Virus record (IMG/VR): IMGVR_UViG_3300042868_007959
Location: 189,880-253,879 of that record
Length of the DNA: 64,000 nt
Direction: 5' to 3' (one strand)
Positions within the stretch are counted from its first letter, which is position 1, and every line of letters begins with the position of its first letter. A program made the translations under genes and the position numbers. This document shows, in pieces, positions 1 through 64,000 of the stretch. The notes beneath the pieces were generated by a model. It saw nothing but the letters and a program-made list of their open reading frames with translations, did no database searches and had not been told where the DNA came from.

Positions 1-17
1 ACATTAAAGTTTTAATT

Positions 18-206
18 CTATTTAATTGCTCCGTTAAGTTCTTCATTAAATATTTTTTTTAATTCTTCTTTATATAATTGTATTTCTTCTTGTAAGATTT
101 CAATACTCTCTTTATCATTTATATTATAAATATTAAATAAATTATTAATTTCATCTAATCTATTTTTTATAATATCTATTCTTTCTTGTATTTCTAAAAC
201 TATCAT
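18..206 (-). CDS. small coiled-coil hypothetical protein
   Basis: 62-aa ORF overlapping the stop of 203..2041 by 4 nt; heptad-like I/L/E/K pattern. Confidence 0.55.
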   Translation of the reverse strand: MIVLEIQERIDIIKNRLDEINNLFNIYNINDKESIEILQEEIQLYKEELKKIFNEELNGAIK

Positions 207-2041
207 TTTTGATTTTTTAAATAATCCTCTTGTTGTTGATTTAATAAATCTATTGCATCCGATCCTTTTTTACCGTCATCTACACCAGACACTGCATCCA
301 TCTCTTCTTTATTATCAACGTATCTAACATTATCTTTTCTATTCTTTTCATCGGTAGGTGCCATTTCTATATTAGATACTTCTTTACCACTTATACTTTT
401 ATTCATTAAATCAGAAGTTTGTGTAGATAACCAATCCTTAAATTTTTTAGTTTGAAATTTAGGGTTATTTAGTAACCACTCTCTTGATTTTTTTATATCG
501 TCTTCAGTTGGTATTTCTTCACTTTTTGTCCAAGGTCTCCATCCTTTAGTATAAGCGTTATTAAGTAATGTATTATCTGTAATTGATCCATCAGAAAGAA
601 ATATTTCTTTAGTAGACTTCCAGTCATAACCATCATTTTTAATATTAGTTTGCACAGTTGGTTTAAGAGAATGTTGTACTAAATTAATTTTATCCGATAA
701 CCATTTAGCTACTTCAGGTTCACTTAAAACCTCTGATAATATAACATACATACCTAACTCTTGTAAAGCTTCTTTTCCTGCAATAGTTTTCATATACGCA
801 TTTAATGATGTAACTACATCACCATTATTTTGTAAAACTAAATTTTTAAAGTTTTTATTTTTTGAAACTGTAAGTAAGTTAGCCCTACCTACCCTACTTT
901 CTATTTTTGTTAATGCGTCACTGTAAATTTTTGCAGATTTAGGATCAATTTTAGCAAAATTATTAATTATATCGTGTCCGACTAATATCTCAGATTGATT
1001 AAGTCCGTATTTATCTGCAGTTTCTTTATAAATTTTTACTAATTTTTGATTTTTTACATCGGTTGATACATTTTTTAAAAGAGGTAATTCATTATCAACC
1101 CTTTTAATTACATCATCCGCATACTTATAAACTTTAATATTTGCACTACCTTTAGTCAATATTCTATTAGTTTGACTAACACCTCCTCCTAAAAATCCAC
1201 CAAAAAGTGTTAACCCACCAGCGAGTATAGCGGCATCTCTTTCTTCTTTTGTTTTCGCATTAAAAGCCTCGACACCATATGTAGAAGCATTCGCAAAATC
1301 TATTCCCGCACTTAACGCTAACCCAACTCCTGGTATTGCTAGTACTGCAATAGAAGCGATATCCAAAGCACAATGATAGTCACTAAAACAATCCCCAATA
1401 TACTCCCATACACTGGTAGATTTTTCATATTGATTTAAAGTTCCCTTATTGTATGAAATATCATAACTAGCAATTTTTTGTATTCTGTTTTTTATTTGAC
1501 TGTAATTATCTGACCCAAAATACTTAGTAAAAAAGTTCCACCAACCTTCAGGAAAATAAGACGACCTCCAAGCATTTTTATCATACTTAAAAGTTGCTTC
1601 TAATTCTTTTTGAATTTTTCCCCACTGAAAATAAATAGTATCATTATTTGCGATATCAGATGCTCTCTGTTTACCTATCATTTTATCCGATATTTGATCA
1701 GCCAAATCACTGAAATCTTTTGCAACATATAGTCCACCTCCCGCTGCCACATTACATGTACCTAATTCCGCTTTTGAAATACAAACATCATACATACCTT
1801 TGGTACCTGTAATTACTTTTTCAGCGATATAAACATTATTTAATTCCTTTATAGCATTTAATGCTGATTGAGCAAAAACATGATTGGCAGACAATGAACC
1901 ACCTATTAAATAATTGGGCCAACCATTACTTCTTAAAAAATTTTTAGTAGATTCAACCTCATTACTAATAGATGATTTAGTTTCTTCTTTTAAAAATATT
2001 CTTTTATATTGATTTTCCGTTATGAAAATTTTTTTTTTCAT
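203..2041 (-). CDS. putative head-packaged protein with ITE leader and pre-toxin-like hydrophobic module
   Basis: 612-aa ORF; N-terminus MKKKIFITENQYKRIFLKEE; central HCALDIASIAVLAIPGVG...IDFANASTY...AAILAGGLTLFGGFLGGG. Confidence 0.6.
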   Translation of the reverse strand: MKKKIFITENQYKRIFLKEETKSSISNEVESTKNFLRSNGWPNYLIGGSLSANHVFAQSALNAIKELNNVYIAEKVITGTKGMYDVCISKAELGTCNVAAGGGLYVAKDFSDLADQISDKMIGKQRASDIANNDTIYFQWGKIQKELEATFKYDKNAWRSSYFPEGWWNFFTKYFGSDNYSQIKNRIQKIASYDISYNKGTLNQYEKSTSVWEYIGDCFSDYHCALDIASIAVLAIPGVGLALSAGIDFANASTYGVEAFNAKTKEERDAAILAGGLTLFGGFLGGGVSQTNRILTKGSANIKVYKYADDVIKRVDNELPLLKNVSTDVKNQKLVKIYKETADKYGLNQSEILVGHDIINNFAKIDPKSAKIYSDALTKIESRVGRANLLTVSKNKNFKNLVLQNNGDVVTSLNAYMKTIAGKEALQELGMYVILSEVLSEPEVAKWLSDKINLVQHSLKPTVQTNIKNDGYDWKSTKEIFLSDGSITDNTLLNNAYTKGWRPWTKSEEIPTEDDIKKSREWLLNNPKFQTKKFKDWLSTQTSDLMNKSISGKEVSNIEMAPTDEKNRKDNVRYVDNKEEMDAVSGVDDGKKGSDAIDLLNQQQEDYLKNQK

Positions 2042-2052
2042 ATTACTATTAG

Positions 2053-3093
2053 TTATTTAACTTTTGGTTCGACTCTAAATGTACAATCATTAAGATTATT
2101 ATCTGCATCTATAATTGTAATATTATGTTCCGATGGTTTTAAATTTAATGTAGTATATACCGCATTAAGTGAATCTGATCTAAAACTAATTTTTATTTTC
2201 CCGTTTTGAGGATTTTCTTTTTTCTGCATAAAAGTATAACCTCTTTCACCATTAAATTTATATTGGTTTCCTGTAATTTTCTTTATTTTACCAATTACCC
2301 TACCTCTAGTATCTTTGACATCATATTTTTGACCTTCTACTCCTTTTGAAACTGAGGCTTCCCCACTTCTATAATCAGATATATATTTATTCTCCTCAAA
2401 TGAAGATATCATAGTCATAAGTTTTTCATTACCCTCAAATTTATTATAGAAATTAGCCATACATCTCTCTACAGTTTTATATGCATCTGGATCAAACCCA
2501 AATTCTTCTAAATCTCCAGGACCAGCCCCTTTAGACCAAGCTTTATACATTGCTTTAAGATGTTCTTTACAACTATCTATATTATTGCTAATATCTTTTC
2601 TATCTACTTTTACGTCAGTTTTAATATCTTTTTTGATACCTTTACCTTCTTTTTTGGACATAAACTGTAATTCCGCATCTTTTGTAATATAAATTTCTAC
2701 GGGTGTACCACTATCATCATTAACTCTTTTTTTAACATAATACATATCTTTACCTGGTTTTGGTCTAGATACTGTCCCTAACTTCAATTTAATGTCAACA
2801 AATGACATTCTTTTCACATAAGTCTTTCCACCAATAACTTTTTGTTCATAGAAATCTAATGAATCACTTTCACTCCCTTCTATTTCTTTTTTCTTTTCAT
2901 CTGTTAATTCAACAAATCCTTCAGGAATGTTCGGATTAGGTTTACCATCATCCTTTTTACCATCATCCTTCTTATCATCATCAACTGGTTTATCATCCTC
3001 ACCTTCTACTAAATTCCCAAACAATCTCTCTTCAGTAAATAAAGATTTCATTCTCAGTATTTGTTCATTTAAATTTAAAATATTTTTTCCCAT
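2053..3093 (-). CDS. hypothetical protein with LNEQILRMKSL leader (putative internal head protein)
   Basis: 346-aa ORF; leader motif followed by LVE and a D/K linker; ATATTTAT upstream. Confidence 0.6.
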   Translation of the reverse strand: MGKNILNLNEQILRMKSLFTEERLFGNLVEGEDDKPVDDDKKDDGKKDDGKPNPNIPEGFVELTDEKKKEIEGSESDSLDFYEQKVIGGKTYVKRMSFVDIKLKLGTVSRPKPGKDMYYVKKRVNDDSGTPVEIYITKDAELQFMSKKEGKGIKKDIKTDVKVDRKDISNNIDSCKEHLKAMYKAWSKGAGPGDLEEFGFDPDAYKTVERCMANFYNKFEGNEKLMTMISSFEENKYISDYRSGEASVSKGVEGQKYDVKDTRGRVIGKIKKITGNQYKFNGERGYTFMQKKENPQNGKIKISFRSDSLNAVYTTLNLKPSEHNITIIDADNNLNDCTFRVEPKVK

Positions 3094-3148
3094 AATTTTT
3101 CTATTATATACAATTATTCTAATAAATAAATATTAGATAAAAATAAAA

Positions 3149-3170
3149 AATCCCACCTAAAGATGGGATT
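3149..3170 (-). terminator. intrinsic terminator after tail tube gene
   Basis: AATCCCA/TGGGATT stem with an A-run on the + strand (U-tail on -). Confidence 0.6.
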
Positions 3171-3196
3171 AATTAAAATATATGTCATTCTAAAAA

Positions 3197-3685
3197 TTAG
3201 AATACACTTATTGCTCTATCAAAACGAAGTGTTGCAGTAATATCTGCCAAATCAGAAGATGAATAATCTAATGACCCAAAGTCCACATCGTTTAATTGTG
3301 TCCCTTGTAAAATCCATTTTTGAACCACTACACCTGTTGGGTCTAACATCTCTAACTCTATGTCTTTCTTATAACCTGCAGCATAACCTTGTCTACCTGT
3401 TACAGATTCAGAGTGTAAACGAACCCACTCCATTAACGCCTGAGTCGCAGAAGGACCAATAGGGTCTCTAAAAGTTACAGAGATTGATTCCCAGTTAAAT
3501 CTACCAATTACATATGTAGAAGTATTTAAAAAAGGTATCTCCACCTCTTGACTCGTATATTTTGGTCGGCTAGTTGTAGATACCCACCATTCTTGAATTC
3601 CCAATTCATCTGGAAATCTCAAAATAAACCTATTCTTTCTTAGCGGTTCGTAAGGAACAGGCATTCTCATTAATAAATCAGCCAT
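3197..3685 (-). CDS. gp19: tail tube protein (T4 gp19-like)
   Basis: 162 aa; EPLRKNRFIL, GRFNWESISVTFRD, YKKDIELEMLDPTGVVVQKWILQG, LDYSSSD, TLRFD are typical contractile-tail tube motifs. Confidence 0.9.
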   Translation of the reverse strand: MADLLMRMPVPYEPLRKNRFILRFPDELGIQEWWVSTTSRPKYTSQEVEIPFLNTSTYVIGRFNWESISVTFRDPIGPSATQALMEWVRLHSESVTGRQGYAAGYKKDIELEMLDPTGVVVQKWILQGTQLNDVDFGSLDYSSSDLADITATLRFDRAISVF

Positions 3686-3756
3686 CTTAATTTTTTTTTA
3701 ATTTTTTTTTATTAGTTGTATTATTTATTATATAAATATTGAATTTTTAGAAAAAT

Positions 3757-6753
3757 TTATTTTTCAATAATAATTCTTTTCTTTTTAGGGTTATTTGGGT
3801 CAGATGTATCATACACATTAAAATGTATCTCTGGATATTTCACACTCAATTCTTTCCTTATTAAATTTTCAATAATCTCTATATTACTTAAATCGTCATC
3901 ACTATAACCAACACTAATACCCTCAAAATCAGGGTTATCCTTTATTTCTTCAATTTGTTCTATAACTCTTTCCACAAAACTCCTAAACGCAATTTCTTTT
4001 CCTTTTTCGGGATTTGTACTTGATATATCTAAACCAAAACTATTTAAAAATTCTTTTGAAGATACTGGATGATAATCTTGTAATTTAAGATAATCATTTA
4101 TTGATGTGTCTTTAAGGTTACCCATCATTTTTTCTTTTTCACTATAAGAAAAGTTTTTATCTATTAATACTTTAATACCATCTATTAGTGACTGTGGTGA
4201 ATTTGATCTGGCAGTAATGATAGAGAAGTCATCTCCATTAATTAAAGCCTCTTTAAAATCATTAAAACTAGGTCCGTAACTTCTACTATCTATTGCATAT
4301 TTAACATCTCTAATAAAAGAATCGTACTCTCTAAAATCTTTAAACGCTTCTAATATGTCATTATTAATATATCTAAACTCATCACCTAATTTATGTCTAA
4401 TAGATCTAAATTGTTCGGTAGAAACTGAAACAGGTACCCAATGTAATCCACCAACTTTATATTCTAAATGAATTCTTGTTGGCATTTTTAAAATATTATC
4501 ATCCCAATCGAATGAATATGTTTTTTTGATTGATTCAGTTAAATAACTTTTTTTATATATAATAGATTCATTTTTGGGAGTTTCATTCTCATCATCGGTT
4601 AAACCACTAACAATAAATGGTAATAACGCTGGAAATCCAGCCTCAATCAACTTATAAGCTTGTCTATATAAATCCTTTTCAAGTTTTTTTGCTTGTTCAG
4701 GATAAATTTTTTTCCATTTACGTTCTAATTTACCTAGTACATCAAAAAATTCTCTTGGTATATTATTAACCCAAGCATCAACATCTTTTAACTCATTTCC
4801 TAATTTAACTTGATCAGTAACATTTTTATTTAAAAATTTATCTATAAATGTTTTAAAATAATCTTTTATTTTTTCTACACCTGTTAGATTATTAATATTT
4901 GGTTTTTCTGCACTCAACATAGTTTTATATTTTTGTAAGTCAATATCTACTAATTTCTGAGATTTATTTGTCCCCCTTAAATAATCAACTAGAAAAGTTG
5001 CAAAACCTTTATTTTTTTCTAAAGTACCTAACTCCAACAAAGTTTTAATATTTGCAGTGAATTCCGCCTCAATTTCCTTAACATGACTCCAATAACTTAA
5101 ATCACTTGCAGATTCTTTTACAATCCTCTCAATTTCGGGTGTAGTTATATTATTCTCTATATATTTTAAAAATTGTCTATCATTTAAATTTTCTGTTTTG
5201 TTTTTTATTTTTTTATAATTATCCCCAAACTCAGACCAACTATCAATTGATAATTTTAGAGATCTAATTTTAACATCGTTACCAAATAAATTTATATCAA
5301 ACTTAGTAAGTGGGATTTTCACTGTATCCTTACTTATATATTTTTCAGGTATAATTTTATTTTCTAAAGCCCATTTTTTGAATTCATGTACCCAACTGTA
5401 ATCCTTACTAGTATCTATATTTTTTTCCACCCCAAATTGACTAACCGCCTTTTCAGCAGCGTCATTATCCTCTCTTTGCCATTGGAAAAAATCTGCGTTA
5501 TCTACTTCCTCATTTTTTATGGGTGTCTTTTCTCTTTTACTTTTTAAATAATCCCAAGCCTCTTTCCCATCTACGAATTCGCTTGATTTATAAGTATTAA
5601 AACTATGATTACTTTTTTTTTGTATGACGTGTGTTAATTCATGATAAATCGTATGAAATATAGTATTTTTTAATTCTTCTAAATCTTTAGGATTTCTAGC
5701 TTTTTTTATTTCTTTTGTATTGATTATAACCCATTGACCCCAATTACCATTTATTTCATCTGCATACATTCTTACCCCTAAAGGAACATCGTATCTATAA
5801 ACATACTTTTCTTTTAATTTAGGATCTTTTAATATTTTTTCATTTTTAACCCAGTCCTTTATATACGGTTTTTTATCCCAATCAGCATTTTCAAAAGTCT
5901 TATCATATTCCTCTTTATATAGATCAAATAATTTATCATCATCAATTTTTGCATTATTAAACTGCTCAGGACCTTTATCATTTAAAGAAAATTTTACGTT
6001 ATCACCATTTATCTGTAATGTAACATAAATAGGTTCACCAGTATTTGTATCATACCCCCATTGATCCTCAAAACCATATTTTTTAAACGACGCATCTATA
6101 ATATCCCACTCATCTTTTGGAATATCAGATAATTTTAATCCAGATACTTGTTGTGGTATTTCTTTAGAATCTGTATCTAAATCTATTTTAGTATCGTCTA
6201 TATTTGATAAATTACCTTCATTATCTATAGTATAATTTTTTATCTCACCACCTTCAGTTTTTTGTACTATATTCTTACCACTTTTTTTATCTTTAACTAC
6301 AATAGTTTGTGATTTAGGTTTCGTTGGTGAGTACGTACCTTTACTTTTTTTCCATAAATCAAAAACTATCCCCCTTAAATCTCCTTCAGTTGGTAAATCA
6401 TTTATCACTTGTAAAATTAAATTATCATCTGCAGTTTTTAAGAATCCACTATCTGACCATTTTTTGAAATTAATAACTGCCTTATTTGTGTAATCCCAGT
6501 CAATTCCTGTTGATTTCCATAAAGATTTATAGTCATTTAAATGTTTACCTAGATCATCAAAACTTTTTATTTCAGTATTTAAAAAATTAGTTGCAAGTTT
6601 TGGATCAACATTCTTAATAGCCTTAGCGACTGCGGAAGAACTATCTTCTAAAGCATCCACTAATCTTCTACCAATTCCTTGTTCAGAAATTAAATTATTA
6701 TTTAAAAATTTTTTTAATTTTTTAATTTCCTTTTCTGAAAATAATTTACTCAT
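3757..6753 (-). CDS. large multidomain protein: zincin-like HExxH domain plus C-terminal HAD-like phosphatase
   Basis: 998 aa; HTIYHELTHVIQ...KEIEAE; C-terminal SFDWDDNIL, IITARS, GYSDDDLSN (HAD motifs I, II, IV). Confidence 0.65.
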   Translation of the reverse strand: MSKLFSEKEIKKLKKFLNNNLISEQGIGRRLVDALEDSSSAVAKAIKNVDPKLATNFLNTEIKSFDDLGKHLNDYKSLWKSTGIDWDYTNKAVINFKKWSDSGFLKTADDNLILQVINDLPTEGDLRGIVFDLWKKSKGTYSPTKPKSQTIVVKDKKSGKNIVQKTEGGEIKNYTIDNEGNLSNIDDTKIDLDTDSKEIPQQVSGLKLSDIPKDEWDIIDASFKKYGFEDQWGYDTNTGEPIYVTLQINGDNVKFSLNDKGPEQFNNAKIDDDKLFDLYKEEYDKTFENADWDKKPYIKDWVKNEKILKDPKLKEKYVYRYDVPLGVRMYADEINGNWGQWVIINTKEIKKARNPKDLEELKNTIFHTIYHELTHVIQKKSNHSFNTYKSSEFVDGKEAWDYLKSKREKTPIKNEEVDNADFFQWQREDNDAAEKAVSQFGVEKNIDTSKDYSWVHEFKKWALENKIIPEKYISKDTVKIPLTKFDINLFGNDVKIRSLKLSIDSWSEFGDNYKKIKNKTENLNDRQFLKYIENNITTPEIERIVKESASDLSYWSHVKEIEAEFTANIKTLLELGTLEKNKGFATFLVDYLRGTNKSQKLVDIDLQKYKTMLSAEKPNINNLTGVEKIKDYFKTFIDKFLNKNVTDQVKLGNELKDVDAWVNNIPREFFDVLGKLERKWKKIYPEQAKKLEKDLYRQAYKLIEAGFPALLPFIVSGLTDDENETPKNESIIYKKSYLTESIKKTYSFDWDDNILKMPTRIHLEYKVGGLHWVPVSVSTEQFRSIRHKLGDEFRYINNDILEAFKDFREYDSFIRDVKYAIDSRSYGPSFNDFKEALINGDDFSIITARSNSPQSLIDGIKVLIDKNFSYSEKEKMMGNLKDTSINDYLKLQDYHPVSSKEFLNSFGLDISSTNPEKGKEIAFRSFVERVIEQIEEIKDNPDFEGISVGYSDDDLSNIEIIENLIRKELSVKYPEIHFNVYDTSDPNNPKKKRIIIEK

Positions 6754-6777
6754 ACTAATAAATATTGTGGTTAATTA

Positions 6778-6803
6778 AAAAACCCAATCTAAGATGGGTT
6801 TTT
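6778..6803. terminator. hairpin, probable bidirectional terminator
   Basis: AAAAACCCA..TGGGTTTTT. Confidence 0.6.
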
Positions 6804-6830
6804 ATTAATGAAAAATAAATACACATAAAT

Positions 6831-6861
6831 TTTGTATATTCAAAAAATAATTATATATTTG
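6831..6861 (+). promoter_or_regulatory. Bacteroidota primary-sigma type promoter (-33/-7)
   Basis: TTTG-N19-TATATTTG, 15 nt before ATG 6877. Confidence 0.7.
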
Positions 6862-6876
6862 TTTAAAATAACTGAT

Positions 6877-7218
6877 ATGTGTAAAATTAAAAAAGAAGCC
6901 GAACAATATAAAGATTCGTCAACATCTAAATTAAAAAGGGTTATTATTAATTATAAATTTCTATCCTTCTCTAATACAAAAAATTTTAATTTTGTAATTA
7001 CACTACTTTTTATTTTGATACCATTTTTTTTAATGTCAAAAATAACTGTTTTTACATTATCATTAGTTATTGTTTCACATTATTTCATTTTCTGTAAATA
7101 TCTTTATGAAAAGAAAAAATGGAAAATGGTTAGTGATGAAGAAAAAAATGAAATAGATGAAATCATTATAATATTAGAATCTTACTTAGAAGATAGAAAA
7201 AACAAAAAACCCCTATAA
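6877..7218 (+). CDS. small two-TM membrane protein
   Basis: hydrophobic FVITLLFILIPFFLM and ITVFTLSLVIVSHYFIF; start moved to ATG 6877 because the track's TTG start lies inside the promoter. Confidence 0.7.
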   Translation: MCKIKKEAEQYKDSSTSKLKRVIINYKFLSFSNTKNFNFVITLLFILIPFFLMSKITVFTLSLVIVSHYFIFCKYLYEKKKWKMVSDEEKNEIDEIIIILESYLEDRKNKKPL

Positions 7219-7230
7219 TAAGGGGTTTTT
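7205..7230. terminator. bidirectional intrinsic terminator
   Basis: AAAAACCCCT-ATAATA-AGGGGTTTTT between convergent genes. Confidence 0.75.
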
Positions 7231-7242
7231 ATATTTTATTAA

Positions 7243-7833
7243 TTATCTTCCTGTTCTTCCGTATTGTCTTGATCTTCCTTTGAAAGCCAATGCTAATCCT
7301 GCTGCAACCATAGCCAACGATATTGGTCCACCATAATTTCCTGCTCCAGCCATTTCTACGAAATCATGAATTTTTGTAGTCAACTCAAATTCTGACCAAC
7401 CAGTTATATTTCCAAGTGCAGTGATTGCTCCCGATAAAGCTAAACCAGCTCCACCACCCATCATTGCTTTCTCACCGAATGCAGCATTTCTACCACCCAT
7501 TCTTCTTGGTGTGTCTTCATTTTCTCTAATTCTTCTTTCAGACATACGACCAGAATTTGGTTCATTTACCTTTCTTTCTAACATTCTAGATTCCTCTGGT
7601 GTTAATTCGGGTAAAATTTCTTCTTTAAAGAAGTCTGAAATTAAATCAACAACTTCACTTTTAGATAATTCACCACCTTCTAAATCATTAAGATCATCAT
7701 TAGAATATTTCGATAAATTTAAATTACCGTATGTTGGGTGAACATCATCCATTCCACCCATATCCTCTTTAATAACTCTTTTGACTATTCTTCTTAAATC
7801 AGTCTCAGTTAATCTTACTATTCTTTTTGCCAT
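7243..7833 (-). CDS. putative head-packaged protein with LTE leader and C-terminal Gly-rich hydrophobic hairpin
   Basis: MAKRIVRLTETDLRRIVKRVIKE; GGGAGLALSGAITALG and GPISLAMVAAGLALAF. Confidence 0.65.
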   Translation of the reverse strand: MAKRIVRLTETDLRRIVKRVIKEDMGGMDDVHPTYGNLNLSKYSNDDLNDLEGGELSKSEVVDLISDFFKEEILPELTPEESRMLERKVNEPNSGRMSERRIRENEDTPRRMGGRNAAFGEKAMMGGGAGLALSGAITALGNITGWSEFELTTKIHDFVEMAGAGNYGGPISLAMVAAGLALAFKGRSRQYGRTGR

Positions 7834-7857
7834 TTTGTAAAATATTTTTTATTTTTA

Positions 7858-8142
7858 TTAGGATTGTACTCCTGAATTTTGTTTGTCTTTAAGACAATTT
7901 AGTGCTGCAATAGCTTTCATACCTTCACCCATAGGATCCTTAAGTATTATTCCCCCAATTTCCTTAACACATTTAGTATAATCTCCTGTTGTACAAGACA
8001 TAGGTGCTTTAATACCTGCATCCTCACAACATTTCACTAAATCTTCTTTTGGATCTGATTCTTCCTTCAAAAGTTTGTTTACGATTCTCTTCATATCTGA
8101 TTCAGACAAAGTTATCGTTTTACCGTTTTTTCTAATTTTCAT
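7858..8142 (-). CDS. small Cys-containing protein with LSE leader
   Basis: MKIRKNGKTITLSESDMKRIVNKLLKEE; 5 Cys in the remainder. Confidence 0.65.
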   Translation of the reverse strand: MKIRKNGKTITLSESDMKRIVNKLLKEESDPKEDLVKCCEDAGIKAPMSCTTGDYTKCVKEIGGIILKDPMGEGMKAIAALNCLKDKQNSGVQS

Positions 8143-8194
8143 CTTTTTTGTTTTTAAAATTGTTAAAAGGGGTTATTACACCCCATATTTATTA

Positions 8195-11044
8195 TTAAAT
8201 GTTATCAAAACTAGCACCTGTGTTAGTGATATTAAATTCTATCGAAATAAATTCTAATGATCTAGTTGGTTTGATAAATATTCTTCCGTTTAATTCGTTT
8301 CTGTCAATAGATTCTGGTGTATCATCTAATGTTACTCTAAAATCAGTTAACCCTCTTTCTTTTCTGATATTATCTAATATTGGATTAACTAAACTTAAGA
8401 ACTGATTTCTTACAACATCATCATTTTGTTCAAACAACAATCTGATAGATACTGCGGATATAAGTTTTCTAGCTTGTAGTAACAATCTTCTAACGTTAAT
8501 TCTGTTAAGAGCACTTTCTCTAACTTGTAATGTTTTATTACCAAAGATAACAACCCCTACATCAGAGAATGTCGCCATAGGATTAATTCTACCTTCATAT
8601 AAATTATCTCTTTCGTCTAATTTAAGTTTAACTCTAGCTTTAATTGCGGTAGTTGTACCTCTATTTAAACCTGCTGCTGCGAACCAAGGGAATGCAACAT
8701 TATCAGTCAATGCGATGTTTCTTACAACTTCTACAGTTGGTGGTAACCAAACATATCTATTATTTTCTGAATCATTCATTTGTAACCAAGGCCAATATGT
8801 AGCGGAATAATTAGAATCTATTCCTGAATCTTCTACAACACTAACTGCCTCTTCCGCTGACAATACAACCCCATCCACATCTACGTCAGGTGTGGTAATT
8901 ATATATAGTGAATCCGCTCTATCAGTTTCAACCATATCAACTGCATTTTCAATTAAACTTGTATTATCTCTCAAATCAATACCAGGTGTTGCAAATACAT
9001 TTATATTTACCGCTTCTGGATTATTAAATGTGTAAATACCATTTAAAAATGCGTAATAATCAGAAGTTATTCCGTCATCACCTTCACTAGTGACAAATGT
9101 ATTAAATATTCCTTTACTTAAACCTAAAATTCCTTTAGTTCCGTTTTTAACGTAATTATCACCATTAGTTCTTTTAGTTCTATATTCGTCCCATCCGTCC
9201 CATCCACCGTAAGGTGCGAAAGTGAATTTTCTAGACGCTATCTTTTCATATGGTCCACCTACTAATGATAAGTCAGTTGTAAATGCTGATATACCAACTT
9301 GTAAAGTAGGTACATAACTTACACTACCTAAATCTATTAAAGAACCAGTTGCGTTCACATCTAAATGGAAACCATCCGTTCTACCTGTATATATACCGTC
9401 ATTAACTGCATTTAATCCCTTATAATCAAAGAAATCTTGATCCACTCCAATATCACTATTTAAACCTAAGTAAGTTTTTCTTAATTTAGATGTATTGAAA
9501 TCTGAGTATTTAGTTTTATATTCTATTTTTGGTGGTAACGCAGTTCTATTAGAACCAACATATGTTCTATTTAACACACCCTCAAATCCTGATGGGAAAT
9601 GGTTACCTAAATCTGGATCGTTTCCGTCCCATAATTCAACCATAACACATTTACTTCTTAATGGAAATTCACCATCAATTGTACCAATTTTTCTTCCTAT
9701 AAATCCAATAGAATTACTATCCATAGATAAAGAAGAATATTTCTCTATTACATTAGGGTTAGCGTCTGTATCGTTAAAACTTCTAATTAACAAATCAAAT
9801 GTTTTATTATCAGGTTGAATGTTTATAATAGAGAACTTAATATCTTGATTTGCAGCATTACCGTCAGATATTGTTACAAACCTAAATAACCTTTGTAATG
9901 TTGACCCTACACCGATACCTTTAACTTCCGAAAGAACCCAAGGAGATAATGCAGTTTTCCAACCCTCTAAATAATTATTAAGGTTATTTGTAATTGTCCC
10001 ACCTATTTCTACAAATGATGTATCTAAACCTCTAACTTTACCTGCACTAATCAAATCTTCCAATACATTAGTATAGATTTCTTCTACCCATAATTCAGTT
10101 TCCTTATCTTGTGTAGATTGACCGAATACTCTAGGTAAGAAATTCTTTTTAGTTCTATCCATAGAAACTTCATAGTTAAAGTTTACCCCATTGAATGTGG
10201 TACCAGTAATATTAAATGAAGCCAATGAGTTTGATGGTAATAATGATGTATTAGTCATTATTGTGTCAGTGGCACCTGTTACATCATATGTTAATGTTTC
10301 TGTCCCATCATAAGATCCTCTCGATCTTAAAGTAGCAATTACACTACCATCTATATCTGTATAACAAGTTGCAGTATAACTAACAACTGTACCACTTGTA
10401 GTTCCTGTTACAAATCCTGTAGAACCACTCCCTTTTGTAAGGACTGTCATATCAAATGTTGCCCCACTGAAATTACAACCATTTTTAACATAATATGGTG
10501 TAGTTACATTAATTGTGTCACCAGTACTTAATAAACCTACTGATGTAAATAACCCATTAATTTGTCCATCCGCATATAATGCAGTTAAATTAGGATCATT
10601 AAATGTAATAGTAACAGGTAATCCCGCAGTAGTTGCAGAATATGTTAATAGTAATGGGTAACTTGTTGTATTTGTAATACCAGTTGTAGTTGGATCCTCT
10701 GAAGAATCTAGTGTGATAGACCACGCATTACCAGCTTTATATCCTGATAAACCTAAAACTCTACTAACATATAATTGATTAGTTTGAGATAGGAACGATT
10801 TTGCGATGTAATTTAATTCATATTTGTTAAAACCATTAGCTTTATATTTTTCGGGGTTTAGTCCACCAAAATAACTAATGAATTCACCGTAATTAGAGAT
10901 GAATACAGGTTCAAAAGCTGGTCCTTTAGGTGTCTCACCTAATAGTCCCAACGTAGTAACCCCAACTTGTCTAGTTACGAATGTTAAGTCTTTTTCAGAT
11001 GTGAACACACCTGGACTCACAAAAATTCTGTCTGTTGATGCCAT
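8195..11044 (-). CDS. gp18: contractile tail sheath protein (T4 gp18-like)
   Basis: 949 aa; SPGVFTSEKD, GETPKGPAFEP, YWPWL, PWFAAAGLNRG, INPMATF, FGNKTLQ, RINVRRLL, FEQND, IKPTRSLEFISIEF. Confidence 0.95.
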   Translation of the reverse strand: MASTDRIFVSPGVFTSEKDLTFVTRQVGVTTLGLLGETPKGPAFEPVFISNYGEFISYFGGLNPEKYKANGFNKYELNYIAKSFLSQTNQLYVSRVLGLSGYKAGNAWSITLDSSEDPTTTGITNTTSYPLLLTYSATTAGLPVTITFNDPNLTALYADGQINGLFTSVGLLSTGDTINVTTPYYVKNGCNFSGATFDMTVLTKGSGSTGFVTGTTSGTVVSYTATCYTDIDGSVIATLRSRGSYDGTETLTYDVTGATDTIMTNTSLLPSNSLASFNITGTTFNGVNFNYEVSMDRTKKNFLPRVFGQSTQDKETELWVEEIYTNVLEDLISAGKVRGLDTSFVEIGGTITNNLNNYLEGWKTALSPWVLSEVKGIGVGSTLQRLFRFVTISDGNAANQDIKFSIINIQPDNKTFDLLIRSFNDTDANPNVIEKYSSLSMDSNSIGFIGRKIGTIDGEFPLRSKCVMVELWDGNDPDLGNHFPSGFEGVLNRTYVGSNRTALPPKIEYKTKYSDFNTSKLRKTYLGLNSDIGVDQDFFDYKGLNAVNDGIYTGRTDGFHLDVNATGSLIDLGSVSYVPTLQVGISAFTTDLSLVGGPYEKIASRKFTFAPYGGWDGWDEYRTKRTNGDNYVKNGTKGILGLSKGIFNTFVTSEGDDGITSDYYAFLNGIYTFNNPEAVNINVFATPGIDLRDNTSLIENAVDMVETDRADSLYIITTPDVDVDGVVLSAEEAVSVVEDSGIDSNYSATYWPWLQMNDSENNRYVWLPPTVEVVRNIALTDNVAFPWFAAAGLNRGTTTAIKARVKLKLDERDNLYEGRINPMATFSDVGVVIFGNKTLQVRESALNRINVRRLLLQARKLISAVSIRLLFEQNDDVVRNQFLSLVNPILDNIRKERGLTDFRVTLDDTPESIDRNELNGRIFIKPTRSLEFISIEFNITNTGASFDNI

Positions 11045-11075
11045 TTAATTTATTTTTTTTACTTATTATTAATTA

Positions 11076-11222
11076 ATTTCTTTAATTATAAATATGCGGT
11101 TTTTTATGAAAAAATATTTTTTGAGTTTGATAAAATAAATTTAGTATGAATTTTATCATACTTTTGTCATACTTATATATAAAAAGGAAATGAAGAGGGA
11201 TAAAAATTTAAAAATCACGCCT
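11076..11222. repeat. direct repeat copy 1 (late motif + operator + 5' end of RHH gene)
   Basis: identical to 13399..13534 except for an 11-bp extra TTTGTCATACT. Confidence 0.9.
11143..11173. promoter_or_regulatory. palindromic operator candidate with extra half-site
   Basis: AGTATGA-ATTTTA-TCATACT-TTTG-TCATACT just upstream of the RHH ORF. Confidence 0.55.
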
Positions 11223-11348
11223 CAAACGCATAAACTTCTAAAGGAATATTGTGAAAATAATGGACTTAAAATGTTTGCGTTTGTGGAGAAATTAATAAAA
11301 GAAAAGTGTAAACCAAAAACAGATTTATATGGTGATGAAATTAATTAA
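11190..11348 (+). CDS. ribbon-helix-helix (Arc/CopG-like) DNA-binding protein, copy 1 (not in ORF track)
   Basis: translated by hand: MKRDKNLKITPQTHKLLKEYCENNGLKMFAFVEKLIKEKCKPKTDLYGDEIN; beta(KNLKI)-helix-G-helix pattern. Confidence 0.7.
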   Translation: MKRDKNLKITPQTHKLLKEYCENNGLKMFAFVEKLIKEKCKPKTDLYGDEIN

Positions 11349-11364
11349 TAATCACCTTCACCTT

Positions 11365-11691
11365 TTAAATAATAGTTTTAATCTGATTATAAACAGTTAC
11401 TACGCCTTCACCATAAGAAGTATAGGAATCCATTTCAGTTTTAGTTTTATTTAATTCATTTAATTTTGTGCCGTCAGATAAAATATAAAAATTGGCTGAA
11501 TCCCATTTACCTTGAGTTGACACATCAATATCAATCCTATAAAGTAAATCATTAATCATAGCTTCAAAAATACCATCCATTAACTCTGTTAAATCATTTT
11601 GGTTATTTATGGTAAACGTACTTTCAGGTAAAGAATAAGTGTTAATAATTAAATTATTATATACTAGTTCTATGTTAAGATAATCATTCAT
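11365..11691 (-). CDS. hypothetical protein, possible fibre-associated chaperone
   Basis: 108-aa ORF immediately downstream of fibre-like gene 11697..13400. Confidence 0.5.
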   Translation of the reverse strand: MNDYLNIELVYNNLIINTYSLPESTFTINNQNDLTELMDGIFEAMINDLLYRIDIDVSTQGKWDSANFYILSDGTKLNELNKTKTEMDSYTSYGEGVVTVYNQIKTII

Positions 11692-11696
11692 TTTAA

Positions 11697-13400
11697 TTAA
11701 TTTTTAATAATCATTATATATAATTCACCCTGTCTATTAAGGGTTAAGTCGGAAGAAATTAAACCACTCATTGATATACCAGCAGAAGTATTCCTAAAAA
11801 TTGCTCTAACATCTAAAGTGTGGTTACCAACACTTAAATTTAATAGTGCCCCCATTGACCAAAGAGCACTCGTCCAACCAGCGTTTACGGTGTTTGGGTT
11901 AGTTGTTGTAATTCTTCTAAATGATCCGTTTGATAGTGGTCCAACACCATCCACCCATAACGCTATATCTACAGTAAAACTATTGCTCGAACCATTTGAA
12001 TTTTGCATACCACCTGATGTGAAAACATAAACTGAACAGTTATTAGGTACAGTTATTGTTTGTGTTAAACCAGGTATTAACTGATAACCAACAGTAGCGT
12101 TAGTCATCGTCAGTGTTGATGTACCATAAGAAGCATAAGTTGTTTGTCCTAATGTACCTACCCCAGCAACTAACTTACCTCCCGTATCGAATGATGCCAC
12201 TTGAGATGGTGTCCCCGATCTATTTGTTACAGTAACAGTAGATGCGGTAGTACTTTGTAACGAAGTATTTCCGTTAACAGTTAAATTTCCTGATACAGTT
12301 CCCCCACTTTTATCATACTTATTTGAAATATTAGTTTGAATTGTTTGAATAATAGTACAACCACTTAAAGTATCACAAGTTAAACCTTGTTGTGTCGGTA
12401 TTGTTGAAACCGCATATGAATAATGAGTGGACCCTTCCGTAACCAATGTTATTATATGTGCTTGATTACTCGTATTAGTTGCTCTAACTTTCGCAACTAT
12501 ACTATCACTAACCGTTAATGGTGTTCCACTAAAATAACCATCAGTAAGTTGCATTGATGGATTAGGTGAATTAGTCGTTACAGGTGTGGGGTCGGTTGCG
12601 AATAACAACGTTTCAGTCCCACCACTTGTTCTTTTATAAACCTCAACAAATATATTAAAAGATGCATTATTATTTTGTTTATAAGAATGTAAATAAAAAC
12701 TCCAAATACCTCCTGGTAATAATGTTCTGTTTAATGGATTTGTTTGAAAAGAGACAATTGTACCAGTTAAACCAGCATTAATTGTCACACCACTTGTTTG
12801 TTCAGACGCAGTGCTAGCAGTTGTACTCAAAAACCTATACCCATTTTTTGGTTGTGATAAGTTTAAGTAAAAAGTTTGACCTCCACCACCACCTCCCGTT
12901 GAGCCAGTAAAATTAATACCAAAATTTGGATATGTTCCATTCACACTTATATTCGTTCCACCTGTTATAGTTACCGTTTGGTCAGGTGATGTATTTACGA
13001 TGGTTACAAGACCGTTAGTTGTGTTTGCAGAAATTCCTGTTCCACCTGTTACACCACTTACAGGTAAATTAAAATATGTTGTAGCCGATATTGTTGTTGC
13101 GGTTAATCCATTCGTAAATGTTGTTGGTCCTGTTACAGTTCCACCACTAAACAATGTATCGGCATAATTAGGTACATTTAAATTATTACCTATATATGTA
13201 GATGGTCCTGAAGTTCCTGATGTGGTTAGAACTAATGATCCACCACCACCTCCTATTGCATTCGCAAGTTGTTGTACTGTTCCCTTATATGATGATCCAT
13301 ATGGATTTTGCGATGTATCACCAGTATTAACTATGTGAATTAAATCATTTAAACCTATACTACTAGCAATTAATCTATCGGTTAATCTTTGTTTACTCAT
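11697..13400 (-). CDS. tail fibre/appendage-like protein
   Basis: 567 aa, G/T/S-rich; YDKSGGTVSGNLTVNG fibre motif; C-terminal beta-sandwich-like LSVGNHTLDVR; ATATTTAT upstream. Confidence 0.65.
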   Translation of the reverse strand: MSKQRLTDRLIASSIGLNDLIHIVNTGDTSQNPYGSSYKGTVQQLANAIGGGGGSLVLTTSGTSGPSTYIGNNLNVPNYADTLFSGGTVTGPTTFTNGLTATTISATTYFNLPVSGVTGGTGISANTTNGLVTIVNTSPDQTVTITGGTNISVNGTYPNFGINFTGSTGGGGGGQTFYLNLSQPKNGYRFLSTTASTASEQTSGVTINAGLTGTIVSFQTNPLNRTLLPGGIWSFYLHSYKQNNNASFNIFVEVYKRTSGGTETLLFATDPTPVTTNSPNPSMQLTDGYFSGTPLTVSDSIVAKVRATNTSNQAHIITLVTEGSTHYSYAVSTIPTQQGLTCDTLSGCTIIQTIQTNISNKYDKSGGTVSGNLTVNGNTSLQSTTASTVTVTNRSGTPSQVASFDTGGKLVAGVGTLGQTTYASYGTSTLTMTNATVGYQLIPGLTQTITVPNNCSVYVFTSGGMQNSNGSSNSFTVDIALWVDGVGPLSNGSFRRITTTNPNTVNAGWTSALWSMGALLNLSVGNHTLDVRAIFRNTSAGISMSGLISSDLTLNRQGELYIMIIKN

Positions 13401-13534
13401 TTCTTTAATTATAAATATGCGGTTTTTTATGAAAAAATATTTTTTGAGTTTGATAAAATAAATTTAGTATGAATTTTATCATACTTATATATAAAAAGGA
13501 AATGAAGAGGGATAAAAATTTAAAAATCACGCCT
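13399..13534. repeat. direct repeat copy 2
   Basis: matches 11076..11222; palindrome AGTATGA-N6-TCATACT at 13466..13485. Confidence 0.9.
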
Positions 13535-13651
13535 AACACTCACAAATTACTTAAAGATTATTGTGAGGAAAATGGACTTAAGATGTTCTCTTTTGTTGAG
13601 AAATTAATAAAGGAAAAGTGTATTAAACCTAAAGATATTTATGGTGAATGA
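13502..13651 (+). CDS. ribbon-helix-helix DNA-binding protein, copy 2
   Basis: MKRDKNLKITPNTHKLLKDYCEENGLKMFSFVEKLIKEKCIKPKDIYGE; start set by comparison with copy 1. Confidence 0.7.
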   Translation: MKRDKNLKITPNTHKLLKDYCEENGLKMFSFVEKLIKEKCIKPKDIYGE

Positions 13652-13657
13652 AAATCC

Positions 13658-14917
13658 CTAATATAGAGTCCAACCCTGTAAACTACTAATAGACATCTCC
13701 ACTGAAGATGCAGTGGCACCATTAGTTCTTCCTGCCCAAAATGAAAGTAGTGTAGTATTTGATGGTAGGTTTGTTGTTATAGTTCCACTTTCTTGACCCA
13801 ATTGAGTTGTACCGCTAATAGAAGTTATTCTCCATTGTACTGTTGATCCACCAAATGCATTATATAATTCCAAAGAATAGAATTTTGTATTGGCAGCACC
13901 TGCAGTTCTATTAGATGGGAAATTAGTCGCATTTAATGGTATTTTAGTTGCGACACCACTTCCGTCATTATGGAAAATACTCATAAAAGAATCTGCTGGT
14001 GCGGAACCGACACCAATAATATTTAATAATGAACTTACTGCACTTGCACCTATAAGTGTATCATTTAAAGTACCTGATAAACCTGCAAAAAGAAATGAGT
14101 TTGAATTATAAGTAGATTCTGTACCAAAAGTGAAATTTAAAATTGTATAAAAACCTGTTCCCAAACAAAAATCGGTTGGTGATGCCCCTGCCGAATTTGC
14201 ACCTCTATATCCACAAGTTGAGTTTGACGATACGTTACTATTAAAACGACAACGTGGTATTTTTATGGTGCTTGATCCTGCTAAAAAAACAGTTGTTGGT
14301 GTACCCATTGCTACACCTGTTGCTAATCCTGAAACATATACAGTTGTTGTATTAAAACCAAAAGTATAATATCTATCAATATTATAAGCTTGTGGTGTTG
14401 TAAGTGAACCATAAGATGAATTAAAAGAAGTAGGTAAATTTACATATGTAGTTGCAGATATTGTAGAAAAACCACCATAACCATCTGCCCTAATAAAAGC
14501 CGTTTCAGATGATGTGTTATTTTCAACTATTATATTTTTATCCGTATTACTTCCAGTCCCCCCTTTAAATTGGACACCCCCTAATGTTGAGTTAGTGACA
14601 ATTTCTGGGTTTACTGAATTATTATATGCTTGTTGTAATGTTGTTGTTGATAATGGTAAATTTAAATAAGTTGTTGCGGATATTGTATTAGCCGTTAGAC
14701 CACCATTAATTACAAAATTACCAGTTACTGTATCACCTGTTCTATGTACTCTATCCCAACCAATAGGGATGATATCATTAGCGGTTGTACCTGACGTATA
14801 TAAAATAACATCTGAGGTATTTAATGCAATTTCACCTAATTTTATATCACCAGGTAATGGAATTTTACCTGGTACATTAGATCTTTTTAAAAGAAATGTA
14901 CTCTGTCTTTTAGCCAT
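13658..14917 (-). CDS. tail fibre-like protein with Mtd_N-like N-terminus
   Basis: LLKRSNVPGKIP...LGEIALNTSD N-terminal motif; ISATTY(L/V)NLP twice. Confidence 0.65.
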   Translation of the reverse strand: MAKRQSTFLLKRSNVPGKIPLPGDIKLGEIALNTSDVILYTSGTTANDIIPIGWDRVHRTGDTVTGNFVINGGLTANTISATTYLNLPLSTTTLQQAYNNSVNPEIVTNSTLGGVQFKGGTGSNTDKNIIVENNTSSETAFIRADGYGGFSTISATTYVNLPTSFNSSYGSLTTPQAYNIDRYYTFGFNTTTVYVSGLATGVAMGTPTTVFLAGSSTIKIPRCRFNSNVSSNSTCGYRGANSAGASPTDFCLGTGFYTILNFTFGTESTYNSNSFLFAGLSGTLNDTLIGASAVSSLLNIIGVGSAPADSFMSIFHNDGSGVATKIPLNATNFPSNRTAGAANTKFYSLELYNAFGGSTVQWRITSISGTTQLGQESGTITTNLPSNTTLLSFWAGRTNGATASSVEMSISSLQGWTLY

Positions 14918-14998
14918 ATTTATGACAATTTTTATAAATCCTAATTAAAGGTAATTAAAGCATATGTATGCTATTTTAATAAATATCATAAAAAATAA

Positions 14999-15023
14999 AA
15001 AAGGAAAGATTAACTTTCCTTTT
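14999..15023 (-). terminator. intrinsic terminator
   Basis: AAAAGGAAAG-ATTAA-CTTTCCTTTT. Confidence 0.65.
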
Positions 15024-15044
15024 ATCTTAATAAAGTATATATGA

Positions 15045-16262
15045 TTAATAAGAACCACCATCTAAAGTGTCAAATTCGGTAAGAACTCTAACACCTTTTA
15101 TACTACCTGCGGAACCGTTATCAGTAACACCCGTACTTCTTATAATTATATCATTTAATTGTGTAATCCACCCTCTATTAGAATATCCTGTTAAAGATGT
15201 ATATTCTGAAATATTAGGAACTTGTGTTGAGGTTAACCCAGTAAGATTTTGTAACCTAACAATATCAAAATTAACATCTCCATTAGAAACACCATTACCA
15301 TCTTGTATAGCAAAACCTGAATTAACAGATGTTAGTGTAGTACTACCAGTTGGGTTATAATTTAATGTTATATTAGGATCCTCAACATATAATTCACTTG
15401 TAAAAGCAGATATTGAAGGTCCAAATACTTTTAAACTACCTTGTATTGTAACATCACCTGAAGCCTCTATATTACCAACACCTAAAGTATTTGTACCATC
15501 TTCATATGTAAATTCACTTTCATCAACTAACAACCCACCACTACCAACATAAACAACTCTTCCTGATGTTAAATTACTAAATGATAATCCTGAAACAGTA
15601 TTAATTGATTCGGATAATGGTAATACACCACCATTTTGTTCAATACTTAATGTATTGGTTGCGGGATTATAAGTAAATCCTGTGACATATGTATCAGTAA
15701 AAGTGAGAGAAGATAAACTAACTGAATATGGTAAACCCCCATCATTTTTATAAAAATCAATTGAAGTAGTGCCACTATTATATGTACCACCCGTAGTAAA
15801 AGTATTTTCTGTAACTAAAATAAAAGGACCCCCAGACGGTGATATATTATATTCTAATTGTAGTGTTTGGTTATTGGAGTTATTTGTAGCCCCACTAGTT
15901 AAAGTTCCACCAGTAACATACGTACCTATTCCTTGAATCGATGATATATCTGCCAATACAAAACCATTTGTTGTACCTGAAAGAAATTTACCTATTAAAC
16001 CACTACCTGATTGATTTTCATATTTAGTTATTCTATTCCTAATTTTTAACTCATAAAGATTTGATCCTACTTCGAAGAAAGTTGCATTACCTCCCGTACC
16101 CGCTGGAGTCCATTCAGATGTGGATGATGTTACACCTGAGAACATCATTATACCATCCGCAGTGTTTACTATAGGTTCTCCTTTAAGTAATGTTGCCCCC
16201 GAAAAAGGTGCATTAGGGACAGTATTATTTTTTATTACTAATTTAGTCTGTCTATTTGCCAT
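15045..16262 (-). CDS. tail fibre-like structural protein (Mtd_N-like N-terminus)
   Basis: LLKGEPIVNTADG; VEDPNITLN fibre motif; C-terminal LDGGSY. Confidence 0.65.
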   Translation of the reverse strand: MANRQTKLVIKNNTVPNAPFSGATLLKGEPIVNTADGIMMFSGVTSSTSEWTPAGTGGNATFFEVGSNLYELKIRNRITKYENQSGSGLIGKFLSGTTNGFVLADISSIQGIGTYVTGGTLTSGATNNSNNQTLQLEYNISPSGGPFILVTENTFTTGGTYNSGTTSIDFYKNDGGLPYSVSLSSLTFTDTYVTGFTYNPATNTLSIEQNGGVLPLSESINTVSGLSFSNLTSGRVVYVGSGGLLVDESEFTYEDGTNTLGVGNIEASGDVTIQGSLKVFGPSISAFTSELYVEDPNITLNYNPTGSTTLTSVNSGFAIQDGNGVSNGDVNFDIVRLQNLTGLTSTQVPNISEYTSLTGYSNRGWITQLNDIIIRSTGVTDNGSAGSIKGVRVLTEFDTLDGGSY

Positions 16263-16293
16263 TTTTTATTTTTTTTATAAATATTTTATTTTT

Positions 16294-16914
16294 TTAATAA
16301 GTACCACCCATTAAAGTATCATTTTGTATTATAGAACTATCTGCAGTTATAATTCTTAATTCACTATTACTGTCTAAACCTAAATTTAATGTAGGTGTAG
16401 TTACACTAATAGATGAAGTCCAAACCGTAGAATTACCACTAACAGTATTTATTTCTCTAAATCTTTTTAAATGTGTACCGACATCAGATGTTCCGTCATT
16501 AGTAGGTGTTATATTCCCACCCACTTCAGTATTACCCGTCACCAATAAATCACCATTTATAGTAAAACCAGTAACTTTATTTATTGTTGCGGAAAATTCT
16601 GCATTATCACCTCTAGTGATAATAAAAGTATTTTTATCATCGTATTCAAAATCTATGACACCCGAAGCTCCAGAAATGATAGTATTTATATTCCTATATT
16701 GGACTAATCCCGTCAAATTATCAATAACTAATATACGATTAAGTGTGTTGTTATTAGATACGGAATTTAATTTTAATTGATCTTGAACAGTTACGGGGGA
16801 ACAACCATATATATTACTTGTCCATATACCTGTACACGCAGTAAGTGTCTCAAACTCATTTGTGTTTGTTACAATATAATTTTGTTTTATATTTGAATTA
16901 TCACAACTACTCAT
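16294..16914 (-). CDS. fibre-associated structural protein
   Basis: NITPTNDGTSDVGTHLKRFREI fibre motif; C-terminal LMGGTY. Confidence 0.55.
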   Translation of the reverse strand: MSSCDNSNIKQNYIVTNTNEFETLTACTGIWTSNIYGCSPVTVQDQLKLNSVSNNNTLNRILVIDNLTGLVQYRNINTIISGASGVIDFEYDDKNTFIITRGDNAEFSATINKVTGFTINGDLLVTGNTEVGGNITPTNDGTSDVGTHLKRFREINTVSGNSTVWTSSISVTTPTLNLGLDSNSELRIITADSSIIQNDTLMGGTY

Positions 16915-17942
16915 AGTATTATTCCACTTATTTCTACTTCTGAAGATTTACTAACATCAGTTTTATTAACCTTAATGTATAATTGATCTCCGTTATTTAC
17001 GGTAAATGGTAAAGTTACTATACTACCATTTTTCTTAAATAAAACTGAATTTGCATTTGTCACTGTTAAATCATTATACGTTGCAGATATATCTATTGGT
17101 ATTGTGACATTGTTTGTCCCTGATTTAAAAATAACATTTAAACATATCCCATTATTTTTAGTATCTAAATTAACTTGATACGATGCCCTATATAATTCTT
17201 CACTAATTTCGAAAAAATTTATTGCTCTACTTATTGCTGGTGTTACTATAAAATCATCTTCGTCTAATAAGTAACCTAACATTTTTATGGTAAATAGTTG
17301 AACATAATATTTCCTCTCATCTAAGTTTGATATCACACTCTCATCACCAATACTATCCATTATTAATGGTATTGGGTGACCGTTAACTTTAATATATTTT
17401 TCTAAAGATGAAAAAGAAGTTAACATTTTTCTATTCATAAAATTTAAATCCCTCATCCTATTACAAAATAATCTAACTTCATACAGAATATCAACTGATA
17501 CTGGTTGTGGAATTTTATAAATATCGAAACCATTTCTATTACCATCCCATGTCGGTATCTTCATATAAGTGAAGGTAGGTCTACCAGGTATATTAAATTT
17601 TCCCGCATAATTAGTACCTTGTTGTGCATCAGGTTTTCTTACTATGGTAATAAATGGTAGTTTTATATTTTTATCTATATCGGTAAATTGCCAAGTTTTA
17701 GAGAATTCCGCCCATCTTTGTGCACTTAAAAATAAAACAGGAACTTTTTCTCCCGCCAAACTTAAATCTATATCATTATTTACATAGTTAATCATTTCAC
17801 TATCCATATCTTCATGTAAAATACCTTTAGGGAGATAAGTTCCTTTATCGGCAATTTCATCAAGTATACTTTGTCTCTGCTCAAAACCTTGTTTATGAGG
17901 AGTTATGTTAACATATTTTTTATAATTTTTTGGTAAACCCAT
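16911..17942 (-). CDS. tail terminator / sheath stabiliser (T4 gp15-like)
   Basis: KVPVLF..QRW, LPFITIVR, PQPVSVDILYEV; located next to gp14-like gene. Confidence 0.65.
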   Translation of the reverse strand: MGLPKNYKKYVNITPHKQGFEQRQSILDEIADKGTYLPKGILHEDMDSEMINYVNNDIDLSLAGEKVPVLFLSAQRWAEFSKTWQFTDIDKNIKLPFITIVRKPDAQQGTNYAGKFNIPGRPTFTYMKIPTWDGNRNGFDIYKIPQPVSVDILYEVRLFCNRMRDLNFMNRKMLTSFSSLEKYIKVNGHPIPLIMDSIGDESVISNLDERKYYVQLFTIKMLGYLLDEDDFIVTPAISRAINFFEISEELYRASYQVNLDTKNNGICLNVIFKSGTNNVTIPIDISATYNDLTVTNANSVLFKKNGSIVTLPFTVNNGDQLYIKVNKTDVSKSSEVEISGIIL

Positions 17943-17943
17943 A

Positions 17944-18456
17944 TTACATTCCGTTAAATTCGTCTAAGTCAGTTGGTACACAAGTTATTGATCGATAAAA
18001 CCCTTTATACCCACCAATAGTATGTGTGTTATCTGAGAATAATTTACCGTCATTTGAAACTGTAAAATATTTAATTTTTGTTTCTGTTTCAGGATACGCA
18101 ATATAATCACCATAATTAATATCTATACCTAATTCATCCAATTGATCTTGATATACACCTAAAGTAATATTACCCCTTTCAAGTAATCTTAATGAACCAT
18201 CACTGTTATAACTTTTATTGGTAGGTGTTGCGTAACTAAAACTAACAGGTATTTCTATTGGTGGTTTGAACCTTATTTCGTTCTTACCTGCCTCACCATA
18301 AATATCATCATTGGTGGTATCAACTCTATCGACACGATAAAGAATTACCTTAATATTGATATCTCCTTCTAACCACTCTCTTCCAAAGTCAATTTCTAAT
18401 TCAAAATCGTCTTGTGAAAAAAATTTGTTTAATCTTTCTATTGGTACTTTACGCAT
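17944..18456 (-). CDS. neck/head-closure protein (T4 gp14-like)
   Basis: VILYRVD, DDIYGEA...FKPPIEI, GDYI motifs. Confidence 0.65.
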   Translation of the reverse strand: MRKVPIERLNKFFSQDDFELEIDFGREWLEGDINIKVILYRVDRVDTTNDDIYGEAGKNEIRFKPPIEIPVSFSYATPTNKSYNSDGSLRLLERGNITLGVYQDQLDELGIDINYGDYIAYPETETKIKYFTVSNDGKLFSDNTHTIGGYKGFYRSITCVPTDLDEFNGM

Positions 18457-18521
18457 AATTATTAAATCTTATTTATAGATAAATATTTATTTTTAAGAAA
18501 AAATTCCCTATAATTATAAAT

Positions 18522-20315
18522 ATGTTAGATATTAACGATATTAACAATTTGGATTGCGAAAGTTTATTGTCATCATATGAGGGTAAAAACCCTTATATAC
18601 GTTATATGCGTAAAAAATTAACCACTGAAAAGAATTATTTTTTAACCAATAGTCAGTCTAATTATATAAAAAATTACTATTATTGTGAACCTAAAATCAT
18701 AAATAGGGTTGTTGAGTTAACTAACTATTTTTCTGATCAACTTAAAGAAGAACATAAATTAAAAATTACACCTAAAAGAATTTTTATTGACACTCTTTTA
18801 GCGGAATCTGATAAGGCAATTCATGTTCTCTGTAAATTTCATAAGAATCAAGAGGATTTTAAACTGATATGGATACCTGTAACTCAACTTTTAGATGACA
18901 TTCATTATGAAGAATTAACTATCGATGTTGATTTTGAAAAATATAAAGATTTAGATAAAAGAGGTTGGAAGGCATTTAAACATCAAGAAGATGGAATTAA
19001 ATTTTTAATTAATAATAAAAAGTGTATTCTTGCTGACGATATGGGATTAGGTAAAACTTATCAGTCAATAGTTGCGGCATTAGAAAGTAATTCTGAAAGA
19101 GTTTTAATTATATGTCCTTCATCACTTAAAATAAATTGGAAAAGGGAAATTGAAAATTTTTGTGAAGATGTATCTATTATTAATGGTAATCAGTGGAATC
19201 CTGAACGTTTTACTATAATTAACTACGACATTTTAAAAAATTTCCATACCGTAAAGGAAAGGGGAAAAGAGTATGAAGATTGGGAACTTAGAAAAGAATT
19301 ACTAGATTTTAATCCTGACTTAATAATTTTAGATGAGGCTCACTACATAAAAAATCATAAAAGTATAAGGGGGAAAATCATTAAGGATATATCTAAAAGT
19401 TTTAACAATGCTAGAGTTTGGTTATTAACGGGAACACCTATCGCAAATAGACCTATGGATTATTATAATTTATTATCTATAATTGATTCTCCTGTCGCAA
19501 ACAATTGGGTTCATTTTGCAAAAACATATTGTGAAGGGATGAGGTTTAAAAAAGGTGGTAAATTTGTATGGGTTACTAAGGGTGCGTCTAATTTAGATGA
19601 ATTATCTTCTAAAACTAGAAGAACAATACTTAGAAGAAAAAAGGATGAAGTTTTAGATTTACCTGAAAAATTAATTACACCTGTTTATTTAGAATTACAA
19701 AATGTTAATGGATATCGAAATGTTTGGGAAGACTATTTAAAAAATAGGAAAATTGATGGTAAGAAGGGTAACCCTGCTAAGGATCTTGTTGAGATGACTC
19801 TATTAAGAAGTTTTATCGCAATGGAAACTGTACCATACTCAATTGAAAAAGCGGAGGAAGCTTTAGAATTAAATAAAAAGGTTATTATCTTTTGTAATTT
19901 CAATGAAGAGATGGATACTTTTATACGACATTTTGGTAATAAATGTGTTTCAGTAAGAGGTGGGATGACAGATAAACAAAAACAACAGTCAGTAGATAGA
20001 TTTCAAGAGGACGATAATTGTATGGTATTTATAGGACAAATAAAAGCTGCGGGTGTTGGGTTAACTTTAACTAAGGCAGAAATTGTAATTATGAATTCTT
20101 TAGATTGGGTACCAGGTAATCATGAGCAGGCAGAGGATAGAGCATATAGAATTGGACAAAAAGAAACTGTGAATATTTATTATATGTTGATAGATGAAAC
20201 TATTGATACTTTAATATGGCACATATTAAATGAAAAAAGAAAAATTATCGGAACTATAATGGGTGAAGATGAAATAATAAATGAATTTTTAAAAAATATT
20301 GAAAATGGAAAATGA
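18522..20315 (+). CDS. SNF2-family (SMARCAL1/HARP-like) helicase
   Basis: LADDMGLGKT, DEAH, LTGTP, GVGLTLT, QAEDRAYRIGQ. Confidence 0.92.
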   Translation: MLDINDINNLDCESLLSSYEGKNPYIRYMRKKLTTEKNYFLTNSQSNYIKNYYYCEPKIINRVVELTNYFSDQLKEEHKLKITPKRIFIDTLLAESDKAIHVLCKFHKNQEDFKLIWIPVTQLLDDIHYEELTIDVDFEKYKDLDKRGWKAFKHQEDGIKFLINNKKCILADDMGLGKTYQSIVAALESNSERVLIICPSSLKINWKREIENFCEDVSIINGNQWNPERFTIINYDILKNFHTVKERGKEYEDWELRKELLDFNPDLIILDEAHYIKNHKSIRGKIIKDISKSFNNARVWLLTGTPIANRPMDYYNLLSIIDSPVANNWVHFAKTYCEGMRFKKGGKFVWVTKGASNLDELSSKTRRTILRRKKDEVLDLPEKLITPVYLELQNVNGYRNVWEDYLKNRKIDGKKGNPAKDLVEMTLLRSFIAMETVPYSIEKAEEALELNKKVIIFCNFNEEMDTFIRHFGNKCVSVRGGMTDKQKQQSVDRFQEDDNCMVFIGQIKAAGVGLTLTKAEIVIMNSLDWVPGNHEQAEDRAYRIGQKETVNIYYMLIDETIDTLIWHILNEKRKIIGTIMGEDEIINEFLKNIENGK

Positions 20316-20574
20316 TGTTAGAGTAAAAGTATTTTCGATGAAAGGTTGCCCTCATTGTGAAAATCTGAAAAATAAATTAAATGAAAACAATATAGATTAT
20401 ATTGAAATCGATATTGATGAGAATGAAAAGTTATATGAAACCTTTTCTAAAAAGGTTGACAATGAATTTTTACCCGCAATACTAATTGATAGAACCGCAT
20501 TTGTTCCAGAAAAATCTTTTAATACGATTGATGAGGCAGTAGAATTAGTTAAGAACCACTTTCTTCTGGATTAA
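20299..20574 (+). CDS. glutaredoxin-like protein
   Basis: VKVFSMKGCPHC, cis-Pro FLPAI; likely start is ATG 20305. Confidence 0.85.
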   Translation: MKMENDVRVKVFSMKGCPHCENLKNKLNENNIDYIEIDIDENEKLYETFSKKVDNEFLPAILIDRTAFVPEKSFNTIDEAVELVKNHFLLD

Positions 20575-20917
20575 TTTCATCATGTATATTTGAGTCCCAA
20601 TTTTTGGGTGTATGTTTGTCGATAAATTTTGCGATTCTATTGATTAAGTTATTCTCATTCTCATTGTCTTCGACATGACCAAAACCCTCACCGTCATTGT
20701 GACCTAAATCATGTACCAAATCTTTTTTAAATTCAATGATTTCCTTTCTTTTTTCCTCATCATCGCATTCCTGATAAGCGTTTTCAATTAACCTTAAAGC
20801 GTCTATCAGTAATTGTTGTGCCTTATGTAGTGATGACATACAAGCATTATCTCTACCATTAAGGGGATCACCTAATTCATTTGTATAAGATTCCTTTATG
20901 ATGTCACCAAATTTCAT
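20549..20917 (-). CDS. hypothetical protein (IIKES leader)
   Basis: 122-aa ORF co-oriented with 20917..21288. Confidence 0.55.
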   Translation of the reverse strand: MKFGDIIKESYTNELGDPLNGRDNACMSSLHKAQQLLIDALRLIENAYQECDDEEKRKEIIEFKKDLVHDLGHNDGEGFGHVEDNENENNLINRIAKFIDKHTPKNWDSNIHDEINPEESGS

Positions 20918-21288
20918 TATTTTAGTGACAACAAGTATCTTAATTTATTTAATTCAGCCATAACTTCATCTCTTATATTTAAAAGGTCACTATCGTTTTC
21001 AGAATTAAGTTTTTCGTTTAAACTTTTTAACCAAGAAATATTTTCTTTTATAAATGAATTTAAATCTAATGTTTCAGTATTTTTTAAGATAATACTACCC
21101 TCACCACTTTCAAAAGTTACTCTACCATATTTTCCCATATAAGTTTCAATAAACCCATCGATTAAGTCATCTAATGAATCATAAATCCCTCCATAGGCAC
21201 TATGTTTTGCAAATGATTTAGTTTGCCAATGCAATACTCTGAATTGTTGTTGCATTCCAACAAATTTTATTACTAGTTCCTCTTTCAT
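20917..21288 (-). CDS. ferritin/Dps-like phage protein (DUF5856-like)
   Basis: HWQTKSFAKH...YDSLDDLIDGFIETYMGKYGR...LLNIRDE...KLRYLLSL. Confidence 0.75.
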   Translation of the reverse strand: MKEELVIKFVGMQQQFRVLHWQTKSFAKHSAYGGIYDSLDDLIDGFIETYMGKYGRVTFESGEGSIILKNTETLDLNSFIKENISWLKSLNEKLNSENDSDLLNIRDEVMAELNKLRYLLSLK

Positions 21289-21343
21289 ATTTTTTACTAT
21301 ACATTTATCAATTATTAGATATTTATTAATAAATATATCAGTT

Positions 21344-22486
21344 ATGCCAAATTATTTAAATGATGACTTAAAAAATGAATTATTTACACAAATAAAACAT
21401 AGATTAGGTGCACCAATTCGAAAAATTGAGTTAGATTGGGATCAGATGAATTCCCTTTTAGAGACCGCAATTGAGGATTATGCTCAAAGAGTACAAGATT
21501 GGTTGATAGAAAACCAATGGTCTTCAGTATTAGGGAAACAAGCGGATAAAATTGATATTGCATTTGCGTTAACAACAAGATCATTGGATTTTGAAAGTAA
21601 TTTTTCTTATGCGTATTCTAAACAAGTTGGATTACAACAAAGAGGTCCTTGGGAATTAAAGAAAGATTATGTAACTATCATAAGAAATCAACAAGTATAT
21701 CAGATACCTGCTGGTAGAGAAATAAATGAAATATTATGGTTAACACCGAACTCTACTAATCACGCATTATATTCATTTGCGGGATTTGGTGATTATGGTT
21801 TTGGTGGTGGTTTTGGTCAAGTACCTTACGCTGGTTGGGGACAAGGTGGTGGATTAGGTAATGGTGGATTTTATGTAGCACCCGCTTTTGATGTATTACT
21901 TAGGGCAGCTGATTTTAGTTTAAAATCTAAATTATTAAGAAGTGAGTTATCTTATAAAGTTACTGCAGGACCTAATGGTACTAGATTATTACATCTTATG
22001 CCGATACCTGGTAGTAGAATATCTTTTGCATCCGCAGGTTTACAAGGTGGACAATTAGGGATATCGGGTACAAAAGTTTGGTACCACTACTATGAATCGG
22101 GAGATGATAGAGATAAATGTTTAGCAGAAAACTCTGACATTATAAAATTACCTAATGATGTACCATTATCTAAATTAAGATACTCTGATTTAAATGAACC
22201 TACAAAGATTTGGGTTAGAAGATATTTAACTGCATTATTTAAAGAATCTTTAGGTAGAGTAAGAGGTAAATTTAGTGGGGCATTAAAAGTACCAGACGCT
22301 GAGTTAACTATGGATTTTGATAGTTTACTTAATGAAGGTAAAGAAGAACAATTAAAGTTATTAGAACAATTGGATTTAAGATTAGAAAGATTATCTAACG
22401 TAAAACAATTGGAGAATAAAGCTTTAGAGGCAGAAAATTTAAACAAATCATTGACTTATCGACCTTTGGGTCTTTACGTCATATGA
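21344..22486 (+). CDS. gp13: neck protein (T4 gp13-like)
   Basis: LGAPIRKIEL; WVRRYLTALFKESLGRVRGKF; LLNEGKEE. Confidence 0.8.
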   Translation: MPNYLNDDLKNELFTQIKHRLGAPIRKIELDWDQMNSLLETAIEDYAQRVQDWLIENQWSSVLGKQADKIDIAFALTTRSLDFESNFSYAYSKQVGLQQRGPWELKKDYVTIIRNQQVYQIPAGREINEILWLTPNSTNHALYSFAGFGDYGFGGGFGQVPYAGWGQGGGLGNGGFYVAPAFDVLLRAADFSLKSKLLRSELSYKVTAGPNGTRLLHLMPIPGSRISFASAGLQGGQLGISGTKVWYHYYESGDDRDKCLAENSDIIKLPNDVPLSKLRYSDLNEPTKIWVRRYLTALFKESLGRVRGKFSGALKVPDAELTMDFDSLLNEGKEEQLKLLEQLDLRLERLSNVKQLENKALEAENLNKSLTYRPLGLYVI

Positions 22487-25315
22487 GAATTCATCTGCAA
22501 TTCCATAATCCTCAAACATATATGTAGGAGATACACCTATACGGTTCCAGAATTCTAATTCTTCATCAGTTATAGTTAATAAATCTATTAATTTATCTTG
22601 ATCACTTTCGTTAAATGGTTTACCTGATGTTAAAGTTAATTCTTGTGCAGTAAAATACTTTCTTTCTAATGGTGATGTTATCATTATATCTTCCCTAACA
22701 GAAGGATCGAAACATACTAATAATGGTTTTACTCTTTTATTGAAGGCATCTAAATATCTTTCTACATTGTATTCACCTGTCGCATTTGGATCATTTTCTA
22801 AAAGATTATTTGGTATGTATCTACAATTTACAACAATATCTACCTTTGAGGTGTCAGGCATCTTACCATTACTAATATAATAAAGTTCAGTTTCTTTTTT
22901 GGTAAATTTACTATGTGCCTTTGTCTGAACATCTCCATGTGATTTTTTACTACCTGTATTTACATAATAAATTGTATCACCTAAATTAACATTTAAATTT
23001 TCATTAATAATTAATTCCATATGAGCTTGTCTAGCCATTGACCCACCAGATTTATTTGTAGTTTTCATTTTCTTTTTGTACTCATCTAAAGATATCCTTA
23101 CTCTAGATTTATTGGCAATTTTAGAAAGTGGTATTTCTTGATTATAAATCATTTCTATTGTTTCATAATATTCAGTCACAAATTCTAATCCGTTACCATC
23201 TAAAAGAAGTCTGATACCTTTATCGATAAATTCAGAAATATAAACTGGCATTTTTTTAGACTTAATAGAGTTACCCACTAATTTAACTTTACCATCTATT
23301 AAATCTGCGTAATTTTTTCTCGCTAAGTTAATAGTTGCGGAACATATTTCATCTACATCTAATCCCATCACACCTTTCATATACTTATCATTATATTCAG
23401 AAACTACTGCAGACATTCCTTTATATGTTTTACCTAATTTATTGAAGTGATGATTACCATTTGACGTATAAACATATCTATCTACATCGTTTGGTACAGA
23501 GAAGTTGAATCCATCTGTATCTCCCACTAATGGTTTAAATCCTTTTGATGCGAAAAATCTAATCATATGTCTTAGATATTGTCTACCTGTACATGTAATT
23601 TTTTCACCCATATCTGAATCACCCCAAGGATAAACGTTTGGTGCGGAAATAGAGCCAAACATTCCATTATTAAGAATTTTAAGTGGTAATTGTTTTTTAT
23701 CATAATATGAAGATTTTTCTGAATCACCCTCAACCTCATATTTCTTCTTTAATTCTTTATAAAGATTTCTATAGTCATAGTTGTATTGTAATAACCCTCT
23801 CATTGCACCCATAACATCACAATCAGTAAATACATTATGTGTCAACTGAATAGATGGGTATAGGGAAGCAAAGTCAAATTTAACTACATTTTGACTAAAA
23901 CCTACTTCTAATAATCTAGATAAACCACCTATAAACCCTTTAGATGGCATAGTATGTGGGATTGCAATACCACTTCTATAATACCACCCTAACATAAGTA
24001 ATTTCCATGTTGCGGCAGTACCCATTGTGGATGATCTCATAAATGATGTTGGTAAAACTTTAGATAAAAGAAAAGTTGCTTGATTAAAAATATTATCTAC
24101 CTTTTCTGTTTCCCATAAGTCATCTATTAGATATCGTTCTACAATATCGCAACCTTTTAGTTTAATTAATCCACCATTATTTAATAATTGTTCTACAGTT
24201 TCATCAGATAGGTTAACCTCACCAGCGATATCCTTTATCTTACCCCAGTTACCATTTTCTTCGTTTAACCAATAATCATTTTCAGTATCTCCATATATTT
24301 TACCTAACTTATCACCTTGTATATAAACTCGATTTGATTTTGCAACATTGGAGTATTTTGTTATATATTTTAATCCTGCCTCTTTAATAGAAGAATTAAT
24401 CGCTTGTGCCCTTCTAACTGCATGATATACATCCATAATATTATACCCCCACATATGTGTCTGTTCATAATTTTCCATTTCAGGACCCATTTTAAGTGTT
24501 TGAGTCTTTCTATAAAATGGGATACTTCCTAATGTCTTGGCAATTTTTGTAATATCAATACCTAAAATCCTGCATCTCTCAACTATAAAATACCAGTCAA
24601 AGTTCTCTGAATTATATCCTGATATAATTGCTGGTTTAAGATGGTTAATAACTTTAAAAAATGTTGTTATTGCTTCTGACTCTCTATCGTTTATTTCTTC
24701 TTCTGTATCACCGTTTATAGAAAGTACATGTTGGAAATCTCTATTATCCTTCATACCAACCTGAAATATCCTACAAGTTTTAGGATCTAATCCAGTTGTT
24801 TCTAAGTCAAATGAAAATCTATGGACATCATCATATTCGTCCATCCCTTTAAAAAGTCTTTTACCTGATTGTATTAAAAATTGTTCAGTAGGACTGATAG
24901 ATAAAAAGTTACTTCTATTTTCTTCTAAGAATATATCCATCTTTCCCTTTTTGAAAAAATTTAATAAATCCCCATAAGTACCTCTCGATCTAACTAAAAA
25001 TTTATAACCATTTTCTAAACGTGATACCGTATCATCATTTTCATCTTTTATCGATAATGGTATAAACTTAATTTTATATTCTTTGATTTTGTTTCTAATT
25101 TCTCTTCTATCTCCACCATATAACTTACTTAAGTCAATACTCTTCATCCATAAAAAGGGAGTAAACTTATGTTTTTCTATACGTTTCCCATTTTCTGGGT
25201 CGTGTATGATAAGATAAACTTTGTTTTCGTAGTATGAGGATTCTACCCCAACTATATATTTTTGTTCATCGTATCCCTCTAAATACTCTTTAATGTCATC
25301 TACTGAAGCAAGCAT
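22448..25315 (-). CDS. polB: family B DNA polymerase
   Basis: ExoI FDLETTG, ExoII GYNSENFD, ExoIII YLIDD; DFASLYPS, KILNNGMFG, GDTDG. Confidence 0.95.
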   Translation of the reverse strand: MLASVDDIKEYLEGYDEQKYIVGVESSYYENKVYLIIHDPENGKRIEKHKFTPFLWMKSIDLSKLYGGDRREIRNKIKEYKIKFIPLSIKDENDDTVSRLENGYKFLVRSRGTYGDLLNFFKKGKMDIFLEENRSNFLSISPTEQFLIQSGKRLFKGMDEYDDVHRFSFDLETTGLDPKTCRIFQVGMKDNRDFQHVLSINGDTEEEINDRESEAITTFFKVINHLKPAIISGYNSENFDWYFIVERCRILGIDITKIAKTLGSIPFYRKTQTLKMGPEMENYEQTHMWGYNIMDVYHAVRRAQAINSSIKEAGLKYITKYSNVAKSNRVYIQGDKLGKIYGDTENDYWLNEENGNWGKIKDIAGEVNLSDETVEQLLNNGGLIKLKGCDIVERYLIDDLWETEKVDNIFNQATFLLSKVLPTSFMRSSTMGTAATWKLLMLGWYYRSGIAIPHTMPSKGFIGGLSRLLEVGFSQNVVKFDFASLYPSIQLTHNVFTDCDVMGAMRGLLQYNYDYRNLYKELKKKYEVEGDSEKSSYYDKKQLPLKILNNGMFGSISAPNVYPWGDSDMGEKITCTGRQYLRHMIRFFASKGFKPLVGDTDGFNFSVPNDVDRYVYTSNGNHHFNKLGKTYKGMSAVVSEYNDKYMKGVMGLDVDEICSATINLARKNYADLIDGKVKLVGNSIKSKKMPVYISEFIDKGIRLLLDGNGLEFVTEYYETIEMIYNQEIPLSKIANKSRVRISLDEYKKKMKTTNKSGGSMARQAHMELIINENLNVNLGDTIYYVNTGSKKSHGDVQTKAHSKFTKKETELYYISNGKMPDTSKVDIVVNCRYIPNNLLENDPNATGEYNVERYLDAFNKRVKPLLVCFDPSVREDIMITSPLERKYFTAQELTLTSGKPFNESDQDKLIDLLTITDEELEFWNRIGVSPTYMFEDYGIADEFSYDVKTQRSISQ

Positions 25316-25343
25316 ATTTTATTTATTAAAAACTTTTTAAGTA

Positions 25344-25375
25344 CAAATATACTAAATTATTTTTAATATATCAAT
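25344..25375 (-). promoter_or_regulatory. Bacteroidota-type promoter for polB
   Basis: ATTG-N20-TATATTTG on the - strand. Confidence 0.5.
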
Positions 25376-25739
25376 TATCTAAAACATTTATAAATAATTC
25401 GTCTCTAATAGGTGCGATTAATTTACCTGTACCATCTAGAAAATTAATTGTAAAGTACCCATTATATCTTCCAGACTTATTTGTTTGTTGTTCTGTAAAC
25501 TTATATGTTATAAAATATGTTGGGGTTTCACTATTTTCACAATCATTGGCAACCGACATTTCTATGTATGATGGTGAACATGAAATTTTTTTGACTTTTG
25601 TTTCTACATCGTACATAGTAAATGTTATAGTAGCGTTTTGTATTTTCTCATAAAACTTACGAAAATCATTTCTACCGTCATTAACTAATTCCATTTTTAG
25701 TTTTGGTAGTGTACTATCTTTGTTGATAAAAAATTCCAT
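25371..25739 (-). CDS. BppU N-terminal-like baseplate/fibre adaptor
   Basis: FINKDSTLPKL...ATITFTM...YKFTEQQT..SGRYNGYFTINF. Confidence 0.55.
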   Translation of the reverse strand: MEFFINKDSTLPKLKMELVNDGRNDFRKFYEKIQNATITFTMYDVETKVKKISCSPSYIEMSVANDCENSETPTYFITYKFTEQQTNKSGRYNGYFTINFLDGTGKLIAPIRDELFINVLDN

Positions 25740-25751
25740 ATTATATAAATA

Positions 25752-27416
25752 TTAACCATTATTAATTTCTTCCCTTATTGTTGTAATATCTAAACTACAA
25801 CCAAATAATTTAAATTTACTAATCCCACCTTCAAAAGTACCAGCAAAATTTTCTTGTAGTACTAAGTTTTCGTCCTTAATATCAGGACCATTAACCGTAT
25901 TAGATTCTATTAATCCTTGAGTACCTCCACCTAAACTGTAATTAAATGGAACACCTTGTTGTTTTTCTCTATATTCATCTAATTCCCTAAAAATAAACTC
26001 ATCAAAATCCTCTAAAGTCCATTTTAAATATCCATTAACATAAACTGTTAATACACCTTTTCTTCTAGGTTTATTCACTAATTCACATTGGGTATATTGT
26101 TCATAAGGTTTAAACCTTATTGCAACATTTGTCCACACATCTTCTGATATAATACCAGGAGAACTATAACATTCATAAATACTAGTTCCTGTAACATATT
26201 TTGTGGTTACCGAAGTTGCCGTAGTAGTTCCTGTACACCCACATCCACATTGTTCATGACAATCTACTATTGTCGTTGCCGTAACTGCCGAACAAACTCC
26301 TGTCAATATTATAGTTCTAAACCCTATACTTCCATCATCCTTAATTCTAAACCCTAATGCGTTATCTATAATGTCCGCATTTTTATCTTTTTCTTGTGTT
26401 ATTTCTGTAGTTATACCACTAAAACAACAACAACTTGATGGTTGATATACTAAAAAAGGATTATTATTTAACACTTCTTCTGAAATCACAGGTGGGGGTA
26501 AAGGATATCCTGATGAGGTAGTATACCCAGTTTCACCACTAAATAAATCCCAAAACTTATTTTCTGCCCTAGTACCCATATAAAAGAAAAATCCTTTATT
26601 ATTAGGGTATGTATTATTAAGTGTATTACCTACACAAGATTCGGAACTTTTATTTAATAAGAACGTTGCCGTCCACCCATCTAAACATTCGACATCTAAA
26701 CCACCTAATCTTTCAGGTAATATTTGATAATTGTATGGAATTGGTTTTGTATCTAAATAACATTGATACGCCTTATTCGGATCGACAGTACAAGTTTGTC
26801 CTGTTGTATCACCCGTACCACAACAATCAGTTACGGTGTCTCCACTACAAATAGTAGGACATCTAAACCAATCTAACGGCCAAATAAATTTATTATCACT
26901 TATTTCATTGAAATAGGTGATATCAGATAATTTAAAGAATCCTTGATAAAACCCACCACATAATTGAGAATATCTACCTACCTCTAAGTCCGTAAGAACA
27001 TCTATTGGGTAATCGTATGTACAACCAGTAACTCTAGTCATAGAGAACCTTGTATCTGCTGATGTTAATGTTAAAGATGATCCTGTAAACGATGATAAAA
27101 AAGTTGCCCCACTGGTTGGTGTATTACAATCGTATATTATAAAACCATTATCAATACCCGTCAAACCAATATCATTTAATGTGATTCCACTACCATTGAT
27201 TGTTGCACCTGTCCAAGTAGTTAAACTATAAAGAGTATTTCCTGAGTAACACGCATCATTATCAATATCAATGTCAACTAAAATACAATCCTCTAATATT
27301 TGATCATTATCTTGTTCGTCTGTACAATCATAACATAAAAATAAGTCCCAGTAGTCACTGTTACTTAATCTCATTTTTAAACAATTGTCAAAATTATGTT
27401 GGTATATATTACTCAT
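25752..27416 (-). CDS. Cys-rich virion protein with LamG/ConA-like C-terminal domain
   Basis: WTNVAIRF, LTVYVNG, LGGGTQG, FEGGISKFKLF. Confidence 0.55.
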   Translation of the reverse strand: MSNIYQHNFDNCLKMRLSNSDYWDLFLCYDCTDEQDNDQILEDCILVDIDIDNDACYSGNTLYSLTTWTGATINGSGITLNDIGLTGIDNGFIIYDCNTPTSGATFLSSFTGSSLTLTSADTRFSMTRVTGCTYDYPIDVLTDLEVGRYSQLCGGFYQGFFKLSDITYFNEISDNKFIWPLDWFRCPTICSGDTVTDCCGTGDTTGQTCTVDPNKAYQCYLDTKPIPYNYQILPERLGGLDVECLDGWTATFLLNKSSESCVGNTLNNTYPNNKGFFFYMGTRAENKFWDLFSGETGYTTSSGYPLPPPVISEEVLNNNPFLVYQPSSCCCFSGITTEITQEKDKNADIIDNALGFRIKDDGSIGFRTIILTGVCSAVTATTIVDCHEQCGCGCTGTTTATSVTTKYVTGTSIYECYSSPGIISEDVWTNVAIRFKPYEQYTQCELVNKPRRKGVLTVYVNGYLKWTLEDFDEFIFRELDEYREKQQGVPFNYSLGGGTQGLIESNTVNGPDIKDENLVLQENFAGTFEGGISKFKLFGCSLDITTIREEINNG

Positions 27417-30400
27417 CTAATTAAATATAGGGCGATATCATTATTTATATCTTTCATTTTTATCCACCTACTTGGTATCTGTTGATTTTTCAGTACCCTT
27501 ACTTGACCGACTAACCCAACAACATTCCATTCAGGTCTTTCAGATCTAGGGATATATAACATATTAGGATCAAAATTTTGACTTAATTTTGGTGTTTGTT
27601 CCGTTATTGTTTTGTAAATGGTTTCACCACTTTCAGTTATATAATCTATCATATCATATGAATAGTCTTCCATAATATATCTACCCCATTCATCTTTTTC
27701 ATATTTTCCTACCCATTCATCTGCGGTACCTCCTTCATTGTTACCGATAAGTGTAGGGTTAGAAGAAATAACACCCATAGCGTTATTTGCGTCAACACAT
27801 ACTTTTATTTTATCATCTACTAATTCGACTACTGTACCGTAAGGTATTGAATCTCCTGATAAAGATTCAAAGTATTCAGCGTAATCCGCACCAGAGTTAT
27901 ATGTTGCACCAGCACCATAAACATTACCAGCCGAATCGACTCTAAATGCATTTGATCTAGAGGCGTTACTGGTACCTTTACCGATAATGAAGTATTGGTT
28001 AGCGTTTGTTATATTATTATATTTACCAGATACGTGTTGTCCTGCTTCATAAGCAATAGTACCCAAACCCTCTGAGTGAGAATATTGAGTAGTTGCAGAT
28101 GTTTGGTAACCCTCTGAGTGCGAATAATCTCCAGTAGATTCTGTGGAATACCCTTCAGCGTGAGAATATTGACCAATAGATTCTGACCTAAAACCTTCAG
28201 AATGTGAATATGCCCCAATAGAATCAGTATCATATCCTTCAGAATGTGAAGCAGTACCTTGAGCTATTGTAAATCTACCTTCAGAATGTGAATATGACCC
28301 AATAGAATCTGATCTATCACCTTCAGCGTGTGAACTAATTCCTGATGCCAAAGTCTGAAACCCTTCTGAGTGTGAATAGGAAGTTGTTGCAGATGTTTGG
28401 AATCCTTCAGCGTGTGAAGCAATTCCTGATGATAAAGTTTCTCTACCTTCAGCGTGTGAATGTGAATTAGTTGCACTTGTTTGAAGTCCTTCAGCGTGTG
28501 AACTTAGTCCTGATGCCAAAGTTTGTTGACCTTCAGCGTGTGAATAGAAAGTTGTTGCACTTGTTTGATTGCCTTCAGCGTGTGAACTAGTTCCTGTAGC
28601 CAAAGTCTCTGCCCCTTCAGCGTGTGAATAGGAAGTTGTTGCACTTGTTTGATCACCTTCAGCGTGTGAATATACCCCCAATGCTAAAGTAAAGCTACCT
28701 TCAGCGTGTGAACCAGTTCCTGATGCCAAAGTTTGGTTCCCTTCAGCGTGTGAATAGGCAGTTGTTGCAGACGTACTTATACCCTCTGCGTGAGAAGCAG
28801 TTCCTGACGCTAAAGTACCTATACCTTCAGCGTGTGAAGAGTAAGTTGTTGCACTTGTCGGATTAGGAACTAACCCAGATTTACCGAAAAATACCCCACC
28901 TTCTGCGTGTGAAGCAGTTCCTGAAGCAATATTACCGACACCTTCAGAGTGTGAATATTGTCCTGATGCAGTTGTTCCCGATCCTTCAGCGTGTGAAGCA
29001 GTTCCTGATGCAATAGTTGTACCTCCTTCAGCATGAGAAACATCTCCAGATGCTAAAGTACTTACACCTTCAGAGTGTGAATTAATACCACTAGCAGTTG
29101 TAGTATCCCCTTCAGCGTGTGAATTTTGTCCTGATGCCAAAGTCACACGTCCTTCTGCGTGTGACCCAAATCCTGATGCAATAGTTGATTGACCTTCAGC
29201 GTGTGAATGTCGTCCTGACGCTAAAGTACCTATACCTTCAGCGTGTGAAGAGTAAGTTGTTGCACTTGTTGGTATACCTACTAACCCTAACTTACCTAAA
29301 AATGCCCCACCCTCAGCGTGTGAAGCAATACCTGAGGCAATATTAAAATAACCTTCAGCGTGTGAATAATCACCACTTGCGGTTGTAATCCAACCCTCAG
29401 AGTGAGAACTAGTACCACTAGCAGTTGTCTGATAACCTTCAGAGTGTGAATAATCCCCACTCGCAATTGTTTGAAATCCTTCCGCATGTGATGTAGCCCC
29501 ACTTGCGGTTGATAAATTACCTTCAGCATGTGAATAATCACCGATAGCACTTGTTTGAACTCCTTCAGAGTGCGACATAATCCCAATTGCAAATGTATCC
29601 GCCCCTTCAGCGTGTGAAAAATCACCACTAGCAGTTGTTTGGAATCCTTCAGCGTGTGAACCAAAGTTTCCACCTGCAATTGTTTGATAACCTTCCGCAT
29701 GTGATGTATCACCACTTGCGGTTGTCTGATAACCCTGAGCCAATGATAATAAACCACTAGCGACTGATCCACTATTTTTAACCACTATTGCGTCTACACC
29801 TGTTGATGCCGTCCAAAATGTTACTCCTGATGTGGCACCCGATGCAGATAACCAAGTGGCGTTACCAACAGAGTCGGAAACTAAAACATAACCATTTGTT
29901 GCTCCTGATGTAACTTGTAAAGTTGTTGTTTTTGTCTTACCACTAACATCTAGTTTTTCAGATGGTGTCGTAGTTCCAATACCTAAATAACCTGCAATAT
30001 AATTATATCCCTCATCTTTTATATATATACCCCATCTATTTGTTGGTGGGGGGATATTTCCAGATCTTGTGGATTGATCATCCATATAAAACCCATATAT
30101 ATTATTTGTTGATCCATTATGGGTTAAAGTTATATCAAAACCATTCATCCAAAAACCAACATACTCATTTATAGTACCACCTGCAGTCAAATTCCTTAAT
30201 ACAGATGACGAACTTTTAACTATATCATTGTAAGTTCCTGTGTTTGTTTGAATTTGTACTACATTAATTTCGGATGTTAAAGCTTCATTACTATTTAATA
30301 ATGATAAATCACCTGTATATAATATTAGATTTGCCTTTGAATAAAATTCCCCATTTGTTGGTGATGTTATGTTTGGATATAATAGTGTACCGTCACCAAC

Positions 30401-32557
30401 AACATTAGATGATGATGTGGTTGTTGGTCTAAATTCTTTGTATATAGATTTTATAGTAGATGTGTCCGTAGGTGTTGAAACTCCGTCTAAATAATAAAAA
30501 GATGGTGATGTACCTGTTGTTAATGAAGACGTTTTAAAAAACGATGTACCACTAACTGTTAATCTTTCCGTAGGTGAAGACGTACCGATACCAACGTACC
30601 CTCTTGTTACACCACTACCTTGTATATGTATATCGGGTGTATTTCCTGAAGACGCATCTTGACCAGCATAAAATCTTATATAATCTGCACTAGTAGCACC
30701 GTATTCACTTATAATATTTAAACCGTAAGCGTTTACACCTGCATATAAGTGAACATCTCCCGGATTACCATAGTCTGGATATAGTAAATCATCCCAAGAC
30801 CTAATACCTAAACTGACAGATGCTTGTGGTTTTGTTAAATATGGTGGAATCTCCACGCTAAATCTAGGAACATTTGTTTTTCCACTTATTGCAAATCTAC
30901 CCCCTACGGATGTTGGATCATAAAAAAGTCTAGAATTTGTGTTAACGACATCTAATAAATATTGTGGGTTAGATGTATTAATACCAACGTACCCTCTTGT
31001 TACACCACTACCTTGTATATGTATATCAGGAGTTGTACCATTTGCAGTTTGTCCCGCATAGAATCTAATATAGTCTTCAGTACCCGTACCAGGTGAATTA
31101 ATTAAGTTTAACCCATTTGACGCATTACCCGCATATGTAAACATATCCCCTACTTTACCATACACAGGAGTAAGTGTATCATCCCAAGCCCTCATACCTA
31201 ATTGACCTCCCGCAACTGGTTTAGTCAAATATGGTGCAATTGTTATACCTAATCTTGGTAGATTTGTATTTCCACTTATTACAACCAATCCACCAAACGA
31301 TGTGGGATCATAATAAAGTCTAGAATTTGTGTTAACAACATCTAAAGAATATTGTGGAGTCTCTGTACCGATACCTAATCTACTATTGGTAACATCAATT
31401 GTAACTCCACTAGTGGAACCAAAATAAACATTTCCTTCATCCAAAGGATTAACATTTAAAGGAGAACAAGAATGTATGTTCGATACATATAAATCATTGA
31501 CACAATCTCCTGACGAACCTATTGTATCTGCAGAAAAATTAATTATTGTCCCTGAATTCGCACTTAATGATGGATCAAATAACCAAACACCGTTTGAGTC
31601 CGAATATATTCTAGAATCTACACCATTACTGACACCATCTTCTAGTGTAAAACCACCACCGATTGCGGTTAAATGTGTTCCACTATAATTTAAAATAATA
31701 TTATTATCTTTAGATCTAATAATTTCTGTGTTTATTGTAGTGGCAGAACCATTTACAATTACATCACCATTTATAGTAACATCCGAATTGAATGTAATAC
31801 CTGAAGAACAATCATTTATTGTTTCTAAATTAACTATTGGTAAACATGATCCTGAAAGTAATGAAGATAAGGAATTCCAACCCCCTTTACCCGTATCATC
31901 TATTTGAGTCAATACATAATTAGTTGTCGCTGAACTAGCACCATTACTTATAGTAATTTTATTTGTAATTAATCTACCATCTACTGATATATTTTCTTTA
32001 GATGATAAATAATCTAACGGTCCTTTATAATCTAAGGTACCCGCAGAAAAGTTTTCTTGGGAAGCACTTGTGACACCACTAAATACATTGGGATTAAATT
32101 GAGATACATTGATAAAACTATATGTTACACTATAACCAGTATATTCTGTACCTATTATATAGTCACCAGTATACCCTGTTTGTGTTAATGTCCAAAACGG
32201 ACCAACCACTTGTGTGTCCGCACTCAGTATTGTAATGGGTAATGTTAACCCCGAAGTCGTAGCCGAAAATAAAGGATTAGTCCAAGTGGTTGCGGTATAC
32301 CCACTAAAAAGTGGATTGTAATAAGGTGATAATGGGTTTGAGACATCGAAAACGGTAGTTCCTGTGTTCCCACTAAACACTGCGTTTTCTGTCGAAACAA
32401 CCCCTAATGAAACAGTTGTTGCGGTATTGACACCTGTTGGGTAACTACTAAATGGTATTCCTGATAGTATTTTACCGTCAAAAGTTGCAGTTTCACCAGT
32501 TATTATCTTAGCTTGTCTTGAAAGATCTAATAATGTTGTAAATTTATTTATAGGCAT
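27413..32557 (-). CDS. giant tail fibre/appendage with SHAEG (YadA-head-like) repeats and C-terminal peptidase G2 intramolecular chaperone
   Basis: 1714 aa; G(I/V)G(I)GT repeats; 38 SH(A/S)EG repeats; GADYAEYFE...GVIS...RPEWNVVGLVGQVRV. Confidence 0.8.
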   Translation of the reverse strand: MPINKFTTLLDLSRQAKIITGETATFDGKILSGIPFSSYPTGVNTATTVSLGVVSTENAVFSGNTGTTVFDVSNPLSPYYNPLFSGYTATTWTNPLFSATTSGLTLPITILSADTQVVGPFWTLTQTGYTGDYIIGTEYTGYSVTYSFINVSQFNPNVFSGVTSASQENFSAGTLDYKGPLDYLSSKENISVDGRLITNKITISNGASSATTNYVLTQIDDTGKGGWNSLSSLLSGSCLPIVNLETINDCSSGITFNSDVTINGDVIVNGSATTINTEIIRSKDNNIILNYSGTHLTAIGGGFTLEDGVSNGVDSRIYSDSNGVWLFDPSLSANSGTIINFSADTIGSSGDCVNDLYVSNIHSCSPLNVNPLDEGNVYFGSTSGVTIDVTNSRLGIGTETPQYSLDVVNTNSRLYYDPTSFGGLVVISGNTNLPRLGITIAPYLTKPVAGGQLGMRAWDDTLTPVYGKVGDMFTYAGNASNGLNLINSPGTGTEDYIRFYAGQTANGTTPDIHIQGSGVTRGYVGINTSNPQYLLDVVNTNSRLFYDPTSVGGRFAISGKTNVPRFSVEIPPYLTKPQASVSLGIRSWDDLLYPDYGNPGDVHLYAGVNAYGLNIISEYGATSADYIRFYAGQDASSGNTPDIHIQGSGVTRGYVGIGTSSPTERLTVSGTSFFKTSSLTTGTSPSFYYLDGVSTPTDTSTIKSIYKEFRPTTTSSSNVVGDGTLLYPNITSPTNGEFYSKANLILYTGDLSLLNSNEALTSEINVVQIQTNTGTYNDIVKSSSSVLRNLTAGGTINEYVGFWMNGFDITLTHNGSTNNIYGFYMDDQSTRSGNIPPPTNRWGIYIKDEGYNYIAGYLGIGTTTPSEKLDVSGKTKTTTLQVTSGATNGYVLVSDSVGNATWLSASGATSGVTFWTASTGVDAIVVKNSGSVASGLLSLAQGYQTTASGDTSHAEGYQTIAGGNFGSHAEGFQTTASGDFSHAEGADTFAIGIMSHSEGVQTSAIGDYSHAEGNLSTASGATSHAEGFQTIASGDYSHSEGYQTTASGTSSHSEGWITTASGDYSHAEGYFNIASGIASHAEGGAFLGKLGLVGIPTSATTYSSHAEGIGTLASGRHSHAEGQSTIASGFGSHAEGRVTLASGQNSHAEGDTTTASGINSHSEGVSTLASGDVSHAEGGTTIASGTASHAEGSGTTASGQYSHSEGVGNIASGTASHAEGGVFFGKSGLVPNPTSATTYSSHAEGIGTLASGTASHAEGISTSATTAYSHAEGNQTLASGTGSHAEGSFTLALGVYSHAEGDQTSATTSYSHAEGAETLATGTSSHAEGNQTSATTFYSHAEGQQTLASGLSSHAEGLQTSATNSHSHAEGRETLSSGIASHAEGFQTSATTSYSHSEGFQTLASGISSHAEGDRSDSIGSYSHSEGRFTIAQGTASHSEGYDTDSIGAYSHSEGFRSESIGQYSHAEGYSTESTGDYSHSEGYQTSATTQYSHSEGLGTIAYEAGQHVSGKYNNITNANQYFIIGKGTSNASRSNAFRVDSAGNVYGAGATYNSGADYAEYFESLSGDSIPYGTVVELVDDKIKVCVDANNAMGVISSNPTLIGNNEGGTADEWVGKYEKDEWGRYIMEDYSYDMIDYITESGETIYKTITEQTPKLSQNFDPNMLYIPRSERPEWNVVGLVGQVRVLKNQQIPSRWIKMKDINNDIALYLIR
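28060..29750 (-). repeat. coding tandem repeat, about 42-nt unit (CCTTCAGCGTGTGAA core on +)
   Basis: 14-aa SHAEG units; 57-bp exact duplicate at 28802..28858 and 29213..29269. Confidence 0.9.
30588..31027 (-). repeat. internal duplication of about 130 aa in the fibre gene
   Basis: 47-bp exact repeat at 30588..30634 and 30981..31027 (DIHIQGSGVTRGYVGI). Confidence 0.85.
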
Positions 32558-32616
32558 AACTTTATTTTTAAATAAATATTTAGAATTGTGTTATATTTAT
32601 ATAAAAAAGATTTATT

Positions 32617-33456
32617 ATGAATAAAACATTTAAAAAGTCCGATATTAATACGTATTTAGGTAAAAAAAATGTTCTGAGGGAGAATGAGTTAAATGAATTA
32701 ATAGGTACCAATGGGGCATTAATTAATCCTAGTAATAGCTACAAACAAAATAGAAATTTTATAAAATCTAAAAAAACTACTGATGATTATGTTAGAAGTT
32801 CTACTCAAGGACCTGAGGCATACTTTATATATGGTGGACCATATTATGGTATCAATTACGCATATATTGTTAATGAAGAAGAAAATATTTTAGATAGTGA
32901 TACTGAAGAAATCTATGATGAGTTGGATGTTGTACCATCTAAAAAATATAGTAGAGACGATAAAGAAAGAAAGTATAGGGAAGCCAAAAAAATGGCGGAT
33001 AAAGATATAAGTTCACATTATTTCAGACAATCTGATCCTGTATATGATCATTTACCATCAGATGAGTGGAGAAATTATAAATTACCTAATGACACTAAAT
33101 TTGATTTTGATATTACAGAAAATGAAGATTCTATGAAATCATTGGTTGATGAGATAATTAGAAACAAAAAAGATACTACTAGAGATTTTGTTAAAAAAAT
33201 GAAAGAGTCTGATATTATAGTAGGGATGGATAAAATAGCAGACATTAGCGAATTAAAAGATGTACATGAAAAACCAATGGTTATAAGAAAAATAAATAGT
33301 CTATTGGATTTAATACATAAAGAAAATCTAAAAGGTGATGAGTTGGGAATATTATTGAACCACTTAATTGATAATTTAGATATTTATAGTATGAAAGAAG
33401 AACATAGAGAAATAATTGGTGATAAAATAAAGTATGGCGAGCAGGAAGGAAAATAA
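32617..33456 (+). CDS. hypothetical late protein
   Basis: 279-aa ORF; ATATTTATA at 32593; several LxE/VNE sites. Confidence 0.6.
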   Translation: MNKTFKKSDINTYLGKKNVLRENELNELIGTNGALINPSNSYKQNRNFIKSKKTTDDYVRSSTQGPEAYFIYGGPYYGINYAYIVNEEENILDSDTEEIYDELDVVPSKKYSRDDKERKYREAKKMADKDISSHYFRQSDPVYDHLPSDEWRNYKLPNDTKFDFDITENEDSMKSLVDEIIRNKKDTTRDFVKKMKESDIIVGMDKIADISELKDVHEKPMVIRKINSLLDLIHKENLKGDELGILLNHLIDNLDIYSMKEEHREIIGDKIKYGEQEGK

Positions 33457-33982
33457 AGGTGGTAATAGTAAGTTACATGGGAAATATTATAATTGCCCAA
33501 ATTATGTACTTAATGCAGTTACCAATGCCGTAAAAACTTATGAAACTTTAAAAAAGGAAGATATCAGTAATAATAAAGCTACTGAAGGATATAAAAGAGC
33601 TAAAGGTATTCTAGAAAATAAAAAAATAGAATATAAACAAATGAAAAGGATAAAAAACTGGTTCGATAATTATGATGGTAAACATGAGGATATCGAATAT
33701 AGACTTAATGGTGGTAAAACAATGCACAATTGGGTAGACTCAACTCTTAATAAAGAAACACAGTCTATTAAAGCACCTAAAAAAATAAAAAGTGAAACAG
33801 GTTTGTCAAATCAATTTATTAAACAACACGAAAAAGATACTACTAAAGTTAATAGACAAACATTGAAGATAAAATTACCTAAACTTAGTAAAGATATAAG
33901 TGGACAATTATCGAGAGGAAAACCTGTTTATGAAGAAATTTTAAGAATACAAAAATTAATAATATATGAATCTAAAATATAA
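33434..33982 (+). CDS. hypothetical phage protein
   Basis: 182 aa; GYKRA..I......KRIKNWF...LNGG...NW; C-terminal VYEEILRIQKLI leader-like motif. Confidence 0.6.
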   Translation: MASRKENKGGNSKLHGKYYNCPNYVLNAVTNAVKTYETLKKEDISNNKATEGYKRAKGILENKKIEYKQMKRIKNWFDNYDGKHEDIEYRLNGGKTMHNWVDSTLNKETQSIKAPKKIKSETGLSNQFIKQHEKDTTKVNRQTLKIKLPKLSKDISGQLSRGKPVYEEILRIQKLIIYESKI

Positions 33983-33987
33983 AAACT

Positions 33988-34332
33988 ATGGCAAAGACTA
34001 AATTAATGGAATTAGGTGATCAATTTAGAGTTGATAACGTAATTAAAAACGTATACTTAGATAGTGATGGTAAAAAGTACGGACCTACTCACCCAAACGC
34101 ATTATCAGATGGTGATAATAAAGGTAGAGGTACTAGTGGTAATAGTGATCAATTAAATACTATTAATGGTGGAAACGATATAGACATCAATGGTAACCCT
34201 ACTTATCCAGGTAGTGGTAGAAAACAATTAATCGCTAGAAATGAATCAAAATATGGTAACCCTACAGGACCTAATGGTTACGGTCCAAGTAAACCTTACT
34301 ATCCTAACTATATATTTAATAATAATCAATAA
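33988..34332 (+). CDS. hypothetical N/G/P-rich protein
   Basis: 114-aa ORF in operon. Confidence 0.6.
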   Translation: MAKTKLMELGDQFRVDNVIKNVYLDSDGKKYGPTHPNALSDGDNKGRGTSGNSDQLNTINGGNDIDINGNPTYPGSGRKQLIARNESKYGNPTGPNGYGPSKPYYPNYIFNNNQ

Positions 34333-34340
34333 TATATAAA

Positions 34341-34709
34341 ATGAAGCTTTACTATTTAGCCGAAGGACTTATACTTGAATTAGCAAATAAAGAAACTGTT
34401 AAAAAAATAATGGACGGAAAACGTTTAGCTTCTGTTTATTATGACGATGGTGAAGATCCAGGTGGTAAGAATAAAAGATGGATTGAAATATATTGTTATG
34501 GAATCTCAAAAAGAAATAATGATATGGTTCGAGTTTATCAGATAGGTGGAGATACTAAAACAATCCAACCTGGATGGAAAACGTTTAGGGTTGATAGAAT
34601 GGATAATTTAGAAATGTTAGGTGGTACATTTGAAGAACCTAGACCACTATTTAATCCTAGTGGAGACAAGGATATGATACAGATTTATAAAATTTTAAAT
34701 TTTGATTAA
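34341..34709 (+). CDS. standalone WYL-like domain protein
   Basis: SVYY...RWIEIYCYG...VRVYQ...GWKTFRVDRM. Confidence 0.6.
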   Translation: MKLYYLAEGLILELANKETVKKIMDGKRLASVYYDDGEDPGGKNKRWIEIYCYGISKRNNDMVRVYQIGGDTKTIQPGWKTFRVDRMDNLEMLGGTFEEPRPLFNPSGDKDMIQIYKILNFD

Positions 34710-34711
34710 AA

Positions 34712-35290
34712 ATGAGTAATGCAGAAAGATTAAAAGAAATTTTAAGTAGATCAAAAGCGGTTATGCAAATTACGGAGCAAAACCACGGATCAACTTCTAA
34801 TGGAAGTCAAAGTAATGAATATAGTAGTGAAGAAAAAGAAATACCTAATTTAACTGAAAATTTTATTAGGGAAAACCAAAGAACCTCTTCTTCCTCAGTA
34901 GCCCCAGTAAATGGTAAATATAGAAACATAAATAAATCTAAAATGCCTGAAGCAATTAAAAGGGCGATGATAGATAATCCAATAGATATTCCAGAATCAC
35001 CATACCATACATTTGAGTTAGAAGATGTTCCTGAGTTATTGGTGAATGAACAAAGAACTAATAACCAACCTAAAAAAACTAACAAAGTTTCTAATGTAAA
35101 TGAAACTGTTAAAAGTACTATTAACGAAAGTACAATAAGAAAAATAGTTAGAGAAGAAATAGAGAGTGTAGTTAGAACAGTGGTAGAAGAATATTTTGAT
35201 AAATCACTAGTTACTGAAGATATACAAATCAAAGTAGGACAAACTATATTTTCAGGTAAATTAAAACCGTTACCATCTAAAAGAAAATAA
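34712..35290 (+). CDS. hypothetical protein
   Basis: 192 aa; SKMPEAIKRAMIDNPI; INESTIRKIVREEI. Confidence 0.65.
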   Translation: MSNAERLKEILSRSKAVMQITEQNHGSTSNGSQSNEYSSEEKEIPNLTENFIRENQRTSSSSVAPVNGKYRNINKSKMPEAIKRAMIDNPIDIPESPYHTFELEDVPELLVNEQRTNNQPKKTNKVSNVNETVKSTINESTIRKIVREEIESVVRTVVEEYFDKSLVTEDIQIKVGQTIFSGKLKPLPSKRK

Positions 35291-35314
35291 TAAAACCCTC
35301 ATTAGAGGGTTTTA
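35291..35314. terminator. bidirectional intrinsic terminator
   Basis: TAAAACCCTC-ATTA-GAGGGTTTTA between convergent genes. Confidence 0.8.
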
Positions 35315-35322
35315 TTTTATAT

Positions 35323-35892
35323 TCACAATTGTGAAACTAATTCATTAAGTCCCTCATCAATCTGAGACTTAGGTAACCAAAAAGTTAAATCTCCGATAGA
35401 ATCGATTTTTAATCTAAGCATTTTTTTAAATACCTCAACATCCTCTTGTTTTTTAACATATGGGATATTTAATGCTTTTGAACATACTGGACCAACACCT
35501 GTCGCTTGTGATCTCCAATCAGTCAAATCTTTACCACAACATCTACAAGAAGATACATCTGAAGTATTCATTCTACCCGTAACTTGATACGCTTTAGTTG
35601 TTTCGTTAAGAACTTTAGTGATAGTAACTAAAAACGGATTAAATTCTAATTCATTGTCAACGGCAATTCTTTTGGCAATAAATTTAGTGACTTTCAGATT
35701 AACATTAACTTCTTTAAAATTTGGTTCTGTTTTAACCACTACTGTCTTAGAGAAAAATTTTGATGCTGCGTCTAATTGTTTAGGTGTTAGTGAACCATAT
35801 TTAATAAGACCACCTTTTAAAGAAAGAATAAAAACATTTGTCCCTACATATTCCTTAACATTTTTTGTAATTACTGAATTTTCCATAGTCAT
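35323..35892 (-). CDS. DUF6011-like zinc-finger protein
   Basis: CRCCGKDLTDWRSQATGVGPVC; N-terminal GSLTPKQ. Confidence 0.7.
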   Translation of the reverse strand: MTMENSVITKNVKEYVGTNVFILSLKGGLIKYGSLTPKQLDAASKFFSKTVVVKTEPNFKEVNVNLKVTKFIAKRIAVDNELEFNPFLVTITKVLNETTKAYQVTGRMNTSDVSSCRCCGKDLTDWRSQATGVGPVCSKALNIPYVKKQEDVEVFKKMLRLKIDSIGDLTFWLPKSQIDEGLNELVSQL

Positions 35893-35907
35893 TTAGTTTT
35901 GATATTG

Positions 35908-35938
35908 TAAAGATACAATAATTATTTTAATATACAAA
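35908..35938 (-). promoter_or_regulatory. Bacteroidota-type promoter
   Basis: TTTG-N19-TATCTTTA (one mismatch to TAnnTTTG). Confidence 0.55.
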
Positions 35939-35980
35939 TTTTTTATCATTTTTTTATATTTATAGGAAAACTAATTTTTT

Positions 35981-37774
35981 ATGTCAAAAACTAATTTAAC
36001 TGAAGAACTAAGAAGAATGAAAAACTTAATGGTGTATAATAATGGACAATATAATAATCCATTAAGGGAGGCAGTTGATACAACTACCCTACCATCGTTT
36101 AGTGAAAAGGTGGATTTCGGAGGAGGATGGTATACATTAGATGGAGAATATAAAGGGACAACTTGGAACATTCCTGATGATTTGAAGGATGAGTTGTCGT
36201 CAGTTAAAGAATTTTTATTAAAAAATCCATCTGGGTATATTGTTGACGTAAGAATAGATTCGGGTGAATCAAAAATACCTAATGTGGATGCGACAGGTAA
36301 AAAAGGAACTTATCCTAGTAACAAAGTACCACCTAAATATCTATCTAATGAACGAATGAAAACAATTAAAGATTATGTTACAAGCGTTTTTGATACTTGG
36401 GTTGAAGAAGGTGTTATAAAAGATAAATTAAATATTGTTACAACAGAACCAGTTATTGGGGGAACTAAATGGGTTGGTCAGGAATTTTGTCCAGAAGATA
36501 AAAGAGCTGGTGATCCTGAGGGATATAAATGTACAACCGCATTTAATGATGGATTGGCTAAGGGTAAATATGCCGATTTTAAGAAAGCGTATATTGAGGA
36601 GCAGTATGTTGAGGTAGTAATTAAAGTTAATAAAATTGAGGGTGAAGAAGAGACGCCAAAAGAGGTAACAGGTAAAGATCCATTAGAATGTGCAACAAAT
36701 TTAAAAATACGAATTTGGGTTGCGTCACACGACTGTCAAAATGCCGAATTTTTTGTTTATGCAAATAATACCCCATTAAAAAATACAGTGGGGGGAATGA
36801 CTGCAAATTTAAATAATAGTAGTGTTGATAGAGGGGTACCTAGAACAAACTCACAACCAACATTTCAGTCGGAATTCTTAAATCCAGGATATGGATATTT
36901 ACCAAATGGAGATGGTACGTATGGTTATAAATACGGTTCAATAAATAAAGAAGGAAATTTAAGGGGGGGTAGATCCGATACATTTATTTTAAGCGAACAA
37001 CAAGTTAAAGATATAATCAATGAAAATCAAAATAAAAATAGTAAATCAATAATCTCTTTATGGATGATAGCCACTACAAGTAATGCACATAAGGATATCC
37101 CTCAAGTGACAATAACTTTGGGTGACGAAGTTATTTACGACAAAGCCCCTAAAATTACTAAAGGAAAACTATTATCTTTTGATGTTTGTACAAAGAAAGT
37201 AACTGAAAGTAGTGATACTCAAGAACCTGATTTAGGGGCACAAATTAATAAAATAGTTAGGGAAAAAAGAGAATTACAGGAAAAAAATATTACATCTGGT
37301 AAAGTCACAAAGAAAAAACAAATGAAATTAGATCAAAAAGGTGTAGTCTTAGAAAGATCCGAAATTCTAGTAGATAAAATTACATCTTTATTATCTTTTC
37401 TATCTAAAAATATAACATCTACAACAGAGGTAAGTGATGACGTTAAAAAAAGACTATCAGATGATTTTATTGAGATGCAGAAAGAATTAAAAGGAGATAT
37501 AGAATCGGGAATACCATCATTAGAGGCAACTTGGGATGGTGAAAAATTAACATTTGTAGATAAAACTATTAGAAATAGTGATTTATATGGTGATATAAGA
37601 ATGGATATTACTAAATTTTATAAAGGATTTATCTTAGCGTATTATAGATTTAAAAAATTCAACCCAAAAGGGATACCGACTGAATCGGATTGGGCGGGTA
37701 ATGTAGATGGTAAAAAACTTTTAGAAAGAATGAAAGTACCTAAAATATCACAAGAATTTGGATTAACGGTATAA
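35981..37774 (+). CDS. leader-bearing protein with OmpA-C-like domain (paralog A)
   Basis: MSKTNLTEELRRMKNLM; IDSGESKIPN...LSNERMKTIKDYV...EQYVEV. Confidence 0.55.
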   Translation: MSKTNLTEELRRMKNLMVYNNGQYNNPLREAVDTTTLPSFSEKVDFGGGWYTLDGEYKGTTWNIPDDLKDELSSVKEFLLKNPSGYIVDVRIDSGESKIPNVDATGKKGTYPSNKVPPKYLSNERMKTIKDYVTSVFDTWVEEGVIKDKLNIVTTEPVIGGTKWVGQEFCPEDKRAGDPEGYKCTTAFNDGLAKGKYADFKKAYIEEQYVEVVIKVNKIEGEEETPKEVTGKDPLECATNLKIRIWVASHDCQNAEFFVYANNTPLKNTVGGMTANLNNSSVDRGVPRTNSQPTFQSEFLNPGYGYLPNGDGTYGYKYGSINKEGNLRGGRSDTFILSEQQVKDIINENQNKNSKSIISLWMIATTSNAHKDIPQVTITLGDEVIYDKAPKITKGKLLSFDVCTKKVTESSDTQEPDLGAQINKIVREKRELQEKNITSGKVTKKKQMKLDQKGVVLERSEILVDKITSLLSFLSKNITSTTEVSDDVKKRLSDDFIEMQKELKGDIESGIPSLEATWDGEKLTFVDKTIRNSDLYGDIRMDITKFYKGFILAYYRFKKFNPKGIPTESDWAGNVDGKKLLERMKVPKISQEFGLTV

Positions 37775-37788
37775 TAAATTAATAAATT

Positions 37789-39846
37789 ATGAAAAAAAAC
37801 AATTTAACAGAAGAATTAAATAGGATAAAGAATCTAATGGTTTACAATAATGGAGACTATAGAAATCCTATATATGAATTTGAGTTATTAAATGAAGCCC
37901 CTACTGATGAAGTAAAAGAAGTTTCTTTACAAGCCAATTTTAAATCAGGTAGATGGAAAGATACATCGTTACCAAAAACAGAAATTTTGGCTGAACTTAA
38001 AGAAGCAATAGATTGGCTAAAACAAAAATCTAAAGAAATAAAAGATAGTGGTGGTATAATAGGTGGACAAGCAAAAATTTTAACAGTTCAAATAGAAGCT
38101 GGAGAATCACAAGTAACCAATTACGATGCTGAAGTAGATCCTAAAGTCAAATTAGAAGAAAAAGTTTTATCTGAAAGAAGGGCTAAGACTATACAAACTT
38201 TCTTAACTAATTACTTTAAAAAATTACAAAAAGATAAGACTATTGATGCAATACCTGTATTTGAGGCACCTGTAGTTAAAATTGGTCCAACACCTTGGAA
38301 TCCTAAAGGAGGTGATGAAGCGACAGATAAAAAATTTACTAAAGAACAATATATAAAAGTTAATTTTAAATTAACTCCACCTTCAGCTTGTTTGGAGGGA
38401 TTAGTTATTGAGGTTATGTATGTAAAAGAACCGAATCCTTCATTTCCATGTAGAGGAGGACACCAATGTGACGACGCATTATTTGATGTTTATTTGAATG
38501 AGACTAAATTAGATGGGGTAGCTAACTTAAATAATGCCGAAGATGGTGGAAGTAGAAGTTCTAAATTTGTAGTTTCACCACAACAAGCGTTATCGATATT
38601 AGGTAATAAACCAGGAAACATTATGATATCTTTTGTATGTAAAAACAAAGATAAAAGATGTCACTCAAGTACACCTGAGATTAGATTAAGTAAAGGTGGT
38701 ACAGTTGTATATCACGAATGTACACCCTCAATCAGTGAAACTAATGATTATTCTAAAATAGATGTGATGGAATTAGATGCGTGTGGTAATTTAATTAAAA
38801 AGGGTCAAGAAAAGAAAACTGCACAAAAAGATGAATCTTTAATGAAACCACCTGCAGGTATCAAAAAAGGGTGGGTGGTTTACGACATTGCAACTAAATT
38901 ACCTGTTTTTAAAGATACTTCGGCTTCTACAGATTTACAAGAAAATATTTACAAAAAATACTTACCATTATACGGTTATAATTTTGGTGGTTACGAACCT
39001 GAGATTTATAAAGGTAATTGTAATGAAGCAAAAATTTACGGTGGATGGTGTTTGTGGTCAGGTATAAAAATTAATTATGTAAATGATCAATTTTGTGGTG
39101 GAGCTGAATCGGGTTCGTCATATAAATTAGGTTCAGAAAGTACGGTTAATACTAATTTAGGTAAAAGTATAACTAATAGTATGAGGAATTATATGTTAGA
39201 TAATTGTGATAGTTCTACTATGGGAGTAGAATTGGGTGACATAATAACAGTTAAAAAAGATGATATACCAAAACAATTTAATTTTAAAAGATTATATTCT
39301 CCATTAGGAGTTTATTCTAACCCAAAAATTGTCGGTAATGCATCTACACCATTTAAATTAGTTCCAAATGAAAAACCTAATGGTATAAATTTCACACCTA
39401 AATTATTTACAGATTTTGTTAATAATATATATGGCACAGAACAAACCACAATAAAAACTCAAAACCTAATCAATTTAATCACAACCACTACTGTTTCTGA
39501 TTTAAGTGATTCGACAAATGCAATATCATTCTTCATCACCACTACAGATGAAACTTTTGGATCTACAACATTTCCTAATTCAACAAAAATCGATTCGTAT
39601 GTTAGTAAATATAATACATTTAAAAATGAAAAATTAACGGGAAGTGTTGTAGTTGGTGGATTTAAAGAAATACAAAATACATTTCTTAGTTTAAGTGTTA
39701 TCAGAAAATATGAAAAGGGTATTTTTAAAAACAATACTTTACGTGTTATGTTATATGGAAATCAACCATATTCATCAGTTGCGCAAAAATTGATATCTTT
39801 AGGATTGATTAAAGAAAAAAGTGGTAAATTAGTTTTATCTAAATAA
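37789..39846 (+). CDS. leader-bearing protein with OmpA-C-like domain (paralog B)
   Basis: MKKNNLTEELNRIKNLM; FKSG, IEAGESQVTN...LSERRAKTIQTFL...EQYIKV. Confidence 0.55.
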   Translation: MKKNNLTEELNRIKNLMVYNNGDYRNPIYEFELLNEAPTDEVKEVSLQANFKSGRWKDTSLPKTEILAELKEAIDWLKQKSKEIKDSGGIIGGQAKILTVQIEAGESQVTNYDAEVDPKVKLEEKVLSERRAKTIQTFLTNYFKKLQKDKTIDAIPVFEAPVVKIGPTPWNPKGGDEATDKKFTKEQYIKVNFKLTPPSACLEGLVIEVMYVKEPNPSFPCRGGHQCDDALFDVYLNETKLDGVANLNNAEDGGSRSSKFVVSPQQALSILGNKPGNIMISFVCKNKDKRCHSSTPEIRLSKGGTVVYHECTPSISETNDYSKIDVMELDACGNLIKKGQEKKTAQKDESLMKPPAGIKKGWVVYDIATKLPVFKDTSASTDLQENIYKKYLPLYGYNFGGYEPEIYKGNCNEAKIYGGWCLWSGIKINYVNDQFCGGAESGSSYKLGSESTVNTNLGKSITNSMRNYMLDNCDSSTMGVELGDIITVKKDDIPKQFNFKRLYSPLGVYSNPKIVGNASTPFKLVPNEKPNGINFTPKLFTDFVNNIYGTEQTTIKTQNLINLITTTTVSDLSDSTNAISFFITTTDETFGSTTFPNSTKIDSYVSKYNTFKNEKLTGSVVVGGFKEIQNTFLSLSVIRKYEKGIFKNNTLRVMLYGNQPYSSVAQKLISLGLIKEKSGKLVLSK

Positions 39847-40065
39847 TTATTCAGATTCCACACTAAAACGAGTGGATTTAATAATTTTTTTATCTTCTTT
39901 AGACATTTCTCTAATAGTCTCTTTGTATGCACGTTTTAGGATTCTATCGTATTGACGTTCAGTTATACATGTGCCATCCGTCAACTCAATCGATTTTTCA
40001 GTCGCACAAGACGTAAGTGAAAAAATACTTACAAAGAATACTGTTTTAAAAATTAAATTTTTCAT
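39847..40065 (-). CDS. small lipoprotein
   Basis: MKNLIFKTVFFVSIFSLTSC signal peptide with lipobox. Confidence 0.7.
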   Translation of the reverse strand: MKNLIFKTVFFVSIFSLTSCATEKSIELTDGTCITERQYDRILKRAYKETIREMSKEDKKIIKSTRFSVESE

Positions 40066-40085
40066 AGTGTTTGATTTTATATAAA

Positions 40086-40117
40086 CAAATGTATATAAAA
40101 CATTTTAAACTGCCAAA
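40086..40117 (-). promoter_or_regulatory. Bacteroidota-type promoter
   Basis: TTTG-N20-TACATTTG, perfect consensus. Confidence 0.7.
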
Positions 40118-40187
40118 TTTTTAATTAATTTTTTTTTAATATTTAAAAATAAAACTTTAATATCTATACTTAGATAAAAAGTTTATT

Positions 40188-41444
40188 ATGAGTAAAATTA
40201 AAGTATTAGTTGTCCCAAGTGACAGAACAGGAGTTTCGTATTATAGATCTACAATACCCCATATTAAATTAGAAGAATATTTTCCGAATGACTTTCATGT
40301 TGATATTGATTATGAACCTGAATTATTAAATGATAATTTTTTAAAACAGTATGACTTAATACATTATCATAGAACTTTAGGTGACTATAACGATATAAAA
40401 GGAATATTAGATAGATGTGATAGATTAGGTATCGCAACAATTATGGATATAGATGATCATTGGGCACCAGGATCAGATCACCCAGCTTGGGAAATTATTA
40501 AGTCTAATGAGTTAGATAAGAAAATCCTTAACAATATAAAGGTATCTAAAAATGTCACTACTACAACAAAAATATTTGCTGATGAGATAAGTAAACATAA
40601 TAAAAATGTATTTGTAATACCAAATGCAATCGATCCTTTAGAAAAACAATATCAAAATAACTCTGAAAAAAGTGAAAGGATAAGAATTGGATGGTTAGGT
40701 GGTTCATCTCATTTAAAGGATTTGGAAATATTAAAAGGTTTAATGACTAAATTGAGACATGATGGTTTAATCGATAAAGTACAATTTGTCTTATGTGGAT
40801 TTGATTTAAGAGGTACTATGACTTTAATCGATCAAAAGACTGGACAACAAACACAAAGACCGATAAAACCAAAAGAATCTGTTTGGTATTTATATGAAAA
40901 AATATTTACTGATGATTATAAAATTGTTAGTGAAGAGTATAGAGATTTTTTACTTTCTTTTGAAAATAAAGAATATGAAAATGTTATGAATGAGCCATAT
41001 AGAAGAGTATGGACAAAACCTATTACTTCTTATGCCTCAAATTATAATCTATTTGATATATCATTGGCACCATTAAAAGAGAGTAACTTCAATAAAGTTA
41101 AATCACAATTAAAAATAATTGAGTCTGGATTCCATAAAAAAGCGGTAATCGCACAAGATTTTGGACCTTATCAAATAGATGTCATTGATTCATATGAAAA
41201 AGGTGGTACTATAAATCAAAACGGTAACGGGTTTTTAGTCCCTACATCAAAAAACCATAAATTATGGTATTCGCATTTAAAAAGATTAATAGAAAATCCT
41301 GAATTAATTACTAGTATGGGTGAAAATCTATATAATACTGTTAATGGTAGATACGATATGAAAACAGTTTGTGGACAAAGAAGTGAATTATATAAAAAAT
41401 TAGTTTCAGAAAAAAAATATGTCGATGTTGATTTAGTCAATTAA
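40188..41444 (+). CDS. GT-B fold glycosyltransferase (GT4-like)
   Basis: GVSYYR..PH, MDIDDHW, VIPNAID, IGWLGGSSH..DL, DISLAPL...FNKVKSQLKIIE. Confidence 0.85.
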   Translation: MSKIKVLVVPSDRTGVSYYRSTIPHIKLEEYFPNDFHVDIDYEPELLNDNFLKQYDLIHYHRTLGDYNDIKGILDRCDRLGIATIMDIDDHWAPGSDHPAWEIIKSNELDKKILNNIKVSKNVTTTTKIFADEISKHNKNVFVIPNAIDPLEKQYQNNSEKSERIRIGWLGGSSHLKDLEILKGLMTKLRHDGLIDKVQFVLCGFDLRGTMTLIDQKTGQQTQRPIKPKESVWYLYEKIFTDDYKIVSEEYRDFLLSFENKEYENVMNEPYRRVWTKPITSYASNYNLFDISLAPLKESNFNKVKSQLKIIESGFHKKAVIAQDFGPYQIDVIDSYEKGGTINQNGNGFLVPTSKNHKLWYSHLKRLIENPELITSMGENLYNTVNGRYDMKTVCGQRSELYKKLVSEKKYVDVDLVN

Positions 41445-41473
41445 AATCTTTATTCTTATATAAAAATATTAAT

Positions 41474-42040
41474 ATGGAATTAAAAGAAAAAATTATTAAA
41501 AACAGAGAAAAGTTCGACAAGACTTCAAAGACTAATGATATATTTAGTGAATCTTTAGTGAATTTTTTAGGTGAAGATTTATTCACTGCACCTGCATCTA
41601 ATATGGAAAGTATGTACAATGCATTTCCAGGAGGTTTAATCGATCACATTTTAAAAGTCACCAAATATGCAGTTTATTTAAATGATAGTTTACCTGAAAA
41701 TATAAGGGTAGATAAAAAATCTATCATTAAGGTATGTTTCTTACACCAGATAGGTAAGACATTTTTATATAAATTTTGTGAATCTGAATGGCATAGAAAT
41801 AATTTAGGTAAAATGTATGATTTTAATGAGGATTTAATCTCTATGAAAATAGGTGAAAGATCCGCATACTACGCCTTATCTAATGGAGTTGAGTTAACAG
41901 AAGAGGAATACCAATCGATTATTAATTATGATAAATCGGAAGATGATAAACAATCTAAATGGTATGGATCAACATTATCCACTCTACTAAGACAGGCAAA
42001 TGAATTATCAATAATAGAATGTAAAAAAATAAATAAATGA
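41474..42040 (+). CDS. YhaM-like HD-fold protein with degenerate metal ligands
   Basis: APAS...AFPGGLIDH, FLHQIGK (HD to HQ), LLRQAN. Confidence 0.65.
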   Translation: MELKEKIIKNREKFDKTSKTNDIFSESLVNFLGEDLFTAPASNMESMYNAFPGGLIDHILKVTKYAVYLNDSLPENIRVDKKSIIKVCFLHQIGKTFLYKFCESEWHRNNLGKMYDFNEDLISMKIGERSAYYALSNGVELTEEEYQSIINYDKSEDDKQSKWYGSTLSTLLRQANELSIIECKKINK

Positions 42041-42615
42041 TAGATAACGATGATTTTGACTCTTCTTTTGCGAAAGACCTTAGAGAGTTAGACGAATTAA
42101 ATGCGTTGATGTCTCAAATAGAGACATTAGATAACAAAAATTTATTTGATCTTGATATCAATGATTTTAAAATAAGAACAAAATTTACAAATAATTCTAA
42201 TAATCCAGATCCTGAATACGCAAAGATTGGTGATAGTGGATTCGATTTAAGGGCATTTATTTCAGAACCGATTACTTTGAAACCTTTGGAAAGAAAGTTA
42301 ATACCTACTGGTTTACGTTTTGAATTAACCCCAAATACTGAATTACAAGTTAGACCTAGAAGTGGTATGGCACTTAAATATGGTATTTCTGTTTTAAACA
42401 CTCCTGGTACAGTGGACGAGGGTTACAGAGGTGATGTAGGTATTATCGCAGTTAACTTAAGTAACGATGACTATACGATACAACCAGGGGAAAGAATCGC
42501 ACAAGGAGTTATTGTCAATGTAATAGGGCAAGGAATTAGTGATCTTTCCAAAGTAAATAATTTATCTGAAACTGAAAGAGGTGAAGGTGGATTTGGATCA
42601 AGTGGTAAATATTAA
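42037..42615 (+). CDS. dut: trimeric dUTPase
   Basis: SGFDLRA, RPRSG, GTVDEGYRG, RIAQ, RGEGGFGSSG. Confidence 0.95.
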   Translation: MIDNDDFDSSFAKDLRELDELNALMSQIETLDNKNLFDLDINDFKIRTKFTNNSNNPDPEYAKIGDSGFDLRAFISEPITLKPLERKLIPTGLRFELTPNTELQVRPRSGMALKYGISVLNTPGTVDEGYRGDVGIIAVNLSNDDYTIQPGERIAQGVIVNVIGQGISDLSKVNNLSETERGEGGFGSSGKY

Positions 42616-42621
42616 TGTTAT

Positions 42622-44196
42622 ATGATTAGTGTAGTATTCTCAACAAGAACTGATAACCAAAAACATATTAACCATTTAAAGCATTCATCAGGATTATCTA
42701 AAAATATAGAAATTTTACAATATGTTAATAATGGAGAATATTCGTTAACTGAAATATATAATAGAGGCTTAAAAGATTCTAAATATGACATTGTAATTTT
42801 CTGTCATGATGATATTCTATTTAATAAGGATGGTTGGGGTAAAAAAATAATTAATCACTTTAATCGCAGTGACTTTTCTATCTTAGGTATTGCAGGAACT
42901 ACTGATATACCTTTATCAGGTAAATGGTGGGAAGATAGCACCAAAATGGTAGGTATTGTAAAACACTCTAATGGTGGTAGAACTTGGGAATCCAAGTATT
43001 CATCGAATTTCGGTGATGATATTTTAGAAGTGGTAACTACTGATGGATTATTTTTTGCGTGTCACAAACAAAGAATAAAAACAGATTTCGATGAGAATTT
43101 AAAAGGTTTTCACTTCTACGACATAGATTTTACTTATAACAATCATCTACTAGGTTCAAAAGTGGGGGTAATCTTTGATGTTAAAGTTACACATATGTCT
43201 ATAGGTGAGACTAATTCTCAATGGGAAAGTAATCGTCTACAGTTTGTTGAGAAATATAAAGATAGTTTACCTCATAAAATTGAACCTGAAATAAGGGTAG
43301 AACACAAAGAAATCAATTTAAAAGAAACCCCAAAATTATCGATAATTATACCAACTAAAGGTAATGTTGATTTTTTAAAACAATGTATTGACTCTATATA
43401 TGATAATGATGGGTATACTATGTTTAAAATTTATATTGCAGATACAGGATCAACTGAAGAAGAAATTAATATCATTAAAGAATATATTTCTAAAATGGGT
43501 GATCAGATAAAATTAATTGAGTACGATTATTATAATTTTGCCAAAATAAATAATGATGTAGTCAATAATCATATAGAAAAAGATACTGAAGTTTTATTAT
43601 TTTGTAATAATGATATTAAGTTAGTAAATAATGCAATCACTAAAATGATTGATACCTATAATAAAAATAAAAACACTGTGGGTACTATTGGTGCCAGATT
43701 ACATTATGGTAACAACACCATACAACACTCAGGAATTATAATGTATATATCACAAAATGGTAGAGTTAATGGACAAAAACGTTTAGTAAATATACATTTA
43801 TCTCATTATGGGTTGCGTTCATACTATAACTACCATGTAGACACTAAAAAAGATGTATTTGGTAATACTGCTGCATTTATGATGATATCTAAAAATCTTT
43901 TTTTGGATATTGGTGGCTTTAATACTTCATACAATGAATGTTTCGAAGATGTCCAATTAAATGTTGAATGCATTAGTAGAAATAAAGTAAATATATTTGT
44001 TGGTGAATCTGTATGTTATCACTATGAAAGTATAACTAGAAATAAAAGTGAGGAAAAATTAAAAAGAGAGTCAGAAGACTACACAAAAAGAATAATACCT
44101 TTTATTCTTAATAATAAAAAAACATTTGACTACTTCACTAATATAAAAAGAAAAGATTTTGAAAATTTAATCGGAAATGGAAACACCCCTAATTAA
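42622..44196 (+). CDS. two-domain GT-A (GT2-like) glycosyltransferase
   Basis: YNRGL...FCHDD...FHFYD; SIIIPTK, ADTGS, FAKINN, FCNNDI, FEDV. Confidence 0.88.
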   Translation: MISVVFSTRTDNQKHINHLKHSSGLSKNIEILQYVNNGEYSLTEIYNRGLKDSKYDIVIFCHDDILFNKDGWGKKIINHFNRSDFSILGIAGTTDIPLSGKWWEDSTKMVGIVKHSNGGRTWESKYSSNFGDDILEVVTTDGLFFACHKQRIKTDFDENLKGFHFYDIDFTYNNHLLGSKVGVIFDVKVTHMSIGETNSQWESNRLQFVEKYKDSLPHKIEPEIRVEHKEINLKETPKLSIIIPTKGNVDFLKQCIDSIYDNDGYTMFKIYIADTGSTEEEINIIKEYISKMGDQIKLIEYDYYNFAKINNDVVNNHIEKDTEVLLFCNNDIKLVNNAITKMIDTYNKNKNTVGTIGARLHYGNNTIQHSGIIMYISQNGRVNGQKRLVNIHLSHYGLRSYYNYHVDTKKDVFGNTAAFMMISKNLFLDIGGFNTSYNECFEDVQLNVECISRNKVNIFVGESVCYHYESITRNKSEEKLKRESEDYTKRIIPFILNNKKTFDYFTNIKRKDFENLIGNGNTPN

Positions 44197-44824
44197 CATA
44201 TTAACTAGAACATCTAATAGACCTAAAGGGTTTAAAATTAATGTTGAAAATATAAAAAATCAGACATACAAAAATATTAACCATATTGTCTGTACTGATA
44301 ATAAAGATTCTATAAACTATATTAAAGAAAATGGTATAGAAAATTTTATTTTTATAGATAGAGAGGAGATTATTAAAAATGATAAATCCCCAAACCCGCA
44401 CACTGGAGTATATTCACCACATAACCTTTATTTTAATGAAATGATAAAATTGGTTAATGAGGGATGGGTAATTTATTTAGATGATGACGATAGATTTACT
44501 TCATTAGATACAGTAGAAAAAATAGTTAATATTATTAATGAATGTAATGAAGATTTTTTAATCTATTGGAGAATGATTTATTCGAATGGTGTAGTGTTAC
44601 CAGTGGATATGTCAAATGGTAGATATCCATTCATAGGTGGTATTGGTGGATCGTGTTTTACTTTTAATAGTAAATATCGAAATTTATCTATATGGGATGG
44701 ATGGAAATGTGGTGATTTTAGAGTAATCAAAAAATTACATGATAATATACCAAATAAAGTATGGGTACCTGAAAATTTTATTTTTGTACCATCACAGGGT
44801 TTTGGATTAAAAGAAGATTTATAA
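44177..44824 (+). CDS. GT2-like glycosyltransferase
   Basis: NILTRTSNRP, QTYKN, YLDDDD, GDF. Confidence 0.8.
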   Translation: METPLINILTRTSNRPKGFKINVENIKNQTYKNINHIVCTDNKDSINYIKENGIENFIFIDREEIIKNDKSPNPHTGVYSPHNLYFNEMIKLVNEGWVIYLDDDDRFTSLDTVEKIVNIINECNEDFLIYWRMIYSNGVVLPVDMSNGRYPFIGGIGGSCFTFNSKYRNLSIWDGWKCGDFRVIKKLHDNIPNKVWVPENFIFVPSQGFGLKEDL

Positions 44825-45465
44825 TGGATTTTTTTAACGATAATAACACAGAAATTTTAATAGTAAATTATAATACACCAGATTATATTATAAGATTACA
44901 TAGTCAAATAAGAGAATATATTTCTTCGGAAATAACAATTAATATTATTGACGGTAGTGATGAAAAATTAAAAATTAGGGGTGATGAGTTCCCTCAATTG
45001 AATAAAAGAATGGAACTTATTTTAAAAGAAGATAAGTTTACTAACCACCATTTAATAGGATACAATATCCATCATGGTCCAGGTATGGATTATGGATTAA
45101 AAAAAATACAGAAAAAATATGTCTTAATTTTAGATTCAGATGTTGAAGTTTGTAACAAAGGTTTATTAAATATTTTTTCTAAAAATATCACAAAAGAATT
45201 TTATACTATAGGTAGAATAGTGACAGTTGATGATGGTGGAAATAATACCCATAAAAATGGGTATAAATATGTTCACCCTAGTACAATGATGTTGGATAGG
45301 GAATTTTATATGGGATTTGATATACCTTTTATAAAACACGGTGCACCATGTTTGAATTTTATGAAAAAAATAAACCCTAAATTTTTAATAGATATTAAGA
45401 ATATTGATGATTATGTGAAATACGTTGGTCGAGGTACTAGAAAATTTTTTGGTATGAATTTATAA
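44824..45465 (+). CDS. GT2-like glycosyltransferase
   Basis: IVNYNT, IDGS, NIHHGPGMD, LDSD. Confidence 0.8.
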   Translation: MDFFNDNNTEILIVNYNTPDYIIRLHSQIREYISSEITINIIDGSDEKLKIRGDEFPQLNKRMELILKEDKFTNHHLIGYNIHHGPGMDYGLKKIQKKYVLILDSDVEVCNKGLLNIFSKNITKEFYTIGRIVTVDDGGNNTHKNGYKYVHPSTMMLDREFYMGFDIPFIKHGAPCLNFMKKINPKFLIDIKNIDDYVKYVGRGTRKFFGMNL

Positions 45466-45481
45466 AAATATTGAATAAGTT

Positions 45482-46174
45482 ATGAAGATAAGTTTTAATA
45501 TGGCAACTATGCCTGAAAGGTTGAGTGGGGCAATAAAAACAATAGAATCTATTTATGATCAGGCAGACATAATAAGGTTGTATTTAAATAAATTTGATGA
45601 GGTACCTAATGAATTTAAAAGAGATAAAATTGTTACTCACATAGGAGATGATTTGAGATCGACAGGTAAATTGTTTTGGGCGTTAAATAAAGATGAGTAT
45701 TATTTTTGTATTGATGACGACTTAATTTATCCACCAACGTATTCTAATGATATGATTAGTAAATTAAATGAGTATAATGATGAAATAATTGTATCGTTAC
45801 ATGGTAAAATTTTAAAAGATGGTATAAAAAATAGTTATTTTAGGGATTTAAAATTAGGTCTACATTGTTTACATGATGTGAATGTAGATACTTGGGTACA
45901 TGTAATTGGTAACGGTGTTAGTACATTTAATACTAATAAAATTGTAATTGATTATAAAAAATTTAAATATAACTATATGGACGATATTATGGTATCATTA
46001 GAAGTACAAAAACAAAATAAAGGTGCTTTAGTGATGGCACATAAATCAAACTATCTATTATATAATGCACCAAAAGGGGGTACATTACATGGTGAATATG
46101 CCAATAACGATTCGACTCAAACAGAAATGGTTAATAGTATTGAGTGGGAAATATTACAAAAACCTAAAATTTAA
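45482..46174 (+). CDS. GT-A fold glycosyltransferase
   Basis: MATMPER, GKLF, CIDDDLIYP, GNGV, MDDI. Confidence 0.75.
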   Translation: MKISFNMATMPERLSGAIKTIESIYDQADIIRLYLNKFDEVPNEFKRDKIVTHIGDDLRSTGKLFWALNKDEYYFCIDDDLIYPPTYSNDMISKLNEYNDEIIVSLHGKILKDGIKNSYFRDLKLGLHCLHDVNVDTWVHVIGNGVSTFNTNKIVIDYKKFKYNYMDDIMVSLEVQKQNKGALVMAHKSNYLLYNAPKGGTLHGEYANNDSTQTEMVNSIEWEILQKPKI

Positions 46175-46177
46175 AAT

Positions 46178-46885
46178 ATGGAAAAATATATTATAGGAAC
46201 TGGATGGTGGTGTGATGGTAGCGGCACCCACACACACAGTAAACACCAACCTTATGTAGATAAAAAAACTAGACAAGTAGAATTTTTTGATTTATGGTAT
46301 AAATCTGTTATGAAATTTACTAACCCACATAATATTGTTGTTATTGATTCGAATAGTCCAATAAAACCCAATATTATAGATAAAGAAAATGTTAAATTAT
46401 TTTCTTTAAATCAAAATTATGGTGCTGCGGTAGATGGTACCAGTAAAGGTATTTTATCGGGTTGGGATAGAAGTGTTTTACTTTCCGCAAGTATTTCTTT
46501 TTTGGAAGATGTAGATTATTTTGTTTACGTAGAACAAGATTGTGTTTTATGGGGTACAAATATAATTGAGGATATAATTCGTAGTATGGGTGATAAAAAA
46601 ATTGCGTTAGGTAGTGGAATTGGTACACCTCAGCCAATACAACAGTCTTTAATTGTAGTAAAAAGAGAATATATTCCTACATTTTTAAAACTAGAGTTTG
46701 ATAATGATAAAGAAAATTTAAAAATATCGCCAGAAAATAGATATTATAAACATTTTACAAACGATATAAAATTTTTAGAAATAGATTATGGTAGAAAAAG
46801 ACCCATAGATTTCAATAAAAAACAATTCTATATACAACATTTAAACACTAGTGAATTAGAGCAATATAAAAATAAATTGTTATGA
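46178..46885 (+). CDS. putative glycosyltransferase (GT-A-like)
   Basis: VIDSNSP, YFVYVEQDC (ExD variant), YIQH; lies in the GT cluster. Confidence 0.55.
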   Translation: MEKYIIGTGWWCDGSGTHTHSKHQPYVDKKTRQVEFFDLWYKSVMKFTNPHNIVVIDSNSPIKPNIIDKENVKLFSLNQNYGAAVDGTSKGILSGWDRSVLLSASISFLEDVDYFVYVEQDCVLWGTNIIEDIIRSMGDKKIALGSGIGTPQPIQQSLIVVKREYIPTFLKLEFDNDKENLKISPENRYYKHFTNDIKFLEIDYGRKRPIDFNKKQFYIQHLNTSELEQYKNKLL

Positions 46886-47451
46886 GTAAATTTAAGATAA
46901 ATACGAAGGGTTATTGGGAAAGTGATACATCATATGGGCATCATTTTGACGGTGGTATATATAATGGTATTGTTTCTTTAATTGAAAAATTTGGGGTGAC
47001 AAATGTAGTTGATTTTGGATGTGGGATGGGGGATTATATAAAACGTATTATGGATTTGGGATATAAATGTGAGGCGTATGATGGTAACCCTAACACACCT
47101 TTATTAACAAATGGAATAGGTAAAGTTTTAGATTTTTCCGAAAAGTTTAATCTTAACAGAAAATTTGATTTAGTTATCAGTTTAGAGGTTGGTGAACACA
47201 TTCCGAAAGAGTATGAAAATATTTATATCAATAACATATGTAATCATAGTAATAATTATATACTCATTAGTTGGGCAATTATTGGTCAAAGTGGTGATGG
47301 GCACGTAAATTGCCAAAACAATGATTATGTCATAAAAGAAATGGATAAAAACGGTTTTGAGTATGACGAATTAAACAGTACCAACTTAAGGAACTTAACC
47401 ACAAATGCGTGGTGGTTTAAAAATACAATAATGTTTTTTAAAAAAAAATGA
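46882..47451 (+). CDS. class I SAM-dependent methyltransferase
   Basis: VVDFGCGMG, FDLVISLEVGEHI, GHVNC. Confidence 0.88.
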   Translation: MSKFKINTKGYWESDTSYGHHFDGGIYNGIVSLIEKFGVTNVVDFGCGMGDYIKRIMDLGYKCEAYDGNPNTPLLTNGIGKVLDFSEKFNLNRKFDLVISLEVGEHIPKEYENIYINNICNHSNNYILISWAIIGQSGDGHVNCQNNDYVIKEMDKNGFEYDELNSTNLRNLTTNAWWFKNTIMFFKKK

Positions 47452-47457
47452 GAATAA

Positions 47458-47562
47458 GTTGATACCCCTTATACTATTCATTTGTGGTATGAAAGAGTGA
47501 GTAAAAACATAACTCAAAACAGAAATCAAATTTATAATAACTTAATATTTAAATTAAAATGA
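47458..47562 (+). pseudogene. possible C-terminal remnant of a glycosyltransferase
   Basis: startless frame VDTPYTIHLWYERVSKNITQNRNQIYNNLIFKLK*; YxIHLW resembles GT32-type C-termini. Confidence 0.3.
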
Positions 47563-47604
47563 ATTTATAGTTTATAAATTGAAAAAATATATTAATATTT
47601 AAAT

Positions 47605-48360
47605 ATGAGTAGAAATAGAAGAAAAAATAAACAACTTTCAGAGGAAGAAATCTTAGAAATGGAAGCGTTTCTTAATAGAAACAATATTGAGGAGGAAAAA
47701 GTTTTTAAAACTATAACCATCAATGTAAAATGTAAGACAGAAAATCAAAAAAAATTAGTAGACTCTATAAAAAATAATGAAATTACTATATGTAGTGGTT
47801 TACCTGGATCAGGTAAGACTTTTTTATCTTGTGCAGAGGCATTAAAACTGGTTACTCTCGAAGAAAGGTATAAAAGAATTGTACTAATAAAATCAATAAC
47901 CCCATTAAAGAATGAGGAGATTGGGCATTTACCTGGAGATTTAAAAGAAAAAATGGCACCGATAATGGAATCTTTTACTGATAATATTAGAAAATTAATT
48001 GGTAAAAGTAGAATGGATAAATTAATTGAGTTAGGTGTGATAGAAATTGTACCAATCGCATTTGCTAGAGGTAGAAGTATCGATAACTCAGTAATATTAA
48101 TCGATGAGGCTCAAAATATTACATTAGATAATATACGCACACTTATGACTAGAATTGGAGATAATTCTAAAATGGTTATTATGGGTGACGTTAAACAAAA
48201 AGATTTAAGAAATAAAAAAGATAGTTCTTTAGGTGTAGTATTAGAAAAATTTAAAGATGTTAAAGATTTTGGTTGTGTTGAATTAAGAAATCCAGAGGAT
48301 GTTATTAGAAATCCTATAATAAAATTAATCGAAGAGATTTTTGAAACGTTAGAACCTTAA
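47605..48360 (+). CDS. phoH: PhoH-like ATPase
   Basis: GLPGSGKT, IGHLPGDLKEK, RGRS, IDEAQN, TRIG, GDVKQKD, RNPII. Confidence 0.93.
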   Translation: MSRNRRKNKQLSEEEILEMEAFLNRNNIEEEKVFKTITINVKCKTENQKKLVDSIKNNEITICSGLPGSGKTFLSCAEALKLVTLEERYKRIVLIKSITPLKNEEIGHLPGDLKEKMAPIMESFTDNIRKLIGKSRMDKLIELGVIEIVPIAFARGRSIDNSVILIDEAQNITLDNIRTLMTRIGDNSKMVIMGDVKQKDLRNKKDSSLGVVLEKFKDVKDFGCVELRNPEDVIRNPIIKLIEEIFETLEP

Positions 48361-48361
48361 T

Positions 48362-48742
48362 ATGATTTTTATAAGTAATAAAATTGAAGTTAGGGATTCG
48401 TTAACACACGGTAGAGGTGTTTTCGCTAAAGAAGATATTAATGAAGGTGAAATCATAGAAAATTGTCATTTTACTATTTTAGAACAACCTTTCATTTCTA
48501 TCGATAAAAAATTGCAAGAATATGTGTTTGCTTGGCCAAAAACTTCTTTTGCATCAAAATCTGTTGTAGTTTGGGGTTTTGGGTCAATCTATAATCACTC
48601 TAAAAATAATAATGCTGATTGGGTGACTAGTGAAGAAAATAATTTATTTACATTTTTTGCGATAAAGAATATTAAATCGGGTGAAGAGATTTATACTAAT
48701 TATGGTGAGGGATATGAAAAAGTAGTAAAAACTGTACAGTAA
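48362..48742 (+). CDS. SET-domain lysine methyltransferase
   Basis: HGRGVFA, YNHSKNNN, IKSGEEIYTNYG. Confidence 0.9.
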   Translation: MIFISNKIEVRDSLTHGRGVFAKEDINEGEIIENCHFTILEQPFISIDKKLQEYVFAWPKTSFASKSVVVWGFGSIYNHSKNNNADWVTSEENNLFTFFAIKNIKSGEEIYTNYGEGYEKVVKTVQ

Positions 48743-48909
48743 TGGGTAAGTATCTATTAAAAACAAAAAAAGACGAAGTGATAAATAATACCACACAAGA
48801 AAATTTAGAAGTGGCATTAGAATTTTTTTCGTCATTAAAAAAAATAACCGTTAAAGAGTTATTAAAGATATATAAAGTAGAAAAATATGAAAGTAGGAAT
48901 AACAATTAA
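48742..48909 (+). CDS. small hypothetical protein (not in ORF track)
   Basis: 55 aa MGKYLLKTKKDEVINNTTQENLEVALEFFSSLKK...; fills the gap and is coupled to the SET stop (TAATG). Confidence 0.55.
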   Translation: MGKYLLKTKKDEVINNTTQENLEVALEFFSSLKKITVKELLKIYKVEKYESRNNN

Positions 48910-49498
48910 TGGGGTAGTAAGAGATTTTATGACTAAGTTTGAATCTGTCTACGATAAATACTATCCTTCTGAGTTAGATGAGGAACCAATCAAAAGAGAA
49001 ATAACTACATCTAACCTGTTAGATCATTTTAATTTTACTGGTGGAACTGAGGAGTTAAATAAATTTCTTTATGTCGATTCATCGTTAGAGATATTTGGTC
49101 ACGCTGGTGAAACTAAATTAAATTCTGTAGAACATTTAAATCAGTTACATAACCTAATAGAGGATATGGGACATACACCTATTGTAGTTAGTAGGGAATT
49201 AAATAATAGTAAACCTGCAACTTTATTTTTCTTATCTAAATTATCTGCAAAAATTAATAAAATTATTTTTATTAAAGACTATGATAAAGTTTGGGATTAT
49301 GTGGATGTAATAATAACTGCAGATCCTGAAATTTTAGACAATAAACCAAATAGTAAAATAACTATAAAAGTTATTAATCACTATAATAAAGATAGTGAAT
49401 CAGACTATACTATTTTGGATCTAAAAGAAATTTTAGACGATAAAAAATTATTAGAAAAAATATTAAATACTAAAACAATCGAATTTGAAGATGTTTAA
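48887..49498 (+). CDS. 5'(3')-deoxyribonucleotidase-like HAD-fold protein, degenerate active site
   Basis: KVGITINGVVRD (DxD replaced), DVIITAD, YN near the C-terminus. Confidence 0.55.
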   Translation: MKVGITINGVVRDFMTKFESVYDKYYPSELDEEPIKREITTSNLLDHFNFTGGTEELNKFLYVDSSLEIFGHAGETKLNSVEHLNQLHNLIEDMGHTPIVVSRELNNSKPATLFFLSKLSAKINKIIFIKDYDKVWDYVDVIITADPEILDNKPNSKITIKVINHYNKDSESDYTILDLKEILDDKKLLEKILNTKTIEFEDV

Positions 49499-49542
49499 TA
49501 TTTACTTATCTAAATTTTATAATAAAATAATAATAAAAACTT

Positions 49543-49881
49543 ATGGAAAACGATAATTTACTTTTAGAGATTGGCGGAAAAGAACTTTATTTCGATATTG
49601 ACAAACTTTCAGATGTTGTTAAAATAGAAAATAAAGTAGTAGACAATGTTATAATAAAAAAAGAATCCATCGATAATGGTGATGATGATATTATGGATGA
49701 AAGTGCAATCCAGATAGACATCACTAAATATGAATTATATAGAGAGATGATTGCAACTATATTAGGATATATGGACGAAATCGATGATAAAATGGGTTCA
49801 GTCGCACTTAATAAAACAAATATCCCATTTAAAATGGCGTATAATACTTTACTAATGAAGGGTATTATAAAAGAATTATAA
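49543..49881 (+). CDS. hypothetical protein
   Basis: 112-aa ORF; C-terminal PFKMAYNTLLMKGII. Confidence 0.65.
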   Translation: MENDNLLLEIGGKELYFDIDKLSDVVKIENKVVDNVIIKKESIDNGDDDIMDESAIQIDITKYELYREMIATILGYMDEIDDKMGSVALNKTNIPFKMAYNTLLMKGIIKEL

Positions 49882-49903
49882 TAACAAAAAAAAATAAACT
49901 ATT

Positions 49904-51028
49904 ATGAGTGAACAATTAGAAAAAATTAAAGAATCGATCGAAAAAATAAATAATAAGGATTTTGGTATTTATTTTTTCACTATCGACACAAAAGGTAACC
50001 CAACTGCGGGAGTTGCAACAATTTACGAACACGTAAAAAAATTAAGAGATTTAGGTTACAACGCACAAATCTTACATGATAAGGATGACTATAAACTTAG
50101 GGAAGATGAAAATGGTATTGGTATTGCGGACTGGTTAGGTGAAGAATACGCTAACTTACCACACATATCTATAGAATCCCAAAAATTACAAGTTGGGACT
50201 TCTGATTTTGTTGTTATACCTGAAGCGTTTGCTAGTATTATGAAACAAACAGTCAACTTCCCATGTAAGAGAATCGTATTTTTACAATCATATGAATATA
50301 TTTTTGAAATGTTAGAGATCGGTGAGGGTTGGGAACAGTTTGGTATTAAAGATGTAATTACAACTAACGAAAATTTAAGTAAGTATGTAAATTCATTATT
50401 TAGAGGAATGACAACTGATATTATTCCATTAGGTATCCCTTCTTATTTTGAGAATGATGGTAAACCTAAAGTACCTACCGTTGCAATGGTTGCGAGAGAT
50501 AAAAGAGAATTACTGAAAATAGTAAAAATATTTTATCAAAAATATCCACACTATAGATTTCTTACCTTTAGAGATATGTCAGGGTTACCTAGAAAGACTT
50601 TTGCTAATGAATTATCCAAATCCTTTTTAAGTGTGTGGATTGATGAGTTATCAAGTTTTGGCACATTCCCATTAGAATCGATAAAAACTAACACACCTGT
50701 TATCGGTAAAATACCTAGAATGGTTCCTGAGTGGATGGGGACAATCGATGAAGCAGGTAATCTTAATTTAAATGATAATGGTATATGGACGGCAAATCTT
50801 AATTCTATACCAGATATCATTGCTACTATGGTAGGACTTTATTTGGAGGACGCTTTACCACAAAATATTATGAATGGTATGGTTGAATGGTCAGATAAAT
50901 ATTCTACAGAGGACTCAGATAAAATTTTGGGTGAAGTTTATGACAAAATTTTTAAGAGAAGAATTGTTGAATTGGAATTTAGTTATCAACAAATTTCTAA
51001 TACAGAAGAAAACGTAGAGGTTAAGTAA
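49904..51028 (+). CDS. GT-B-like glycosyltransferase
   Basis: AGVATIYEHVKKL..LGY, DFVVIPE, SFGTFPLES..TNTPVIG. Confidence 0.7.
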   Translation: MSEQLEKIKESIEKINNKDFGIYFFTIDTKGNPTAGVATIYEHVKKLRDLGYNAQILHDKDDYKLREDENGIGIADWLGEEYANLPHISIESQKLQVGTSDFVVIPEAFASIMKQTVNFPCKRIVFLQSYEYIFEMLEIGEGWEQFGIKDVITTNENLSKYVNSLFRGMTTDIIPLGIPSYFENDGKPKVPTVAMVARDKRELLKIVKIFYQKYPHYRFLTFRDMSGLPRKTFANELSKSFLSVWIDELSSFGTFPLESIKTNTPVIGKIPRMVPEWMGTIDEAGNLNLNDNGIWTANLNSIPDIIATMVGLYLEDALPQNIMNGMVEWSDKYSTEDSDKILGEVYDKIFKRRIVELEFSYQQISNTEENVEVK

Positions 51029-51058
51029 AATAATAACATAAAATTAAAGTAAAAAAAT

Positions 51059-51835
51059 ATGAATAGTATTTCATTAATAGTACCAGTACATAAATTAGAA
51101 AAAACATATTTAGATTCTTGTATAACAAGTATTAAAAATCAAAAAGAAAAACCTGATGAAGTTTTATTTGTCACATCAAATGATACAGAATTAAAAGAAT
51201 ATCTTAATAGTTATGATTTCGATCAAATTAAAGATATTGTTAGAATTGTAGAAAATGAAAGTGGAGATTACGGATTCCAATCACAAATGAATTACGGTGT
51301 AAAAGAAAGTAAATCAGAATATTTTACTTTTGTAGAATATGATGATGAAATATCCCCAATATGGATTAAAAATGGTAAAGAGTATTCTGAACATTATCCT
51401 GAGGTAGGAGTATTTTTACCTATAATATATGAAACAGATGAAAATGGTAGATTTATCTCATTCACTAATGAGAGTGTTTGGGCAAAAGATTTTTCTGAAG
51501 TAAGTGGATACTTAGATAACAACGCACTACAAAGAGTTCAAAACTTTAATTTTGACGGTATGGTTGTTAAAAAAAGTATTTATGAAGATAATGGTGGGTT
51601 AAAATCAAATATGAAATTAACATTCACATATGAATTTTTATTAAGAATGACATATTTTTCTGTTCCAGTTATGGTAATCCCTAAATTAGGTTATAAACAC
51701 ACAAACAATAGAGAAGGTTCACTTTTTGTGGAATATAAATCAACTATAGATGTATTAGAAAGTAAATTTTGGGTTAACAAAGCTAAAAAAGAATATTTTT
51801 ACACACAAGATAGGGGAATAACATACGAAGTATAA
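51059..51835 (+). CDS. GT2-like glycosyltransferase
   Basis: SLIVPVH, SIKNQ, MNYG, FVEYDD, YEFLLR. Confidence 0.8.
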   Translation: MNSISLIVPVHKLEKTYLDSCITSIKNQKEKPDEVLFVTSNDTELKEYLNSYDFDQIKDIVRIVENESGDYGFQSQMNYGVKESKSEYFTFVEYDDEISPIWIKNGKEYSEHYPEVGVFLPIIYETDENGRFISFTNESVWAKDFSEVSGYLDNNALQRVQNFNFDGMVVKKSIYEDNGGLKSNMKLTFTYEFLLRMTYFSVPVMVIPKLGYKHTNNREGSLFVEYKSTIDVLESKFWVNKAKKEYFYTQDRGITYEV

Positions 51836-51842
51836 ATTTTTT

Positions 51843-52577
51843 ATGTTAGAAGAACCTAAGAAAAGAGGTAGAAAGAGAACAAACAATTTATATTTTGGTC
51901 CTGAACAGGAAGAAGCAGTAGTTAAATTTTTAACATGTGAGTCATATAACGAAAGAAATAAAATTTATAATGAATATCTAAAAGCCCCAATAGATAAGAT
52001 GGTAGAATCCATCATAAGACGATATAAATTATATAGGAAAGAGTATGAGTATGAAGATGTTCATTCAGACACTCTTTCTTTTTTAATAACTAAAATGCAC
52101 AATTTTAAACCAGATAAGAATAAAAAAGCTTATTCCTATTTTGGTACGATATGTAAACATTATCTTTTAGGTCAACTTATAAAAGACGATAAGAAGTTAA
52201 AATCTGATGTATCCTATGAAGATGTATATCGGACTGTAGAAACTATGGAAGAATTTACTTATACCATAGATGATGACAAAATACAATTAGATACTTTTAT
52301 AGATGAAATTTCTGCAAGTATTAAAGGTGAAATGAAATATAATAAATTATCTGAAATAGAACTTAAAGTTGGTTTAGCATTGACTACTATTTTAGATAAC
52401 TGGGAAACTATATTTGAACAAATTGAAAGTGGTAACAAATATAACAAAAATTTAATTTTATCTTATATAAGAGAAATATCTGATCTATCTACTAAAGATA
52501 TAAGAGTAGGTATGAGAAGATTTAAGAAGATTTATGGTTTATTGAAAAACGATAAATTAGAAGACGATTCTTTGTAA
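51843..52577 (+). CDS. phage late sigma factor (T4 gp55-like)
   Basis: sigma region-2-like NFKPDKNKKAYSYFGTICKHYL; N-terminal YF..EQEEA. Confidence 0.7.
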   Translation: MLEEPKKRGRKRTNNLYFGPEQEEAVVKFLTCESYNERNKIYNEYLKAPIDKMVESIIRRYKLYRKEYEYEDVHSDTLSFLITKMHNFKPDKNKKAYSYFGTICKHYLLGQLIKDDKKLKSDVSYEDVYRTVETMEEFTYTIDDDKIQLDTFIDEISASIKGEMKYNKLSEIELKVGLALTTILDNWETIFEQIESGNKYNKNLILSYIREISDLSTKDIRVGMRRFKKIYGLLKNDKLEDDSL

Positions 52578-52591
52578 AAATTTATTATTAG

Positions 52592-52599
52592 ATATTTAT
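52592..52599 (+). promoter_or_regulatory. candidate phage late promoter ATATTTAT (representative copy)
   Basis: same motif in sense orientation upstream of about 19 structural or late genes (see findings). Confidence 0.65.
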
Positions 52600-52614
52600 A
52601 GTTAAACAATAGAC

Positions 52615-52998
52615 ATGAGTAGACCTAAAAAAACTAAAATCAATTTAGATAAAAATAGTTTACAGGAATTAATGCAAGAAATTTATAATGATTGTAGTAA
52701 TATAATGAATAGTGCTAGAAGAGAAATAAATGAAAGAAAAGTTAGAGTTAATATAGAAGACGTTAATGACGAATACCAAATTGGTAAAGTTAATAATGAA
52801 ACTCTTAAAATTTTAGAAACCACTATTGATAAAAAAATAGCTTTAGCAAAATTACAATCTCAGATACTTGGTAATAAAAGTAATGAAGATGATGGCAATA
52901 ATGTAGGTAATGGTATTACAGAAGAAGATAAAAATATTCTAAGAGAATTATTTAAAGAAAAGGCTGGTAATAAAAATACTAAATACGATATAGATTAA
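52615..52998 (+). CDS. hypothetical late protein
   Basis: 127-aa helical ORF; ATATTTATA upstream. Confidence 0.6.
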   Translation: MSRPKKTKINLDKNSLQELMQEIYNDCSNIMNSARREINERKVRVNIEDVNDEYQIGKVNNETLKILETTIDKKIALAKLQSQILGNKSNEDDGNNVGNGITEEDKNILRELFKEKAGNKNTKYDID

Positions 52999-52999
52999 A

Positions 53000-54706
53000 A
53001 TGAACGAAAAATTTAAGAATGTTGTTTGTGAACCTAAAGATGCTATTGGAGATGTTAAGAGAAATATTCTAGAGTTAATATCACTGAATCAGACTATATG
53101 TAATAATTTACCTAATTTATCTATACCTACTGCAATTCCAGATGTACCCGATTTAAATTTTAGTCAGAGAGTTGTTGACTTATTAAATGATATTTTAGCA
53201 ACTGTTTCAGGTATTAATATTGATGAGATGAGGATGCAGTTGATAAATTGGCTAGTTGAACAATTACAACCACTTTCTGAGGATTTATCCATTACAATGA
53301 TAGATACTATAAAATGTTGTTACGCTTGTAAGATTAATCCTCAGATACCAAATTGGTTATTTGTGACTGACCCATCAACTATAACATTTGATGCAACTGG
53401 AACCCCTATACCAAATAGTGGATCACCTGGGTTAGGTATAAATATTGAGTTAAATAAATTAGATTTAACTTGTTTATTTTCGGTTGACCCTAATTCTACA
53501 GTAGGTAAACTATTTTATGATGGTACTGCAATAGATGATATAAATGTGTTCCTATGGGAAGTGATACAAGAAAATGGTAACCCTTTAATATGGAAAGATC
53601 CTACATCTGGTAAAGAGATTATGGAAGTTAGATATATTGAGGATAGTCCTACCTCATTTGTTGAAAATAATGGATCTAGTGAATTTCAAAATATAGAATC
53701 TAGACCTAGAGTTTTTAATATTAGAATTGTTAATCAGACATACCAAAGTAAAACACTTATAACTTTTTTAGTGGATTATTTTAATAGTCAAAATCCATTA
53801 TTCAATCCTGATAAAGTTATACCAAATGTAATAGATTTAATTTATGGTAGTTTAACTAATAAAGTTAATTTACCTGATGAATGTTTAAACAAAGTAGTTG
53901 AAACCGAAAAGGCAATAGAAGATTATATAGATAAAGGTATCGATAATCCAGATGTTGAATTTGATGAAAGTTTCTATACTTTTACAACTGCACAAATTGT
54001 TAATATAAAACAAACTGTAAATGAAAAAAAATTAGGTGTTAAACAATTTAAAAAATGTTGTGCAAAACAAATTAGTAGTATTTCGTTTGAAACTTTAAAA
54101 GAGATAGATGATAACATTAAAGCAACTTCCACTCTTCAAGAAAAAATTCAAGTATATACAAAATCTCTTAATAATTTAATTTCTGAATCTTCAGAAGGTG
54201 TAAAAAATTTAGATAAAAATAGTGCGAATGGCGAATTTTTAGCCAATTTTATAAGTGCATTACAAGTTGCATTAACTAAAATTGTATTGTCACCAAAAAA
54301 TCTATTAATGTTAAATACGTTCTATTATTTGGTTAATTCTGAACCCGTTAAAAAAGTAAAAATAAAAGAATTACTTAAGGAATTTGAATGTATTATTGCG
54401 GTGATAATTGGGAATTTATTAAAAAAGATAATTTATGAATTTCTTTTACCTATGATATTAAAAGCTCTGAAACAAATTGTATTATGTGCGATTAGAAAAA
54501 AAATAAAAGAAATAAATGAAAATTTCTTAAAAACAAAAAGAAGTTTATTACCTCCTTTTGTTAATGATACTTTAAATGCGATAGAAGGTTTATTAGGTAA
54601 AGCTGAAAATGTTGTAGATAAAGCTAGAGGTTTTACGGATAAAGTTAATTTAGATTCATTGAGTAATGTGAGTCTATTCAATAAGAAAAATAGATTTTGT
54701 GATTAA
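53000..54706 (+). CDS. hypothetical virion (baseplate-region) protein
   Basis: 568-aa ORF in a late operon with a gp5-like gene; CC motifs. Confidence 0.5.
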   Translation: MNEKFKNVVCEPKDAIGDVKRNILELISLNQTICNNLPNLSIPTAIPDVPDLNFSQRVVDLLNDILATVSGINIDEMRMQLINWLVEQLQPLSEDLSITMIDTIKCCYACKINPQIPNWLFVTDPSTITFDATGTPIPNSGSPGLGINIELNKLDLTCLFSVDPNSTVGKLFYDGTAIDDINVFLWEVIQENGNPLIWKDPTSGKEIMEVRYIEDSPTSFVENNGSSEFQNIESRPRVFNIRIVNQTYQSKTLITFLVDYFNSQNPLFNPDKVIPNVIDLIYGSLTNKVNLPDECLNKVVETEKAIEDYIDKGIDNPDVEFDESFYTFTTAQIVNIKQTVNEKKLGVKQFKKCCAKQISSISFETLKEIDDNIKATSTLQEKIQVYTKSLNNLISESSEGVKNLDKNSANGEFLANFISALQVALTKIVLSPKNLLMLNTFYYLVNSEPVKKVKIKELLKEFECIIAVIIGNLLKKIIYEFLLPMILKALKQIVLCAIRKKIKEINENFLKTKRSLLPPFVNDTLNAIEGLLGKAENVVDKARGFTDKVNLDSLSNVSLFNKKNRFCD

Positions 54707-54708
54707 TT

Positions 54709-55158
54709 ATGGCAGCAAGTGACGGATGTAATAGTAATAAAGGTGATATTTACAAAAATATTGGCATTGCGGGTGCATTAGTAACTATCGCATTACTCCT
54801 TAAAAAGGCATTTAAAACACCTAAGAAATTACCACCTATATCTAAAGAAGAAATTCTAATAGGTGTTAAATTTAGAGAGGGAATGAGTTCTATTGAAATC
54901 GCCTCTAGAATTATAGAAAGAAAAAAGGAGATCGGTATTGGTATCGGTCCATTACCTAGCGGTGCGGAGAATCTCGAATTAAAGATGGAAGTAATACGAG
55001 TAGAAGAAATTGTTAATGCGATACAAACAAAAATGAAAATAGAGGGTGCATTTCCCGCAGGTGTCGCAATAACTGCAACAGGTGGAAATGCTGGAGGACC
55101 AATTGTTGTACAAGGTGCAACAACACAATCAGTTAAAGTAGAAGGTATTGCAAGATAA
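54709..55158 (+). CDS. baseplate/spike-associated protein
   Basis: EEIVNAIQ...ITATGGNAGGPIVVQG; lies upstream of the gp5-like gene. Confidence 0.45.
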   Translation: MAASDGCNSNKGDIYKNIGIAGALVTIALLLKKAFKTPKKLPPISKEEILIGVKFREGMSSIEIASRIIERKKEIGIGIGPLPSGAENLELKMEVIRVEEIVNAIQTKMKIEGAFPAGVAITATGGNAGGPIVVQGATTQSVKVEGIAR

Positions 55159-55162
55159 AATT

Positions 55163-55354
55163 ATGGAAAATAGTGTAATCAATTGGGAAAATATAGGTAA
55201 TTCTTCTATTAAAATGAAATTAGAAGAATTATTACATGAACAAACGGCATTAAAGGATAGGATAATAAAACTTTCTGAAAAGTTAGAATCTGTAGAAAAG
55301 GAATATTACTATGGGAATAAAGTTTTAGTAAAAAGATATAAAGGAGAAGAGTAA
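55163..55354 (+). CDS. small coiled-coil hypothetical protein
   Basis: ATG 55163 within track ORF 55148..55354. Confidence 0.55.
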   Translation: MENSVINWENIGNSSIKMKLEELLHEQTALKDRIIKLSEKLESVEKEYYYGNKVLVKRYKGEE

Positions 55355-56658
55355 TGAATAATTATTATACAGACAGTACTAATACTAACGTAATACCAAT
55401 TATAAGGGTTGGTGAAGTTATTTCTGTGGTAGACACAACTAAATCGGGAAGAATAAAAGTTAGAATTACAGGCGTTGATGACACAGAAAGTGATAAAAAT
55501 TTAATAGATTGTGTACCATTATTACCAAAATATTTAATAACATTACCTAAAGCTGGAGAATGTGTTTTCGTATTCCAATATGAATATAATGACTCATCCC
55601 CAACTGCCTCATTTAAAAACAAAAGATTTTGGATTGGACCACTAATAACTCAACCAAATAGGTTACCTGAAGAAACATATAATTCAGCACTTTCGATATT
55701 ACCCGATGGATATACCAAATTAAAGGACCCAAATTTAGAAATTGGTGCCTATGGGGAAGATGAGGATATTATTTTACAAGGTAGATATAATACTGATATC
55801 TTACAAAAAGATAGACAAATTTGGTTAAGAGTTGGGAAGAATATTGAGGGTGAACTTAATAAATTTAATAACAAAACTTTAGGGTATGTACAGTTAAAGT
55901 TTGGTGGTGAAAAATTAAAAAGAAATTTAGTAGATAAAGAAATAGTTACGTATGTGGAACAACAACCTGATAAAATTATTAGTGTAATTTTAAATACTAT
56001 TACAAATAATGGTAATATTTTATCTGGTGATTTACCTGCAGACACTTATAGAAAGGATGATATTAATAGAACTGAAATAAGTGTAGTCATAAATGATGCA
56101 AAAAGTGGTGCGGAGATCGCTAGTTTCTCCAATAGTAATTCCTTTTTAGGTAGTTCCTCTAGGGATTCCTCATTGGAGGCGGCTAAGTCATTTATAGACG
56201 TAAATAAAGGTGAACGATGGAGAATAAAATCAAAATCGAATGATATAATTGCAATATATAAAGGGGATAATGGTATCGCAACATTTACAAGTAAACCTAT
56301 TGAGGTTAGAAAGAAAATAAAAGAAGTTAAATTAGAAACTAATAAAAGTGATAAAACTAGTGTTGTTAACATTGTAGCAAATAAAATTAATTTTATTAGT
56401 CATGACGGTGAACACACATTTAATTTAACTGATCCTAAACAGTTGATAACTGATGATGAACAACAGAAGATAAATAATGAGGCTCATCCAGTAGTTTATG
56501 GAGATATTCTAGTAGAATTTTTACAATTAGTTAAAAAATATGTAGAGTTACACGTACACCCTTATCATGGATTAACTGCGGACCCAAGTACTGTTACAAC
56601 AAACGTATTAAGTTTTGATTTAAATAAATTATTAAATAAGAATATTAATACTAATTAA
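55354..56658 (+). CDS. baseplate central spike (gp5/gpV-like)
   Basis: OB-fold GEVISVVD..KSGRIKVRI, PKAGECV; C-terminal HVHPYH metal-binding tip motif. Confidence 0.7.
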   Translation: MNNYYTDSTNTNVIPIIRVGEVISVVDTTKSGRIKVRITGVDDTESDKNLIDCVPLLPKYLITLPKAGECVFVFQYEYNDSSPTASFKNKRFWIGPLITQPNRLPEETYNSALSILPDGYTKLKDPNLEIGAYGEDEDIILQGRYNTDILQKDRQIWLRVGKNIEGELNKFNNKTLGYVQLKFGGEKLKRNLVDKEIVTYVEQQPDKIISVILNTITNNGNILSGDLPADTYRKDDINRTEISVVINDAKSGAEIASFSNSNSFLGSSSRDSSLEAAKSFIDVNKGERWRIKSKSNDIIAIYKGDNGIATFTSKPIEVRKKIKEVKLETNKSDKTSVVNIVANKINFISHDGEHTFNLTDPKQLITDDEQQKINNEAHPVVYGDILVEFLQLVKKYVELHVHPYHGLTADPSTVTTNVLSFDLNKLLNKNINTN

Positions 56659-56679
56659 GATATTTATTTATAAAAAGAA

Positions 56680-58086
56680 ATGGTATACAGAACTTATATA
56701 GATAAAAATAATACAATTATTTTTGGGACAAGTATTAACACAGGAAGAAATCCCATCGTAGAGTTGTATTATGGTGGTAAAGAAACACAAACTGATTACA
56801 CAAGACATTTATTATATTTTGATGTTTCCGATTTACAGGAAAAATATAATAATGGTGAATTAGGTGATTTATCTGAAGTAACTCACATATTAAGAATGAC
56901 AAATAGTTCATTTTTTGATAAAGATTTGCAGGCACAAAAATTATTAGATGGTAAACAAAGAACATCTTCTTTTGATTTAGTACTATTTAAAATAAATCAA
57001 TTTTGGGATGAGGGTTGTGGTTATGACTATAGAGAAACAAAATATGAAAATTATAATAGTGATATTACCTTTGTTGAATCCGCAAGTAATTGGTTAAATG
57101 CAACAACAGTAAATAGTTGGTTACAACCAGGTGTATATTCAGGATCACCCACATCAATTACAATTAATACACAACATTTTGATAAGGGAAATGAGAACAT
57201 CGAAATGGACATCACTAATGAAGTTAATAAACTTATAACTGGTGGTAGTATAAATTATGGGTATGGGTTATCATTTGAAAGACCATTAGAGTTAAAAGAA
57301 ATTGTACCCTCACAGTATGTAGGATTTTTTAGTAGACACACTCAAACTTATTATGAACCATTTTTAGAAACTATATGTGATAATACTATTAGAGATGATA
57401 GAAAAAATTTCTATAGGGGTAAATTAAATAGATTATATTTTTACACTAATTTAGGTAGTGAACCTACAAATTTAGATACTAAACCTACTGTAACCGTTAA
57501 TGATAGTAATGGTACTATTATATCCGCATATACTAGTAGTGATGTTAAACAATCAGATAAGGGGGTTTATTATATTGAACTATTCGTACCTATATCAAAC
57601 ACCCAATGTGGATTATTTACCGATGTATGGTCAGATATAGTAATAGATGGTAATATACGTCCAGATGTTACATTAGAATTTGAGGTAAAAGACGATACTG
57701 AATATTATAACTTCGGAGATAGCGAATCTCTACCTATAGAATATATGGTTAATTTAAGTGGTATTATGAGGGATGAAAAAATAAAAAGAGGAGATAAAAG
57801 AAAAGTATTTGTCAATGCTAGATTACCCTATACAGTTAATGAAAGTAGTGTAATCGATGGTTTACAATATAGATTGTGGGTTAAAGAAGGTAATGCAGAA
57901 GTTAATGTAATAGATTGGTCAGATGTTAATAGAGCCTATTTAAGGAATTATTTTATTTTAGATACTTCTTGGATGATACCTAATGAATATTTTATCGATA
58001 TTAAATTAAAATCTAATCAATTGGTAAAAACCTATACTAATACTCTCAAATTTAACATTATCAATCAAGTAGATTATTCACATTAA
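56680..58086 (+). CDS. virion protein with DNRLRE-like N-terminal domain
   Basis: RHLLYFDVS..., WDEG.G, SNW...W..PG; ATATTTAT upstream. Confidence 0.45.
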   Translation: MVYRTYIDKNNTIIFGTSINTGRNPIVELYYGGKETQTDYTRHLLYFDVSDLQEKYNNGELGDLSEVTHILRMTNSSFFDKDLQAQKLLDGKQRTSSFDLVLFKINQFWDEGCGYDYRETKYENYNSDITFVESASNWLNATTVNSWLQPGVYSGSPTSITINTQHFDKGNENIEMDITNEVNKLITGGSINYGYGLSFERPLELKEIVPSQYVGFFSRHTQTYYEPFLETICDNTIRDDRKNFYRGKLNRLYFYTNLGSEPTNLDTKPTVTVNDSNGTIISAYTSSDVKQSDKGVYYIELFVPISNTQCGLFTDVWSDIVIDGNIRPDVTLEFEVKDDTEYYNFGDSESLPIEYMVNLSGIMRDEKIKRGDKRKVFVNARLPYTVNESSVIDGLQYRLWVKEGNAEVNVIDWSDVNRAYLRNYFILDTSWMIPNEYFIDIKLKSNQLVKTYTNTLKFNIINQVDYSH

Positions 58087-58919
58087 TCAGTAATATTGAT
58101 AGGTTCAATTCCTTCTGGTAATTTAAAATTAGTTTCGGACAGTTTATTTAAAACATCTTTTATAGTTAAATCAAATGTCTTAAATATATTTTCCTTTGTC
58201 ATAGGTGTAGGATATGGGACATTAAATGACATTAAATCTATTTTATCTCTGTCATTAATTTCTCCCAATACGTTAGAATATGTACTAATAACCTTAAATT
58301 CATTTTGATTTATATTTTGATATCCATTCCTATCAAATTCCCAAGGTAACCGTTCTATCTTATTACCATCCCCATCAATAGAGTAAAAATCTATTGACAC
58401 TGATAATGTTCTACTACTAATTGCGTCCATAGTAAGATAATGTCTTCTATAAGTCCCATCTATTTGATAATTTGGTAAGGATATGTACATATAAAAACCT
58501 CTAAATCCGCTACTAAGACTAACTACCCTACCTTCAATCGATTCTGCTCCCACATCTCCATCAAAATGTAAATTAACTTCGTAATTATTTTCATTTAATT
58601 TAGAAAATTCACTTGATAAAGAAGATAAATTTTCGTGAAATAATCTATAAATTGGTTCTTTTTTACGTATCGATTGATGTGGTGCAAATAATTCTCTAGC
58701 TGACCATGAAAATGTTTTGGTTAACGAATAAGCACTTTCATAATCTAAATTAAAATCCTCTATCAATTCTGCCGCAACATCCCACTGGTTAAAGTTGGTA
58801 TTACTATCCCCGTATTTTTTATACAACATCTCTAAAATTCTTTTTTCTTGTGGACTGAATTCAGATGACACATCAATTAACCTAGATTCTAAAATTACGT
58901 ATTTCTTTTTTATTCTCAT
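58083..58919 (-). CDS. hypothetical protein (VILES leader)
   Basis: 278-aa ORF downstream of the capsid gene. Confidence 0.6.
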   Translation of the reverse strand: MRIKKKYVILESRLIDVSSEFSPQEKRILEMLYKKYGDSNTNFNQWDVAAELIEDFNLDYESAYSLTKTFSWSARELFAPHQSIRKKEPIYRLFHENLSSLSSEFSKLNENNYEVNLHFDGDVGAESIEGRVVSLSSGFRGFYMYISLPNYQIDGTYRRHYLTMDAISSRTLSVSIDFYSIDGDGNKIERLPWEFDRNGYQNINQNEFKVISTYSNVLGEINDRDKIDLMSFNVPYPTPMTKENIFKTFDLTIKDVLNKLSETNFKLPEGIEPINITD

Positions 58920-58956
58920 AATTACAAATATACTAATAAATATTTTAAAAAATAAA

Positions 58957-58981
58957 AAAGGGTAGAAAAAATCTACCCTTT
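58957..58981 (-). terminator. intrinsic terminator after the major capsid gene
   Basis: AAAGGGTAGA-AAAAA-TCTACCCTTT. Confidence 0.8.
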
Positions 58982-59004
58982 AATAACTTTATTTTAAATT
59001 AAGA

Positions 59005-60762
59005 TTATCTTAATTCGTTAAGATCAAAAGTTTGAACTCCATCAACAGTTACAGTTCCGTAGAATCTGTTGTTCACCATTTTCTTAGCGTATCTCGTCAT
59101 GATACCTTTAGTTGGTGCAAAGTTAAACGGATTTTGTAATGTAGGTGTCAATTGTAGAGGTACATACGGTGCGTAAATGTATCCTGTATCTAACAATGAT
59201 TTACCTTTGTGTCCAATAATGATTGAGTTAGCTGGTGCATAAGGGTCTCTAAATACAGTATATCTACCACCTAATGAACCGATTTTCTCAATACCCATAT
59301 TGTATTGGTCTTGCTCTGGAGAAGCGTTTGATACGTGGAAGTATTCTAAATCGTCAAAAATTGCTGATACCTCAGAAGATACAACGATAAAGTTAGCTCC
59401 ACCTCTCAAAGTAGACTTATGAATTTGAGCAGATACTTGATTTACTTTTGTAATCAATGTCTGATTCCACTCTTTTTGAGTGTATGCGTTGAAACCACCA
59501 CCGTTGTTAGCTCTCTTCCAACCGTTGTAATCCCATCTCAATTGCCATGCTGCTCCTTTTCTTAAATCTCTTAAGATCTCTCTATCAATCTCAGCAGCTA
59601 CCTGCTCAGACAATAAAGCCGTAAGTTCAGCTTCAGCATCGATGTTATGGAATGCACTAACGTCTTGTGCTAATTCAGGTGACCAAGTAGCTCTTAGTTT
59701 TCTTTCTGTAACCGATACAACTACTTCATCCAATTCAAAAGATACTTCACCCATTTCTGTAGCGAATTCTAATGTTGCATATTGTGCCCAAGATACAGAT
59801 AAATTTCCCCACTGTTCTGCCGTTGTAGCTGAAGTAGCACCTACATAACCATCGAAGTTTGAAGATGTACAATTGATACAAGCTGGGTGAGTTAAATCTA
59901 ATTCGATTAATAAACATCCGTCAGGTTGACAAATATTAGTATAATCAACAATACCTCTACCATATTTTTGAGATACTAATCTGAATGGTACTACACCACC
60001 TGCAGCGATAATAGTTTTACCATCTTTATCTAAGATAGCGTCATCACTAGTTACTGTTAAAGAAGCTAAGAAAGACTCAGTATCCATTTCGTTTCCGTCT
60101 GGTCCTGTCAATCTACCTGCATTTGTAGAAGAGAAACCAGTAATACAAGCTTTAACTGTTCTAACTGAACCGTCAGCTGCTAATGGTTGATCTTCAAAAG
60201 GTGTTTCAACTTTCTCACCACTAGCGTTTAAAACAACTGGATTTAATCCACCATTATAAACTGTTCTAGTACCTTTAGATGCGTCATACAATCCGTCATT
60301 GTAGAATAAATCATAAAGATTTTTCTTTCTATACTCTGTTGTCATACCAGACGCACCATTACAATCTACAATTACACACTGAGGTAAAGAACCGTTAGTA
60401 GAGTTACCATTTAAATCAAATGCTCCGTTAGATGTTTTTGGTACAAAGAAGAATAATTTTCCGATTGGCATGTTCATCGCTTGTACTGATACGATATCGT
60501 TAGCCAATAATTTAGAGAATACTCTTCTCACAATAGGGAAAACTACTGTTTCGAATGATCCAGAAGAATCAGCCGATGTTGATTCGTTCAATAGAGCAGA
60601 CGCTTGGTTTTCATATAACTGTGCGATGTTCTCTTTGATGTGACCTTTTAAACCTTCTAAGAATCCTAATGAATTCCATTTAGAAATGGTTTTAGATCTA
60701 ATTTGTTTTAGGTGTTCTAGTCCGATATTACCGACTTCACCTGAATTTAATAAATGTCCCAT
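59005..60762 (-). CDS. gp23: major capsid protein (T4 gp23-like)
   Basis: KW...LEG, LYENQ, PIVRRVF, VSVQAMNMP.G, RKLRATWSPELAQD, EIDREI, YAPYVPL, TRYA. Confidence 0.96.
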   Translation of the reverse strand: MGHLLNSGEVGNIGLEHLKQIRSKTISKWNSLGFLEGLKGHIKENIAQLYENQASALLNESTSADSSGSFETVVFPIVRRVFSKLLANDIVSVQAMNMPIGKLFFFVPKTSNGAFDLNGNSTNGSLPQCVIVDCNGASGMTTEYRKKNLYDLFYNDGLYDASKGTRTVYNGGLNPVVLNASGEKVETPFEDQPLAADGSVRTVKACITGFSSTNAGRLTGPDGNEMDTESFLASLTVTSDDAILDKDGKTIIAAGGVVPFRLVSQKYGRGIVDYTNICQPDGCLLIELDLTHPACINCTSSNFDGYVGATSATTAEQWGNLSVSWAQYATLEFATEMGEVSFELDEVVVSVTERKLRATWSPELAQDVSAFHNIDAEAELTALLSEQVAAEIDREILRDLRKGAAWQLRWDYNGWKRANNGGGFNAYTQKEWNQTLITKVNQVSAQIHKSTLRGGANFIVVSSEVSAIFDDLEYFHVSNASPEQDQYNMGIEKIGSLGGRYTVFRDPYAPANSIIIGHKGKSLLDTGYIYAPYVPLQLTPTLQNPFNFAPTKGIMTRYAKKMVNNRFYGTVTVDGVQTFDLNELR

Positions 60763-60794
60763 TTTTTTATTTTATTTATTTTATTTGTTATTTT

Positions 60795-62102
60795 TTATGA
60801 GATTCTTCTCATTAAATCTTTAATTGCCGTAATCTGTGGATCAACATAAGCAGTTGACTCATTTAAATTAGTAGCAGTATAAGATTTTACTGTTTTGTTA
60901 ACTTTATTTTCAACAGACTCATTCATTGGTTTTTTATTATCCATTTCAGACTTTATAGTTCTATAGATATTTTTAGATTCTTTAATCGTTTCCGCATTAT
61001 CAAATCTTTTTAATATATCCATTTTTTCTTTTTTAGTTGTAGAATGTTCAGTGAACAATCTGTTAACATAAGCCAAATTGGTATTAAATAACGCAACCTC
61101 ATTAAGTTTGTCTTTAAAAATATTAAGAGCTTTTTTATATTCTTCGTTTTTACTTTTTAGCTCTTCGTATTCTTTCATTATTTTGGATTCGGAAACTGTG
61201 TTAACAATTGGTTTTCTATTGACTAAAGGTTTACGAACAGTTTTAGATTCTCTAGCCGCAAATCTAGCACCGTTGTATCTTTGTTTACCACTTGTTCTAT
61301 TATGTCTTTGCAACTTATCTTCTGAAATCTCTTCCTCGTCAATATATGCCCCTTCACCCATTGCATCATAGTCTTCATCAGTATGAAAATTTTCACCTTC
61401 ATCACCTGCTAACATCTCATACATTGGAGAATCTTCTTCTAAGTGAATTTCATAGATAGTTTCATCACCACCTTCTTCATCTTCATACATAGAACCTGAT
61501 CCACATTCAGAACAATATTCCTTTTCTTTCAAACCAAATCTATCTTCCATAGATTCCTTAATGTAATACTCTACACCAGTTTCATTATCTTTTAAATGAA
61601 TTCCACCTGCATCCTTAACTACTTCTACTTCATCATCGTCACCCAATTTGTTTTTAAACACATGAATAACTTCTTCGTCAGAAGCACCTGTTAAGTCTAA
61701 CACTTCCTCTTCGTCATCACCCATATCCATCATATCGAAATTAAGTTCTGATTCATCATCTTCTTCTTCACCAGCGTCTAAATCTAGATCAACATCTAAA
61801 TCTAAATCAACAGGTTCTTCAGAGTCTTCTTCTTCAGAGTCTAATTTTAATTCTGTTTCGGGTTCTTCGACACCTTCTTCATTGTCAAGATCTAACTCAA
61901 CTTCATCATCTTTGGATCCTTCTAAATCAATATCGTCCACTTCTTCTTCATCTTGTTCTTTTAAAGATGACTCAACGATACTCTCAATTTCTCTCGACAA
62001 GTGTGCCGAAAGCATTTCTTTCGTGTTGGCTTTTAAGGCATCCTCAATAGACTTAGCTTCTAGCAAAGCCTCTTCGATGATATTTTTCTTTTTTTCAGCC
62101 AT
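60795..62102 (-). CDS. prohead core scaffold protein (gp22-like)
   Basis: very acidic; between protease and capsid genes; LNEVALFNTNLAYVNRLF; many [ILMV]xE sites. Confidence 0.75.
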   Translation of the reverse strand: MAEKKKNIIEEALLEAKSIEDALKANTKEMLSAHLSREIESIVESSLKEQDEEEVDDIDLEGSKDDEVELDLDNEEGVEEPETELKLDSEEEDSEEPVDLDLDVDLDLDAGEEEDDESELNFDMMDMGDDEEEVLDLTGASDEEVIHVFKNKLGDDDEVEVVKDAGGIHLKDNETGVEYYIKESMEDRFGLKEKEYCSECGSGSMYEDEEGGDETIYEIHLEEDSPMYEMLAGDEGENFHTDEDYDAMGEGAYIDEEEISEDKLQRHNRTSGKQRYNGARFAARESKTVRKPLVNRKPIVNTVSESKIMKEYEELKSKNEEYKKALNIFKDKLNEVALFNTNLAYVNRLFTEHSTTKKEKMDILKRFDNAETIKESKNIYRTIKSEMDNKKPMNESVENKVNKTVKSYTATNLNESTAYVDPQITAIKDLMRRIS

Positions 62103-62161
62103 TTTGTTTTTTTTAAAATTTTATTATTTAAATTATTGTAAACGCAATTTTGCATTCTATT

Positions 62162-62169
62162 ATAAATAT
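62162..62169 (-). promoter_or_regulatory. candidate late promoter ATATTTAT for scaffold-capsid operon
   Basis: ATAAATAT on + is ATATTTAT on -, upstream of 62102. Confidence 0.6.
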
Positions 62170-62199
62170 ACTATTTTTCGAAAAAGTTTATTTTTTTTT

Positions 62200-62889
62200 T
62201 TAATCAAGTAAGAAATTTGTTAAACTATCTTTAAGATTGTCCACATTTTTTTTATTTTTTGATTCCGACATTTGTTGTTCTTTAGATGGTTCTTCACTAT
62301 AAATCCAAGACCCTGGAGTTGATGGTGACGTAACCACATCCCAACAGATTAATTCATAATCATCTTGAACTACGTTTCTACCATTTTCTTTTTCTAATGA
62401 TCCAACACCTCTAGATGATACACCAATCTTTAATCCTTTTCTTATATAGTTGGCTACTCTGTCACCCTCACAAGATATGATACCTTGATTAACAAATCCT
62501 GGTGACATTATAATTTCTAACTTACCCATCAGTACATTACCTTCCCACCATAAATCGATTACATTATGTGAAATTCTACTTACGGCAACAATAGATGATT
62601 CAGGATGATCCGCCTCACCTAATGCTCTTTTTTCTTTAATTAGTTTTAGATAGTTTTCTGCCTCTCTTCTTAGTATGGCTTCGGGATATACTCTTTCATT
62701 TTTGTTTTCTACTCCATATTTTTGTAATACGGCATAAACAACTAAGGGCTCCTCTATAATGGGTTGCCCTTGAGTTAGTTTATTTACTTCGTTAACGAAA
62801 TTTCTATTATCTTTAGGTGAAATGTAACCTGCGTCATATTCGACAAGAATACCTTTCTTTTTTACTTCATTTTTTTTTAAAATCTCCAT
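62200..62889 (-). CDS. gp21: prohead core protease (T4 gp21-like)
   Basis: NKNERVYP, ALGEADHP, SH, GVSSRGVGS, WDVVTSPS. Confidence 0.93.
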   Translation of the reverse strand: MEILKKNEVKKKGILVEYDAGYISPKDNRNFVNEVNKLTQGQPIIEEPLVVYAVLQKYGVENKNERVYPEAILRREAENYLKLIKEKRALGEADHPESSIVAVSRISHNVIDLWWEGNVLMGKLEIIMSPGFVNQGIISCEGDRVANYIRKGLKIGVSSRGVGSLEKENGRNVVQDDYELICWDVVTSPSTPGSWIYSEEPSKEQQMSESKNKKNVDNLKDSLTNFLLD

Positions 62890-62935
62890 AATAGTGATAT
62901 AGTTTTATTATAAATATATCACTATACTAAAAAAA

Positions 62936-63373
62936 TTATTTTTTGGTTTTATGGAATTTAAAAATGGAGTTATTCTCTAGGCAATTATCTATTACATTAT
63001 ATATAATGTTTTTTGTTGCCTCTATAAGTAATGGTTGATTTATTGGTAAACACTTTTTTTGGTATAGTGTTATTTCGCATGACATAAAACTTCTTTTACT
63101 GATATCAAATCCTGAAGTCCTCATATCCAAATCTACAATATATTTATCATTATGAAATAAATTTATATTGAGATTGTTATTTAAATTTTGTTTTATTTTC
63201 TTTCTTATATTACTTAAAAAAGTAGTATAATTTTGTTCTTTTTCATTTTCAATTATCTCTCCCCACGCAGTAAAGTTTAAATACAAACTTTTTGATTCTT
63301 TATTATTTACTGTCCCTATTTTAGTTTTATAGTTGTCTAATAAATCTAATTTTAATTCTTTTCCTAATTTCAT
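62936..63373 (-). CDS. hypothetical protein
   Basis: 145-aa ORF. Confidence 0.65.
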   Translation of the reverse strand: MKLGKELKLDLLDNYKTKIGTVNNKESKSLYLNFTAWGEIIENEKEQNYTTFLSNIRKKIKQNLNNNLNINLFHNDKYIVDLDMRTSGFDISKRSFMSCEITLYQKKCLPINQPLLIEATKNIIYNVIDNCLENNSIFKFHKTKK

Positions 63374-63413
63374 TAATTTTCCTTATCATATCTTGTTATT
63401 TATAATTTAATAA

Positions 63414-63442
63414 AGTATACGGAAAAATATGGGTGATGTCAA
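63414..63442 (-). promoter_or_regulatory. sigma70-consensus-like promoter
   Basis: TTGACA-N17-TATACT upstream of 62936..63373. Confidence 0.45.
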
Positions 63443-63454
63443 ATTACAATAAAA

Positions 63455-63474
63455 AAACCCTCATAAGAGGGTTT
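63455..63474 (-). terminator. intrinsic terminator
   Basis: AAACCCTC-ATAA-GAGGGTTT. Confidence 0.7.
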
Positions 63475-63479
63475 AATAT

Positions 63480-64000
63480 TTATTCGTTATCGATTGTTTC
63501 TTTTAGGTTATATAATTTGATTACATCATTATGGTAATCATCTTTTTTATATTCAGTAGTTAATAACTTATCTTTTACTTTCAATAATTTATCTTTTAAA
63601 TCTAAATCTATATTCTCATTTAATTTTTTATCTATTGAATCAATACATTCTCTCTTTAAATTATTTACGGTATTTACTTTATCTTCATTTTTACCGTTTA
63701 AAATACTTTTAATAATTTTTTTCTCCGATTCAGTAATTTCACTATATTTTTCATTAAATTTATTAACCATTATTTTAGTTAAAATACTTGGGGATATATC
63801 TATAGTATCTGTGTGTTCCGTAACTTCTGATTTAGTTACCATACGATCAACTAATCTATTAAGAGACTCATTAAAAATTTCTATGTTGGAAGGATTCTTT
63901 TTTATCGTACTTAAATATGATATATCAGAATAAAAACTATTATTTTCTTTGGTCATTTTTTTCCCTTTTAAAAGATTAGATAATATTACATTACCCTCAG
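63480..64000 (-). CDS. hypothetical protein, probably truncated by the window edge
   Basis: track ORF 63480..63956; the frame appears open to the window end. Confidence 0.55.
   Translation of the reverse strand, partial: EGNVILSNLLKGKKMTKENNSFYSDISYLSTIKKNPSNIEIFNESLNRLVDRMVTKSEVTEHTDTIDISPSILTKIMVNKFNEKYSEITESEKKIIKSILNGKNEDKVNTVNNLKRECIDSIDKKLNENIDLDLKDKLLKVKDKLLTTEYKKDDYHNDVIKLYNLKETIDNE

What the first reader, a model, noticed from the sequence alone, without database searches (positions are those of the whole stretch)
11076..13651. Direct repeats bracket a removable tail-fibre cassette
Seen: 11076..11222 and 13399..13534 are identical over 136 bp, apart from an 11-bp extra half-site, covering the late motif, palindrome and first 11 RHH codons. 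The rest of the two RHH genes is clearly diverged. Between them lie a 567-aa fibre and a 108-aa partner. Recombination between the repeats would cleanly delete or amplify the ~2.3-kb fibre unit while leaving one intact promoter/RHH unit before the sheath. Inference: an accordion-like mechanism for gaining or losing receptor-binding fibres. The sharp identity boundary suggests recent recombination or conversion, but an assembly artefact is possible.
Basis: partly seen in the sequence, partly recalled or inferred. Interest (0 to 1): 0.7.

Follow-up and report, generated by a model that had tools for sequence, protein, structure and literature searches.

The report
Duplicated regulatory joint stacks fibre cassettes
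An uncultured freshwater jumbo phage has two copies of the small regulator-and-promoter region that normally sits once before its tail-sheath gene, marking a recent recombination that placed two receptor-fibre gene sets one after the other; this is a clear example of ordinary modular phage evolution, not a new mechanism.

Summary
Window 11076-11222 and 13399-13534 are identical except for 11 bp, identity ends sharply after codon 11 of two small RHH-like genes, and a 567-aa fibre and a 108-aa ORF lie between. The repeat is the divergent promoter/operator region plus RHH 5' end that lies once, directly upstream of the sheath gene, in about 160 related phage loci. Among relatives this region is only 72-91% conserved, so 136/136 identity is recent. 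RHH2 is a mosaic: 54/54 informative sites left of 13534 match RHH1, and right of it they match another lineage (p = 7e-13). The "extra" 11 bp is ancestral; the fibre-side copy lost it by slippage. The closest relatives carry one cassette (fibre-p108-RHH1-sheath), and this genome also has p206-p405-fib419-RHH2. The left joint fuses the sheath promoter exactly onto the fibre ATG. Independent assemblies show the same arrangement, so an artefact is unlikely. Deletion or amplification between the repeats is plausible, but nothing shows it: there is no deletion allele, depth is even, and no relative has two intact units. I read it as a recombination scar, closest to PeSL-type cassette shuffling in T4-type phages. 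Interest is moderate to low.

The parts
8195..11044 (-). Tail sheath gene (949 aa), the conserved right anchor of the locus.
   Evidence: It matches phrog_23 tail sheath at E 8.6e-61 and PF17482 above its cut-off. There are 327 relatives in IMG/VR.
11045..11075 (-). Sheath-specific leader, 31 nt, not part of the repeat.
   Evidence: The alignment of the two copies loses identity here.
11076..11222 (.). Repeat copy 1 (147 bp), the ancestral divergent regulatory region plus RHH codons 1-11.
   Evidence: It is 100% identical to the single copy in close relatives L060 and L062.
11085..11112 (-). Promoter-like element facing the sheath (TTTTCA-16-TATAAT). It contains the gene-start motif ATATTTAT at 11088-11095, 43 nt from the sheath ATG.
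   Evidence: Consensus scan. Genome-wide, 64 of 71 intergenic ATATTTAT copies lie within 150 nt upstream of a gene in the sense orientation. The block is conserved in 44 relatives.
11144..11172 (.). Candidate RHH operator, GTATGA-N6-TCATAC-N5-TCATAC: a palindrome plus a third half-site one helical turn on.
   Evidence: It is the most conserved IGR block in 44 relatives. It occurs only in the two IGR copies of the 254-kb record.
11190..11348 (+). RHH1, a 52-aa Arc/CopG-like regulator, divergent from the sheath gene.
   Evidence: PHROG Arc-like repressor at E 1.5e-3 and PF10723 at 19 bits against a cut-off of 21; 15 of 17 family members hit PF10723. Exactly this protein sits next to the sheath in 19 other contigs.
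11365..11691 (-). p108, a small ORF that always follows the fib567-type fibre. Its function is not established; a chaperone or partner role is inferred from position only.
   Evidence: It co-occurs with 542-732-aa fibres in L137, L140-L143 and L145. It has no family or atlas match.
11697..13400 (-). fib567, a probable trimeric tail fibre or receptor-binding protein with a TNF-like C-terminal head.
   Evidence: The AF2 C-terminal domain (about 418-567, pLDDT 75-93) matches TNF-like lectins (TMt 0.70-0.72) and the lambda gpJ tip. It belongs to a mosaic family of more than 640 proteins. It shares the ISATTYxNLP motif with fib419.
13399..13534 (.). Repeat copy 2 (136 bp), the same regulatory region fused directly to the fib567 start codon and lacking 11 bp (the third half-site).
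   Evidence: The promoter motif at 13411-13418 now lies 10 nt from the ATG. The junction is spanned in an independent contig.
13467..13484 (.). Palindromic operator in copy 2; only two half-sites remain.
13502..13651 (+). RHH2 (49 aa). Gene callers give 60 aa from the ATG at 13469, which the 11-bp deletion puts in frame. It is a mosaic: codons 1-11 are RHH1-type and codons 12-49 come from another lineage.
   Evidence: Breakpoint test: 54/54 informative sites versus 17:5, p = 7e-13. The nearest relatives have T4 where RHH2 has the RHH1-type D4. The 3' part is 84% identical to L254 and 75% to RHH1.
13534..13535 (.). Recombination or conversion breakpoint.
13658..14917 (-). fib419, a second fibre-like protein, part of the extra cassette.
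   Evidence: Its N-terminus matches phrog_35830, long tail fibre distal subunit, at E 3.5e-7. It has no close relative in IMG/VR.
14999..15023 (-). Terminator-like hairpin, followed by an ATATTTAT motif upstream of fib419.
15045..16914 (-). p405 and p206, the remaining fibre-like genes of the extra cassette.
   Evidence: They are absent from the closest relatives. Distant versions occur in the same order in L072 and L073.
16911..18456 (-). p343 and p170, conserved tail-module genes that form the left anchor of the variable fibre slot.
   Evidence: They are conserved in relatives, while the distance from p343 to RHH ranges from 26 nt to about 5.6 kb.

Best explanation
The repeat is a duplicated copy of the locus's regulatory joint: a divergent intergenic region carrying a promoter-like element that faces the structural gene, a three-half-site operator, and the first 11 codons of a small RHH-type regulator. 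In this phage clade the joint occurs once, between a hypervariable tail-fibre slot and the conserved sheath gene.

In this genome two alternative fibre cassettes have been joined head to tail, each ending in its own RHH gene. I infer the most economical history as follows. (i) An illegitimate joint formed between position -33 of the sheath leader and the ATG of the resident fibre gene, sharing only AAAT. This is the kind of joint a tandem duplication of the fibre-p108-RHH1-IGR unit would create. (ii) A homologous crossover at RHH codon 11/12 with a phage of another sub-lineage brought in p206-p405-fib419 and the 3' part of RHH2. (iii) Slippage between two TCATACTT repeats deleted 11 bp in the new copy.

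The result has three features. The fibre gene now has its own copy of the sheath promoter at a typical distance from its ATG. The two RHH paralogues share an identical N-terminal DNA-reading segment and an identical palindrome, so they should cross-regulate. Two 136-bp direct repeats now flank the fib567-p108 unit and could mediate its loss, but nothing shows that this happens.

Shown: the repeat, its uniqueness, the breakpoint, the single-copy state in relatives, and the independent assemblies. Inferred: the order of events, RHH binding to the palindrome, promoter activity, and instability.
For: The repeat is exact and present in two copies. The IGR is only 72-91% identical among relatives, so the identity is recent. 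There is a mosaic breakpoint at 13534/13535 with p = 7e-13, and RHH2-like proteins of other phages differ at residue 4, inside the converted segment. One RHH sits next to the sheath in 159 distinct relatives, and none of the 84 with at least 2.5 kb of flank has two intact copies. Closest relatives with the identical RHH1 have p343-fibre-p108-RHH1-sheath. The left joint lies exactly at the fibre ATG with only AAAT in common. The 11 bp are present in relatives and flanked by 8-bp repeats. The same arrangement is found in a 7.4-kb contig of another sample and in a 281,944-bp contig. The repeat unitig is at about 1.5-2x the depth of its flanks, and the fibre unit is at flank depth. The operator is conserved and unique to these IGRs. 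The motif shows an orientation bias. A decayed second RHH flanks inserted genes in L220/L222 and L016, so this gene is a repeated site of rearrangement.
Against: No raw or long reads were available. The Logan contigs (k=31) break at the repeat and cannot phase it. The donor of the p206-p405-fib419-RHH2 block was not found, so the order of events, and duplication versus gene conversion, cannot be settled. The RHH assignment rests on sub-threshold profile hits. The AF2 monomer gave one long helix, and the protein-DNA complex job was not folded. Promoter activity and 'late' timing are untested: the motif also precedes a helicase gene, and the sigma-70 scan was not enriched over shuffles.
Confidence: 0.7

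Rival explanations
1. An active accordion or excision switch. On this view the 136-bp repeats recombine often during infection, so the population keeps a mix of one-, two- and multi-unit genomes (and excised circles), and selection uses this to tune the receptor-binding repertoire.
For: The 136-bp perfect direct repeats lie 2.3 kb apart in a phage with a RecA/UvsX-like ORF. The crossover product would be a viable single-cassette genome. The left joint is of the type a tandem duplication produces. PeSL-flanked genes in T4-type phages do excise as mini-circles (PMC2839356).
Against: Depth of the fib567 segment equals the flanks in two runs (11.5 vs 12.9-14, and 18.3 vs 17.2-17.4). No contig on record has RHH2 next to the sheath. 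No relative has more than one intact unit. The two units are different cassettes, not copies of one another.
Confidence: 0.15
2. An older duplication kept uniform by gene conversion (concerted evolution). On this view the two regulatory regions have coexisted for a long time, and repeated conversion, favoured because both must answer to the same regulator, keeps the operator, promoter and DNA-reading RHH segment identical while the rest drifts.
For: The identical tract covers exactly the functional elements: promoter motif, operator and the N-terminal RHH segment. RHH2's 3' part is as diverged from RHH1 as those of distant clade members.
Against: No other member of the clade has the two-unit arrangement, so it is not old. 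RHH2's 3' part groups with a different sub-lineage (84% to L254), not as an old paralogue of RHH1. The 11-bp indel sits unconverted in the middle of the tract.
Confidence: 0.1
3. An assembly artefact, in which two co-occurring strains (one with fib419-RHH2-sheath, one with fibre-p108-RHH1-sheath) were joined through the shared regulatory region.
For: The repeat is longer than k in the Logan contigs, which all break there. Single-cassette strains are common in other lakes.
Against: The fibre-ATG|repeat junction is a novel sequence that exists in contigs of three runs and does not occur in single-cassette strains, where p343 precedes the fibre. An independent 7.4-kb contig runs from fib567 through the whole repeat into RHH2 and fib419. 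A second long contig has the same neighbours. The 11-bp indel marks the two copies. All three segments have equal depth.
Confidence: 0.04

Closest known systems
PeSL mobile regulatory cassettes of T4-type phages (Arbiol et al. 2010, PMC2839356; Comeau et al. 2014, PMC4122927)
   Same: Both are short (about 100 bp) conserved regulatory sequences that flank variable genes, coincide with insertion, deletion and replacement boundaries between close relatives, and give the flanked gene its own promoter. In both cases recombination between two flanking copies would delete the gene and yield a circle.
   Different: PeSLs are early sigma-70 promoters joined to a stem-loop terminator, occur in many dispersed copies, and lie in regions rich in non-essential ORFans. 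This element has no terminator hairpin, contains an operator and the 5' end of a regulator gene, occurs once per genome in the clade (twice only here), and lies in the structural module. Mini-circles were demonstrated for PeSLs and nothing comparable is shown here.
Modular exchange of tail-fibre and adhesin genes in the T4 superfamily (e.g. gp37/gp38; Trojet et al. 2011, PMC3157838; abstract seen)
   Same: In both, the receptor-binding genes are the most variable virion genes and are swapped between relatives by recombination at conserved flanks. Here the slot between p343 and RHH holds from 0 to about 5 genes.
   Different: Here two alternative cassettes are retained in tandem instead of one replacing the other, and the right-hand homology arm is a regulator gene plus its operator, not fibre coding sequence.
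Genomic accordions (tandem gene amplification and collapse in poxviruses; from my own knowledge of Elde et al. 2012, not checked here)
   Same: Both involve direct repeats created by a duplication-type joint, which could in principle allow expansion and contraction.
   Different: An accordion is defined by copy-number variation of the same gene under selection. Here the units differ, depth is 1:1:1, and no variants were found.
The Arc/Mnt immI region of phage P22 (from my own knowledge, not checked here)
   Same: In both, small ribbon-helix-helix repressors bind repeated half-sites within a short region between divergent promoters.
   Different: In P22 the region controls antirepressor synthesis in a temperate phage. 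Here the partner transcription unit is the tail sheath (and now a fibre) of a T4-like jumbo phage, and binding has not been shown.

Membership tests
Ribbon-helix-helix (Arc/MetJ/CopG) regulators: RHH1 and RHH2 | A profile match to an RHH family above its curated threshold | tested here: inconclusive
   PF10723 (RepB-RCR_reg) scores 19-19.5 bits against a cut-off of 21, and 15 of 17 clade members hit it at E <= 0.01. PHROG Arc-like repressor gives E 2.9e-5 for RHH2 and 1.5e-3 for RHH1. The named atlas neighbours are all RHH-type (TacA, Arc, RHH_5, NikA) but only at lead level.
Ribbon-helix-helix (Arc/MetJ/CopG) regulators: RHH1 and RHH2 | A strand-helix-helix fold forming an intertwined dimer | tested here: inconclusive
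   The AF2 monomer gives one continuous helix over residues 11-39 at pLDDT 75. A monomer model cannot show the dimeric fold. The complex job was not folded.
Ribbon-helix-helix (Arc/MetJ/CopG) regulators: RHH1 and RHH2 | An operator of inverted or tandem half-sites about one helical turn apart, next to the regulator's own start | tested here: met
   GTATGA-N6-TCATAC-N5-TCATAC lies 18-46 nt upstream of the ATG. It is the best conserved IGR block in 44 relatives and is unique to these IGRs in the genome. Binding itself was not tested.
PeSL-type mobile regulatory cassettes | A composite of a sigma-70-like promoter and a stem-loop terminator | tested here: not met
   Promoter-like hexamers are present, but there is no terminator-like hairpin inside the repeat.
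PeSL-type mobile regulatory cassettes | Many dispersed copies per genome | tested here: not met
   There are only two copies in 253,879 bp and one per locus in relatives.
PeSL-type mobile regulatory cassettes | Position at indel or replacement boundaries between close relatives | tested here: met
   It forms the right boundary of the variable fibre slot in all relatives examined, and the breakpoint lies inside it.
PeSL-type mobile regulatory cassettes | Recombination between flanking copies yields deletions and mini-circles | not testable with these tools
   Only k=31 contigs of the runs are held, and they break at the repeat.
Genomic accordion (tandem amplification and collapse) | Variable copy number of the unit within or between populations | tested here: not met
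   Unit depth equals flank depth in two runs. None of 84 relatives has two intact units. No deletion allele is on record. Sampling is limited to assemblies.
Genomic accordion (tandem amplification and collapse) | A head-to-tail duplication joint | tested here: inconclusive
   The joint IGR(-33)|fibre ATG is what a tandem duplication of fibre-p108-RHH1-IGR would give, but the upstream unit is a different cassette.
Phage tail fibre / receptor-binding protein: fib567 | A C-terminal trimeric receptor-binding head domain | tested here: met
   AF2 residues about 418-567 (pLDDT 75-93) form a beta-sandwich that matches TNF-like lectins PLTL (TMt 0.70-0.72) and BC2L-C (0.67), and the lambda gpJ tip. 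This is fold level only, from a monomer model.
Phage tail fibre / receptor-binding protein: fib567 | A profile match to a described fibre family | tested here: not met
   fib567 has no Pfam or PHROG hit. Only fib419 hits phrog_35830, at its N-terminus.
Site-specific inversion (shufflon/Gin-type) or DGR fibre variation | Inverted repeats with an invertase, or a template/variable repeat pair with a reverse transcriptase | tested here: not met
   The repeats are direct. None of the ten ORFs scanned (8195-18456) matches a recombinase or reverse-transcriptase family; ORFs beyond that stretch were not scanned.

The most novel reading that the evidence does not exclude
The RHH-operator-promoter joint may be a dedicated portable linker. 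On this reading, phages of this abundant freshwater clade use it as the homology arm for plugging whole receptor-binding cassettes in and out, possibly through excised circles. Each added cassette would automatically receive a promoter that obeys the same RHH regulator, and this genome would be a captured two-cassette intermediate of a process that runs continually in nature.
Probability: 0.15. Interest if true: 0.6.

Novelty: new member of a known kind. Interest (0 to 1): 0.35.

Why it matters
It gives a base-pair-resolved natural example of how a large uncultured phage acquires a second set of receptor-binding genes: one illegitimate joint that fuses an existing promoter onto the new gene's start codon, and one homologous crossover inside a small conserved regulator gene. 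It also identifies a regulator-operator pair that is conserved next to the sheath gene across hundreds of freshwater jumbo-phage contigs and whose role is unknown. If the repeats do recombine at a measurable rate, the locus would be a simple natural system for studying gain and loss of host-recognition modules. As it stands, the finding fits what is already known about modular shuffling in T4-type phages.

Tried and rejected
- Near-identity DNA search against cultured phages found nothing. By protein, the best sheath match is 33% identical, so there is no annotated reference genome.
- Two exact-pattern scans of metagenome contigs, one with the repeat core and one with RHH2-specific sequence, found nothing.
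- Looking for the donor of the extra cassette with fib419 gave only distant relatives.
- Laying eight public runs was limited by the data. All are kept as k=31 contigs that stop 30 nt inside the repeat, so they confirm both novel junctions and the depths but cannot phase the repeat or reveal a deletion allele. The few 'joints' listed have 20-33-nt sides (the two touching the repeat, 20-21 nt) and I treated them as cross-matches from relatives.
- The RNA run covers only part of the sheath gene.
- The PDB sequence search with the RHH profile gave spurious SUMO matches on a 15-residue motif. The only RHH protein in the list (2kel, recalled from my own knowledge as SvtR, not checked here) had E 0.27.
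- The AF2 monomer of RHH was uninformative.
- The atlas search for p108 gave nothing.
- I rejected the T4 late-promoter reading (TATAAATA on the + strand). Genome-wide, the motif is oriented as ATATTTAT in the sense of the downstream gene.
- I rejected inversion and DGR systems because the repeats are direct and no recombinase or reverse-transcriptase family matched among the ten ORFs scanned (8195-18456).
Full report
**Context**

The window is the last 64 kb of a 253,879-bp linear IMG/VR virus record, estimated 78% complete, at about 29% G+C. The record comes from lake-water metagenomes. It encodes a tail sheath, a T4 gp13-like protein, a family-B DNA polymerase and an SNF2 helicase. No cultured phage is close: the best sheath match is 33% amino-acid identity, to a Microcystis phage. 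The clade is nevertheless abundant, with 327 sheath relatives in IMG/VR and 377 RHH homologues in the protein collection.

**The observation**

The two stretches 11076-11222 and 13399-13534 are identical except for one 11-bp indel, and they are the only copies in the record. Each lies between a minus-strand structural gene and a plus-strand small ORF. The structural genes are the sheath (ATG 11044) and the 567-aa ORF (ATG 13400). The small ORFs are RHH1 (11190-11348) and RHH2 (13502-13651).

On the right, identity stops after codon 11 of the small ORFs, and the remaining 114 nt are 74.6% identical. On the left, it stops exactly at the fibre start codon in copy 2 and 32 nt before the sheath ATG in copy 1.

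**What the repeated element is**

In every relative with enough sequence, one RHH gene lies divergently next to the sheath gene. Over all fetched loci there are 159 distinct RHH+IGR sequences. An alignment of 44 distinct intergenic regions shows three conserved blocks.

- The first block reads ATATTTAT(AA) in the sense of the sheath gene.
- The second is TAGTATGA..TCATACTTTTGTCATAC, a palindrome plus a third half-site 11 nt further on.
- The third is the first 33 nt of the RHH gene.

Genome-wide, 64 of 71 intergenic ATATTTAT copies lie within 150 nt upstream of a gene in the sense orientation. They usually follow a T-run and lie about 4-20 nt from the ATG. The motif is thus a gene-start or promoter-like signal pointing at the sheath and the fibre. 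It is not the T4 TATAAATA late promoter on the other strand. It also precedes a helicase gene, so 'late' is unproven. A consensus scan finds TTTTCA-16-TATAAT at this spot in both copies, although such sites are not enriched over shuffles in the region. The palindrome occurs nowhere else in the 254 kb beyond chance level.

The small proteins hit the CopG-like PF10723 just under threshold, in 15 of 17 members, and PHROG 'Arc-like repressor'. Their named atlas neighbours are all RHH families. A monomer AF2 model was uninformative, and the protein-DNA complex was not folded by the tool. I take them as probable RHH autoregulators with the palindrome as their operator. This is inferred, not shown.

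**Why the identity is recent and recombinational**

The 147-bp region is 72-84% identical in most relatives. It is 91% identical in a strain whose sheath protein is 99% identical, and 100% identical only in L060 and L062.

The 3' part of RHH2 is closest to RHH genes of another sub-lineage: 84% to L254, and at most 78-82% to the others. Those proteins read MKRT..., whereas RHH2 reads MKRD... like RHH1.

In a three-way comparison, all 54 informative sites left of 13534 tie copy 2 to copy 1. To the right, 17 sites tie it to L254, 5 to copy 1, and 14 are unique (Fisher p = 7e-13). RHH2 is therefore a mosaic with a breakpoint at 13534/13535.

**The 11 bp**

Relatives align to the 147-bp form without gaps, and the third half-site is conserved. 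The missing 11 bp are bounded by two copies of TCATACTT. So the fibre-side copy lost a half-site by slippage; the sheath-side copy did not gain one. One side effect is that an ATG inside the palindrome (13469) comes into frame with RHH2, which is why gene callers report 60 aa.

**Which DNA is extra**

Contigs that encode exactly RHH1 have p170-p343-[one fibre of 542-732 aa]-p108-RHH1-sheath, or in one case another three-gene cassette. They are 96-98% identical to the window from the sheath to fib567, and 94-95% identical in p343, p170 and the helicase.

In these contigs the fibre ATG is preceded by the p343 stop codon and a 24-nt spacer. In the window it is preceded by the copied regulatory region. 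The two versions share only AAAT at the joint. Compared with its nearest kin, the window has gained p206-p405-fib419-RHH2 plus the second regulatory copy.

A similar gene order, p343-p206-p405-fib419-like...RHH-sheath, exists in more distant relatives L072 and L073. The slot between p343 and RHH ranges from 26 nt (L130) to about 5.6 kb.

**The nature of the cassette**

fib567 has no family hit, but several features point to a fibre.

- It belongs to a large mosaic family.
- It shares the ISATTYxNLP motif with fib419.
- Its C-terminal 150 residues are modelled with confidence as a TNF-like beta-sandwich. That domain matches trimeric lectins and the lambda gpJ tip.

fib419 matches a long-tail-fibre PHROG at its N-terminus. 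The role of p108 is unknown.

**Is the arrangement real?**

Logan contigs of two lake runs hold 99% of the region, including both novel junctions.

- The contigs break 30 nt inside the repeat, as expected for k=31.
- The repeat unitig is at 25.9x against flanks of 11.5-14x in one run, and 27.1x against 17-18x in the other.
- The fibre segment is at flank depth.

An independent JGI sample has a 7.4-kb contig running from the first 830 nt of the fibre gene through the repeat into RHH2, fib419, p405, p206, p343, p170 and the helicase. The spacing between the fibre ATG and the upstream ATG is 69 nt, as expected for the 136-bp form. The exact RHH2 ORF and the exact fib567 protein are also recorded on a 281,944-bp contig with the same neighbours. 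A chimeric assembly is therefore unlikely, although no read-level phasing was possible.

**Is it an accordion?**

None of the evidence supports this.

- No contig has RHH2 beside the sheath.
- There is no depth deficit of the fibre unit.
- None of the 84 distinct relatives with at least 2.5 kb on the fibre side has a second intact RHH or an identical repeat.

Three loci do have a second, decayed RHH fragment. In L220 and L222 it flanks an inserted patatin-like gene that has its own motif-like sequence upstream. In L016 it flanks an HNH endonuclease gene. The RHH gene is thus a recurrent site of rearrangement, but these are one-way insertions.

**Mechanism proposed**

My inferred sequence of events has three steps.

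- A duplication-type illegitimate joint formed between sheath leader -33 and the fibre ATG.
- A homologous crossover in the conserved 5' end of RHH followed, with a phage carrying the other cassette.
- The 11-bp slippage deletion came last.

An alternative is an illegitimate join of two genomes followed by gene conversion of the regulatory region. I could not distinguish the two because the donor lineage is unsampled.

Either way the fibre now has the sheath promoter motif 10 nt from its ATG, a typical distance in this genome. Both RHH proteins keep the same N-terminal segment and the same palindrome. A RecA/UvsX-like ORF is present, though below threshold at 24.8 bits, so homologous deletion between the 136-bp repeats is plausible but unobserved.

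**Comparison with known systems**

The closest described system is PeSL-mediated modular shuffling in T4-type phages. There, about 100-bp promoter/terminator cassettes flank variable genes, mark indel boundaries and yield mini-circles (PMC2839356, PMC4122927). This element shares the logic but fails two defining features: it has no terminator hairpin, and it is not multi-copy. I therefore do not file it as a PeSL.

It also resembles fibre-module exchange in the T4 superfamily (PMC3157838). The poxvirus 'accordion' is only a formal analogy.

**Verdict**

This is a real, recent recombination scar that stacks two fibre cassettes. It is a new instance of a known kind of phage modular evolution, with a conserved but uncharacterised RHH/operator pair as its joint. 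Interest is 0.35.

Noticed in passing
whole genome; window examples at 3686-3740, 6754-6800, 14918-15044, 16263-16293: A gene-start motif ATATTTAT(A), often 11-16 nt after a T-run or a terminator-like hairpin, precedes about 70 genes in the sense orientation, mostly 4-20 nt from the ATG. Several copies form terminator-plus-motif composites, for example upstream of fib419, the 998-aa ORF and the 346-aa ORF, which recalls PeSL cassettes.
   Followed up: partly
window 11146-11193 and 13469-13651: The palindrome contains an ATG. In copy 1 this opens a 15-codon upstream ORF whose TGA overlaps the RHH1 ATG (ATGA). In copy 2 the 11-bp deletion puts the same ATG in frame, giving the 60-aa ORF that annotators call.
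   Followed up: partly
window 11348-11365 and 13651-13658: Each RHH gene converges on the 3' end of a fibre-module gene, with only 16 nt and 6 nt between the stop codons and no terminator-like site. RHH transcripts may therefore run antisense into p108 and fib419.
   Followed up: no
L220:4875-6254 and L222:5366-6742: In a distant sub-lineage (sheath about 50-55% identical), a 336-aa patatin-like gene sits between an intact RHH next to the sheath and a decayed RHH copy that starts at about codon 7 and has no start codon.
   Followed up: partly
L016:4724-5707: A 234-aa HNH-type endonuclease gene lies next to the RHH gene, with a remnant of the RHH 3' end (residues 23-50) beyond it. This looks like a homing-endonuclease insertion.
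   Followed up: partly
L138:14378-16159: In one close relative the SNF2 helicase ORF is 950 aa instead of 597 and carries a LAGLIDADG_3 hit, which suggests an intein or a homing-endonuclease insertion.
   Followed up: no
L130:2847-2873; L131-L134: Some relatives have no fibre gene at all between p343 and RHH (gaps of 26-300 nt), so in those phages the fibre genes must lie elsewhere or be absent.
   Followed up: no
window 28001-30000: There is a local G+C peak of 42.8%, against about 29% elsewhere, inside the 1714-aa ORF (27413-32557).
   Followed up: no
window 13063-13095, 14433-14465, 14655-14687: A short DNA repeat encodes the shared peptide motif ISATTY(F/L/V)NLP, once in fib567 and twice in fib419. 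Similar SATT motifs occur in fibre ORFs of L220. These could be internal recombination points for fibre mosaicism.
   Followed up: no
window 10415-11003: Two contigs from a freshwater metatranscriptome run match the 5' part of the sheath gene at 97-99%. They may be transcripts of a close strain or DNA carry-over.
   Followed up: no
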